Source: Geotalea uraniireducens Rf4 (GTDB taxonomy: Bacteria > Desulfobacterota > Desulfuromonadia > Geobacterales > Geobacteraceae). From it: a stretch of 32,000 bases of DNA. How positions within the stretch are numbered: the first letter of the stretch is position 1; each line of letters starts with the position of its first letter. The stretch is from NCBI RefSeq assembly GCF_000016745.1, contig NC_009483.1, positions 4,140,001 through 4,172,000 on the forward strand. Direction: 5' to 3'. The notes below the pieces were generated by a model that was not told the origin of the DNA, did not search any database, and worked only from the letters and a program-made list of their open reading frames with translations. Positions 1-32,000 of this stretch are shown here, piece by piece. Position numbers and translations under genes: made by a program.

Positions 1-213
1 GGGATAGAAGCCAATGTGATTCTTGAATGCCGCGAAATGCACCAGATTGCCATTAAGATAAAAGGTAGGCATTTGATAGCTGATCTTCTCAATGGCTTGT
101 GGAGCTGCCAGCTGGATCGTCGAACGCATTTCCGTCAGGAGGGCCTGTATCTCCTTTGGAAATTCTTGAATGTACTGATCAATTGATTTCATGTCGGAGC
201 TCGGACGAATCAT
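1..213 (-). CDS. DUF1801 (YdhG-like) domain protein, C-terminus cut by window edge
   Basis: Not in the ORF track because it runs off the window. Reverse-strand translation from the ATG at 211-213 gives MIRPSSDMKSIDQYIQEFPKEIQALLTEMRSTIQLAAPQAIEKISYQMPTFYLNGNLVHFAAFKNHIGFYP. An AAGGAG SD (rc of 221-226) precedes it. The sequence resembles DUF1801 N-termini from memory. Confidence 0.6.
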   Translation of the reverse strand, partial: MIRPSSDMKSIDQYIQEFPKEIQALLTEMRSTIQLAAPQAIEKISYQMPTFYLNGNLVHFAAFKNHIGFYP

Positions 214-276
214 CTTGATTCTCCTTTATCGGTATGTTGAGAACCGCCACCGGTTCTTGCCCATGGTGCCCCTCCG

Positions 277-363
277 CTAACGGCTGACTTCGCGTACGAA
301 GCGGGAAAGTTCATCGTTGAAACGGACGGTATCGTCGAAGAACGGCGCATGGCCTGCCTCACA
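277..363 (-). pseudogene. C-terminal remnant of an alpha/beta-hydrolase gene
   Basis: The reverse strand reads EAGHAPFFDDTVRFNDELSRFVREVSR-stop. This is the typical last helix region of alpha/beta hydrolases (GH.P...P..F). The frame has TGA stops immediately upstream, so no intact ORF exists. Confidence 0.35.
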
Positions 364-426
364 GAATGTTCAGAATCTTCATGGTGAATACCTGCTCTCT
401 ATCCTGAAATAGAACTCTGCCGCCGC

Positions 427-1083
427 CTACTCGCTCCTTTTTCCGGCTAGTCTGGCTCCCAGCTCATACGCTCTTTTGCAGTCCAGGGGAAATACCTCCT
501 CGCGCCGTTGCGCCTTATGGACGGGATCGAAGCTCTCCATCAATACCTTCGAATAATCATTGAACTGGCAGGTGTCAAAGCTGCAGAGCGACTCGGCCTG
601 CTGCCCGAAGATCAGTTGCAGGTAACGTGCATGGGAGTTGAAGAGGTACTCGTAGCCGAACACCTTGCTCTGCTCTTCCGCAACATTCATCGTATAGATA
701 AAGCCGGTGGCGATTTTCCTGGGAGCTATGGAGGCATACGGCACGGTATAGGTCAGGTACGGGAACAGCAAACGTTCGAGAAAGGAGCGCGTCTCGCCGG
801 TCACCGAGCCGAAATAGATCGGCGAACCGATGATTATGGCATCGGCGTCAACGATCTTTTTAAGAATCGGCGTCAGGCCATCGTTCAATCCACAGGTTCC
901 ATAGCTTTTGCCGCCTTTGGTCTTACAGGCGAAACAGCTCATGCACCCCTTGAAATCAAGGTCATACAGGTGGATAAGCTCCGTCTCGGCTCCTTGGGCG
1001 ACAGCGCCTTCCAGAGCCTTGGTCAGCAGGGTTGCCGTATTCCACTTTTTTCTTGGGCTTCCGTTGATACCGATGACAGTCAT
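427..1083 (-). CDS. flavodoxin-fold NADPH-dependent FMN reductase, iron-sulfur flavoprotein-like
   Basis: 218 aa. The N-terminus VIGINGSPRKKWNT and the GSPIYFGS motif fit an FMN reductase fold. It carries a compact Cys cluster CMSCFACKTKGGKSYGTC. Confidence 0.85.
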   Translation of the reverse strand: MTVIGINGSPRKKWNTATLLTKALEGAVAQGAETELIHLYDLDFKGCMSCFACKTKGGKSYGTCGLNDGLTPILKKIVDADAIIIGSPIYFGSVTGETRSFLERLLFPYLTYTVPYASIAPRKIATGFIYTMNVAEEQSKVFGYEYLFNSHARYLQLIFGQQAESLCSFDTCQFNDYSKVLMESFDPVHKAQRREEVFPLDCKRAYELGARLAGKRSE

Positions 1084-1149
1084 TTGATTTTCTCCTCTCC
1101 AGGTGTCTTTTACGCTGAATACAACCAGACGGTGGCTTCGGCGAAAACG

Positions 1150-1512
1150 TTATTCCGATCCTTTTGGCACAGAAACACCAAGTATGGCGAGGCGTTCGGA
1201 AAGCCGGCGGCGCCGTTCGGTAAGGAGGTTGATCATTTCGTCAAGCTCTTGCAGTTTTGCAATGTGCTTGGCGGTGCATTTCTGCGGATCGATATTCCCG
1301 TTTTCCAGACAGGGCAAAAACTCTCGAATTTGCCGCGTGCTGAAACCGCATGCAAGCAGGTCCCTGACCCATTGCACTCTCTCCACGGCATGAAAATGGT
1401 AGTCCCGGTAGCCGTTGGAAAGCCGTTGCGATTTGATCAACCCCTGAGTCTCATAGTGTCGTAAGACGCGGACGCTTACTCCAGTCTTTGATGCCAACTC
1501 ACCTATTCTCAT
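1150..1512 (-). CDS. MerR family transcriptional regulator
   Basis: MRIGELASKTGVSVRVLRHYETQGLI is a canonical MerR HTH, followed by a coiled-coil C-terminus. The ORF track starts at a GTG at 1521. The ATG at 1512 gives the usual MRIGEL N-terminus. Confidence 0.9.
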   Translation of the reverse strand: MRIGELASKTGVSVRVLRHYETQGLIKSQRLSNGYRDYHFHAVERVQWVRDLLACGFSTRQIREFLPCLENGNIDPQKCTAKHIAKLQELDEMINLLTERRRRLSERLAILGVSVPKGSE

Positions 1513-1540
1513 CGCATTCACCTAAAACCAGGATACAACA

Positions 1541-1562
1541 TTGACACTAATGTTAGGGTCAA
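1541..1562. promoter_or_regulatory. 22-bp imperfect palindrome, candidate MerR operator
   Basis: TTGACACTAATGTTAGGGTCAA has outer arms TTGAC/GTCAA and inner arms CTAA/TTAG. It lies about 30 bp upstream of the merR-like start. The reverse strand gives TTGACC as a possible -35, but the spacer to TATCCT is about 21 nt, so the promoter assignment is uncertain. Confidence 0.35.
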
Positions 1563-1719
1563 GAGGGTTTTTAGTGCCTTGGAAGCTTATCGACATCACG
1601 TTCGTTAAATGCATCAACCCAAGCTTTCACAAGTTCTTTTGGTCGCATCAACTGATTCCTCTCCTGTCACGGCCCCACTCGTTATAAAGGGGGCCGGGGT
1701 GCAGTACAAGCGCGTCCCG

Positions 1720-2262
1720 TTAAAAATTTTCTTTCGCTAACGCCAAGATTTTGCTCACGGTCCGCCAGTTTCGACCCGTCATCAGGACACCCAGCAATTT
1801 TTCGGCATTTGCGCCCAGTTTGGACCTGCCGATGCCGTCAGGAGCATGCAGGTAGAAAACTTTGTCTTTCAGTTCGTATCGTTCGTTTTCGCTCCTTAGT
1901 TTCTCAAGCCCTTTAAGATCAGGGTTTACAGGTATAGAGCTCAAAAAATTCAGGTGCAGCGTATTGGGTTCGGTTACAGCTTCAGGGAACGGGTTCGCTG
2001 CCATCGCTTTTTCCATTTCCGTTATTTCCATCAGGAGTACGCAGGGTTCAAAACCGTGGCGTCTTTTGATCTCGGAGCGGATGGTGTCTGCAAGCCGCAA
2101 AATGTTGTCTGCTGTGCTCCGAAAGACCGCATTGCCGCTTTGGATATAGGTTTTGACCTGTTGGAGACCAAGACTTTCAAGAAGAGTTACGAGTTCCTTC
2201 ATCGGCAGGATATTGTTTCCTCCGACGTTGATCCCCCTGAACAGTGCTATGTATATCTTCAT
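1720..2262 (-). CDS. DUF1697 domain protein
   Basis: MKIYIALFRGINVGGNNILPMKELV is the signature DUF1697 N-terminus. The ORF track's GTG at 2271 would add 3 aa. Confidence 0.8.
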   Translation of the reverse strand: MKIYIALFRGINVGGNNILPMKELVTLLESLGLQQVKTYIQSGNAVFRSTADNILRLADTIRSEIKRRHGFEPCVLLMEITEMEKAMAANPFPEAVTEPNTLHLNFLSSIPVNPDLKGLEKLRSENERYELKDKVFYLHAPDGIGRSKLGANAEKLLGVLMTGRNWRTVSKILALAKENF

Positions 2263-2382
2263 TCTCCCCACCGAAATATGAACCAGGCTTTACCTGGACA
2301 GATCTGCGCAAGATTGTTCCCAGTATCCCCTTACAGCCAGCTATCGAAGGCGTAATGAGCAAAGGCCCTGTTTCCCTCCTTG

Positions 2383-3371
<989 letters not shown>

Positions 3372-3375
<4 letters not shown>

Positions 3376-3926
3376 TCTCCTTCTGCGTCTGCGGTGCGGG
3401 CTGTGTCCAGCCCGGCGCGAATCTTGGCCAAAAGCCCGTTCAACTGTGTCCGTTCCGCTTCGTCAAGCATGGACATAATCCGGCTAACCCTCTGGTAGTG
3501 CTGTGGCAAAACCTGATCCAGCAGCTCTTGTCCGACAGTGGTGATGGTCACCACAAAAATTCGCCGGTCCTGCTCGTCCGTTTCCCGCGTCACCAGCCCG
3601 GCATTGAGCAGGCCGTCCACCACGCCGGTCATGGTGGGACAGGAGACGCCGGTCCCCGCGGCGAGTTGCGATACCTTCAGCCCGTACGGGTTGCGCATCA
3701 GCAGGATCAGCACAAAGAACTTGCGCTGGGAGAGATTGTGGCGGGCTAGAAACTGGTCCAGATCATTCTGGCAGTCGCCGGAAACCCGCATCAGGGTCAG
3801 CCATGTCTCCAACGCCGGGATCTCAAGCATGGGGTAGCGCTGTGCCAGCTTGGCAATGGTGCTGCTATCAGGCAGATCTACGATATCAAACATCCGGATG
3901 ACCTCGACTTTTTGCTTAGTAACCAT
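3372..3926 (-). CDS. MarR family transcriptional regulator
   Basis: A winged-helix core is present ([13 protein letters not shown]...[38 protein letters not shown]). The alternative start at the ATG at 3893 (MFDIVDL) has a better SD (GAGG) than the start at 3926. Confidence 0.88.
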
Positions 3927-3929
3927 ATA

Positions 3930-3943
3930 TTTAGCCAGCTAAA
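3930..3943. promoter_or_regulatory. short palindrome TTTAGCCAGCTAAA, possible MarR operator
   Basis: A near-perfect dyad lies directly upstream of the MarR ORF. The assignment rests on position only. Confidence 0.25.
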
Positions 3944-4004
3944 CAAATTTGTCAAGAGAGAAATTTGCTGTCGTCCTTTACATTTTTGGAGTTGGTATGA
4001 AGGT

Positions 4005-4027
4005 CCCCCCCGGCTATGCCGGGGGGG
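4005..4027. terminator. GC hairpin CCCCCCCGGC-TAT-GCCGGGGGGG downstream of the DJ-1 gene
   Basis: A perfect 10-bp stem with a 3-nt loop lies 90 nt after the stop at 4115. The minus-strand transcript has no clean U-tract, so this is a weak intrinsic-terminator call. Confidence 0.4.
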
Positions 4028-4114
4028 GTATTTGTCTCGCTTTAACACTTCTGAATATGTAGTTGCCGGCTCTGGACATACCTGCAAGCCAAAGAACTCC
4101 GCGGCAATTCCATC

Positions 4115-4711
4115 TCAGACTTCCGCGGCGTAGGGAGGCGCCGGGTGATAGTCGAGGAGGTGCTGCACCTCACGGGCATGGGAAGCGCCGTAGAGCTGGC
4201 CCACTAGCCAAAGGGCCTGGTCGATCCCGGCGGTAACCCCGGCGCTGGTGACAAGATTGCCGTCGGCCACGTAGCGTACCCCTTCCAGTACAGTAGCGCC
4301 GCCCATCCGGCGCACCTCTTCAATCGCTCCCCAGTGGGTCGTCACCCGTTTCCCCAGGGCAACGCCGGATGCCAGCAGAATGGCGGTTCCGGTACAGACA
4401 CCGGCGGTCCATAGGCAGCCGGCACTCGTGCTCTTCACCCATTCCAGCAGCTGACTGTTTTTTACCTGGGGAGTCGGATCGGCGGTGCCGGGGACAAACA
4501 GGATGTCCGGGCGGGGAGCTGTGGCAAAGGTGTAGTCAGGAATCACCTTGAGACCGCCTAAGCAGGTAACTGCCCCCTCCGTAGCGCTGACCGTGTAGAC
4601 TTCGTCGTCAGGATGACCTAGGTGTCGAGAGGCAAAAAATACGTCTTTGGGGGCGACAAAATCGAGTTCGGCTACTCCGTCAAATATTAGAAATGCTGTT
4701 TTCAGTGCCAT
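4115..4711 (-). CDS. DJ-1/PfpI family protein
   Basis: 198 aa. It has a nucleophile-elbow Cys (AGVCTGTAILLASG) and a TTHW motif. It lies 23 nt downstream of the GlxA-type regulator. Confidence 0.9.
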   Translation of the reverse strand: MALKTAFLIFDGVAELDFVAPKDVFFASRHLGHPDDEVYTVSATEGAVTCLGGLKVIPDYTFATAPRPDILFVPGTADPTPQVKNSQLLEWVKSTSAGCLWTAGVCTGTAILLASGVALGKRVTTHWGAIEEVRRMGGATVLEGVRYVADGNLVTSAGVTAGIDQALWLVGQLYGASHAREVQHLLDYHPAPPYAAEV

Positions 4712-4734
4712 ATAGTGATTTCTCCTTTGTAGGA

Positions 4735-5745
4735 TTAGTCGGTTCCTGTCCAGAACCGGTCCCGGTATTCACCGGGGGTGATCTTGAAGCAGCGCACAAA
4801 GGCCAGCCGAAAGTGTTCGCCTGACTGAAAACCGCACTCCCGGGCGATGGTTTCCAGTGCATGACGAGTTTCCTCAAGCAACTTCACGGCTGCTTCAAGG
4901 CGAATTTTTTCAATGAAGCGGGCCGGTGCAATTCCGGTTTCCCGCTTGAAGACCCGTGCAAAATTCCGCAGACTCATAGCCGCATGTGCGGCCAGAGATT
5001 CATTGGTCAGGTCACTCCGGTAATTTTCGCGTATCCATTGTACTGTCGGCGCCAGTGTTCCACCCTCGCAGTACTGGGCAAAGAGGCTTGTGCTGAACTG
5101 GGACTGTCCGCCAGGTCGTTTGAAATACAACACCATCATCCGCGCGACATTCAACGCCAGCAAGCGGCCGAAATCTTCCTCCACCAATGCCAACGCAAGG
5201 TCGATCCCCGCGGTTATTCCCGCCGAGGTATAGATTGAACCATCCTTGATATAGATGGAATCGGCATCGATGCCGATCTGCGGAAACCGCTGCCGAAACT
5301 CTTCGGCCATGCGCCAATGGGTTGTCGCCCGCCGTCCATCCAATAACCCCGCCCTGGCAAGCACGAAGGCCCCGGTACATATCGACCCCAATCGTCGAGT
5401 ATGCGGAGCAATCTGACGAATCCAGTCCACCAGAGCTTCCGAAACATCCTCTGCCATTGGACCGCCAGCCACAAGGAGAGTATCCGTCTCTGAACAGGAA
5501 GACCATGAGGTATCAGCCAAGAGCCTGACACCAGACGCCGTGACAACTACGGCATCTTTCTCCTCGGCCACGATCTCGGTCAGGTAGGCGGGTGTTTCTC
5601 TGCCGCTCTCCAGAAGAAGAGCATTGGCAATCGTAAAAACATCCAGTGGCCCCGTAATATCAAGTATGTCGGCGCCATTAAAGGCGACCATCGACACAAG
5701 TCTTGGCGTCTCGTTGCCGTTATGTTTGTGGGAAGCTCGTTTCAT
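4735..5745 (-). CDS. GlxA-family regulator (DJ-1/PfpI N-domain + AraC HTH)
   Basis: 336 aa. The N-terminal DJ-1-like domain carries GSICTGAFVLARAGLLDGRRATTHW. The C-terminal AraC-type HTH carries SLRNFARVFKRETGIAPARFIEKIRLEAA. Confidence 0.9.
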   Translation of the reverse strand: MKRASHKHNGNETPRLVSMVAFNGADILDITGPLDVFTIANALLLESGRETPAYLTEIVAEEKDAVVVTASGVRLLADTSWSSCSETDTLLVAGGPMAEDVSEALVDWIRQIAPHTRRLGSICTGAFVLARAGLLDGRRATTHWRMAEEFRQRFPQIGIDADSIYIKDGSIYTSAGITAGIDLALALVEEDFGRLLALNVARMMVLYFKRPGGQSQFSTSLFAQYCEGGTLAPTVQWIRENYRSDLTNESLAAHAAMSLRNFARVFKRETGIAPARFIEKIRLEAAVKLLEETRHALETIARECGFQSGEHFRLAFVRCFKITPGEYRDRFWTGTD

Positions 5746-5929
5746 GATGCCAGCTTATCGTGAGAATGCTTGTGGCACAATGACAAAAAACAGGAAATTT
5801 CGGCCAAATATGGAGGAGAGGAAATATGGGGGAGAGGTCAGGGTTAAACCGCAAAGAAACGAATTTTGGCGGCTCTTTCACCTCATTCGCCCTGCTCCCG
5901 GCGGTTTCTGCTTTCCAGTGCGGCTATCC

Positions 5930-6553
5930 TCAGATCCGCCTCTCCAGGCTCTCGGGATAGGGGTACTCCATGTGTCGTGCGGTCGAGCGGGCGATCTCCT
6001 CGCCGTAGTATTCCGCGGTCACCAAAAGCGCCAGGTCGATGCCGGCCGAGATGCCGGCCGAGGTGAACAGATTCCCGTCCCGTACCACGTGCAGCCGCTC
6101 CTCCACCATTACATCCGGGAACGATTCCCGCATCCAGCCAAGCGACTTCCAGTGGGTCGTGGCATGCCGCCCGGCCAGCAGTCCGGCCTTGCCCAGCAGC
6201 ATGGAGCCGGTGCAGACCGAGGTGAGGGTTTTCACCTCCCTGGCCCTTTCTGCGATCCAGGCCAGAAGCCGCTCGTTGTTGATCTCTCGCCGCGTACCCC
6301 AGCCGCCCGGCACCAGCAGGATGTCCAGCGGCGGGCAGTCCGCAGTGGTCACATCCGGCAGCACCCGCATCCCCCCGCTGGTCCTGATAGCGTCGGCCTT
6401 TTCCGCCACCAGCAGGACATGGAATGGGGACGGTTCCTCCCTGCGCCGCTCCTCGTTCAGCCGCACCGAGCAGAAGACCTCGTAGGGGCCGCAGTAGTCC
6501 AGCACTTCCACATCGTCGAAGATCAGTATGCCGACCTTTTTTCGCTCCTGCAT
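5930..6553 (-). CDS. DJ-1/PfpI family protein (second paralog)
   Basis: Start trimmed to the ATG at 6553 (MQERKKVGILIFDDVEVLD). The track's start at 6790 would overlap the upstream gene. Motifs SVCTGSMLLGKAGLL and ATTHW are present. Confidence 0.88.
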   Translation of the reverse strand: MQERKKVGILIFDDVEVLDYCGPYEVFCSVRLNEERRREEPSPFHVLLVAEKADAIRTSGGMRVLPDVTTADCPPLDILLVPGGWGTRREINNERLLAWIAERAREVKTLTSVCTGSMLLGKAGLLAGRHATTHWKSLGWMRESFPDVMVEERLHVVRDGNLFTSAGISAGIDLALLVTAEYYGEEIARSTARHMEYPYPESLERRI

Positions 6554-6587
6554 GATCACCCTCCTTTGCTTGGCCTGATTGCGCCCC

Positions 6588-7607
6588 TTAGGCAAGATCG
6601 ACCCCGCTTTGATTTTGTAGCCGTTCCACGCTTCGCTGATACCCTTTTTCACTGTTGTAGCCGCGTTCGCCGAACGGCTGCAGCTTCTCCAGCCAATGCA
6701 GCTCCAGTGCGTCCAAAGACTGCTCGATAGTATCTCCCGGCTCCGGTTTGTCCAGAACGGCAAGCACGGAAAACTCGAAACTGTCCGCACCGTATTGGTT
6801 CAGATCCTTTTGCAGCTCCCTGTTGAAGACGATCTTCCCCATCCGTAACTGAAACAGCCTGCTGTTGCGAGTCCCGTCAAGATTTTTGCTGCTGCCGACA
6901 TAGATTCTTCCGTTTGCCTTGTTCCTGATCTGGTATACCCCCATCTCGGGGGAGTTCTGCTTATAGTCCCGTTTGATTTCCGCGCGGTTGGTCACGTTCT
7001 CCGAACCTTTCCCGTTCTGCGACGGCAAAGCCTGTTGCCCTGCCTGATCGCCGGCTTTTTTCTTCCGCCAGTAAGTTGCACCTTCCCTGCGGATCAGACT
7101 CTCATCCACCAGCAGGCGGCGGATGGTGCAGTAGTCGTCGAAAAGCGGGATGATGAGCCCGGTTACCTCCTGCTCGCTGTAGCGGCGCTCCGGCTCAAAG
7201 CGTGCGGTAAACTGTTCCAGCACGATGAGCCGCTTTTTGTGCTGCGCAGGCAACTTCTCCAGCCTGCCGTGGCGGAAGAACGACTCCAGCACCTTGCGCC
7301 GGAACTCCTCCATTCGCCCGTCCTGTAGCTCCTTGCCGATAGTGGGGGCCGAAACGATCTCCCGCAACGTGGTGTCGAATATGGCGTCGTTTGCCTCGAT
7401 GACAACGTAGTACTGCTCCTTGCGGCTGCTGACGAGACCCGCCTGTTCCAGCTTTTTCAGGTGGAAAGAGACGGTCGAAGGGGCAAGGGCGTGGCGTCTG
7501 GCGATCTCCTCCACATATTGGGAGCTCTCCAGAAGGGAGTTGACAATTGCCAGCCGCGACTGATCCGCAAGGGCCTTCATGATGGCAATGCTCTGATCGG
7601 TTTTCAT
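6588..7607 (-). CDS. ArsR-type HTH / DUF2087-like / GIY-YIG nuclease-domain fusion protein
   Basis: 339 aa. The N-terminus LADQSRLAIVNSL...VEEIARRHALAPSTVSFHLKKLEQAGLV is an ArsR/SmtB HTH. The middle region (RLEKLPAQHKKRLIVLEQFTARFEPERRYSEQEVTGLI) looks like DUF2087. The C-terminus GVYQIRNKANGRIYVGSSKNLDGTRNSR...FEFSVL is a GIY-YIG core. Confidence 0.8.
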   Translation of the reverse strand: MKTDQSIAIMKALADQSRLAIVNSLLESSQYVEEIARRHALAPSTVSFHLKKLEQAGLVSSRKEQYYVVIEANDAIFDTTLREIVSAPTIGKELQDGRMEEFRRKVLESFFRHGRLEKLPAQHKKRLIVLEQFTARFEPERRYSEQEVTGLIIPLFDDYCTIRRLLVDESLIRREGATYWRKKKAGDQAGQQALPSQNGKGSENVTNRAEIKRDYKQNSPEMGVYQIRNKANGRIYVGSSKNLDGTRNSRLFQLRMGKIVFNRELQKDLNQYGADSFEFSVLAVLDKPEPGDTIEQSLDALELHWLEKLQPFGERGYNSEKGYQRSVERLQNQSGVDLA

Positions 7608-7619
7608 ACGGTGCCTCCT

Positions 7620-7639
7620 GATTCGATATTTGTCGAATC
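7620..7639. promoter_or_regulatory. palindrome GATTCGA-N6-TCGAATC, candidate ArsR-type operator
   Basis: Perfect 7-bp arms abut the SD of the ArsR-fusion gene. Further half-sites are TCGAATC at 7686-7692 and GATTCGA at 7788-7794, in the divergent intergenic region. Confidence 0.4.
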
Positions 7640-7827
7640 AAAATATACAATAAGGCAACCGGCTGTCAATCTGTTTTTATGTTTATCGAATCATAATTTC
7701 GTACAGCCCTTTCAGGAGCTGCATTCAAGGATACCGGAGCAAAGGGAGAAAACCGCGGCAATTTATGAAGCAGAGCTGAGTACCCTCGATTCGAACTTTT
7801 GCAGACACCTGAAATCCCAGGGAATCA

Positions 7828-7836
7828 TGGTATAAT
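7828..7836 (+). promoter_or_regulatory. extended -10 promoter element TGgTATAAT
   Basis: A perfect TATAAT sits at 7831-7836 with a TG at 7828-7829, about 45 nt upstream of the ADH start. The -35 is weak. Confidence 0.45.
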
Positions 7837-7881
7837 TCCTGGAAACGGCCTCTTTATTCATTCAGGCAGAGGTAATTCAGC

Positions 7882-9048
7882 ATGATGGAACCGAATGAGT
7901 TTGAATTGCGTAAATTCGTCGCTCCCGAATTTATCTTCGGTATCGATGCCCGGAAATTGGCCGGCCGCTATGCGAAAAACTTCGGCGCCCGCAAGGTGCT
8001 GGTGGTGACCGACCCGGGAGTGACTGCGGCCGGATGGGCGGACGACGTCTCAGCTTACCTGAGGGAAGAAGGTCTGGAATATGCCGTCTATTCTTCGGTC
8101 ACCAGCAATCCCAAGGCAGATGAAGTCAATGCCGGGGCAGAACTGTATCGACGGGAAAGGTGCAACGCCATTGTCGCGGTCGGGGGAGGCAGTCCGATGG
8201 ATTGCGCCAAGGGGATCGGCATTGTCAGTTCCAACAAGAAGAATGTCACCGAATTCGAGGGGGTGGACAAGGTGGAATTTCCCAGTCCGCCATTGATCTG
8301 CATTCCTACCACTGCCGGCTCTTCCGCTGACGTTTCCCAGTTCGCCATCATCACGGATACCCGAAGAAAGGCAAAAATTGCCATCATCAGCAAGATGGTC
8401 GTCCCCGATGTCGCCCTGATCGATCCGGTGACCACTACCACAATGCCCCCGGAGCTTACGGCCTGTACGGCAACTGATGCCCTCTGCCATGCCATCGAAG
8501 CGTTTGTCTCCACGGCCCATTCGCCGATCACCGACGTGCACGCTTTACAGGCGATACGCCTCATTACGAGGAATCTGCTGCCGACGCTAAAAGAGCCGGA
8601 CAACATTGTGCTGCGCGGCAGGATGATGCTGGCAAGCCTGGAGGCGGGACTGGCATTTTCCAATGCCAGCCTGGGAGCAGTTCATGCGCTGGCACACAGC
8701 CTGGGCGGACTCCTGGACTGCCCCCACGGCGAATGCAATGCAATTCTTCTTCCTTACGTCATTGACTTCAACTTCGATACTGTCCCGGACCGTTACCGGG
8801 AGATCGGGAGAATGATGGGGCTGGAGGTGAGCGGCATGGCGCCGGCCCAGGTAAGATCGGCCATCACATCTGCAATCAATCGCATGAATGAGGCCACTGG
8901 AATTTCCTACACCCTCAGCCAGTTGGGTGTTAAAGAAAGCGACATCCCCGAACTTGCCGAAAAAGCGATCAACGACGCGTGCATCTTCACCAATCCGCGC
9001 CAGCCGACACGGCAGGATATCGAGGCCATCTATGAAAAAGCCCTCTGA
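7882..9048 (+). CDS. iron-containing (group III) alcohol dehydrogenase
   Basis: 388 aa. It has GGGSPMDCAKGI and metal-binding His motifs (ALCHAIEAF, GAVHALAHSLGG, PHGECNA). Confidence 0.93.
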   Translation: MMEPNEFELRKFVAPEFIFGIDARKLAGRYAKNFGARKVLVVTDPGVTAAGWADDVSAYLREEGLEYAVYSSVTSNPKADEVNAGAELYRRERCNAIVAVGGGSPMDCAKGIGIVSSNKKNVTEFEGVDKVEFPSPPLICIPTTAGSSADVSQFAIITDTRRKAKIAIISKMVVPDVALIDPVTTTTMPPELTACTATDALCHAIEAFVSTAHSPITDVHALQAIRLITRNLLPTLKEPDNIVLRGRMMLASLEAGLAFSNASLGAVHALAHSLGGLLDCPHGECNAILLPYVIDFNFDTVPDRYREIGRMMGLEVSGMAPAQVRSAITSAINRMNEATGISYTLSQLGVKESDIPELAEKAINDACIFTNPRQPTRQDIEAIYEKAL

Positions 9049-10264
9049 TGCCCAGCAAAACTGGAGCGCCGAGCGGGAAAAGATCATAGGGCTAGGCGAA
9101 CGCTCACTGCGGAAAACCTACTATCCCGAACTTCAGCAAAAACTCGATGAACTGGAGCGGTTCAGGGCACTGCTGGACCAGAGCAACGACTGCATTTTTC
9201 TCCTTGAGGCTGCAACCCTCACCTTTGTCGATGTCAATGAGTCCGCCTGCCGTCAGCTGGGCTGTTCCCGCGAGGAGTTCATTTCCTTTCCTCTTGGAAA
9301 TTTTCTGCCGAAGGAAGCGACGGCAAGGGTGGAGAATCTGGTTTCTTCAGGACCTGCCCAGGGGTGGGACCAGGACACGATAACCACCCAAATGTGCAAA
9401 TGTTCGGGAGAAAAGCTTCCGGTCGAAATCACCATCCGCCTGGTCACCTTCAACAAGATTCTGTACGGCGTGGCAGTGGCCCGTGACATTACCGAACGGA
9501 AACGGGCGGAAAAGGCGCTCCTGGAAAACTCCAGGATGCTGCGGGACATGGAACTCGCCCGACAGATTCAGCTCTCCCTTCTGCCGACCGCTCCGCCGAA
9601 ACTGCCCGGCGTCCTGCTCGCCGGATGCTGTGTGCCCGCCACCCATGTGGGAGGCGACTATTACGACTACTATGAGCGCGAAAACGGCGTAGTGGATATG
9701 GTCATCGCAGATGTTTCAGGCCACAGTATCGGTGCTGCCCTGATGACGGCAGAAGCCAGATCGGTTCTGCACGCCGAGGTTCAGTCATTCAGCCATACCG
9801 GAGATATCCTCGCATCGCTCAATGAGATACTCTACAATGATCTTAATCAGGCGGAGCTTTTCATAACCCTCTTCTATGTCAAATATGACACTCTCACCCA
9901 TACTCTTACCTATTCGAACGCCGGTCACGTCTCCCCGTTGCTCACCCGCAACTCCGGAGCAACATGCCTGAAACTGGATGCCGAAGGGCTCATCCTGGGA
10001 GTCAAAAAGGGGGTGTCCTTCGAAGAAAAGCAGCTCCGGATGGAGAAAGGTGACCTCCTCTTCCTTTACACAGACGGCGTCACCGAATCCCGGAACAGCG
10101 CAGGAGAACTGTTTGGCCTTGGCAGGCTGTGCGACCTCATAAATGCCCGGCATGCGGAACCGCCCCAGGCGATTATCGACGCCGTGCTTGAGGATGTTTC
10201 GGCATTTACCGGCACATCCGCACTGGAAGACGATGTGACCATGGTCGCCATGAAGGTGGTCTGA
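9032..10264 (+). CDS. PAS sensor / PP2C (SpoIIE, RsbU-like) serine phosphatase
   Basis: Start set at the ATG at 9032 (MKKPSDAQQNW), which overlaps the ADH 3' end by 17 nt. The N-terminal PAS domain ends at ARDITERKRAE. The PP2C core carries GGDYYDY, ADVSGHS and LYTDGVTE. Confidence 0.88.
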   Translation: MKKPSDAQQNWSAEREKIIGLGERSLRKTYYPELQQKLDELERFRALLDQSNDCIFLLEAATLTFVDVNESACRQLGCSREEFISFPLGNFLPKEATARVENLVSSGPAQGWDQDTITTQMCKCSGEKLPVEITIRLVTFNKILYGVAVARDITERKRAEKALLENSRMLRDMELARQIQLSLLPTAPPKLPGVLLAGCCVPATHVGGDYYDYYERENGVVDMVIADVSGHSIGAALMTAEARSVLHAEVQSFSHTGDILASLNEILYNDLNQAELFITLFYVKYDTLTHTLTYSNAGHVSPLLTRNSGATCLKLDAEGLILGVKKGVSFEEKQLRMEKGDLLFLYTDGVTESRNSAGELFGLGRLCDLINARHAEPPQAIIDAVLEDVSAFTGTSALEDDVTMVAMKVV

Positions 10265-10374
10265 TCGGAGACAAAAGTAATTTGCTGGGGGGCTTTGCAT
10301 TTCCCCTGGAAATGTTAAAATTTATTTACAAACCAAAAAGATGCATCCCAAAACGGACCGGGGAGGTCAACGCC

Positions 10375-11154
10375 ATGTCGCTGATATCCATCCATTGTGC
10401 CGATGAGATCGCCACCATAACATTCACCAACTCCGCGCGCCGCAACGCCCTCAGCAATGCGATGATCGAGGAGGTACTCCATGCCGTCCACGACTTCGAG
10501 CAAAACAAGATGCGGGTACTGGTCCTCCGGGCAGAGCGGGGGGTGAAGGTCTGGTCTGCGGGGCGCGACGTTACGGAACTCCCCCAACCATGCCGGGACC
10601 CGTTGGAGTATGGTGATCCACTGGAGATCATCCTCCGTCAGGTGCAGGAATGCTCCATGCCGGTCATAGCCATGCTGGAGGGGAGCGTCTGGGGCGGGGC
10701 GTGCGACCTCGTCCTCAGCTGCGACATCGTGATCGGCTGCCCCACCACCTCCTTCTGCATGACCCCCGCCAAGATCGGCGTGCCGTATAACGTTACGGGG
10801 ATCCTCCACTTCCTGAACATCATGGGGGCGAACCTCGCCAAGGAAATGTTCTTCACCGCCGAGCCGCTGAGCGCCGAACGGGCGGCGAATTTCGGCATAA
10901 TCAACCATCTCGTGCAGACGGAGGAGCTGGAGGGCTTCACCTACGAGATGGCCCGCCGGATAACCCGGAACAGCCCCCTGACCATCTCGGTCATCAAAGA
11001 GCAGGTGCGCCTCCTCTCCTGCGCCCACCCCCTGAGCCCACCCACCTTCGAGCGCATCCAGGGACTGCGGAGAAAGGTCTGCGATAGCAAGGACTACATG
11101 GAAGGGATCAACGCGTTCCTGGAAAAACGAGATCCGTCGTTTAAAGGGGAGTAG
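10375..11154 (+). CDS. scpB: enoyl-CoA hydratase/crotonase superfamily, methylmalonyl-CoA decarboxylase-like
   Basis: Start at the ATG at 10375, after a GGGGAGG SD. Motifs VWSAGRDVTELP, RDPLEYGDPL, MLEGSVWGGA, GVPYN and DYMEGINAFLEKRDPSFKG closely recall E. coli YgfG/ScpB as I remember it. Confidence 0.8.
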   Translation: MSLISIHCADEIATITFTNSARRNALSNAMIEEVLHAVHDFEQNKMRVLVLRAERGVKVWSAGRDVTELPQPCRDPLEYGDPLEIILRQVQECSMPVIAMLEGSVWGGACDLVLSCDIVIGCPTTSFCMTPAKIGVPYNVTGILHFLNIMGANLAKEMFFTAEPLSAERAANFGIINHLVQTEELEGFTYEMARRITRNSPLTISVIKEQVRLLSCAHPLSPPTFERIQGLRRKVCDSKDYMEGINAFLEKRDPSFKGE

Positions 11155-11247
11155 GCGTAGAATGCCGACGGCGGCTTACCCGGCACCCTCCCCCTCCCCG
11201 CCGGTCACCATCTCGCTCCTGCCGTAACACATCCTTGAGACCAAAAT

Positions 11248-11285
11248 AAAGAGGGCCTGCATCACTGCGGGCCCTCTTTGTCTTC
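11248..11285 (+). terminator. rho-independent terminator after the scpB-like gene
   Basis: AAAGAGGGCC-loop-GGCCCTCTTT is followed by the T-rich stretch TGTCTT. Confidence 0.7.
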
Positions 11286-11495
11286 GAACGCAAGCATGCG
11301 TGCGGCCGACCTCCCTCTTTACTCCCTTTCTCCCTCAATGTTCCACAAAAACACTATATACGCCGGAATAGAACAGTTGGGCTGTTCCATTTCAGAACCA
11401 TGGTCACAGGTTTTGCCCGCAGAAACATGCGCGGCAGTACCGGAACCCCTTTGTTAACGACATATTACACAGAATAAACAGGGCAATAACATAAT

Positions 11496-11511
11496 TGGTA
11501 CAGGGCTTGCG
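11496..11511 (+). promoter_or_regulatory. sigma-54 (-24/-12) promoter candidate
   Basis: TGGTAC-AGGGC-TTGCG has the GG and GC spaced exactly as in the consensus TGGCAC-N5-TTGCW. It lies about 80 nt upstream of the small ORF at 11590. Confidence 0.55.
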
Positions 11512-11589
11512 ATAATTTGCCAACATCGTAAGCTGGACCAGCAATTACTGTCACAAGAAAATTCCAAAACCAACAAAGGGAGTACTGCA

Positions 11590-11703
11590 ATGACGAACAT
11601 CAAGTTTGGGCTCGAAATCGCCGGGGTTTTATTGATGGGCATTTTTGTTCTTTTTGCTGCCTATATCAAGATAGGTGGCATGTCTTCGAAAAAGAGCAAA
11701 TAA
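11590..11703 (+). CDS. 37-aa hydrophobic small protein (single predicted TM helix, basic tail)
   Basis: Not in the ORF track because it is under 60 aa. The ATG follows an AAAGGGAG SD 7 nt upstream. Translation: MTNIKFGLEIAGVLLMGIFVLFAAYIKIGGMSSKKSK. A strong terminator follows. It is preferred over the antisense 62-aa ORF at 11454..11642. Confidence 0.5.
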   Translation: MTNIKFGLEIAGVLLMGIFVLFAAYIKIGGMSSKKSK

Positions 11704-11724
11704 ACAAAAGACACATCGGCATAA

Positions 11725-11772
11725 GGAAAGGGGGGAGGCTGTTTTTAGTAAAACAGCCTTTCCCCTTTTTCC
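11725..11772. terminator. bidirectional intrinsic terminator
   Basis: The core stem AGGCTGTTTT-TAGT-AAAACAGCCT is extended by G/C runs. T-runs lie on both sides. It sits between the converging small ORF (+) and the 97-aa gene (-). Confidence 0.75.
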
Positions 11773-11814
11773 ACAACCCCAGAATTCAGTAACTCAATCC
11801 GCCCCCATTGCCTT

Positions 11815-12108
11815 TCATTGACCCACGTCTATTTCCCCATCAACCTTGTATCGATCACGCTTCAAGACCGGAATCAAACTCGCGGTTTCGACGGGACGCC
11901 CCCATTTTACGCGGACTTCCCTGACCACCAGGTACATGAGCTCATCCTCCGGCACCTTGGTCAGCGCTGCGTAACCGGGATGAATGAGCTTCTCGCCGGC
12001 CTGTTCGAACCGAATCAGGAGGTTTCCCTCCTTGGCCGGATTCACTACGCTTCCTATCCCCCACGACGGCATGGCCGCATGCCTTACCAGATCCCCTTTC
12101 TTGAACAT
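11815..12108 (-). CDS. 97-aa hypothetical protein (N-terminal DUF3553-like/SH3-like motif)
   Basis: The N-terminus is MFKKGDLVRHAAMPSWGIGSVV...LLIRFEQAGEKLI. An AGGGGA SD precedes it. It is the first ORF downstream of a Moco-type riboswitch and its terminator. Confidence 0.7.
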   Translation of the reverse strand: MFKKGDLVRHAAMPSWGIGSVVNPAKEGNLLIRFEQAGEKLIHPGYAALTKVPEDELMYLVVREVRVKWGRPVETASLIPVLKRDRYKVDGEIDVGQ

Positions 12109-12258
12109 TTCAAGCGTCCCCTAAATAACATGGAATGACTGCCTGACTGCCGTTTTCAAGTGTATCTTGGATTGGCCAGGATGCAAATTCCCGGGGATTT
12201 TGCGGGGTGCTCGACCAGCGGCTGTGCAAAAGGGACCAGCAGCGGCGCAGCCGGAACG

Positions 12259-12289
12259 AAAAAGGCCCCTCCCCGGCTGGAGAGAGGCC
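12259..12289 (-). terminator. riboswitch expression-platform terminator
   Basis: The minus-strand RNA reads GGCCUCUCUCC-AGCC-GGGGAGGGGCC followed by UUUUU, directly 3' of the aptamer at 12319-12417. Confidence 0.7.
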
Positions 12290-12318
12290 TGCAGCGGAAA
12301 CGGTTCTGACGGAGGGTG

Positions 12319-12417
12319 TTCTCCTTTTCAAAAGGAAGGCGCAGCCGTTTCCGGCAGCACCCGTTGGCCGCGCACCGTGAGAGGGTTGCCCTGGTGGGTA
12401 CGGCGGCTCGGAGAGCC
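12319..12417 (-). promoter_or_regulatory. Moco/Tuco-type riboswitch aptamer (copy 1)
   Basis: The minus-strand RNA reads GGCUCUCCGAGCC...GGCCAACGGGUGCUGCCGGAAACGGCUGCGCCUUCCUUUUGAAAAGGAGAAC. It shares the blocks CUCCGAGC, GGCC-A-GGGU, a GAAA-tetraloop hairpin and GCCUYCC...AAAGGAGAA with copies 2 and 3. These copies sit upstream of classic Moco-regulon genes. Confidence 0.8.
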
Positions 12418-12449
12418 GACAATTTATTCAGTTACAGATCCTGGGTCTT

Positions 12450-12489
12450 TAAGCAAAATAAATGCCCGGCTTTACAACGCCGGGCATTT
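12450..12489 (-). terminator. rho-independent terminator of the aldehyde dehydrogenase gene
   Basis: AAATGCCCGGC-TTTACAAC-GCCGGGCATTT has an 11-bp stem. The minus-strand RNA continues AUUUAUUUUGCUU. Confidence 0.8.
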
Positions 12490-12621
12490 ATCACATGCAA
12501 TATTAACCATCTGAAATAATTATTTAATTTTTTCCTCCGGCCGCGCATAAAACCAAATCTCCGCCAAGGAGCCGCGGCAAAATCACCCAGCATGACGATC
12601 ACCTCAAGAACGACTGACGCT

Positions 12622-13965
12622 TTACGCAGCCATATTCCTTCTCGCAACCCGCTTGATATTGAGGAGGTTCTTGTAGCCGACGTTTTCTGTGGTGATGTTG
12701 CCCCCCATGGCACCGCACCCGAGGGTCAGGGAGGGAACGAGGCTGTTATAGAGGGCGCCGATGGTGCCATGGACAGAAGGCTGGTTCCAGACGACCCGAT
12801 TGGCGGGAACCCTGAGGGCAAACTCCGTCGCTACCCCCTCGTCCTCGGTAAAGACCACGGCCGAGTGACCTGCGCCGCCGAATTCCAGCTGGCTGACAGC
12901 GGCGGAAATTGCTTTCTCCTTACTGTCGACAATGAACCAGCCGAGAACCGGGGAGAGTTTCTCGTGGCTCATCCAGTCTTCGGGGCCGGTGGTGGTGAGC
13001 GGCACCATGAGCAGTTTCACGTCGGCAGGCACTGTAAAGCCTGCGAGTTCGGCGATAAACTGGGGCTTCTTGCCGATAATCTGCATGGACGGAACCCCCC
13101 GCTCCTTGTCGAACATCACGGCTTCCAGCTTTGCCTTCTCCTCGTCGTTGCAGAGATAGGCGCCGTTTTCTTTGAAGAGCTTGAGCGCCTTTTCAGCAAC
13201 TGCTTTATCATCAAAGATCACCGACTGGTCAGAGGAGCAGATGGTGCCGTTGTCGAAGGTTTTCGAGGCGATGACATCAGGAATCGCGATATTCAAATTA
13301 GCGCTCTTTTCGATGTATACCGGCACATTGCCTGGACCGACGCCAAGGGCGGGATGGCCGGAACTGTATGCTGCCTTGACCATGGCACCACCACCGGTGG
13401 CAATGACCATCGCCACGCCGGGATGCTTCATCAGGGCGTCCGTAGCTTCGATTGACGGTTCTTCGACCCACTGGATGCAGTTAGCCGGAGCGCCTGCGGC
13501 AACGGCTGCGTCAAGCATGATCCGGGCGGCAGCCGCGCTGCATTTCTGCGCCTTGGGGTGGAATGCCAGACAGATCACATTGCGCCCCTTCAGGGCGATG
13601 AGGGATTTGAACAGGGTAGTTGCAGCCGGATTGGTCACCGGCGTGATGGCGGCGATCACGCCGAAAGGTTCGGCAATGGAGATTATTCCGTCATCTTCCT
13701 CGATTATGCCGACCGATCTCTTGTCCTTCATGTAGTCATAGACGACCTGGGTGCCGAAGTGGTTCTTGATGACCTTGTCTTCCACATTGCCGATGCCGGT
13801 TTCCTCAACGGCCATTTCCGCGAGCTTGCGCTCATTGGCAACGCCGGCCTTGGTCATCGCCTCCGTGATCCTGTCAACCTGTTCCTGGGTTAAACCCTTG
13901 AAAGCTTCAGCTGCCTTGCGTGCCTTTGCGACCATCTGATCGACCTGAGTTACTAAACATGTCAT
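12622..13965 (-). CDS. CoA-acylating aldehyde dehydrogenase (EutE/PduP/AdhE N-domain type)
   Basis: Start trimmed to the ATG at 13965 (MTCLVTQVDQMVAKARKA), after an AAAGGGAAAGG SD. The catalytic Cys context FDNGTICSSDQS resembles AdhE FDNG.IC.SEQ. It also carries ITPVTNP and GVGPGNVP. Confidence 0.9.
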   Translation of the reverse strand: MTCLVTQVDQMVAKARKAAEAFKGLTQEQVDRITEAMTKAGVANERKLAEMAVEETGIGNVEDKVIKNHFGTQVVYDYMKDKRSVGIIEEDDGIISIAEPFGVIAAITPVTNPAATTLFKSLIALKGRNVICLAFHPKAQKCSAAAARIMLDAAVAAGAPANCIQWVEEPSIEATDALMKHPGVAMVIATGGGAMVKAAYSSGHPALGVGPGNVPVYIEKSANLNIAIPDVIASKTFDNGTICSSDQSVIFDDKAVAEKALKLFKENGAYLCNDEEKAKLEAVMFDKERGVPSMQIIGKKPQFIAELAGFTVPADVKLLMVPLTTTGPEDWMSHEKLSPVLGWFIVDSKEKAISAAVSQLEFGGAGHSAVVFTEDEGVATEFALRVPANRVVWNQPSVHGTIGALYNSLVPSLTLGCGAMGGNITTENVGYKNLLNIKRVARRNMAA

Positions 13966-14026
13966 GTTGTCACCTTTCCCTTTTAAAGCATTCTTTGTTA
14001 TAAGGCCGATGCCTTGTCGTCCACTT

Positions 14027-14042
14027 AGCACCGAGCATGCCA
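14027..14042 (-). promoter_or_regulatory. sigma-54 promoter of the aldehyde dehydrogenase gene
   Basis: The minus strand reads TGGCATG-CTCG-GTGCT, with GG/GC spacing identical to the consensus. It lies about 60 nt upstream of the start at 13965 and is divergent from a sigma-54 activator gene. Confidence 0.65.
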
Positions 14043-14239
14043 ATCGCAAAACAGTGTTCTTATTCACAACACACCCCTTGACATCAATAATTCGCAAAAA
14101 GCATAAACCTACGTAAAAGCAGATACATAGCCACCTTTAAGGGAAGTGCGGCCTCAACCCATGTTCATGTTACCCCCCTTGTCCCCATGGTCCAATTGGA
14201 AGCGCATTAATGTGATTAACCAGCCAACTGCCACAAAAC

Positions 14240-14268
14240 GTGACACCTGCACCATGAACAGGTGTCAC
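14240..14268. promoter_or_regulatory. perfect 10-bp inverted repeat GTGACACCTG-N9-CAGGTGTCAC, candidate enhancer (UAS)
   Basis: It lies about 200-240 bp upstream of the sigma-54 promoter, in the 450-bp divergent intergenic region. There is no U-tract, so it is unlikely to be a terminator. Confidence 0.45.
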
Positions 14269-14371
14269 ATAAACTAACAATCTCCTATCAGGTATGACGT
14301 TATTCTATTGTCTATTATGAATAATTCTCGATAGTTGGCATAATGTCTACATCTAGTGCGACAGGTTTGCA

Positions 14372-14400
14372 TTGATTTTTAAAACGATATTCGCTAGAAT
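14372..14400 (+). promoter_or_regulatory. sigma-70-like promoter TTGATT-17-TAGAAT
   Basis: The hexamers and spacing are good, but the -10 lies only about 8 nt before the SD of the regulator gene, which would give a very short leader. Confidence 0.35.
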
Positions 14401-14421
14401 CAGCCATAAGGAGTGGTCTGC

Positions 14422-16404
14422 ATGCATAAATTCCCCACTATCAGCAAGATCAAGATAAATCAGGCTCGCGCCGATTTTATCAGCCGCGGGACGCTCCCCA
14501 CCGGCCTCGTCTCGGACTCCATAATGCGTTCCTGGCGACGTTCGATCGACAATGGTGTGGACATGGAGCGGGAAAACAGCAACATTCCGACCATCACCAG
14601 CAAGGAACTGGAAGGTCTCACGGAAAAGAATCGCAACCTCCTCGTCCAGTCCTTCCCCGTCATGGAGAACCTCTACGAGCAGATCCAGGACACTTCGAGC
14701 ATGGTGATCCTGGCAGATGCGACAGGGGTCGTGCTCCACTCCCTGGGGGATACGGATTTCGTGGACCGGGCCCGCAAAGTGTCCTTGCAGCCCGGCGGCA
14801 TCTGGTCCGAGCAGTTTCGCGGCACGAATGCCATCGGCACTGCCATTGTGGAGCAACTGCCGGTCCTTGTGCACAGTTCGGAACACTACGTAACGTCCAA
14901 CGATTTTCTAACCTGCTCGGCCGCCCCGATCTTCGACCCGTACGGCAAGCTCCTCGGCGTCCTCGACGTTTCCGGCGACTGCCGCGCCTACCAGCAGCAT
15001 ACGATGGCCCTCGTGAGGATTTCCGTTCAGCAGATCGAAAACCAGATGTTTTCCATCGGCTTCGATTCGGACATCATCCTTCAGTTCCATAGCCGCCCCG
15101 AATTCATCGGCACCATGTACGAAGCCATTGCGGTATTCGGACGTGATGGCCGTTTGCTGGCAGCGAACCGGAGCGCCCTCCTGCACCTGGGATTGGACCG
15201 TTACCGGGCCCAGACCGTAACGTTCACCCACCTGTTCGACCTGTCTCTCGACTCGCTGCTGGCCCATGCCGGGGCTACCCCCCAGCCGGTCCTGCAGCTG
15301 CCCCTCTACGGCGGGATGAAGGTATTCGGCCGGGCAAGGGTTTCGCCGGCACGATCTGCCAAGGTAATCAGTCACAAAGGATCGCCGGGAGCATCCACAC
15401 CGGCACGAAAACCGGGCCTGAGCGAAAGACGGCTTCTCGCCCTGGATGCCCTGGAGTTCGGCGATACCAGGATGCGGAGCGCCATCGACAAGGCGCGGAG
15501 GGTAGCGGGACACGATATACCGGTGCTGATTGAAGGGGAATCGGGAACCGGCAAAGAGCTTTTCGCCAGGGCGATGCATCTGAGCGGCGGGCGGCGCAAT
15601 GCGCCGTTCGTGGCGCTCAACTGCGCGGCGATACCGGAAAATTTGATCGAATCGGAGTTGTTCGGCTATCAGGAAGGGGCGTTCACCGGGGCAAAGCGGA
15701 ACGGGAGTATGGGCAAAATCCGGCAGGCGGACGGGGGAACTCTGTTTTTGGACGAAATCGGCGACATGCCGTTGGCGCTGCAAGCGAGGTTACTTCGGGT
15801 GCTCCAGGAACGCACCGTTACCCCGCTGGGAGGCGCCGGTTCCCACCCCATCGACATCTCGGTGGTCTGTGCAACCAACCGGAAGCTTCGGGACGAAATC
15901 GCTGCAGGGCGTTTCCGGGAAGATCTTTACTACCGCCTCAATGGACTGCTCATCACCCTGCCGACCCTGCGGGAGCGCGAAGACCTGCGTCCCCTGGCAC
16001 AGTCCATTCTGAATGAGATTACAGGATTGGGGCGGGTGATAAGGTTGAGGGACGACGTGCTCGACATTTTCGCGTCTCACCCCTGGCCGGGCAATGTCCG
16101 CCAGATGCATAACGTGCTCCGCACTGCGGTCGCCCTCCTCGGAGAAGACGACGAGATCAGCGTGGTCCACCTCTCCGACGACTTTCTGGAACAGTACCGG
16201 GAAGCCGCCCCCCTTCACATTGAGAGTAAAAACTACCTCCCGGCCACGACGGTGCAGGCCGGCACGGCAAGCCTGGACCATCTGGAGGCCCAGGCAATCC
16301 GCCAGGCGGTCAGGGAATGCAACGGCAACATATCTGCCGCTGCACGACGGCTCGGGATAAGCAGGAACACCCTCTACCGGAAAATGCGTTCCATCGGCCT
16401 GTGA
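14422..16404 (+). CDS. sigma-54-dependent transcriptional activator, AcoR-like (N-terminal sensor + AAA+ + Fis HTH)
   Basis: It carries GESGTGKE (Walker A), the GAFTGA loop (EGAFTGA), LFLDEIGDM, and the C-terminal HTH NISAAARRLGISRNTLYRKM. The ATG at 14422 lies 8 nt after an AAGGAG. The ORF track starts at a GTG at 14413. Confidence 0.92.
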   Translation: MHKFPTISKIKINQARADFISRGTLPTGLVSDSIMRSWRRSIDNGVDMERENSNIPTITSKELEGLTEKNRNLLVQSFPVMENLYEQIQDTSSMVILADATGVVLHSLGDTDFVDRARKVSLQPGGIWSEQFRGTNAIGTAIVEQLPVLVHSSEHYVTSNDFLTCSAAPIFDPYGKLLGVLDVSGDCRAYQQHTMALVRISVQQIENQMFSIGFDSDIILQFHSRPEFIGTMYEAIAVFGRDGRLLAANRSALLHLGLDRYRAQTVTFTHLFDLSLDSLLAHAGATPQPVLQLPLYGGMKVFGRARVSPARSAKVISHKGSPGASTPARKPGLSERRLLALDALEFGDTRMRSAIDKARRVAGHDIPVLIEGESGTGKELFARAMHLSGGRRNAPFVALNCAAIPENLIESELFGYQEGAFTGAKRNGSMGKIRQADGGTLFLDEIGDMPLALQARLLRVLQERTVTPLGGAGSHPIDISVVCATNRKLRDEIAAGRFREDLYYRLNGLLITLPTLREREDLRPLAQSILNEITGLGRVIRLRDDVLDIFASHPWPGNVRQMHNVLRTAVALLGEDDEISVVHLSDDFLEQYREAAPLHIESKNYLPATTVQAGTASLDHLEAQAIRQAVRECNGNISAAARRLGISRNTLYRKMRSIGL

Positions 16405-16515
16405 TGCCTTGCCGGATTTTCCTGGCAGTCACATTCAAGCAAGATCCTCATTTTTACCTGCTGCAGCCAACCTGACAGAGCGTACCGGCATCGAATAGCC
16501 TGAGATATTCGGGAT

Positions 16516-17004
16516 TCACGGCGTGCCGCACTCAGCCTGGTCCCCCTGGATCTTGGCCACCGCATGGGGGACCGCCGGCCAGACGGCCTCCAGGTTCTCT
16601 ATCGCCCCTTTCGGACTTCCCGGCAGGTTGATGATGAGCGTCTGCCCCCTGATGCCGGCCACCGCCCGGGAGATCATGGCATTTGGGGTCTTCAGGAGGC
16701 TCTTTGCCCGCATCACCTCGCCGAAGCCGGGGATGAGACGGTCGAGCACCTCCACGGTCGCATCGGGGGTCACATCCCGGGGTGACACACCGGTGCCGCC
16801 GCAGGTGAGTATGAGATCGAAGGTGTTGCTGTCGGCCCATTCCCGCAGCCGCTCGATGATCATCGCACCCTCGTCGGGGATCACCTCGCAACGGTTGGTC
16901 GTCACCCCCTGCTGGCTGAGCCATTTCTCCAACGCCGGACCGCTGGCATCGGCCCGCTCACCGCGGGCGCCACGGTCGCTCAAAATCAATAATGCAGCCT
17001 TCAT
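16516..17004 (-). CDS. moaB: MoaB/MogA-family molybdopterin adenylyltransferase
   Basis: Start trimmed to the ATG at 17004 (MKAALLILSDRGARGERADASG). Motifs TCGGTGVSPRD and INLPGSPKG are present. Confidence 0.85.
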   Translation of the reverse strand: MKAALLILSDRGARGERADASGPALEKWLSQQGVTTNRCEVIPDEGAMIIERLREWADSNTFDLILTCGGTGVSPRDVTPDATVEVLDRLIPGFGEVMRAKSLLKTPNAMISRAVAGIRGQTLIINLPGSPKGAIENLEAVWPAVPHAVAKIQGDQAECGTP

Positions 17005-17082
17005 GATTGAATCCTTTGTAGGAGCAACCCCGTGTGGTTGCCCGATTTGGTTGCCCGGTGTGGGCGGCACATGGGGCCGCCC

Positions 17083-17565
17083 CTACCGTTCTTCCTCCCG
17101 CCGGTAGACGCCGCTCTTGCCGCCTTCCTTGTAGAGGAGCGCCACCTGGCCGATGGTTATTCCCTTGTCGCTACCCTTGCACATATCGTAGACAGTGAGT
17201 GCTGCCACCGAGGCCGATACCATCGCCTCCATCTCCACTCCGGTCCGCTCGAAGGCCCGCACCGTCGCGGTCACGGCAATTTCGCCCGTTTCCGGATCGG
17301 TGGCGAATTCGACCGCCGCATGGTGGATGGCGAGCGGGTGGGAAAGGGGGATCAACTCCGGTGTTTTCTTCGCGGCGGCGATGCCGGCAAGCCGGGCAAC
17401 GCCGAGGACGTCCCCCTTGGTCATCCTTCCATCGAGGATGGCCTGCAAAGTCTCCGGCCGGAGGCGGACCACGGCCTGCGCCCTGGCGGTGCGCAGCGTC
17501 GGCTCCTTGCCGCTGACATCGACCATGATCGCCTGCCCCTGTTCGTCAAAGTGGTTGAATGACAT
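17083..17565 (-). CDS. moaC: cyclic pyranopterin monophosphate synthase MoaC
   Basis: 160 aa. Motifs MVDVSGK, LIPLSHPL, GVEMEAM and ALTVYDMCK are present. Confidence 0.95.
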   Translation of the reverse strand: MSFNHFDEQGQAIMVDVSGKEPTLRTARAQAVVRLRPETLQAILDGRMTKGDVLGVARLAGIAAAKKTPELIPLSHPLAIHHAAVEFATDPETGEIAVTATVRAFERTGVEMEAMVSASVAALTVYDMCKGSDKGITIGQVALLYKEGGKSGVYRREEER

Positions 17566-17586
17566 GTGTGGTGCTCCTTTGTCGCA

Positions 17587-17677
17587 GTTCTATGTTCTAT
17601 GTTCTATGTTCTATGTTCTATGTTCTATGTTCTATGTTTTTTAAACCTCGAACATAGAACCTAGAACGTAGAACAGC
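17587..17677. repeat. heptad-phased tandem/inverted repeat array (7 x GTTCTAT, then inverse-complement units)
   Basis: Seven perfect tandem GTTCTAT copies span 17587-17635. They are followed in the same 7-nt register by GTTTTTT AAACCTC GAACATA GAACCTA GAACGTA GAACAGC. The array lies in the intergenic gap between the moeA stop (17680) and the moaC SD (17571-17580). Confidence 0.9.
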
Positions 17678-17679
17678 CT

Positions 17680-18897
17680 TCATCCTTCCAGCATATCCAC
17701 GTCGCCGCGCAGCAGATGCACATCCACCTCTTCGCCGGCGGCAACCGCGGTCCTGTCCTTCGGCAACACTGCGATAGCGTTGGCCCTGACCATGGTCTTC
17801 AGGATGCCCGTGTTCTGGTCCCCGGAAATGGAAGCCCAATACCGGCCGTTTTCCACTTCGATCCTGACCCGCAGGAAATGCACCTTGCCCGGCTTCTTTC
17901 GCGCATCTTCGCGGAGGGTCGCCTTCACGTACGGCTTGATCACCCGCTTGTGCCCCATCATCCTGAGAAGCGCCGGCTTGGCGAATTCCTCGAAGGTGAC
18001 CATGGTGGAAACAGGGTTGCCCGGAAGGGAAAAGACCGGTTTCCCATCTTTCACCCCGAAGGCGGTGGGGCCTCCCGGCTTCATGTCCACCTTCCAGAAC
18101 AGCTGCCCGACCCCCAGCTCGGCAAGGCAGTCGCGCACCAGGTCCCGGTCTCCAGCCGAAACCCCGGCGGAGGTGATCAGAGCATCCGCCTTAAGCCCCT
18201 CGATCATCTTTTCCAGATGGCTTTCCCGGTTGTCACGGGCAATGCCGAGTATGATCGGTTCCGCGCCGATCTCCCGGATGGCCGCGGCCAGAGAAAGCGC
18301 ATTGCTGTTGATGATCCTGCCGTCCGCGGGCGGCTCCCCCAACTCGATCAGTTCGTCACCAGTGGAGAGGACCGCCACCCGCGCCCGGCGAAAGACCGGT
18401 ACGACCGCCTTGCCGAAGGAGGCCAGCATGCTGATTTCCGGCGGATGAATGACCGTGCCTGCCGTAATGATCGTCTCGCCACGGCAAACGTCCATCCCCC
18501 GGAAGCGGATGTGCTGACGCGGGGTCACTTTCTCCTTCAAGAAAACAGCGCCGTCGCGCTCCTCCGTTTCCTCTACTGGGACCACCGCGTCGCAGTCAGC
18601 GGGAATGGGGGCGCCGGTCATGATCCTGACGGCGCTGCCGGGCTCGATCGCCGGAGTTACGGCCCCGCCAGCGGGGATGTAGCCGGTGACTTTCAGGGTA
18701 CAATTCCCTTCCAGGCAGTCGGAAGTCCGCACCGCAAAGCCGTCCATAGCCGAATTGTCATAGAACGGCATGTCCCAGGGCGCCGTTACATCTTCCGCAA
18801 TGACCCGGCCGAGGGCCGACAGTAGATCGACCCGCTCAACGCCTAGGGGGGCAACGCTGTTGATGATAATGCTGCGCGCATCTTCAAAGCTGGGCAT
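17680..18897 (-). CDS. moeA: molybdopterin molybdo/tungsto-transferase MoeA
   Basis: 405 aa. Motifs NSAMDGFAV, RIMTGAP, STGDEL, ITSAGVSAGD and LPGNPVS are present. Confidence 0.93.
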   Translation of the reverse strand: MPSFEDARSIIINSVAPLGVERVDLLSALGRVIAEDVTAPWDMPFYDNSAMDGFAVRTSDCLEGNCTLKVTGYIPAGGAVTPAIEPGSAVRIMTGAPIPADCDAVVPVEETEERDGAVFLKEKVTPRQHIRFRGMDVCRGETIITAGTVIHPPEISMLASFGKAVVPVFRRARVAVLSTGDELIELGEPPADGRIINSNALSLAAAIREIGAEPIILGIARDNRESHLEKMIEGLKADALITSAGVSAGDRDLVRDCLAELGVGQLFWKVDMKPGGPTAFGVKDGKPVFSLPGNPVSTMVTFEEFAKPALLRMMGHKRVIKPYVKATLREDARKKPGKVHFLRVRIEVENGRYWASISGDQNTGILKTMVRANAIAVLPKDRTAVAAGEEVDVHLLRGDVDMLEG

Positions 18898-18944
18898 GAA
18901 GAATCTTCTCCTTTATTTCAAACGAAACTGTTCTGCCATGCACA

Positions 18945-20042
18945 TCATTTCCCGGCACGGATCAGATGAACGGCAGTGGCCTTGAACGAGACAAAAACCC
19001 GCTTCCCCTCGTCAAGGTGCAGATTGCCGAGGGATTGATTAGTCAGGTACGCAACCAGGGAAAAACCGCAGTCCAGGTGAATCTTTTGGAATACCCCGGT
19101 CGGAATGATTTTTCTGATGGTTGCGGGAAAGACGTTCCTGGCGCTGGTCTCGCCGGCCGGGTCAAAAATATCGATGGTCACGTGCTCGGGCCGGATGCAG
19201 AAGACGGCTGTCTCGCCCGCGGCAGCAGTGCCGGGGAACTCGATGCGGCGCTCTGCCAGGGCCACGGTGACCAGGCCGGCGGCGGTTGCAAGTACCGTCC
19301 CGGTCAGGACGTTCTCCATGCCGACGAAAGAGGCCACGAACTCGTCCACCGGCTGGTTCATCACCTCGACCGGCGTGCCGCTCTGGACGATCTCCCCCTG
19401 ATTCATGACCACCATCCGGTCCGACAGCCGCAGAGCCTCCAACTGGTCGTGGGTCGCCAGCACCGCCGCTGTGCCGGTCTCCGTCAGTATCCGGTCCAGA
19501 TCGTCCATAAGCGCCTGGCGTGTGGGTGGGTCGAGGGCGACGAACGGCTCATCGAGAAAGATCATCTCCGGCCGAATGGCAAAGGCCCGCGCCAGGCTGG
19601 TCCGCTGGGCTTCGCCACCGGAAAGCTTGCGGGCCGAGCGTTCTGCCAGGTTGACCATGTTGAACAGCTCCATGGTCGCCATGACCCGGCTCCTGACCTC
19701 CTGCCTGCTCAGCCCGCGAATCTTCAACCCGGCAGCCACGTTATCAAAGACCGTGGCATCGAACAGGAGCGGCTGTTGAAAGACCATGGCCAGCCGCCGG
19801 CGATAGGCAAAGGTCGCCCGATCGGAAACGATTGGCTCCCCCTGGCAGCGCAAGGTCCCCGTAGCGGCAGGAATCAGGCGGGCCAGGGCCAGCAGCAGGG
19901 TCGACTTGCCGGCGCCATTGGGGCCGATGAGTGACAGTACCTCGTTTTCATGCAGTGTGAAAGAGGGAATGGCGAGCACCCGCACCCCGCCACGACAGAC
20001 CTCCAGATCCTGTACGTCGAGAAAGCTTGCAGCAGCGCTCAT
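18945..20042 (-). CDS. tupC: ABC transporter ATP-binding protein with C-terminal TOBE/Mop-like domain (tungstate/molybdate type)
   Basis: It carries GPNGAGKST, LSGGEAQR and IFLDEP, plus a C-terminal beta-rich domain. It overlaps the permease gene by 4 nt. Confidence 0.8.
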   Translation of the reverse strand: MSAAASFLDVQDLEVCRGGVRVLAIPSFTLHENEVLSLIGPNGAGKSTLLLALARLIPAATGTLRCQGEPIVSDRATFAYRRRLAMVFQQPLLFDATVFDNVAAGLKIRGLSRQEVRSRVMATMELFNMVNLAERSARKLSGGEAQRTSLARAFAIRPEMIFLDEPFVALDPPTRQALMDDLDRILTETGTAAVLATHDQLEALRLSDRMVVMNQGEIVQSGTPVEVMNQPVDEFVASFVGMENVLTGTVLATAAGLVTVALAERRIEFPGTAAAGETAVFCIRPEHVTIDIFDPAGETSARNVFPATIRKIIPTGVFQKIHLDCGFSLVAYLTNQSLGNLHLDEGKRVFVSFKATAVHLIRAGK

Positions 20043-20737
20043 CGCGGCCGCTCCCGCTGCTGGATCCGGGTGAGGACGTAGTTGATGACAAAACTGAGCA
20101 GGAGCAGGATGATGCTGAGCGCAATGGCGATATCGAAATTGCCGCGGCTCGTCTCCATGACCGTTGCCGTAGTCAGGACCCGCGTGTACCCTTTGATGTT
20201 CCCGCCGACCATGATCGACGCGCCCACCTCGGAGATGACACCGCCGAAGCCGGCCATGACGCCTGCCAGGAGGGGAAGGCGCGCCTCTTTGATAAGTATC
20301 CGGACCATCTGCAGGCGGGTAGCGCCGAGCGCCAGGATCTGCAGCCTGAGGTTTGCCGGCAGGTTCTGGATGGAGGCGACCGTAATGCCGGTTACGATGG
20401 GTGTCGCGATCACTGCCTGGGCAATGATCATGGCGGTCGGCGTGTAGAGTATCTCCAGAAATCCGAATGGTCCGTTGCGCCAGAGGAAGATGGTGACGAA
20501 AAGCCCGACCACCACCGGCGGCAGTCCCATCCCCGTATTGACGATGCTCACCATGAGACGTTTGCCGGGGAAATCGGCCAGCGCCAGCAGGGTGCCGGAT
20601 AAAATGCCGAGCACCAGGCTGATGATGGTGGCAGTAACGGAAACCTTGAGCGACAGTAGCGTTATCGCCAACACTTCCTGGTCAAGGGAAGCAAGCAGTG
20701 CAACGGCCTTGGCAATTCCTTCGGCAAGCAGCTCCAT
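20039..20737 (-). CDS. tupB: ABC transporter permease (tungstate/molybdate type)
   Basis: 232 aa, polytopic, with an EAA-like loop (ALGATRLQMVRILIKEARLPLLAG). Confidence 0.8.
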   Translation of the reverse strand: MELLAEGIAKAVALLASLDQEVLAITLLSLKVSVTATIISLVLGILSGTLLALADFPGKRLMVSIVNTGMGLPPVVVGLFVTIFLWRNGPFGFLEILYTPTAMIIAQAVIATPIVTGITVASIQNLPANLRLQILALGATRLQMVRILIKEARLPLLAGVMAGFGGVISEVGASIMVGGNIKGYTRVLTTATVMETSRGNFDIAIALSIILLLLSFVINYVLTRIQQRERPR

Positions 20738-21594
20738 TACAGTCCCAGTGTTTCAGGTTTTTTACCGGCATCCGGGAAAAAGAGGGGCGAACCGAACTTT
20801 TCCACGCCGAATTTGCCGATGAGTTCCTGGACCTTGCGGGAAACCATGAAATCGGCAAAGGCCTTGCCGCCGGCCGCATTGATCTTGGGCCACTTGGCAG
20901 GATTCAGCTCGATCACGTGGTAGACATTGAGCAGCTTGGCGTCCCCCTCCACGAGGATCGCCAGCCCCAGGTTCTTCCTGATGGACAGGTAGGTCCCGCG
21001 GTCGGCCAGGGTGTACCCCTTTTTCTCGGCAGCCACATTGAGGGTATCCCCCATGCCGAGCCCGGTCTGCTGGTACCATTTCTGCCCGTCGGGGGTGATG
21101 CCGGCCGTTTTCCACAGCTTCTTCTCCTTGGCGTGGGTGCCGGAATTGTCCCCGCGCGACAGGAACAGGCTGCCGGACTGGGCGATTCTCTTCAAGGCGT
21201 CGGCGGAAGTTTTCGCGCCGCGGATTTTAGCCGGGTCGCTTGCCGGCCCGACGATGATGAAGTCGTTGTGCATAACCAGCCGCCGGGTGACGCCGAACCC
21301 TTCGGCCATGAATTTCTTTTCGTCATCGGGCGAGTGAACCAGCAGCACATCGGCCTCACCCTTCTTCCCCATGGCCATGGCCTGCCCGGAACCGACGGCG
21401 ATGGTTTTGACGAAATAGCCGCTCTCCTTTTCGAATATCGGGATCAGGACGTCCAGAAGCCCTGAATCCTGGGTGCTGGTGGTGGTGGCGAGGATGACCG
21501 ATTTGGGTGCTGCGGATGCCGGGGTCGGCAAGCCAAAGGCGATGCAAGCAGTCACCGCTGCCAGCAATAATGAGAACTGTTTCCAAATTTTCAT
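20737..21594 (-). CDS. tupA: tungstate-binding periplasmic protein TupA-like
   Basis: Start trimmed to the ATG at 21594, after an AAGGAGG SD. The signal peptide is MKIWKQFSLLLAAVTACIAFGLPTPASA. LATTTSTQDSGLLD contains the TTTS motif I associate with TupA rather than ModA. Confidence 0.8.
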   Translation of the reverse strand: MKIWKQFSLLLAAVTACIAFGLPTPASAAPKSVILATTTSTQDSGLLDVLIPIFEKESGYFVKTIAVGSGQAMAMGKKGEADVLLVHSPDDEKKFMAEGFGVTRRLVMHNDFIIVGPASDPAKIRGAKTSADALKRIAQSGSLFLSRGDNSGTHAKEKKLWKTAGITPDGQKWYQQTGLGMGDTLNVAAEKKGYTLADRGTYLSIRKNLGLAILVEGDAKLLNVYHVIELNPAKWPKINAAGGKAFADFMVSRKVQELIGKFGVEKFGSPLFFPDAGKKPETLGL

Positions 21595-21717
21595 TCGTTC
21601 CTCCTTGTGCATCAAATTGAATTGTATGCCGTAGGCCTGACTCTCTTCTTCAGGCATTACCGTTATTTTACCAGATTATCTTGCCACTCTCGGGAATTCG
21701 GGGAAAAAAGCGGGCCG

Positions 21718-22101
21718 TCAAGGATGAAACATTTCCTGCTTCTTGATCGTGGCCATCTTTTTCAGGCGGCTGATCCCGTACTTGCAGGCTTCGAAGGCGT
21801 CTTCGCTGTTGGGTGAGCTTGCCGCCACCAGGGAGATGATGTCTCCCACCCCCAGACAGCCGGTCCTTCTGATCAGCAGCACGTCCTCAATCTCCCATTT
21901 TTCCTTCAGTTCCCCCGAAATAATCCCCAACTCGGCCTTGGTGTCGCCTTCCGAGCGATAATCGATACATGATGTGGCTTTGCCGACGCCGATATCCTCT
22001 TTGACCACTGCGTAATGAAGAACGACCGATCCCGACCTGCTCTTTTCGATCAACCCGTAGGCTTCCGATGGATTGATGGGTTCTGTTGACACTATGACCA
22101 T
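21718..22101 (-). CDS. moaE: MoaE-like molybdopterin synthase catalytic subunit
   Basis: 127 aa. GSVVLHYAVVK, the LLIRRTGCLGVGDIISLVAASSPNSEDAFEAC pattern, and a C-terminal K...IKKQE fit the MoaE fold. It is shorter than typical MoaE. Confidence 0.75.
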   Translation of the reverse strand: MVIVSTEPINPSEAYGLIEKSRSGSVVLHYAVVKEDIGVGKATSCIDYRSEGDTKAELGIISGELKEKWEIEDVLLIRRTGCLGVGDIISLVAASSPNSEDAFEACKYGISRLKKMATIKKQEMFHP

Positions 22102-22147
22102 TGCTTATTTCCTTCCTTGTCATCATGCGGAATTGGGCGAAACAATG

Positions 22148-22182
22148 AAAAAGGGGCCTCCTTGTCCGAATAAGGAGGCCCC
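22148..22182 (-). terminator. riboswitch expression-platform terminator
   Basis: The minus-strand RNA reads GGGGCCUCCUU-AUUCGGAC-AAGGAGGCCCC followed by UUUUUC. The stem is a perfect 11 bp, and it lies 46 nt before the moaE-like start. Confidence 0.85.
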
Positions 22183-22204
22183 TGAACGTTTTGCAACGCT
22201 GCGG

Positions 22205-22303
22205 TTTCTCCTTTCCAAAAGGGAGGCGCTGCCGTTTCCGGCAGAACCCATAGGCCGTGCGCCATCAGGTACAAACCTTTTAGGCGCTACAGCTCGGAGA
22301 GCG
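22205..22303 (-). promoter_or_regulatory. Moco/Tuco-type riboswitch aptamer (copy 2)
   Basis: The minus-strand RNA reads GCUCUCCGAGCUGUAGCGCC...GGCGCACGGCCUAUGGGUUCUGCCGGAAACGGCAGCGCCUCCCUUUUGGAAAGGAGAAA. It lies upstream of moaE-tupABC-moeA-moaC-moaB. Confidence 0.85.
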
Positions 22304-22347
22304 TCAGTTTCCCGTCCGGGTTCAGCGGATGGATACTGACATGTGGG

Positions 22348-22375
22348 ATTATGCAGTCTTTTTGAGGGAAGTCAA
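22348..22375 (-). promoter_or_regulatory. sigma-70-like promoter TTGACT-16-CATAAT
   Basis: Read on the minus strand, it lies about 45-50 nt upstream of the riboswitch copy 2 P1 stem. Confidence 0.5.
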
Positions 22376-22413
22376 GAAATTCTCGACACGACAGAGTATA
22401 CGTTTTTCTGCTG

Positions 22414-23211
22414 TCAGCTATAGCCGAGGCGGGCGGAAACTTCAGCGGCGCCGGTCCTGACCAGTGGAACCAGCTCTCCAGCAATGCGCTCTGCGGTAAA
22501 ACGCATGACCGGTCCGGAAATGCTGAGCGCTCCGACAACTCTCTTGGTATAGTCGCGAATGGGCGCGCTGATGCACCTGACACCCACGTCAAGCTCTTCA
22601 TCGTCAATGGCGTATCCCTGCGCCACCACTTGCAGGAGTTGCCTCTGCAACTCCTCCCGGTTGACAATGGTGTGCGGGGTGCAACGCTCCAATTCACTGG
22701 CAGGAAGGTGCTGCACCAGCTCCTCGGCTGCCATGGCGGCGAGATGCACCTTGCCCGCAGCAGTGCAGTATGCGGGGAGCCGCGCCCCGACCCGTGGGAC
22801 CACCCGGACGGGCAAATCGGATTCAACCGCGTCCAGATAAATGATATGTGCATCCTGTAGCAGCGCCACATAACTGGTTTCATGGCAGTGAGCCGTCAGC
22901 GTTTCCAGTACCGGCTTGGCCTGGCGCAACAGCCCCATCTGCCTGATCATGGTCTGCCCCAGTTCCAGGTTTTTCAGACCGAGGCGATAGCTGCCCGTGG
23001 ACCGGTTCTGCTCGATATAGTTATGCGACTCAAGGGTAGCCAGCAACCTGAATACATTGTTCTTGTGGAGATCCAGGCGTTTGGAGAGCTCGGTGACGCC
23101 AAGCTCCACCACGTCGCCATGGAACTGCTCCAGGAGGTCAAGGGCATGGATAACGGTCTGAATGATATAACTCGACTTCTCTTTTTTCATTATGGTTCTA
23201 ATGGTAGTCAT
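22414..23211 (-). CDS. IclR family transcriptional regulator
   Basis: 265 aa. It has an N-terminal wHTH (VTELSKRLDLHKNNVFRLLATLE) and a C-terminal IclR effector domain (GVRCISAPIRD). The start overlaps the upstream ORF by 4 nt. Confidence 0.92.
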   Translation of the reverse strand: MTTIRTIMKKEKSSYIIQTVIHALDLLEQFHGDVVELGVTELSKRLDLHKNNVFRLLATLESHNYIEQNRSTGSYRLGLKNLELGQTMIRQMGLLRQAKPVLETLTAHCHETSYVALLQDAHIIYLDAVESDLPVRVVPRVGARLPAYCTAAGKVHLAAMAAEELVQHLPASELERCTPHTIVNREELQRQLLQVVAQGYAIDDEELDVGVRCISAPIRDYTKRVVGALSISGPVMRFTAERIAGELVPLVRTGAAEVSARLGYS

Positions 23212-23849
23212 ACCTCGATTTCATGGAAATTAACGGCCAGACATACCGTTGCGCCGGGGGGAAAGAGCTCCCCGCTCTGCAACAGGGCTGGCCCAACCGC
23301 TCTGCCGTTGAGGAATGCCTTAGCGCACCCCTGCCAGAAGGAAGCTGGTTTGCCGGCAAAAAAATCCGTCAGCTCGGACGGGCCCAGAATCATGCCGCGT
23401 CGGAGAAAGTCCGGTCCAAGCTCGGGAAGGAGGAGGTTGAAGAGCTTGACGCGGACCGTGGCGATCCGGTCAGGTACGTCGGCAGCGGTTTCCTGGTAGG
23501 TGATCCCGCCGCGCATGGCGGCGTAATACCCGCCGCGCCGCATGGTGGCCCCGACCAGCCCCGGCATCGCCCCGGAAAGGGCGATAACTGCCCCTTCCCT
23601 GATGACCGCCCTGTTCACGTCGTCTATGGGACGGCTGTCGAGAAAGATCGTTGTGATCCGCCGCGCCACGTAATCGGGAGAAAGGCCCCATTGAAGGCTC
23701 AGAAGCTTATCCAGGGTGCAGCCGACGCGGGCCACGACGCCGAAGCCCTGTTGCAGTATCGGTAAGAACTCCCCAAACTGGTCGGATTTCATTTCCAGAT
23801 CGAGGTATGTATGGGAAACCTCTGTCAGCTGTTCATCCTCTTTAGACAC
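23208..23849 (-). CDS. 213-aa hypothetical protein (no family recognised)
   Basis: The ORF has a GTG start and is tightly packed between the MoaD-like gene (21-nt gap) and IclR (4-nt overlap). Its composition looks like a real protein. Two segments weakly resemble ThiS/MoaD-type beta-grasp C-termini (IFLDSRPIDDVNRAVIREGAVIALSGAMPG; FLNGRAVGPALLQSGELFPPGATVCL). Confidence 0.65.
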   Translation of the reverse strand: MSKEDEQLTEVSHTYLDLEMKSDQFGEFLPILQQGFGVVARVGCTLDKLLSLQWGLSPDYVARRITTIFLDSRPIDDVNRAVIREGAVIALSGAMPGLVGATMRRGGYYAAMRGGITYQETAADVPDRIATVRVKLFNLLLPELGPDFLRRGMILGPSELTDFFAGKPASFWQGCAKAFLNGRAVGPALLQSGELFPPGATVCLAVNFHEIEV

Positions 23850-23870
23850 GTCTACACCCCGTTGTGCTCC

Positions 23871-24116
23871 CTACCCCCCGCCGATGGGGGGGAACATGGC
23901 GACCCGGTCATCGGCACGCAGGACCGACTCTTCCGGCTCGTGGTGGTTGTTGACCATAACGAGCAGCGGAATGGCCGGGTCTATACCCAACATATCCCGT
24001 AGCGCGCGAATCGTCGTCCCGGATGGGACTTCCAGGCGGAACCCCGTTTCCCCGCAGCAGGGAAGATCCGGGTTGGCGCAGCGCAACCCGGCAAAGAGCG
24101 CGATATCCAGTTCCAT
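23871..24116 (-). CDS. moaD: MoaD/ThiS-family sulfur-carrier protein
   Basis: 81 aa ending in MFPPIGGG (C-terminal Gly-Gly). The pattern VNNHHEPEESVLRADDRVAMFPP is typical of MoaD. Confidence 0.85.
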   Translation of the reverse strand: MELDIALFAGLRCANPDLPCCGETGFRLEVPSGTTIRALRDMLGIDPAIPLLVMVNNHHEPEESVLRADDRVAMFPPIGGG

Positions 24117-24146
24117 GGCACTACTCCCATTTAAATCCGCATATCT

Positions 24147-24365
24147 TCACAGGTCGCAGGGAAGGTGAATCAGTTCGCAGCTGCGACACTTTCCATACCG
24201 GGCCGGGAGAAAAAGAACATTGACCGAGAGACATTTTTTGCACTGCCAGAACTTGAAGTCCGAGACCTCCCGACCGGCAAGTTGGCTGAAATACCAGCGA
24301 TAGTAGGAATCCCAGTCATACTCCGGGCGTTGCTCGGCTTTTTCCACCAGTTGTTCCAGCAGCAT
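24147..24365 (-). CDS. 72-aa Cys-rich (CxxC...CxxC, zinc-ribbon-like) hypothetical protein
   Basis: Translation: MLLEQLVEKAEQRPEYDWDSYYRWYFSQLAGREVSDFKFWQCKKCLSVNVLFLPARYGKCRSCELIHLPCDL. The SD is a G-run (rc of C8 at 24368-24375). Confidence 0.55.
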   Translation of the reverse strand: MLLEQLVEKAEQRPEYDWDSYYRWYFSQLAGREVSDFKFWQCKKCLSVNVLFLPARYGKCRSCELIHLPCDL

Positions 24366-24395
24366 GTCCCCCCCCTGATCGGCCCATTAAAACGA

Positions 24396-24412
24396 CGGGG
24401 CGAAATGCCCCG
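24396..24412 (-). terminator. short GC hairpin with U-rich tail, candidate attenuating terminator after AOR
   Basis: The minus-strand RNA reads CGGGGC-AUUUC-GCCCCG followed by UCGUUUUAAU. The stem is only 6 bp. Confidence 0.4.
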
Positions 24413-24470
24413 CCTGATCCAGCATACTGCCAAGGCGTTCAGATTTGCGTCAGGTCGGCCCCGCCCGCAG

Positions 24471-24481
24471 CCCCCCCCCCC
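24471..24481. repeat. homopolymeric C11 tract (G11 on the coding strand)
   Basis: Read directly from the sequence. It is intergenic, between AOR and the 72-aa ORF. Confidence 0.9.
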
Positions 24482-24508
24482 GCGGAGGCCCCTCACCCGG
24501 CCTTCGGC

Positions 24509-24567
24509 CACCCTCTCCCATGAAGGGAGAGGGTGAACTGTATTCCTTCCCCCTTTGGGGGAGGGAT
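24509..24567. repeat. REP-like GC-rich palindromic units
   Basis: CACCCTCTCCC-ATGAA-GGGAGAGGGTG has a perfect 11-bp stem. It is followed by CCTTCCCCC-TTT-GGGGGAGGG. This resembles the intergenic palindromic filler common in GC-rich genomes. Confidence 0.5.
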
Positions 24568-24642
24568 AAGGAGAGGGACGCTACGCCGCACAAGGCGGGG
24601 TCCGAGGACGGGACCGAGATGGCGTAAATATGGACGCCTATA

Positions 24643-26379
24643 CTACCAGTTGAATACTTCGTCCAGCTCCTCATCCTTCATCATGAAAGTGAGGTTGTGT
24701 GGTGCAACCGGCTCGTTGTAGAAGAAGCGCGGCAACCGATCGTGGTGCTTGGTGAAGCCGGCCCGGGTGTTGAAGTCCCGCTCGGCGGAGAGTACCTTTT
24801 TCCCCAGCGCCACCACGTCGTCGCCGGTCATGGTGATGCCGTAGAAGGAACCGAGCATGTCCAGGAGCGCCTGGAAGGTTTCCGGCTGGTCCAAGATGGC
24901 AAAGGCGATGAAGAGGCACATGCCGGTGGAGTCGATGGCGGCGGTGGCGATCTGCAGGTTCCGCGACAGTTCTATCTGCCCCTCGGTCTTGAGCGGATCA
25001 ACGTCGCCCCCCACCTTGAGGATGTTGGTGGCGATGGCGTATCCGGCCGTGTGGTCGGCCCCCTGGGTGGTCGTGGCATAGGTGACGCCGATTCCCTGGA
25101 CTGCGCGCGGATCGTAGGCAGGCAGGGCCTGGTCCTTGACCACCGGCACCCGCTCGACGCCGAACACCTTGCCGGTCACCGCGGCGCCGCTGCCAAGCAC
25201 CCGCCCGAGCGGCGTCCCCTTGCCGACCTCTTCCATCAGCCGGATAGCGCCTTCGCGGTCGCCGAACTCGATAATCCCCGCATCCATGGCCACGCCGATG
25301 GTGACCCCCATCTCGATTGTGTCGACGCCGATGTTGTCGTCCATGAAGTCGAGCCGGGCGACGGTGTCCAGGTCGTCGATGCCGCAGTGGCCGCCATGGG
25401 ACCAGACCGTCTCGTACTCGGGCTGTTTGGTCAGGTAATGACCGTCTTTATCGTTGTATATCCCCGAGCACTGGATGACGCAGCCGCGATGGCAGCCGTG
25501 GGTGGCGGTGCCGCCCCGCTTGATTTCCAGTTCCGCCTGGGCTTCGCCGGAGAGCTTGGACGAGCCGGCGAACTGGCCGGTCTTGAAGTTATTGGTTGGA
25601 TAGCCGCCCGCCTCGTTGAGCACGTTGGTGAGGACGTTGGTGCCGTATGCGGGGAGCCCTTCGCCGGTGACCGGGTGCTTGCGCAGCCCTTCGACGAATT
25701 TGCGGTTGGCGTCACGGTATTTTTCCGGGTCCTTGGGAGGACGCATAGTCATGCCTGCGTCATCGAGGATGATCGCCTTGACCCTCTTGGCGCCCATTAC
25801 CGCTCCCACTCCGCCACGGCCGCAGTGGCGGGTCGGCCGCAGTTCGGGGTCGGTGCAGGCGATGGAGGCTGCCAGCAGTTTCCGCTCTCCGGCAGTGCCG
25901 ATGGACATGTAGGCCACCTTGTCGCCGTATTCCTGGCGCAGCTTCTCGATGACCGGGTAGTTGTCCAGCTCCTTCAGGCTGTTGTCGACGATGACCTTGA
26001 TGCCGTCCTTGTTGATATGGATCTTGTAGAGGTCGTCACCAGCCGGCTTCCCTTCGAGGATGACGGCGGCATAGCCGAGCCGAGCCAGCACCTGGGCCGC
26101 CTGGCCGCCAGCGTTGGATTCCTTGATGGTGCCGGTCAGCGGGCTCTTGCAGCCGACCGACAGCCGGCCGGTCATGGAGCCGGTGGTGCCGCTCAGCATG
26201 CCGGGGGCGATGACCAGCTTGTTCTCCGCTCCCAGCGGATGACAGAGGGGGTGCACTTCCTTGGCGATGATGAGGGACGTCATCGCCCTGCCGCCGAGTC
26301 CGGCATACTCGCCGACTTCTTCAAACGTTACCATGGGGCCGCCTGCCGCCCCCATGTCGATCCTGGCAATCTTTTCCAT
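24643..26379 (-). CDS. aor: tungsten-containing aldehyde:ferredoxin oxidoreductase (AOR family)
   Basis: 578 aa. The N-terminus is MEKIARIDMGAAG...GGR. The 4Fe-4S Cys motif is HGCHRGCVIQC. It also carries TYATTTQGADH and DSTGMCLF. Confidence 0.95.
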   Translation of the reverse strand: MEKIARIDMGAAGGPMVTFEEVGEYAGLGGRAMTSLIIAKEVHPLCHPLGAENKLVIAPGMLSGTTGSMTGRLSVGCKSPLTGTIKESNAGGQAAQVLARLGYAAVILEGKPAGDDLYKIHINKDGIKVIVDNSLKELDNYPVIEKLRQEYGDKVAYMSIGTAGERKLLAASIACTDPELRPTRHCGRGGVGAVMGAKRVKAIILDDAGMTMRPPKDPEKYRDANRKFVEGLRKHPVTGEGLPAYGTNVLTNVLNEAGGYPTNNFKTGQFAGSSKLSGEAQAELEIKRGGTATHGCHRGCVIQCSGIYNDKDGHYLTKQPEYETVWSHGGHCGIDDLDTVARLDFMDDNIGVDTIEMGVTIGVAMDAGIIEFGDREGAIRLMEEVGKGTPLGRVLGSGAAVTGKVFGVERVPVVKDQALPAYDPRAVQGIGVTYATTTQGADHTAGYAIATNILKVGGDVDPLKTEGQIELSRNLQIATAAIDSTGMCLFIAFAILDQPETFQALLDMLGSFYGITMTGDDVVALGKKVLSAERDFNTRAGFTKHHDRLPRFFYNEPVAPHNLTFMMKDEELDEVFNW

Positions 26380-26428
26380 ACGTTTACTCCTTTCCCTTTT
26401 TTGAATGTTGTGGCTTCAAGCCACGTTA

Positions 26429-26525
26429 ATTCTCCTTTCCAAAGGGAGGCGTCGCAGTTTCCCGCGAAACCCGTTGGCCTCTTTCCTTGGGGGGATGCCC
26501 TGTAGGTGAGGAGGCTCGGAGAAAA
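26429..26525 (-). promoter_or_regulatory. Moco/Tuco-type riboswitch aptamer (copy 3)
   Basis: The minus-strand RNA reads UUCUCCGAGCCUCCUCACCUACAGGGCAUCCCCCCAAGGAAAGAGGCCAACGGGUUUCGCGGGAAACUGCGACGCCUCCCUUUGGAAAGGAGAAU. The GAAA hairpin covaries with copy 2 (UCGCGG/CUGCGA versus CUGCCG/CGGCAG). It lies upstream of AOR. Confidence 0.8.
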
Positions 26526-26535
26526 ACAGGTGTGG

Positions 26536-27651
26536 TCATACAGTCCAATGAAACGCTATCATCACTGCCGTCTGGTTCAAATGGCCGATGAACTGCTCGC
26601 CGTAGGTGCTGAAACCGATGGTGGGAATGCCTGCGAACAGCTCCCCGTATTTGTCGCTCTGACCTTTTTGCTCAAGCTCCATGGTGCGCAGGATGCAATT
26701 GAAGGTAATGATGCCGGAGATGCCCGCAAGTTCCGATCTTGCCGCTTCGAGCGCCTTTTTCGTGTCGGCGATGATGTCCGTCGATTCCAGCAGATTCAGT
26801 TCCATGCCTTCCTTCACGCCGCAGCAGAAGTGCATGCTGTTCCCCATGATTCTCTGCGGGCTGAGCACGTACGGATCGCCTTCGAAGACAATCCCGACCG
26901 GATTGCTCATAAAGCGATTCGGGGCATCGGCAACTGAAGTGCCCACAGCCTCCGCATAGGCAATGGCAGCCGGTTTGTGGTTGAACTCCAGGATTTCCCG
27001 TTTCGCCTCGTTCACCTTGGTCACCAGCAGTTTTTGCGGCAAGGGGGAGAAACTTTGCGTCTTGATGAACGAAAACGGGCCCGCCGGCTCCAGCACCGCC
27101 AGCACTGCCGCATTGGTGTAACTCTTGCCGTTGGCGTAAACATGGGTGGCGGAAAATTTCAGATCGTCTCCCGCTGAGCCGCCAACAAAGTTTATGTTGG
27201 TCAAATCGCCGATCCGGTCTATTACCCGCTCTTCCGCGCCGCTCAGGCCATCGATGAGCAAGATTCCCAGATACTTCTTGCGGTCCATTGCCGCCGGCGG
27301 CGTTTGAAAATGCTGCTCGAAAGCATCGAACGCCTTGTCCACCGGGTTCCCGGTCGTGATGTTTTCAAGCACCTCAACCTTTACCCCATTGAGGGAATCC
27401 CGGCTGAATGCCATGGCAACAACGGAATGGTTGAGCATCCTGCCGGAAACGATCTCCCCCGCGGTCGAACAGCCGAAGGTCACGGCATCGGGGAAGGCGT
27501 TCCCCATCAAACGGGCGGCGCGCTCGGGATCAAATATGGAGGAAGCGAAGAACACGAGCATTTTCGCTTCAAACCCTCCCAGCTGTTGCCGGATGTCCGC
27601 AACAGCTTCGCGTATGTCACTCTCAACGGAAAAGGCTGTTTTTATGTTCAC
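26536..27651 (-). CDS. FIST (FIST_N + FIST_C) sensory domain protein
   Basis: 371 aa. The layout MLVFFASS...FGCSTAGEI...INFVGGSAGD...GFSTYGEQ is typical of FIST proteins. No output domain is present. Confidence 0.8.
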   Translation of the reverse strand: MNIKTAFSVESDIREAVADIRQQLGGFEAKMLVFFASSIFDPERAARLMGNAFPDAVTFGCSTAGEIVSGRMLNHSVVAMAFSRDSLNGVKVEVLENITTGNPVDKAFDAFEQHFQTPPAAMDRKKYLGILLIDGLSGAEERVIDRIGDLTNINFVGGSAGDDLKFSATHVYANGKSYTNAAVLAVLEPAGPFSFIKTQSFSPLPQKLLVTKVNEAKREILEFNHKPAAIAYAEAVGTSVADAPNRFMSNPVGIVFEGDPYVLSPQRIMGNSMHFCCGVKEGMELNLLESTDIIADTKKALEAARSELAGISGIITFNCILRTMELEQKGQSDKYGELFAGIPTIGFSTYGEQFIGHLNQTAVMIAFHWTV

Positions 27652-27666
27652 AAGCGGCTCCTGTTA

Positions 27667-27870
27667 TCATTCCGTATTCAGTTTGTATTCGTTGATCATC
27701 TCTTGCAGTTTCCCCATCACAACCGGGTCGTCATCGGATTGAGCGGTGTAATTTTTAGGATCGATACCCTTCAGGATCAGTTTGATCTTTACGGTTCCTT
27801 CCAGAATTTTGTCGCCATGCGCCCGTTGAGTGACGATGGTATCGATCAGCCGCTTGATATTCCCGGCCAT
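27667..27870 (-). CDS. 67-aa hypothetical protein
   Basis: Translation: MAGNIKRLIDTIVTQRAHGDKILEGTVKIKLILKGIDPKNYTAQSDDDPVVMGKLQEMINEYKLNTE. A GAGGAGA SD precedes it. Its stop is 15 nt before the FIST start. No family recognised. Confidence 0.6.
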   Translation of the reverse strand: MAGNIKRLIDTIVTQRAHGDKILEGTVKIKLILKGIDPKNYTAQSDDDPVVMGKLQEMINEYKLNTE

Positions 27871-27959
27871 CTCGTGTCTCCTCTGTCTTTATCTGACTGT
27901 TACCCAAGCGACGTTGCCGTTGGGTTTTTCGATGATCCGTTTAATCCGACCCGCCTTGA

Positions 27960-29393
27960 CTACGTGGACAGCTCCATCTGCCTGAGGATCACTACGCGGT
28001 AGCTGGCGAACGTCTTGCGCCGCAGACATCCCCAGAAGACGCCGGCCCCGTAAGCGATCTGTTCCAGAAGGTAGATGACGGCAAAACCGACAAACGACAG
28101 GCGCGGCTTTCTGACCGAATAATCGACCCCGGCAGCACACGCCAGCACAGCAACTGGCACGGCGCAGAACAGGGGAACGATCAAGGCGATGGCGATGAGT
28201 ACCGGGGCGTAGTATCGCACCAGGTGGTAGCAGAGGTAATAGACCAGACTGCCGAGGGCCCGCAGGCGACCCGCAAGAAGAGCAGAAAGGCCGATAGGGA
28301 GTCGCCGGCGGGCAAACCGCAACCGGACGACCATCGCGTCGGCCGCGAGCACCCCCGCTGCCGGCAGTAACGACCAGCAGCCCGTAAACGGAGCCATGAG
28401 GCAGAGTGCCAGGACAAAGGCCAGCAGAGGAGGGATAATCATCCGCTTCCGTCGGTGGGGATGGAGGAGCTGGAGCAGCCCTTCGGAGGTGCCGTAGTCG
28501 AAACGGCGGGACATGAATGAACGGAGGGTGCTGCGGTGCTCGTGGTAAACACGGCCCAGAGGGAGGTAAGCGATGGTCCATCCCTCGTCCCGCAGGCGCC
28601 AGGTCAGGTCAACGTCCTCACCCACATGCATGGCATCGTCGAAACCGTCGACGCTGAGGAAAATGGTCCGCCGCACCAGCATGTTGCAGCTCGGCAGATA
28701 GAACGTATCGTCCCCCCCACTTCCGGAGCGCTCCCGGGAACCGAGGGAAAGGCTGGACATGACCGCCTCGTAGCGGTCGACGGCGGAAGTAGTGCACATT
28801 CCGTCCACCATCCCCCCAACCGCCGCCGTTTTGGGATCGTTGAAGAGCGGTATCAGTTCCGCAAGCCACTTCTCCGACGCGGTACAGTCCGAATCGATGA
28901 AGGCGAGTATCTCTCCCCGTGCGTTCGCAGCCCCGACGTTGCGGGCCGCTGCCGGCCCCCGTCCCGTGCCGCCTGATGGTACGACGAGGGCTCCGAATTC
29001 CCGCGCAACCAGCGGGGAGTCGTCCCGGCTTCCGTCATCCACGACGATTACCTGGATCATCTCCTGCGGATAGTCGAGCTGGGCGAGGGAAGCAAGGCAG
29101 CGTTTCAACTCTTCTGCCCGGTCCTTGACCGGGATGACGACACTGACAGTGGGAAGTGCCGCCGGTTGCTCCTGAACGCTTCGAAGCCGCTCCACGAATC
29201 CCTTTGCCGCCAGCTGCTCCAGAACTTCCGCTTCGCCGGCAGTTGCGGCCCTCAGCGATCCATCCATCCCGAGTCTGACCAGTTCCGCCAGGGAACGGTT
29301 AAGGCGCAGGACGCAGAGGGGAGCCTTTGCCACGAGGAAGCTTCCCCCGTCCCGTTCCACCAGTTCCACATGCTGCGCCAGTCGATAGATCAT
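27960..29393 (-). CDS. GT2 glycosyltransferase with N-terminal PqqD-like region and C-terminal polytopic membrane domain (MftF-like)
   Basis: 477 aa. Motifs VSVVIPVKDRAEEL, VVDDGSRDDS, FIDSDC and HVGEDVDLTWRL mark the GT-A core. About 170 C-terminal residues are hydrophobic, ending in EQIAYGAGVFWG. The architecture matches my recollection of mycofactocin-system glycosyltransferases (TIGR03965). Confidence 0.8.
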   Translation of the reverse strand: MIYRLAQHVELVERDGGSFLVAKAPLCVLRLNRSLAELVRLGMDGSLRAATAGEAEVLEQLAAKGFVERLRSVQEQPAALPTVSVVIPVKDRAEELKRCLASLAQLDYPQEMIQVIVVDDGSRDDSPLVAREFGALVVPSGGTGRGPAAARNVGAANARGEILAFIDSDCTASEKWLAELIPLFNDPKTAAVGGMVDGMCTTSAVDRYEAVMSSLSLGSRERSGSGGDDTFYLPSCNMLVRRTIFLSVDGFDDAMHVGEDVDLTWRLRDEGWTIAYLPLGRVYHEHRSTLRSFMSRRFDYGTSEGLLQLLHPHRRKRMIIPPLLAFVLALCLMAPFTGCWSLLPAAGVLAADAMVVRLRFARRRLPIGLSALLAGRLRALGSLVYYLCYHLVRYYAPVLIAIALIVPLFCAVPVAVLACAAGVDYSVRKPRLSFVGFAVIYLLEQIAYGAGVFWGCLRRKTFASYRVVILRQMELST

Positions 29394-29466
29394 CTTGATA
29401 ACCTCTGACTACCATGAAAAGCTTTCGCCACAGGACTTACAGATCCAAACGGTCCGAGAGGACTCA

Positions 29467-30357
29467 TCACGCCTTCTCCACCAAAAGCCCCTCTTCACCA
29501 AGTATCCGCCAGAGCCCTTCTGCCGTATCATCGGTCGAAAGAGCATGCTGTTTTCCCTCACGGGCCTTGATCCCGCCGGAGAGGAGCGAGAGGATACGCT
29601 CGAAAGCGGGAAGTTTTGCATCCGGAGTCACCACCCGCACCGGGTCGGGACGCGGGACACCGAACTCGGCTGTCGTGAGATATGCGCCCGTGGCGCCGAT
29701 CTCCCAGAAGGGGAGCCCCAGGTCCGCCAGTCCCCACGTTTCAACGTTTGCGGTCAGCGCCTCGGTAACAGCCTCGACGGAAGGATAGCGGGGCGACCGG
29801 CTTTCCTCGAAGAGAATCGTAGATGGGAACGGTACGGTGACCACCTGCCTGCCACCCCGATCCCCTTTGCGCAGCACTTCAACCCATTCGGTTTTCAGGG
29901 TGAGAGAGACGGCGGCGGCAATGCTTGGCATGCCGTTCACGGCAGCGGCCAGGGCCGGCACCGGATCGTTACCCCGGTCAGCCAGGCGGTTACCGGTGAA
30001 GACGAGGGTTGGCGCAAGAATGGTCATGATCCGGGAGAGGACCCTGGCATCAGCCACGGCGTCCCCCCCCTCCAGGCCATGATCCCAGAACCGTATCCCC
30101 CGGTCAGCCCCCATGGAGAAGGCAAGCCGCAAGGTGTCGTCAAGACGGGCGGGACCGACTGCAAGAACGGTCACCGTGGCGCCGACTCTGTCTTTAAGGC
30201 AGAGCGCCTCTTCCAGGGCCGCAAGATCGGCCGGGTTCGGTACGCGCCTTAAGCCCCGGTCGCTGATGCCAGCGCCCCGCGTGATGACGCGGGCCGGGGG
30301 GCGAGGATCACTGCTCTCCCGAAGGAGGACGAGTATGTTGAGTTTTTTCTGTGGCAT
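29467..30357 (-). CDS. electron transfer flavoprotein beta-subunit-like (EtfB/FixA-like) protein
   Basis: 296 aa. It carries NILVLL...NPADLAALEEALCLKD...VTVLAVGP...LRLAFSMGADRGI...LVFTGNRLADRGNDPVPALAAAVNGMP. No EtfA-like gene is adjacent within the window. Confidence 0.75.
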   Translation of the reverse strand: MPQKKLNILVLLRESSDPRPPARVITRGAGISDRGLRRVPNPADLAALEEALCLKDRVGATVTVLAVGPARLDDTLRLAFSMGADRGIRFWDHGLEGGDAVADARVLSRIMTILAPTLVFTGNRLADRGNDPVPALAAAVNGMPSIAAAVSLTLKTEWVEVLRKGDRGGRQVVTVPFPSTILFEESRSPRYPSVEAVTEALTANVETWGLADLGLPFWEIGATGAYLTTAEFGVPRPDPVRVVTPDAKLPAFERILSLLSGGIKAREGKQHALSTDDTAEGLWRILGEEGLLVEKA

Positions 30358-30374
30358 GGGTAACTCCTGAAATT

Positions 30375-30440
30375 AATTTTGAATTATGAATGTTGAATTT
30401 TGAATTAAATTCAAAATTAAGAGTTCAAAATTCAAAATTG
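30375..30440. repeat. AT-rich heptad-phased inverted-repeat array (AATTTTG-type units)
   Basis: In a single 7-nt register it reads AATTTTG AATTATG AATGTTG AATTTTG AATTAAA TTCAAAA TTAAGAG TTCAAAA TTCAAAA. The central dyad AATTTTGAATT-A-AATTCAAAATT is a perfect 11 bp. It fills the gap between the fixX stop (30444) and the SD of the EtfB-like gene (30365-30369). Confidence 0.85.
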
Positions 30441-30443
30441 CCT

Positions 30444-30722
30444 TTACGTCATTCGGTACGCGACGCCGAATCCTCCCCGCGGGTAGCGCCAGCGGGTGAA
30501 GGCGTTCTTGTGGCAGACCACATAGCAGGTGCCGCATTCCAGGCAGCCGTCATGGACGAAGGTCATTATTTGCTCCTCCTCCGACCAGGTGTAGCAACGG
30601 GCGGGACAGGAGTTGGTGCAGCCGCGATTGTCGCAGCCGACGCAGACCGCAGTATCGAGAACGATATGGGGTTCCCGGTCGATGGTGAAACTGGTGAAGT
30701 CGAATATTTCGTCTATGTTCAC
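30444..30722 (-). CDS. fixX: FixX-type ferredoxin-like protein
   Basis: 92 aa. The Cys pattern is CVGCDNRGCTNSCPARC...CLECGTC. It overlaps fixC by 4 nt. Confidence 0.9.
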   Translation of the reverse strand: MNIDEIFDFTSFTIDREPHIVLDTAVCVGCDNRGCTNSCPARCYTWSEEEQIMTFVHDGCLECGTCYVVCHKNAFTRWRYPRGGFGVAYRMT

Positions 30723-32000
30723 AATGCCCTCCAGGCGGTCAGGGCGTCGGAGATGGCGTTCTTCAGGCCGACCCTCTCCTTCACCTCCCGCAGGATGAGT
30801 TTGGGGATGCTCATCTTTGGGGTGCCGTCGATGCGGTAGATGTGTTCCATCATGCTGCAGACCAGTTCCGGGTACTCATTGTAGATCCGCTCGATGTGGA
30901 GCATCTTGGGAGCGTTTCTGAACCCCTTCAGGTCCTTCATTACCCAGCTCAGGTCGAGCCGTTCCTTGTAGCGTTTGAGCGTTTTCAGGGAAAAGTCCTG
31001 CTGCTGATGCGCCTCGATGACGGTCTTTCCCGCCAGGATGCCGGAGTGGGAGGCCAGGTTGATCCCCTCCAGGTTGACGCCGGTGGCATTACAGAGCGCA
31101 GCGGCGTCGCCGGCGACCAGAATGCCGTTGCCGGCCAGTTCCGGAATCATGTTGTAGCCACCTTCGGGGATGACGTGTGCCGAATATTCCTGCAACCGTC
31201 CCCCCCGCACCAGCTTGGCCACCTGCGGTTGCTCCATGAACTCGTTGAGCAGGTCGTAGGGGGTCTTGCCACTGGTGCGCAGACTGGCCAGGTGAAACAC
31301 CAGGCCGATCGAAAGCGAATCGTAGTTGGTGTAGAGGAAACCGCCACCGCGAACACCGCCGGTGCAGCCGACGAACTCATTGGCAAAGCCCTGGTCCCGA
31401 ACCAGCCCAAAGCGATCGTCGATCATCTCTCGCGGCATGTCGATCAGCGCCTTGACACCCACAGCCATCTGATCGGCATTGAACTTGGGACGGCGCAATC
31501 CGGCCTTCTGGGCCGTGAACGACAGTACACCGTCGGCGGCGATCACCACCGGGGCCTTGATCTGTCCCGTGCGTCCCAGGATGGAGACCCCGGCGATCCG
31601 GTCGTTCTTGTAGATCAGGTCGTCCACCGTGGAACGGGTGATCAGGGTGGCGCCGGCTTTGACGGCCTCTTCGGCCAACCAGCGATCAAAGCGGGGGCGG
31701 AAGACGGTATAACCGTTGTAGGGGGCGCGGTCGAAGTTGGTGGTTTCATGCTGTACGTTGAAGCTGGCCTCCGCCGTCATGAAGGTTGTCCCCTTCTTGG
31801 CGATGTGCCGCTCCAGGGGCGCCTTGGTCCAGAAGTCGGGCATGAGCTCTTCGATGGAGGTCATGCGGTGCAGGATGCCGCCGAACATGTTCTTTTCGCC
31901 CGGAAATGTGCCGCGCTCAACAAGGGCCACGTCCAGCCCGGCCCGCGCCATGGTCAATGCGGCCGAGGAGCCGGCCGGTCCCGCACCGACTACGATTGCC
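30719..32000 (-). CDS. fixC: FixC-type FAD-dependent Etf:quinone oxidoreductase (N-terminus beyond window)
   Basis: The frame stays open to the window edge. The upstream residues AIVVGAGPAGSSAALTMARAG form the GxGxxG FAD fold, so the true start lies just beyond 32000. The rest matches FixC/EtfQO-like proteins. Confidence 0.9.
   Translation of the reverse strand, partial: AIVVGAGPAGSSAALTMARAGLDVALVERGTFPGEKNMFGGILHRMTSIEELMPDFWTKAPLERHIAKKGTTFMTAEASFNVQHETTNFDRAPYNGYTVFRPRFDRWLAEEAVKAGATLITRSTVDDLIYKNDRIAGVSILGRTGQIKAPVVIAADGVLSFTAQKAGLRRPKFNADQMAVGVKALIDMPREMIDDRFGLVRDQGFANEFVGCTGGVRGGGFLYTNYDSLSIGLVFHLASLRTSGKTPYDLLNEFMEQPQVAKLVRGGRLQEYSAHVIPEGGYNMIPELAGNGILVAGDAAALCNATGVNLEGINLASHSGILAGKTVIEAHQQQDFSLKTLKRYKERLDLSWVMKDLKGFRNAPKMLHIERIYNEYPELVCSMMEHIYRIDGTPKMSIPKLILREVKERVGLKNAISDALTAWRAL

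Follow-up and report, generated by a model that had tools for sequence, protein, structure and literature searches.

What is a run of thirteen 7-nt units doing between moeA and moaC, in the Moco gene string of Geotalea uraniireducens Rf4? We addressed this question in a 32,000-nt stretch of contig NC_009483.1 (positions 4,140,001 to 4,172,000; hereafter the window), in its Geobacteraceae relatives, and in metagenome contigs. Our best reading is that the element is a heptanucleotide SSR palindrome of the dispersed, REP-like intergenic kind that occurs in Geobacteraceae and in many environmental bacteria. The class as such was known before, since palindromes of seven-base repeats were annotated in Geobacter metallireducens in 2009, with a putative function (PMC2700814).

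The genes on the minus strand are ordered moaE-modA-modB-modC-moeA-[heptads]-moaC-moaB, and a Moco riboswitch heads the string (Table 1). The array starts 2 nt past the moeA stop and ends 7 nt ahead of the moaC Shine-Dalgarno sequence (SD), which agrees with the proximity to the SD claimed in an earlier note on this DNA. That note had the whole moeA–moaC gap built of 91 nt of heptads; the 91-nt array is present, but the gap itself measures 114 nt. From the operon context, the heptad element is probably transcribed within a polycistronic mRNA. No sigma-70-type promoter was predicted in the interval 16400-19000, and a scan identified no intrinsic terminator at the moeA–moaC element, where the stem is A+U-rich, not G+C-rich, and is then followed by UGCGACAAAGGAG. 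A known RNA family was ruled out for both heptad elements of the window: an Rfam search at gathering threshold returned nothing at either of them, its sole hits being three Moco riboswitches at other places in the window, and a permissive search gave just sub-threshold matches to generic miRNA-precursor hairpins, on both strands.

Table 1. Features of the heptad elements and their surroundings (positions within the window).
Feature	Coordinates	Strand	Evidence
MoaB/Mog-like gene, after moaC	16516-17070	-	Pfam MoCF_biosynth
moaC, downstream cistron	17083..17565	-	Pfam MoaC
moaC Shine-Dalgarno AAGGAG	17574..17579	-	sequence; 7 nt downstream of last heptad
Perfect SSR arm, GTTCTAT x7 (+) / AUAGAAC on mRNA	17587..17635	-	sequence, TRF, shuffles
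Pair of hinge heptads (+ strand GTTTTTT AAACCTC), in hairpin loop and inner stem	17636..17649	-	sequence, fold
Degenerate inverted arm, GAACATA GAACCTA GAACGTA GAACAGC (+)	17650..17677	-	sequence, inverted-repeat search, fold
moeA, upstream cistron	17680..18897	-	Pfam MoeA_N, MoCF_biosynth, MoeA_C; stop TGA 17680-17682
Moco riboswitch heading the same gene string	22192..22310	-	RF01055, 62.4 bits
ETF gene, one flank of second element	29467-30357	-	
Second period-7 dyad, AATTTTG-type units and inverse	30375..30440	-	TRF, inverted repeats, fold z -3.0
4Fe-4S FixX-like ferredoxin gene, other flank of second element	30444-30722	-	

The repeat structure described in the earlier note, thirteen 7-nt units (13 x 7 = 91 nt) in one register including seven perfect GTTCTAT copies, agrees both with direct reading of the sequence and with Tandem Repeats Finder (TRF), which reported 7.4 copies of GTTCTAT at 17587-17638 (period 7, 100% matches, score 104) and a further period-7 array at 17644-17674. 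With up to three mismatches allowed, the (GTTCTAT)3 21-mer had eight matches in the window, every one of them within the element, and none in 100 dinucleotide-preserving shuffles; the 32-kb window contains one GTTCTAN element. The inverted-repeat arms are 32-34 nt long and 85-88% complementary, and the A+T richness that had been pointed out was confirmed (33% G+C in the element vs 57.7% in the window). The array has the head-to-tail 7-nt copies, in a run longer than chance, that define a prokaryotic heptanucleotide long SSR (LSSR), and it occupies a non-coding site, past the moeA stop and ahead of the moaC SD. On inspection of the sequence, neither a target-site duplication nor fixed termini were visible at the element. 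The arms and flanks of the element were seen again in independent assemblies from three runs (SRR9436596, SRR9436595, and SRR29904084). Every same-species Logan contig obtained from MoaC and MoeA look-ups stops inside the tract, 30 nt in from either side, so that the tract is shown only to be at least about 38 nt long in each run.

On the mRNA, the degenerate arm reads GCUGUUC UACGUUC UAGGUUC UAUGUUC and forms the 5′ arm of a predicted hairpin, the 3′ arm of which is the perfect SSR arm adjoining moaC. The in silico fold is a stem of 23 bp, interrupted by two mismatches at regular spacing and available in four near-isoenergetic registers (-29.7 to -28.5 kcal/mol), and the element has a fold z-score of -5.6. 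The slip-register hairpin postulated in the earlier note is thus formed in silico, although the degenerate arm has four good registers rather than a free choice among all seven perfect units. Across the four registers the stem lies 29, 22, 15, and 8 nt from the SD, which is unpaired with the repeat arms in all four; simple occlusion of the SD is therefore not predicted, and a translational effect is not obvious. The proposal that an intercistronic RNA structure tunes expression of moaC-moaB is consistent with the fold z-score and has a precedent in the hmw system (see below), but not in the form of a sequestered SD. The variable positions of the arms are mismatched, without compensation. Minimum free energies of sense and antisense RNA folds were compared for 45 intergenic regions, and the mean difference was 0.0 kcal/mol (Wilcoxon p = 0.97), with the antisense fold slightly better for both window elements. 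Because sense and antisense folds are equally stable, nothing marks selection for pairing specifically on the mRNA strand, and the comparison does not decide for or against an RNA role.

A second element of like architecture and different sequence, which the earlier note had placed at 30375-30440, is present as a pair of inverted period-7 arrays (30375-30406 and 30407-30439) with 32-nt arms that are 84% complementary. It was found unchanged in one other sample, an independent run. A tblastn search of the collected loci with FixC, FixX, and ETF gave no match to the orthologous junction of this element. The unbroken 7-nt register through the hinge, as claimed for the moeA–moaC element, holds there but is not a general trait of such dyads.

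The moeA–moaC junction differs markedly among relatives. A 100-120 nt spacer with period 7 occupies the gap in 5 of 17 Geobacteraceae relatives, and four of these five spacers fold with z-scores of -3.2 to -6.4; their units (CCTCGNN, GTGAANN, CTGTANN, and GTTTTTA) are unrelated to that of the window element. Relatives without an array have the stop codon, SD, and ATG packed into 12-19 nt, and the lack of an element at the junction in most relatives indicates that it is dispensable. Between relatives L019 and L021, the 5′ arm is identical at 30/32 positions when moeA nucleotide identity is no more than 71-73%, and another spacer in the same comparison could not be aligned; the window and relative L006, by contrast, carry unrelated elements at one site although their moeA genes are 91% identical. 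Other repeat elements were identified in the moeA–moaC gap of two further relatives (L007 and L008). In approximately 430 kb of flanking DNA there was just one other strong heptad array. For another heptad element, paralogous copies differ in length, from 3 to 4.5 repeats.

GTTCTAN arrays are widespread across metagenomes, and among the matches listed (at least 120 contigs, with the window locus not one of them) nearly all related arrays are intergenic. About one in six of the arrays listed (22/128) has three or more inverse GAAC units with period 7 within 150 nt, compared with 0 for control words, and the dyads are therefore non-random; no inverted arm was detectable for the remaining ~83% of listed arrays. 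The shorter arm of the listed dyads comprises 3-5 units, so that the stems would extend for about two helical turns or longer. Arm phases in these dyads were 0 (five cases), 5 (four), 6 (two), 4 (two), 1 (one), and 3 (one), and gaps ranged from 9 to 79 nt. According to crude ORF calls, the listed arrays lie between co-directional genes in 40 cases, convergent genes in nine, and divergent genes in three, as expected for transcribed extragenic palindromes; relative to transcription, 14 are sense and 26 antisense, a bias that is not significant. Two or more separate GTTCTAN elements are present in 8/120 contigs listed, which indicates a multicopy family, and several contigs from one metagenome have the GTTCTAN unit in common. 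Where 4-unit arms recur, the 7th base is the one position at which they differ. A conserved GTTC core was considered and rejected, as the units that flank the matched arrays fade to background at every position. Within 743 kb of listed contigs that bear GTTCTAN, there are 106 other period-7 arrays, compared with 36 at period 6, 18 at period 8, and 19 at period 9, which reproduces the period-7 excess reported for prokaryotic LSSRs.

REP/BIME elements are imperfect palindromes of transcribed intercistronic and 3′ regions; they are multicopy, rare at divergent promoters, and variable between close relatives, and their stem-loops are known to stabilise mRNA or modulate translation. REPs differ in being 20-40 nt units that lack a 7-nt period within them and that go together with RAYT transposases. 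Set against this general description, the heptad dyads are likewise imperfect palindromes in presumably transcribed extragenic DNA, with few at divergent regions; they too form a multicopy family, as judged from the matches listed, and change between closely related species.

Within the Geobacteraceae, eight pairs of sites in G. metallireducens (Gmet_I301-I308) have been annotated as “class 3 global regulator binding sites” (Aklujkar et al., 2009; PMC2700814). Each pair consists of two arrays of about five heptanucleotides on opposite strands, spanning ~80-100 bp in total, and nearly all lie between co-directional genes, such as moaA-1/mosC-1, proB/proA, and cbiG/cobQ; binding of IHF/HU was a guess by the authors rather than a result (PMC2700814). 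Both these sites and the moeA–moaC element have inverse arrays of ~4-5 heptads within ~100 bp, in each case downstream of one gene and upstream of a following gene in the same orientation (Table S4 of that study). They differ in unit (MTYCTGA in the class 3 sites, GTTCTAN in the moeA–moaC element) and in that one arm of the latter has reached seven perfect copies; a regular-expression search of the window and the collected loci for three MTYCTGA units gave no match. The moeA–moaC element is an instance of a described class, comprising the paired arrays of G. metallireducens and the heptanucleotide LSSRs, that the earlier note overlooked.

Heptanucleotides are reported to be the most abundant class of LSSRs with units of 5-11 nt in most prokaryotic genomes, and polymerase slippage has been invoked to explain them (Mrazek et al., 2007, as summarised in PMC4679880; PMC4692102). 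Such heptad LSSRs often end a few nt ahead of a start codon or SD (PMC4679880). TAACTGA repeats, known from Beggiatoaceae, Cyanobacteria, and Bacteroidetes, have a strong forward-strand bias and only one inverted case in 170 sets (PMC4679880); they resemble the moeA–moaC array as intergenic tandem 7-nt units near a start codon or SD, but are direct repeats of one heptamer, whereas the moeA–moaC element is defined by its inverse arm and hairpin. In the 5′-UTR of Haemophilus influenzae hmw1A/hmw2A, an (ATCTTTC)n tract forms a hairpin that is cleaved by RNase III, expression of hmw1A depends on the number of heptamers, and copy-number variation over 11-63 copies has been demonstrated (Rapun-Araiz et al., 2025; PMC12721329). 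In both the hmw and moeA–moaC elements, the latter as folded in silico here, the heptamer SSR pairs with a non-identical partner arm to build a long hairpin just upstream of a coding sequence; copies in excess of what the stem needs would be able to “tune” the element, and short-read assemblies break at the tract. The partner arm is a G-rich region in hmw and an inverse heptad array in the moeA–moaC element, and hmw has a 5′-UTR with its own promoter, serving a host-interaction contingency gene, whereas the moeA–moaC element is intercistronic. Cleavage, copy variation, and an effect on expression are demonstrated for hmw; for the moeA–moaC element they would be predictions. In the omega/ParB system of pSM19035, parS sites and operators are composed of contiguous 7-bp heptads in direct and inverse orientation, of which at least four are needed, and a gap that breaks the consensus abolishes function (PMC9499535). 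The moeA–moaC element shares contiguous 7-bp units of mixed orientation with the omega arrays, which however occupy plasmid promoters and centromeres, keep a fixed consensus, and have a cognate RHH gene; the moeA–moaC element is intercistronic and apparently chromosomal, and its units vary between loci. Its seven direct and four inverse units are in one register, separated by two non-consensus hinge units, where omega tolerates no gap.

On our preferred reading, the moeA–moaC element would be a REP-like, slippage-prone SSR palindrome that works as an intercistronic RNA stem-loop, a model that we favor tentatively and to which we give a little less than an even chance. Any effect of the element would then stem from the long stem-loop on the polycistronic mRNA, which may be a substrate for the double-strand-specific RNase III or may block 3′ exonucleases, and so would uncouple the fate of the mod-moeA segment from that of moaC-moaB; the element would also abolish the tight stop-to-SD coupling present in relatives without an array. 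The seven-copy perfect arm may represent a recent slippage expansion from a 4-unit arm. Copy number would set both the number of registers and the distance from stem to SD, and thus gain or loss of repeats could tune expression.

The leading rival, which we regard as unlikely on balance yet serious, is that the element is a neutral by-product: a lineage-wide slippage bias toward 7-nt units, with hairpin template switching making the inverse arm, would generate such arrays, which are then tolerated. The dominance of period 7 among listed arrays of many unrelated units, the heptanucleotide abundance and slippage explanation as summarised in the literature (PMC4679880; PMC4692102), the lack of sense/antisense asymmetry, the absence of the element from most relatives, and the seven perfect copies, which point to recent expansion, are all consistent with neutrality. 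However, among the matches listed the GTTCTAN unit recurs at separate loci of single contigs and metagenomes, the recurrent 4-unit arms vary at the 7th base alone, and inverse arms are far more frequent than for control words; similarly, the L019/L021 arm is far better conserved than moeA or the non-alignable spacer, and the junction is occupied in five of 17 species when the flanking DNA contains a single other strong array. A mobile miniature element, MITE- or REP-like, spread by a transposase or REP-associated tyrosine transposase into a permissive gap and with only incidental effects on expression, is a long shot. It could explain why the window and L006 carry unrelated elements at one site and the distant L019 and L021 a near-identical arm, as well as the multicopy GTTCTAN family, A+T-rich DNA in a G+C-rich genome, the other repeat elements at the junction in L007 and L008, and the IS elements at fixed distances from related class 1 sites in G. 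metallireducens (PMC2700814). Against it, there is no visible target-site duplication or fixed terminus and no transposase gene linked to the moeA–moaC element, while the variation in arm length, gap, and unit is continuous and slippage alone accounts for the perfect tract.

The remaining alternatives invoke a protein that reads the heptads, either as DNA or as RNA. Of the roles suggested in the earlier note, a binding array for a protein of 7-nt periodicity was the one that fared worst, as the units differ between the two window elements and in the relatives, arm phase and gap vary among dyads, and no sigma-70-type promoter was predicted. In its DNA-level form, with one protein (dimer) of omega/ParB-like RHH or IHF/HU type per heptad serving as operator, roadblock, or nucleoid organiser, we consider it improbable. 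The architecture does match the omega sites (PMC9499535), the 13 units are in one register, the units show a conserved core of 4-5 nt with variable ends, conservation of the L019/L021 arm fits equally, and IHF/HU binding was proposed for the class 3 sites (PMC2700814). Yet the diversity of units would demand many cognate proteins, flanking units lack a strongly conserved core, and the hinge heptads break the consensus in a manner that is fatal to the omega system (PMC9499535). An omega-like lattice was rejected since neither phase nor gap (9-79 nt) is constant across the listed dyads, and overlap with a promoter of the omega type is not indicated at this intercistronic site (no sigma-70-type prediction in 16400-19000), with divergent promoter regions the rarest context among the matches listed (3/52). 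Very improbable, in our estimation, is a single-stranded RNA array in which an OB-fold protein (cold-shock or S1) on each heptad would melt or compete with the hairpin, as a sensor of chaperone level. Bacillus subtilis CspB binds one per heptamer and prefers T-rich sequence, and has been proposed for TAACTGA repeats upstream of start codons (PMC4679880); this would account for a 7-nt period independent of unit sequence and for a perfect arm that stops 7 nt short of the SD. The case is purely analogical, however, the strand bias among listed matches is not significant (14 sense vs 26 antisense), and the units are diverse, with some G+C-rich (GGACCAG and CCTCGNN).

A bolder extension, which we rate as doubtful, is that environmental bacteria widely carry heptad dyads in housekeeping operons as selected intercistronic “rheostats”, whose architecture (7-nt period, arms of ~4 units, position between stop and SD) would be conserved as their sequence turns over. 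The period would then exist either because a factor (an OB-fold/cold-shock-type RNA chaperone or a repeat-binding protein) reads single heptads, or because RNase III processing and transcription drive gain and loss of repeats, as claimed for hmw. If this were true, the near-identity of the arm in L019 and L021 would reflect real purifying selection.

To our knowledge, the one heptanucleotide repeat with a demonstrated role is that of a pathogen adhesin locus. The locus described here belongs instead to an operon for core biosynthesis in a relative of Geobacter. A practical consequence is that heptad tracts break short-read assemblies right at operon junctions. The family of heptad dyads includes genetically tractable members, and the moeA–moaC junction offers a clean natural series, in which some relatives have differently sequenced dyads and others none. 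Such a series could distinguish elements for RNA processing or stability, adjusted through repeat number, from protein-binding arrays and from tolerated mutational debris.

Seven copies of GTTCTAT were read without mismatch in the moeA–moaC gap, and the 7-nt register runs on through GTTTTTT, AAACCTC, GAACATA, GAACCTA, GAACGTA, and GAACAGC for a total of 13 heptads (91 nt). The perfect copies and the single-register array had been described in an earlier note, and Tandem Repeats Finder bears them out (perfect tract: score 104, identity 100%, 7.4 copies; plus a further period-7 array). That note took the gap itself to be 91 nt of heptads; the array has this length, but the gap measures 114 nt. 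The element is AT-rich in a GC-rich genome, as also claimed (G+C 33% vs. 57.7% for the window), and its inverted-repeat halves (32–34 nt) are 85–88% complementary. It was the sole site picked out by high-stringency period-7 autocorrelation over the whole window; the unit trimer (≤3 mismatches) matched eight times in the window, always within the element, and not once across 100 dinucleotide-preserving shuffles. Independent assemblies of three sequencing runs carry the same flanks and arms up to the break point, which excludes an artefact of the window's own assembly; the heptad SSR with its inverse arm is real and beyond chance. From either side, all Logan short-read contigs of the species stop after exactly 30 nt of the perfect tract, as expected for k=31 assembly given a period-7 tract of at least 38 nt, and the moeA–moaC operon is thus split in every short-read assembly.

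The element is placed exactly between stop and Shine-Dalgarno (SD) sequence within a long operon: the degenerate arm starts 2 nt past the moeA stop codon, and the perfect arm ends 7 nt ahead of the moaC SD (AAGGAG), in agreement with the earlier placement of the array just before this SD. A mini-ORF (AUG UUC GAG GUU UAA, with a weak AGG 4 nt upstream) covers the final 5′-arm heptad and loop, and is probably due to chance. Three Moco (molybdenum/tungsten cofactor) riboswitches occur in the 32 kb (57–63 bits vs. gathering score 36), and a gene for a sigma-54-dependent activator (MimR_N, GAF, AAA+, and HTH_8 domains) runs convergently towards the end of moaCB. The second heptad-built element that had been noted, of different sequence, was recovered as two period-7 arrays with inverted arms (32 nt, 84% complementary; G+C 17%). 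Its upstream neighbour encodes a 92-aa, FixX-like 4Fe-4S ferredoxin, 3′ of a FixC-type gene, and its other neighbour is an ETF-domain gene; this arrangement parallels that of the first element, and since genes flank both alike on the minus strand, both are intercistronic.

Features of the window and of loci from related or metagenomic contigs
Feature	Position	Strand	Source or remark
Heptad element	17587–17677
Perfect arm	17587–17635	+	GTTCTAT as read on the + strand
Further period-7 array	17644–17674		Tandem Repeats Finder
moaC SD	17574–17579
Mini-ORF	17636–17656	−
moeA	17680–18897	−	Pfam
moaC	17083–17565	−	Pfam
MoaB/Mog-type gene	16516–17070	−	Pfam
moaE, modA, modB, modC	upstream of moeA	−
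Moco riboswitch	22192–22310	−	heads moaE-modABC-moeA-(heptads)-moaCB gene string
Other Moco riboswitches	12305–12425; 26417–26533	−
Sigma-54-dependent activator gene	14413–16404	+
Element 2 arrays	30375–30406; 30407–30439
Contig breaks, L001/L002	position 1		Logan contigs
Contig breaks, L003/L004/L005	last 30 nt		Logan contigs
L019 array after moeA	11219–11322
L021 array after moeA	4592–4700
L016 modA–modB heptads	647–862		Geobacteraceae MAG
L007 moeA–moaC gap	3689–3830
L008 moeA–moaC gap	11216–11355
L088 adjoining arrays	2452–2555		metagenome contig
L128 repeated segment	1900–10100

A MoeA scan with one genome per species placed the window in Geobacteraceae (best match 94% identical, a Geobacter sp. 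MAG). The dyad architecture recurs at the moeA–moaC junction in relatives: 5 of 17 junctions are spacers of 100–120 nt in which 7 is the strongest periodicity, with arrays that start 2–6 nt past the stop codon and finish 1–14 nt ahead of the SD. Their units are unrelated (GTTCTAT in the window, CCTCGNN in L006, GTGAANN/NNTTCAC in L019, CTGTANN in L020, and 12 copies of GTTTTTA in L016), and four of the five show excess folding (z −3.2 to −6.4), L016 having a direct array only. Array-free relatives have stop, SD, and ATG inside 12–19 nt, or a short unrelated spacer. Evolution of the junction arrays is not clock-like. The window and L006 are 91% identical in moeA nucleotides with wholly different arrays; L019 and L021 are just 71–73% identical in moeA and unalignable in the spacer upstream, and the 5′ arm right after the stop (GTGAAGA GTGAATG GTGAAAG GTGAAAG) is 30/32 identical, equal to the best-conserved moeA coding windows. 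This match holds in L021 with the 3′ arm disrupted and an extra gene ahead of moaC. Elsewhere in L016, about 30 heptads (GGACCAG ×9, then GTC(A/T)CAG ×22) occupy the modA–modB gap; the blocks can pair on the mRNA strand with G-U wobbles, and the sense fold beats the antisense by 26.8 kcal/mol. The moeA–moaC gap of L007 and L008 holds a different conserved element of ~125–140 nt (TTTTCCGCAATCTCTGC...GCTTGTGCGRCGTAC...CCGCCTCCGCGCAA), also found 3′ of moeA in L025 and L031. This element, probably one more dispersed repeat of the Geobacteraceae, has neither period-7 signal nor excess folding.

Scanning metagenomes for GTTCTANGTTCTANGTTCTANGTTC gave at least 120 matching stretches; among the matches listed, contig G+C ranged from 21 to 74%, and GTTCTAN arrays abut stop codons or SD-start pairs, many with an inverse arm and some between stop and terminator (L076). 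By strict word criteria, at least three inverse GAAC units at period 7 within 150 nt accompany 22 of the 128 arrays among the matches listed, compared with none for two control words, none for the same word at period 6, and one match at period 8; the shorter arm comprises 3–5 units. Separate GTTCTAN elements (two or more) occur on 8 of the 120 contigs among the matches listed, and the unit is common to several contigs of one metagenome, which argues for a multicopy family rather than independent accidents; the heptad element belongs to a multicopy, widely distributed repeat kind. Gene context in the matches listed was co-directional for 40 arrays, convergent for 9, and divergent for 3 (crude ORF calls). 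A recurrent four-unit arm varies at the seventh base only (GTTCTAC GTTCTAT GTTCTAG GTTCTAC GTT); the degenerate arm of the window fits this form, so that the perfect seven-copy tract appears to have arisen by recent expansion of an arm of this kind. In L088, (GTTCTAC)7 is followed directly by (TTCAAAA)4, the unit of element 2, so that units of both window elements stand side by side in another organism's intergenic region. In L128, a segment of ~200 nt is repeated six times within 10 kb with 3 to 4.5 GAACGYA heptads per copy; paralogous copies of a single element thus differ in heptad number. Two contigs of G+C 0.21 (L091 and L127; mutually 95–97% identical) are extremely heptad-rich, with more than 10 arrays of different 7-nt units, reaching 18 copies, in 12 kb.

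The predicted mRNA-strand fold of the element reaches −42.2 kcal/mol, compared with −24.0 ± 3.2 in shuffled sequences (z −5.6; element 2, z −3.0). Competition among equivalent registers leaves the centroid almost without pairs and gives the minimum-energy structure a very low frequency in the ensemble: four 23-bp registers are predicted for pairing of the 5′ arm (GUUCUAC GUUCUAG GUUCUAU GUUC) with the 3′ array, explicitly evaluated at −29.7, −29.4, −29.1, and −28.5 kcal/mol (a fifth only −20.1). The slip-register hairpin proposed earlier is thus quantitatively right as to a stable stem of ~23 bp with near-equal energies, with four registers, not seven. Between stem end and SD would lie 29, 22, 15, or 8 nt; the repeat arms sequester the SD in none of the four registers, and these folds do not predict its simple occlusion.

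We tentatively favour a reading in which the heptad element is transcribed and acts via a stem-loop in the RNA. In this reading, the stem would either attract RNase III cleavage or bar exonuclease, and it would uncouple moaC–moaB from the riboswitch-controlled mod–moeA segment, replacing the tight translational coupling of relatives, with repeat number as a mutable parameter. The only heptad case dissected by experiment is the (ATCTTTC)n tract in the hmw 5′-UTR of Haemophilus influenzae, where the left arm of a long hairpin, cut by RNase III, consists of ten repeats, more repeats lower expression, and repeat-number change requires transcription, hairpin, and RNase III (PMC12721329). Tests that DISCRIMINATE between mechanisms covered RNA strand, protein lattice, core motif, strand bias, and promoter/terminator/Rfam. 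If pairing were selected on mRNA, G-U pairs would favour the sense over the antisense fold; across 45 intergenic regions the mean difference was 0.0 kcal/mol (26 vs. 19, Wilcoxon p = 0.97), with no signal for or against, after which Watson-Crick-only stems, DNA-level roles, and neutrality are all possible. No strong conserved core was shown, as units flanking the matched arrays decay to background at every position. Arrays lay 14 sense and 26 antisense to transcription (not significant), and promoter, terminator, and Rfam searches at the element were negative.

The main rival, which we consider rather unlikely, holds that heptad-biased slippage and template switching would have produced the element, which is then tolerated. 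Other tandem arrays on the metagenome contigs number 106 at period 7 against 36, 18, and 19 at periods 6, 8, and 9, with highly diverse units. Heptanucleotides are reported to be the top long-SSR class among 5–11-nt units in most prokaryotic genomes, for which polymerase slippage is offered as a rationale (PMC4679880; see PMC4692102). Protein-array readings, on DNA or single-stranded RNA, are possible at lower probability; Csp, S1, or CsrA have been proposed as readers of TAACTGA direct repeats closely 5′ of start codons in Beggiatoaceae and Cyanobacteria (PMC4679880). The earlier note's binding array for a protein of 7-nt periodicity fares poorly as a single lattice across both arms, which is unlikely: the omega/ParB system of pSM19035 requires contiguous heptads (PMC9499535), whereas the dyads here vary in gap (9 to 79 nt) and phase (0 in five, 5 in four, 6 and 4 in two each, 1 and 3 in one each), so the window element's unbroken register is not a rule. 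A mobile-element origin is likewise a less probable reading. None of these readings excludes the others, and a mobile or slippage origin can be compatible with an RNA-level effect. The classical functional analogy is to REP/BIME elements.

In G. metallireducens, class 3 of Aklujkar et al. is a set of eight paired sites in which arrays of five tandem heptanucleotides (MTYCTGA) lie on opposite strands. Nearly all are located between the 3′ side of one gene and the 5′ side of the following one, among them moaA-1/mosC-1, cbiG/cobQ, and proB/proA; IHF/HU binding was those authors' guess (PMC2700814). The window element shares this architecture and context, but its unit differs. New here are the comparative picture (unrelated units at one and the same junction, with a single strikingly conserved arm), the wide occurrence of GTTCTAN dyads in metagenomes, and register degeneracy put into numbers, none of which establishes function. 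The heptad element belongs to a kind that had been annotated before in a sister species, and is kin to a mechanism demonstrated in Haemophilus.

Follow-up and report, generated by a model that had tools for sequence, protein, structure and literature searches.

A variant mycofactocin operon of Geotalea uraniireducens Rf4 with a candidate electron wire, and its neighbouring FIST cassette and riboswitch-AOR unit

A run of electron-transfer genes beside an MftF-like glycosyltransferase, in a stretch of DNA where no other mycofactocin gene can be seen, raises the question of which system it belongs to and where its electrons go. The run lies at the end of the 32,000-nt stretch of Geotalea uraniireducens Rf4 analysed here (contig NC_009483.1, positions 4,140,001 to 4,172,000; hereafter the window). 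A preliminary description listed it as a tightly packed, co-directional series, and every feature was recovered where it had been placed, on the minus strand, in the order fixC, fixX, AT-rich hairpin, EtfB, GT2, 67-aa ORF, FIST, Moco riboswitch and AOR:

30719..32000 and past the window end, minus strand: fixC-like FAD oxidoreductase, ETF-QO/FixC family (NCBIfam and Pfam)
30444..30722, minus strand: fixX-like 4Fe-4S ferredoxin, 92 aa, overlapping fixC by 4 nt (Pfam Fer4_9)
30375..30438, minus strand: AT-rich imperfect palindrome, 64 nt (RNA fold)
29467..30357, minus strand: etfB, ETF small (beta) subunit, 296 aa (Pfam ETF, 72.5 bits)
27960..29393, minus strand: mftF, mycofactocin glycosyltransferase (GT2), 477 aa (TIGR03965)
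27667..27870, minus strand: 67-aa ORF, family unassigned, 15 nt before the FIST gene
26536..27651, minus strand: stand-alone FIST_N+FIST_C protein, 371 aa (Pfam)
26417..26533, minus strand: Moco/Wco riboswitch, controlling the AOR gene (Rfam RF01055)
24643..26379, minus strand: tungsten-type aldehyde:ferredoxin oxidoreductase (AOR), 578 aa (Pfam AFOR_N, AFOR_C)
24394..24414, minus strand: terminator-like hairpin, the first on this strand downstream of the run (consensus scan)

The consensus scan detected no terminator-like site on the minus strand from fixC to AOR; the hairpin beyond has 8 bp in its stem, 7 of them GC, and then a T-rich tail. The spacer between fixX and etfB (86 nt, 23% GC) houses the palindrome, previously given as 66 nt, with its TTTTGAA/TTCAAAA heptamers. 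It is probably an intercistronic RNA hairpin: the RNA fold has an energy of -21.7 kcal/mol (z = -4.2), and none of 200 shuffles was equally stable. Its sequence is not conserved among relatives, and at the same site other Geobacter loci have palindromes unrelated in sequence, or none.

The identity of the glycosyltransferase gives the first part of the answer. The 477-aa protein scores 381.8 bits with the MftF equivalog model TIGR03965 (cutoff 280) and only 122 bits with the runner-up, EpsD, in agreement with its earlier recognition as an MftF-type enzyme, and of its homologues, which number more than 1,500, many in Geobacter and Desulfuromonadales already bear the name MftF. The MftF alignment contains a DSD motif and 40 invariant columns, and the polytopic C-terminus that had been described is visible as four peaks of hydrophobicity within residues 318-445. 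The PqqD-like N-terminus proposed at the same time went undetected by Pfam and BLASTP, but profile-profile comparison (hhalign) matched MftF N-termini to the MftB family (probability 90%, E = 1.5e-6, 76 aligned columns). MftF thus appears to begin with an MftB-like domain, followed by the GT2 catalytic domain and the polytopic part at the C-terminus.

Within the window there is neither EtfA nor any mft gene other than mftF, as was originally remarked, although as biology this is an edge artefact: they are missing because the edge cuts fixC short, leaving outside the first 6 codons of that gene, with its start codon 17 nt beyond the last position of the window. A public contig, L001, is identical to the last 7,511 nt of the window (0 mismatches) and extends 7,393 nt beyond it, and shows the full fixC gene (L001:7377-8675), which encodes a complete protein of 432 aa. 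Upstream of fixC it carries mftA, mftB, mftC, OYE2 ("mycofactocin system FadH/OYE oxidoreductase 2") and etfA, the last adjoining fixC, so that the radical SAM/SPASM gene, PqqD-like gene, short precursor and EtfA whose presence past position 32000 had been guessed at are all there. MftA has the diagnostic C-terminal end ...IDGICGVY (47.4 bits, cutoff 30); MftB scores 68 bits (cutoff 33), MftC 353 (cutoff 265) and OYE2 1016.7 (TIGR03997 OYE_2, cutoff 793). The operon, about 8.4 kb from the mftA start to the mftF stop, is mftA-mftB-mftC-OYE2-etfA-fixC-fixX-etfB-mftF, and the run in the window is almost certainly the 3' part of an anaerobe-type ('variant') mycofactocin locus of Geobacteraceae. 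The lactam core arises from the C-terminal Val-Tyr of MftA through MftB and MftC, and its phenol is what the membrane-anchored MftF glycosylates.

A GeoRSP radical SAM system, once suggested as the missing upstream partner, was rejected, with 152 bits against a cutoff of 400 for the protein that passes as MftC. The preliminary description had gone further and proposed a novel glycosylated peptide or small-molecule carrier other than mycofactocin, possibly GeoRSP-matured and with FIST as its sensor. In its favour, the window itself holds no other mft genes, and MftD and MftE are missing locally, which leaves room for an end product unlike actinobacterial mycofactocin; yet with MftA, MftB and MftC immediately upstream, all above curated cutoffs, and with FIST and the 67-aa protein absent from most orthologous loci and present in an operon lacking mft genes, it is hardly credible.

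The finding is mostly ordinary, in that the operon is already catalogued for mycofactocin in anaerobic bacteria. The closest known system is the cluster of the type described from Geobacter uraniireducens Rf4 (Haft 2011, PMC3023750), from the same lineage (Geobacteraceae) and with the same components: MftA/B/C/F, FadH/OYE and ETF. Among the NCBIfam/TIGRFAM models built on this cluster type (NF040489 for the variant MftA, TIGR03997, NF038209, TIGR04503) and the general ones, MftA, MftB, MftC, MftF and OYE2 pass, whereas EtfA (top match NF038209 mft_etfA, 134 bits, cutoff 240) and EtfB (best match TIGR04503 mft_etfB, 73.6 bits, cutoff 200) do not. FixC (332-358 bits with the FixC/PRK10015 models, cutoffs 466 and 610; Pfam ETF-QO_UQ-bd and ETF-QO_FixC_C) and FixX (56 bits with NF011993, cutoff 166) also fall below their NCBIfam equivalog cutoffs. 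We found no paper on FixCX between etfA and etfB, on the AOR linkage or on the 67-aa/FIST insert. The canonical actinobacterial mftABCDEF system (with mftG, mftR and mftM) shares the ...DG(I/M)CGVY precursor, the MftB chaperone, the MftC radical SAM/SPASM protein and MftF; here, by contrast, an anaerobic metal-reducing host carries a five-gene flavoprotein/ETF module, and none of MftD, MftE, MftG or MftR was found in the roughly 39 kb that the window and L001 cover together, nor any GMC gene.

The ETF is not the lone EtfB it had seemed, since etfA lies just outside the window and the pair is merely split as etfA-fixC-fixX-etfB; conservation of this split order across phyla also disposes of the idea that EtfB is a decaying duplicate. 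Bifurcating FixABCX/EtfABCX complexes (e.g. Thermotoga maritima 7KOE) likewise join FixC-like and FixX-like subunits to an ETF pair, and FixC/FixX-like genes normally go with bifurcating FixAB/EtfAB. In a complex of this kind mycofactocinol or NADH would reduce both menaquinone and ferredoxin, which would be thermodynamically allowed from -255 mV, and the ferredoxin pool would tie to the ferredoxin-dependent AOR, a conserved neighbour. Against this, the gene order is not fixABCX, and all mft-linked EtfBs lack the segments (A/G)(A/G)DT(W/L)ATS and DGDTAQVG, strictly conserved in four solved bifurcating ETFs; the corresponding segments read GGDAVADAR and DRGNDPVP in the window EtfB and vary across mft-linked EtfBs. 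Its best PDB match (1o94_C) is the beta subunit of the non-bifurcating W3A1 ETF that partners trimethylamine dehydrogenase (TMADH). By motif comparison only, EtfAB looks non-bifurcating, and we regard a bifurcating complex as improbable; the extra OYE-type dehydrogenase is the likely point of electron entry in place of NADH.

The order mftABC-OYE2-etfA-fixCX-etfB-mftF recurs in Geobacterales, Anaeromyxobacter, Actinomycetota, Dehalococcoidales and other lineages. MftC, OYE2, EtfA, FixC, FixX, EtfB and MftF occur all together in 21 loci, and FixC, FixX, EtfB and MftF in 33, from Geobacterales/Desulfuromonadales, Anaeromyxobacter oryzae, Deferrisomatales, Syntrophorhabdales, Dehalococcoidales, Actinomycetota/Thermoleophilia, Rhodospirillales and Pelotomaculum; the glycosyltransferase sits with Etf/Fix genes in a conserved neighbourhood. 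OYE2 is the cluster's most conserved protein (its identity to actinobacterial versions is 63-66%, that of the other proteins 29-47%). Desulfobacterales-type loci encode, between etfA and etfB, a multihaem cytochrome c together with an HdrD/GlpC/TfrB-like Fe-S oxidoreductase where FixCX would stand; the ETF-oxidising module has been exchanged in place for a non-orthologous one. OYE2, ETF and FixCX might be unrelated passengers in the mft cluster, for example an enoyl- or aryl-CoA reducing system, as the nearest solved relatives of OYE2, NCR and FadH, act on CoA thioesters. This is very unlikely, however, given that at least six phylum-level lineages have the module, in the same order, between mftC and mftF, that OYE2 falls in a clade defined by mycofactocin association, and that its ETF-oxidising partner has been exchanged while the module stayed in the cluster. 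In a third class of loci, with mftABC-F only (e.g. L047 and L063), no OYE/ETF module was found within 10 kb, so not every MftF-containing system requires the module.

The closest solved relatives of OYE2 are the ene-reductases NCR (339 bits) and FadH (284 bits), and its full-length architecture is common to the amine dehydrogenases TMADH (236 bits) and histamine dehydrogenase (225 bits). It retains the CxxCxxC...C cluster motif and the GGGPAG FAD motif, and in the third domain has VCLIDYDGHQRA in place of the GCGGIG of FadH; TMADH likewise lacks a glycine-rich motif there. TMADH catalytic Cys30, Tyr60, Tyr169 and Tyr174 are not conserved, only the His aligned with TMADH His172 being kept, and the Tyr proton donor of FadH/NCR is not conserved either. 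The chemistry of OYE2 is unreadable from homology.

The chain formed by TMADH, ETF and ETF:quinone oxidoreductase in methylotrophs offers a close parallel: a three-domain FMN/4Fe-4S/ADP-type flavoprotein with no NAD(P)H site adjoins an ETF, its beta subunit being the closest solved relative of EtfB here, with an ETF-QO-like FAD/Fe-S protein downstream. The differences are that the catalytic and covalent-FMN residues are not conserved, that ETF-QO is here split into FixC and FixX, and that the substrate would presumably be a glycosylated lactam cofactor and not an amine. We propose that the four redox genes between mftC and mftF could form an electron wire for the cofactor. OYE2 (FMN, 4Fe-4S cluster, FAD, no NAD(P)H-binding motif) would exchange hydride with (pre)mycofactocin(ol) and pass single electrons to the apparently non-bifurcating EtfAB, as TMADH does with its ETF; the ETF-QO-like FixCX would then reoxidise ETF and reduce menaquinone. 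In effect, alcohol oxidation that depends on mycofactocin (E0' ~ -255 mV) would feed into the respiration of Geobacter, a task that falls to MftG in aerobic mycobacteria. The potential of PMFT is given as -255 mV, and about 25% of MftC genomes lack MftG, its substitute being an acknowledged open question (PMC11778925). MftG, which would share the proposed role of delivering electrons from reduced mycofactocin to the respiratory chain, is a single GMC mycofactocinol dehydrogenase of aerobic mycobacteria (PMC11778925), whereas the route suggested here is multi-subunit, built from unrelated families and found in anaerobes. The built-in module is thus a candidate for wiring mycofactocin to respiration in anaerobes.

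MftD, MftE and MftR occur 'in most but not all' species (Haft 2011, PMC3023750). In nearly all ETF-type loci neither MftD nor MftE was found up to about 10 kb from mftF, and because they are missing near this locus too, the keto-amide redox centre that the model requires is only presumed here. The same pattern would suit a biosynthetic role, with OYE2-EtfAB-FixCX as an O2-independent replacement for the premycofactocin synthase MftD, perhaps also MftE: AHDP would be oxidatively deaminated or cleaved off MftA with ETF and menaquinone as acceptors instead of O2. The MftD step is described as aerobic (PMC8406134) and would not suit strict anaerobes; canonical loci with MftD and MftE (L078-L085) lack the OYE2/ETF module; Rhodospirillales ETF-type loci keep an MftE-like gene and no MftD; and both amine dehydrogenases whose architecture OYE2 shares pass electrons to ETF. 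On the other side, the covalent-FMN Cys, aromatic-bowl and catalytic Tyr residues of TMADH are not conserved, the nearest solved relatives are ene-reductases, five genes including a quinone reductase seem too many for low-flux cofactor maturation, mftABC-F-only loci have neither MftD/E nor the module nearby, and one Geobacter-type locus (L050) carries MftD as well. A biosynthetic role is accordingly an outside candidate, and we put at about even the chances that OYE2, ETF and FixCX link mycofactocin to menaquinone, as candidates for the role of MftG, or of O2-dependent MftD.

The 67-aa ORF is a real, conserved gene, with 17 homologues only (50-93% identity), each followed by a FIST gene wherever downstream DNA is available; its AlphaFold model has three helices (pLDDT 85.7), with no significant PDB fold match and no Pfam, NCBIfam or PADLOC match. 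The FIST protein (Pfam FIST 140.6 bits, FIST_C 76.3 bits) has no output domain. It aligns full-length to the model of NosP, a FIST-domain haem NO sensor (NF041558), but at 261 bits (cutoff 450), with no adjacent histidine kinase, with a three-helix 67-aa protein as its partner and in a context of aldehyde/alcohol metabolism. L001, L004, L011, L087 and L088/89 have the pair and the other Geobacter-type loci do not, so that glycosyltransferase, EtfB-like protein, 67-aa protein and FIST are not conserved as a unit; an ADH/ALDH/acetyl-CoA hydrolase/SatP operon that lacks mft genes has the pair as well. These two facts leave FIST unsupported as a mycofactocin sensor, and a link to aldehyde/AOR metabolism fits better. 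The pair forms a two-gene cassette of its own, which stands between mftF and riboswitch-AOR in a single Geobacteraceae sublineage, and we infer a sensor-like cassette tied to aldehyde/acid metabolism and outside the mycofactocin machinery. For the run as a whole we lean towards an mft operon tail with a putative electron wire, followed by this separate cassette and a riboswitch-AOR unit.

The Moco riboswitch (RF01055, 63.3 bits, gathering score 36) begins 2 nt beyond the stop codon of FIST, its other end lying 37 nt ahead of AOR (AFOR_N 187.5 bits, AFOR_C 260 bits), and also precedes AOR in L007, L010, L011, L017, L020 and L028. Most Geobacter-type loci have riboswitch and AOR directly after mftF with no cassette, the AOR being 87-93% identical; in two other cluster types, too, AOR lies near mftF.

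A tight co-directional gene run occupies the minus strand of the window from position 32000 to 24643, and no terminator-like hairpin was found on this strand of the run before 24414-24394, downstream of the gene for a tungsten-type aldehyde:ferredoxin oxidoreductase (AOR). All features listed in the preliminary description were re-found on the minus strand, and its account of the sequence is accurate:

30719 to beyond 32000, minus strand: fixC-like gene
30444-30722, minus strand: fixX-like gene, with a 4-nt overlap with fixC
30358-30443: fixX-etfB spacer, 86 nt, 23% GC
30375-30438: imperfect palindrome, 64 nt (fold -21.7 kcal/mol, z = -4.2)
29467-30357, minus strand: electron transfer flavoprotein (ETF) beta-type protein, 296 aa
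27960-29393, minus strand: GT2 glycosyltransferase (GT), 477 aa
27667-27870, minus strand: 67-aa ORF
26536-27651, minus strand: FIST_N+FIST_C protein
26417-26533, minus strand: Moco riboswitch (Rfam RF01055, 63.3 bits), beginning 2 nt past the FIST stop codon
24643-26379, minus strand: AOR

The window end falls 17 nt inside fixC. The sequence beyond it was read from L001, a 15.8-kb public contig retrieved by exact-sequence look-up of the GT (other L numbers likewise denote public contigs or loci compared with the window). The reverse complement of L001 is identical to window positions 24490-32000 (7,511 nt, 0 mismatches) and extends 7,393 nt further, and upstream of fixC it carries, on the same strand as the run and outside the window:

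etfA, 334 aa, overlapping fixC
OYE2 (mycofactocin system FadH/OYE oxidoreductase 2), a 653-aa FMN/Fe-S/FAD protein encoded directly after mftC (TIGR03997, 1016.7 bits, cutoff 793)
mftC, the radical SAM/SPASM maturase (TIGR03962, 353.1 bits, cutoff 265)
mftB, the chaperone (TIGR03967, 68.1 bits, cutoff 33)
mftA, 35 aa, ending IDGICGVY (NF040489, variant-type MftA, 47.4, cutoff 30; TIGR03969, 43.7, cutoff 25)

MftA thus ends in the Gly-Val-Tyr by which mycofactocin precursors are recognised. With mftA, mftB and mftC passing curated cutoffs just upstream, the locus is the mycofactocin system itself, and not the new carrier proposed when mycofactocin genes were out of view. The expectation that partner genes lay upstream was correct, since mftA, mftB, mftC and etfA appeared once the 7-kb flank was read, and the oddities flagged earlier vanish when this sequence is included. 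The suspected partner, the GeoRSP system (TIGR04302-04304), was the wrong one: the radical SAM protein of L001, which is MftC at 353 bits, scores 152.4 bits against the TIGR04303 cutoff of 400, and GeoRSP is therefore not the partner. Two HD-GYP-like proteins and a bacteriohaemerythrin are encoded 5' of mftA (L001:68-2441) in this strain only; as they are conserved in no related locus, they were rejected as parts of the system.

The GT matches the MftF equivalog model TIGR03965 at 381.8 bits (cutoff 280, residues 9-469), against 122 bits for the runner-up, EpsD, the best generic envelope GT2 model, in agreement with the MftF-type assignment of the preliminary description. Its catalytic core matches Pfam Glycos_transf_2 (96.8 bits), the DxD residues D167, S168 and D169 vary little or not at all among 27 aligned diverse homologues, and the C-terminus has four hydrophobic peaks. 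There are more than 1,500 homologues, the nearest 120 at 71-96% identity, and many of the near ones already bear the name 'mycofactocin biosynthesis glycosyltransferase MftF' in Geobacter, Geobacteraceae and Desulfuromonadales records. In L001, mftA, mftB and mftC lie 5.6-7 kb upstream in the same orientation. On these sequence grounds the GT is identified as MftF; enzymes of this family glucosylate premycofactocin, and the same activity is predicted here. The PqqD-like N-terminus claimed for the GT found no backing in direct searches: for the N-terminal 80 residues Pfam gave no PqqD match with the threshold relaxed to E <= 10, and BLASTP did not relate them to the locus's own MftB. The claim did hold at the level of profile-profile comparison, by which alone this relationship to MftB/PqqD is visible: a profile of 53 MftF N-termini aligns with an MftB profile in hhalign (probability 90%, E = 1.5e-6, 76 columns), and the likeness is therefore one of remote homology.

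The ETF genes follow the order etfA-fixC-fixX-etfB, not fixABCX. As etfA stands directly upstream of fixC in L001, the EtfB-like protein, previously taken to be alone and perhaps a decaying duplicate, is neither; the pair is split by fixCX. The proposed tie between the GT and electron transfer was sound, since the order etfA-fixC-fixX-etfB-mftF recurs across loci. The best NCBIfam matches of EtfA and EtfB are NF038209 mft_etfA (134, cutoff 240) and TIGR04503 mft_etfB (73.6, cutoff 200); neither equivalog cutoff is reached, and the association with mycofactocin is established by synteny. FixC (354-358 bits, cutoffs 466 and 610) and FixX (56 bits, cutoff 166) also score below equivalog level. 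The closest solved relative of EtfB is 1o94_C, the ETF that partners trimethylamine dehydrogenase (TMADH). Four solved bifurcating ETFs are identical at (A/G)(A/G)DT(W/L)ATS and DGDTAQVG, whereas every mycofactocin-linked EtfB is variable at both segments, the window protein reading GGDAVADAR and DRGNDPVP; it thus lacks the bifurcating-FAD signatures of EtfB/FixA found in FixABCX and bifurcating EtfABCX. This replacement argues for an ordinary one-electron, non-bifurcating ETF, a group assignment based on our own motif comparison.

OYE2 can be aligned over its whole length with 2-naphthoyl-CoA reductase (339 bits), FadH (284), TMADH (236) and histamine dehydrogenase (225), and it retains the CxxCxxC...C cluster motif and the GGGPAG FAD motif. 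The NADPH-site segment GCGGIG of FadH reads IDYDGHQRA in OYE2; TMADH, which gives its electrons to an ETF, likewise has no glycine motif at this position. The covalent-FMN Cys and catalytic Tyr residues of TMADH are, however, not conserved in OYE2, and its substrate chemistry therefore cannot be read from TMADH.

For a census of such loci, diverse MftF representatives were aligned, one genome per species was scanned (80 loci), and tblastn was then applied. The full order mftC, OYE2, etfA, fixC, fixX, etfB, mftF was found in 21 loci, and fixC-fixX-etfB-mftF at minimum in 33. Their bacterial hosts are Geobacter/Desulfuromonadales, Anaeromyxobacter oryzae, Deferrisomatales, Syntrophorhabdales, Dehalococcoidales, Actinomycetota/Thermoleophilia MAGs, Rhodospirillales/Defluviicoccus and Pelotomaculum, and the position of the OYE2/ETF module is kept in at least six lineages. 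Of all the cluster's proteins OYE2 is conserved best, with 63-66% identity to actinobacterial versions (29-47% for the others). In Desulfobacterales-type clusters (L041:6099-8703; also L023, L032, L034, L040, L043, L046, L057, L069 and L070), which have two OYE2-like paralogues each, the slot between etfA and etfB holds a multihaem cytochrome c and an HdrD/GlpC/TfrB-like Fe-S oxidoreductase with no fixCX; at this one position the partner that reoxidises the ETF has been exchanged for non-orthologous proteins.

To our knowledge, the characterised mycofactocin systems are all from aerobic actinobacteria. The Geobacteraceae operon type was first noted in 2011, when G. uraniireducens Rf4, Geobacter sp. 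M18, Pelotomaculum and Desulfotomaculum were listed among the hosts of mycofactocin clusters and MftD and MftE were reported not to be universal (Haft 2011, PMC3023750), and it is covered by curated annotation models. A literature search returned no relevant paper joining mycofactocin with ETF, etfA/etfB/fixC, old yellow enzyme or AOR/tungsten; the association of mycofactocin with ETF is recorded in annotation models only.

The distribution of the premycofactocin synthase MftD and the peptidase MftE bears on what the module may do. Queried by tblastn with the proteins of a Streptomyces locus (validated at 692 bits against TIGR03966 and 320 bits against TIGR03964), neither gene was found at the locus in the window, L001 or most clusters with the OYE2/ETF module; the two occur together in canonical actinobacterial loci only, and Rhodospirillales loci with the module have an MftE-like gene and no MftD. 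Nor was a GMC (MftG-type) gene present among the scanned window ORFs or in L001. About 25% of genomes with MftC have no MftG, and its replacement is stated to be open (PMC11778925). In the simplest reading, electrons would pass between mycofactocin(ol) and OYE2, and from OYE2 through EtfAB and FixCX to menaquinone, which would do the job of MftG in mycobacteria. The main rival is that the ETF module stands in for the MftD step, which is O2-dependent (PMC8406134); across loci MftD/E and OYE2/ETF exclude one another, a pattern compatible with this view and with a role in place of MftG. We propose tentatively, with slightly less than even confidence, that OYE2-EtfAB-FixCX is an MftG-independent route from mycofactocin to the quinone pool and may double as an O2-independent substitute for MftD, that OYE2-EtfAB-cytochrome c/HdrD-like is its Desulfobacterales counterpart, and that with the linked tungsten AOR it forms a mycofactocin-based pathway of alcohol/aldehyde oxidation in Geobacter and other anaerobes. 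The module, an NAD(P)H-independent OYE-type flavoprotein followed by a non-bifurcating ETF and an ETF:quinone reductase, is a concrete and testable candidate whose value is comparative, as a possible anaerobic counterpart of MftG and/or MftD. A single locus of otherwise Geobacter type carries MftD: in L050, a long-read delta-proteobacterial MAG, a frameshifted gene at 12376-13544, about 1 kb downstream of mftF, is 69-78% identical to Streptomyces MftD; it may represent a true exception, have been acquired horizontally or result from a chimeric assembly.

An AOR lies near mftF in 15 scanned loci (L007-L086) of three cluster types, or 20 including the contigs from exact protein look-up, and this recurrent link to a riboswitch-controlled tungsten AOR suggests a route for alcohol oxidation via mycofactocin in anaerobic metal reducers. 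The window has three Moco/Wco riboswitches in 32 kb:

26417-26533, minus strand: precedes AOR
22192-22310, minus strand: precedes moaE
12305-12425, minus strand: precedes a 97-aa ORF (11815-12108) downstream of the acetylating aldehyde dehydrogenase

Around them lie moaC, moeA, moaD and a TOBE-type (tungstate/molybdate-type) ABC transporter, and the rest of the window fits a theme of alcohol/aldehyde metabolism and tungsten/molybdenum cofactor, with the acetylating aldehyde dehydrogenase, an ErcA-like Fe-ADH, a sigma-54 activator, moaC, moeA, moaE and moaD. A third mycofactocin cluster type (L063:11525-20083; also L048, L054 and L060) consists of only SDR, mftA, mftB, mftC and mftF, its MftA core ending in GIY, not GVY; downstream of mftF come larE-, larB- and larC-like genes for the nickel-pincer cofactor and after these AOR, a distant FIST gene and a PAS histidine kinase. 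Just downstream of AOR, a 213-aa protein (23208-23849, minus strand) with no Pfam or NCBIfam match recurs at 39-55% identity in 12 other loci, two of them of a different mycofactocin cluster type. A MoaD/ThiS-like gene usually stands alongside, and the protein may act as an accessory of AOR or in its maturation. The 72-aa ORF at 24147-24365 (minus strand) is not conserved.

Most Geobacter-type loci pass directly from mftF to the Moco riboswitch and AOR. One Geobacteraceae sublineage (L001, L004, L011, L087, L088/89) has the 67-aa and FIST genes inserted in between. In every context with downstream DNA, the FIST gene follows the gene of the 67-aa protein within about 15-35 nt. The 67-aa protein has 17 homologues only, compared with over 1,500 for MftF; it is confidently predicted as three helices (pLDDT 85.7), without matches in Pfam, NCBIfam or PADLOC or, by Foldseek of the model against the PDB, at E < 1. 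A likeness to H-NOX N-terminal helices was dismissed, the recurrent weak alignments (TM ~0.5, probability <= 0.25) being not significant. In another lineage (L005:10001-11318 and L006:6904-8221), a 64-aa homologue and FIST lie within an operon for Fe-ADH, aldehyde dehydrogenase, acetyl-CoA hydrolase and a SatP/YaaH acetate channel that has no mycofactocin genes, which suggests that the small protein and FIST are a functional pair linked to alcohol/acetate metabolism; upstream of the operon L005 has a PAS kinase and a sigma-54 regulator, and L006 ends short there. The distant FIST genes of the third cluster type (L048, L054, L060, L063) adjoin AOR. Because the pair occurs in this alcohol/aldehyde dehydrogenase operon without mycofactocin and is absent from most Geobacter-type loci, FIST tracks aldehyde/acid metabolism, not mycofactocin, and the suggestion that it serves as the sensor of the system gives way to that of a separate cassette. 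The window FIST protein resembles NosP (NF041558) over its full length, yet at 261 bits it falls short of the cutoff of 450.

In Geobacteraceae the fixX-etfB spacer is a hotspot for hairpins built of palindromic short repeats (the window, L004, L007, L010, L011, L017, L021, L028 and L050). In the Geobacter loci these repeats form hairpins and are unrelated in sequence (TTTTGAA in L001, L004, L010 and L050; GAGAGATGA in L028; GC-rich in L007, L011 and L017), and in the remaining loci the spacer is just 12-58 nt. Since orthologous spacers have unrelated palindromes or none, the AT-rich palindrome is not a conserved operator; it is more likely an interchangeable intercistronic RNA hairpin.

Elsewhere in the window, the Fe-ADH (7882-9048, plus strand) passes the model for ErcA, a regulatory alcohol dehydrogenase-like protein (645.6 bits, cutoff 550), and is followed by a PAS-SpoIIE (PP2C) phosphatase ORF (8888-10264, plus strand) that overlaps it on paper. 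Three DJ-1/PfpI-family genes in a row (4115-6790, minus strand), one fused to an AraC HTH, adjoin an aldo/keto reductase, an arrangement suggestive of reactive-aldehyde detoxification.
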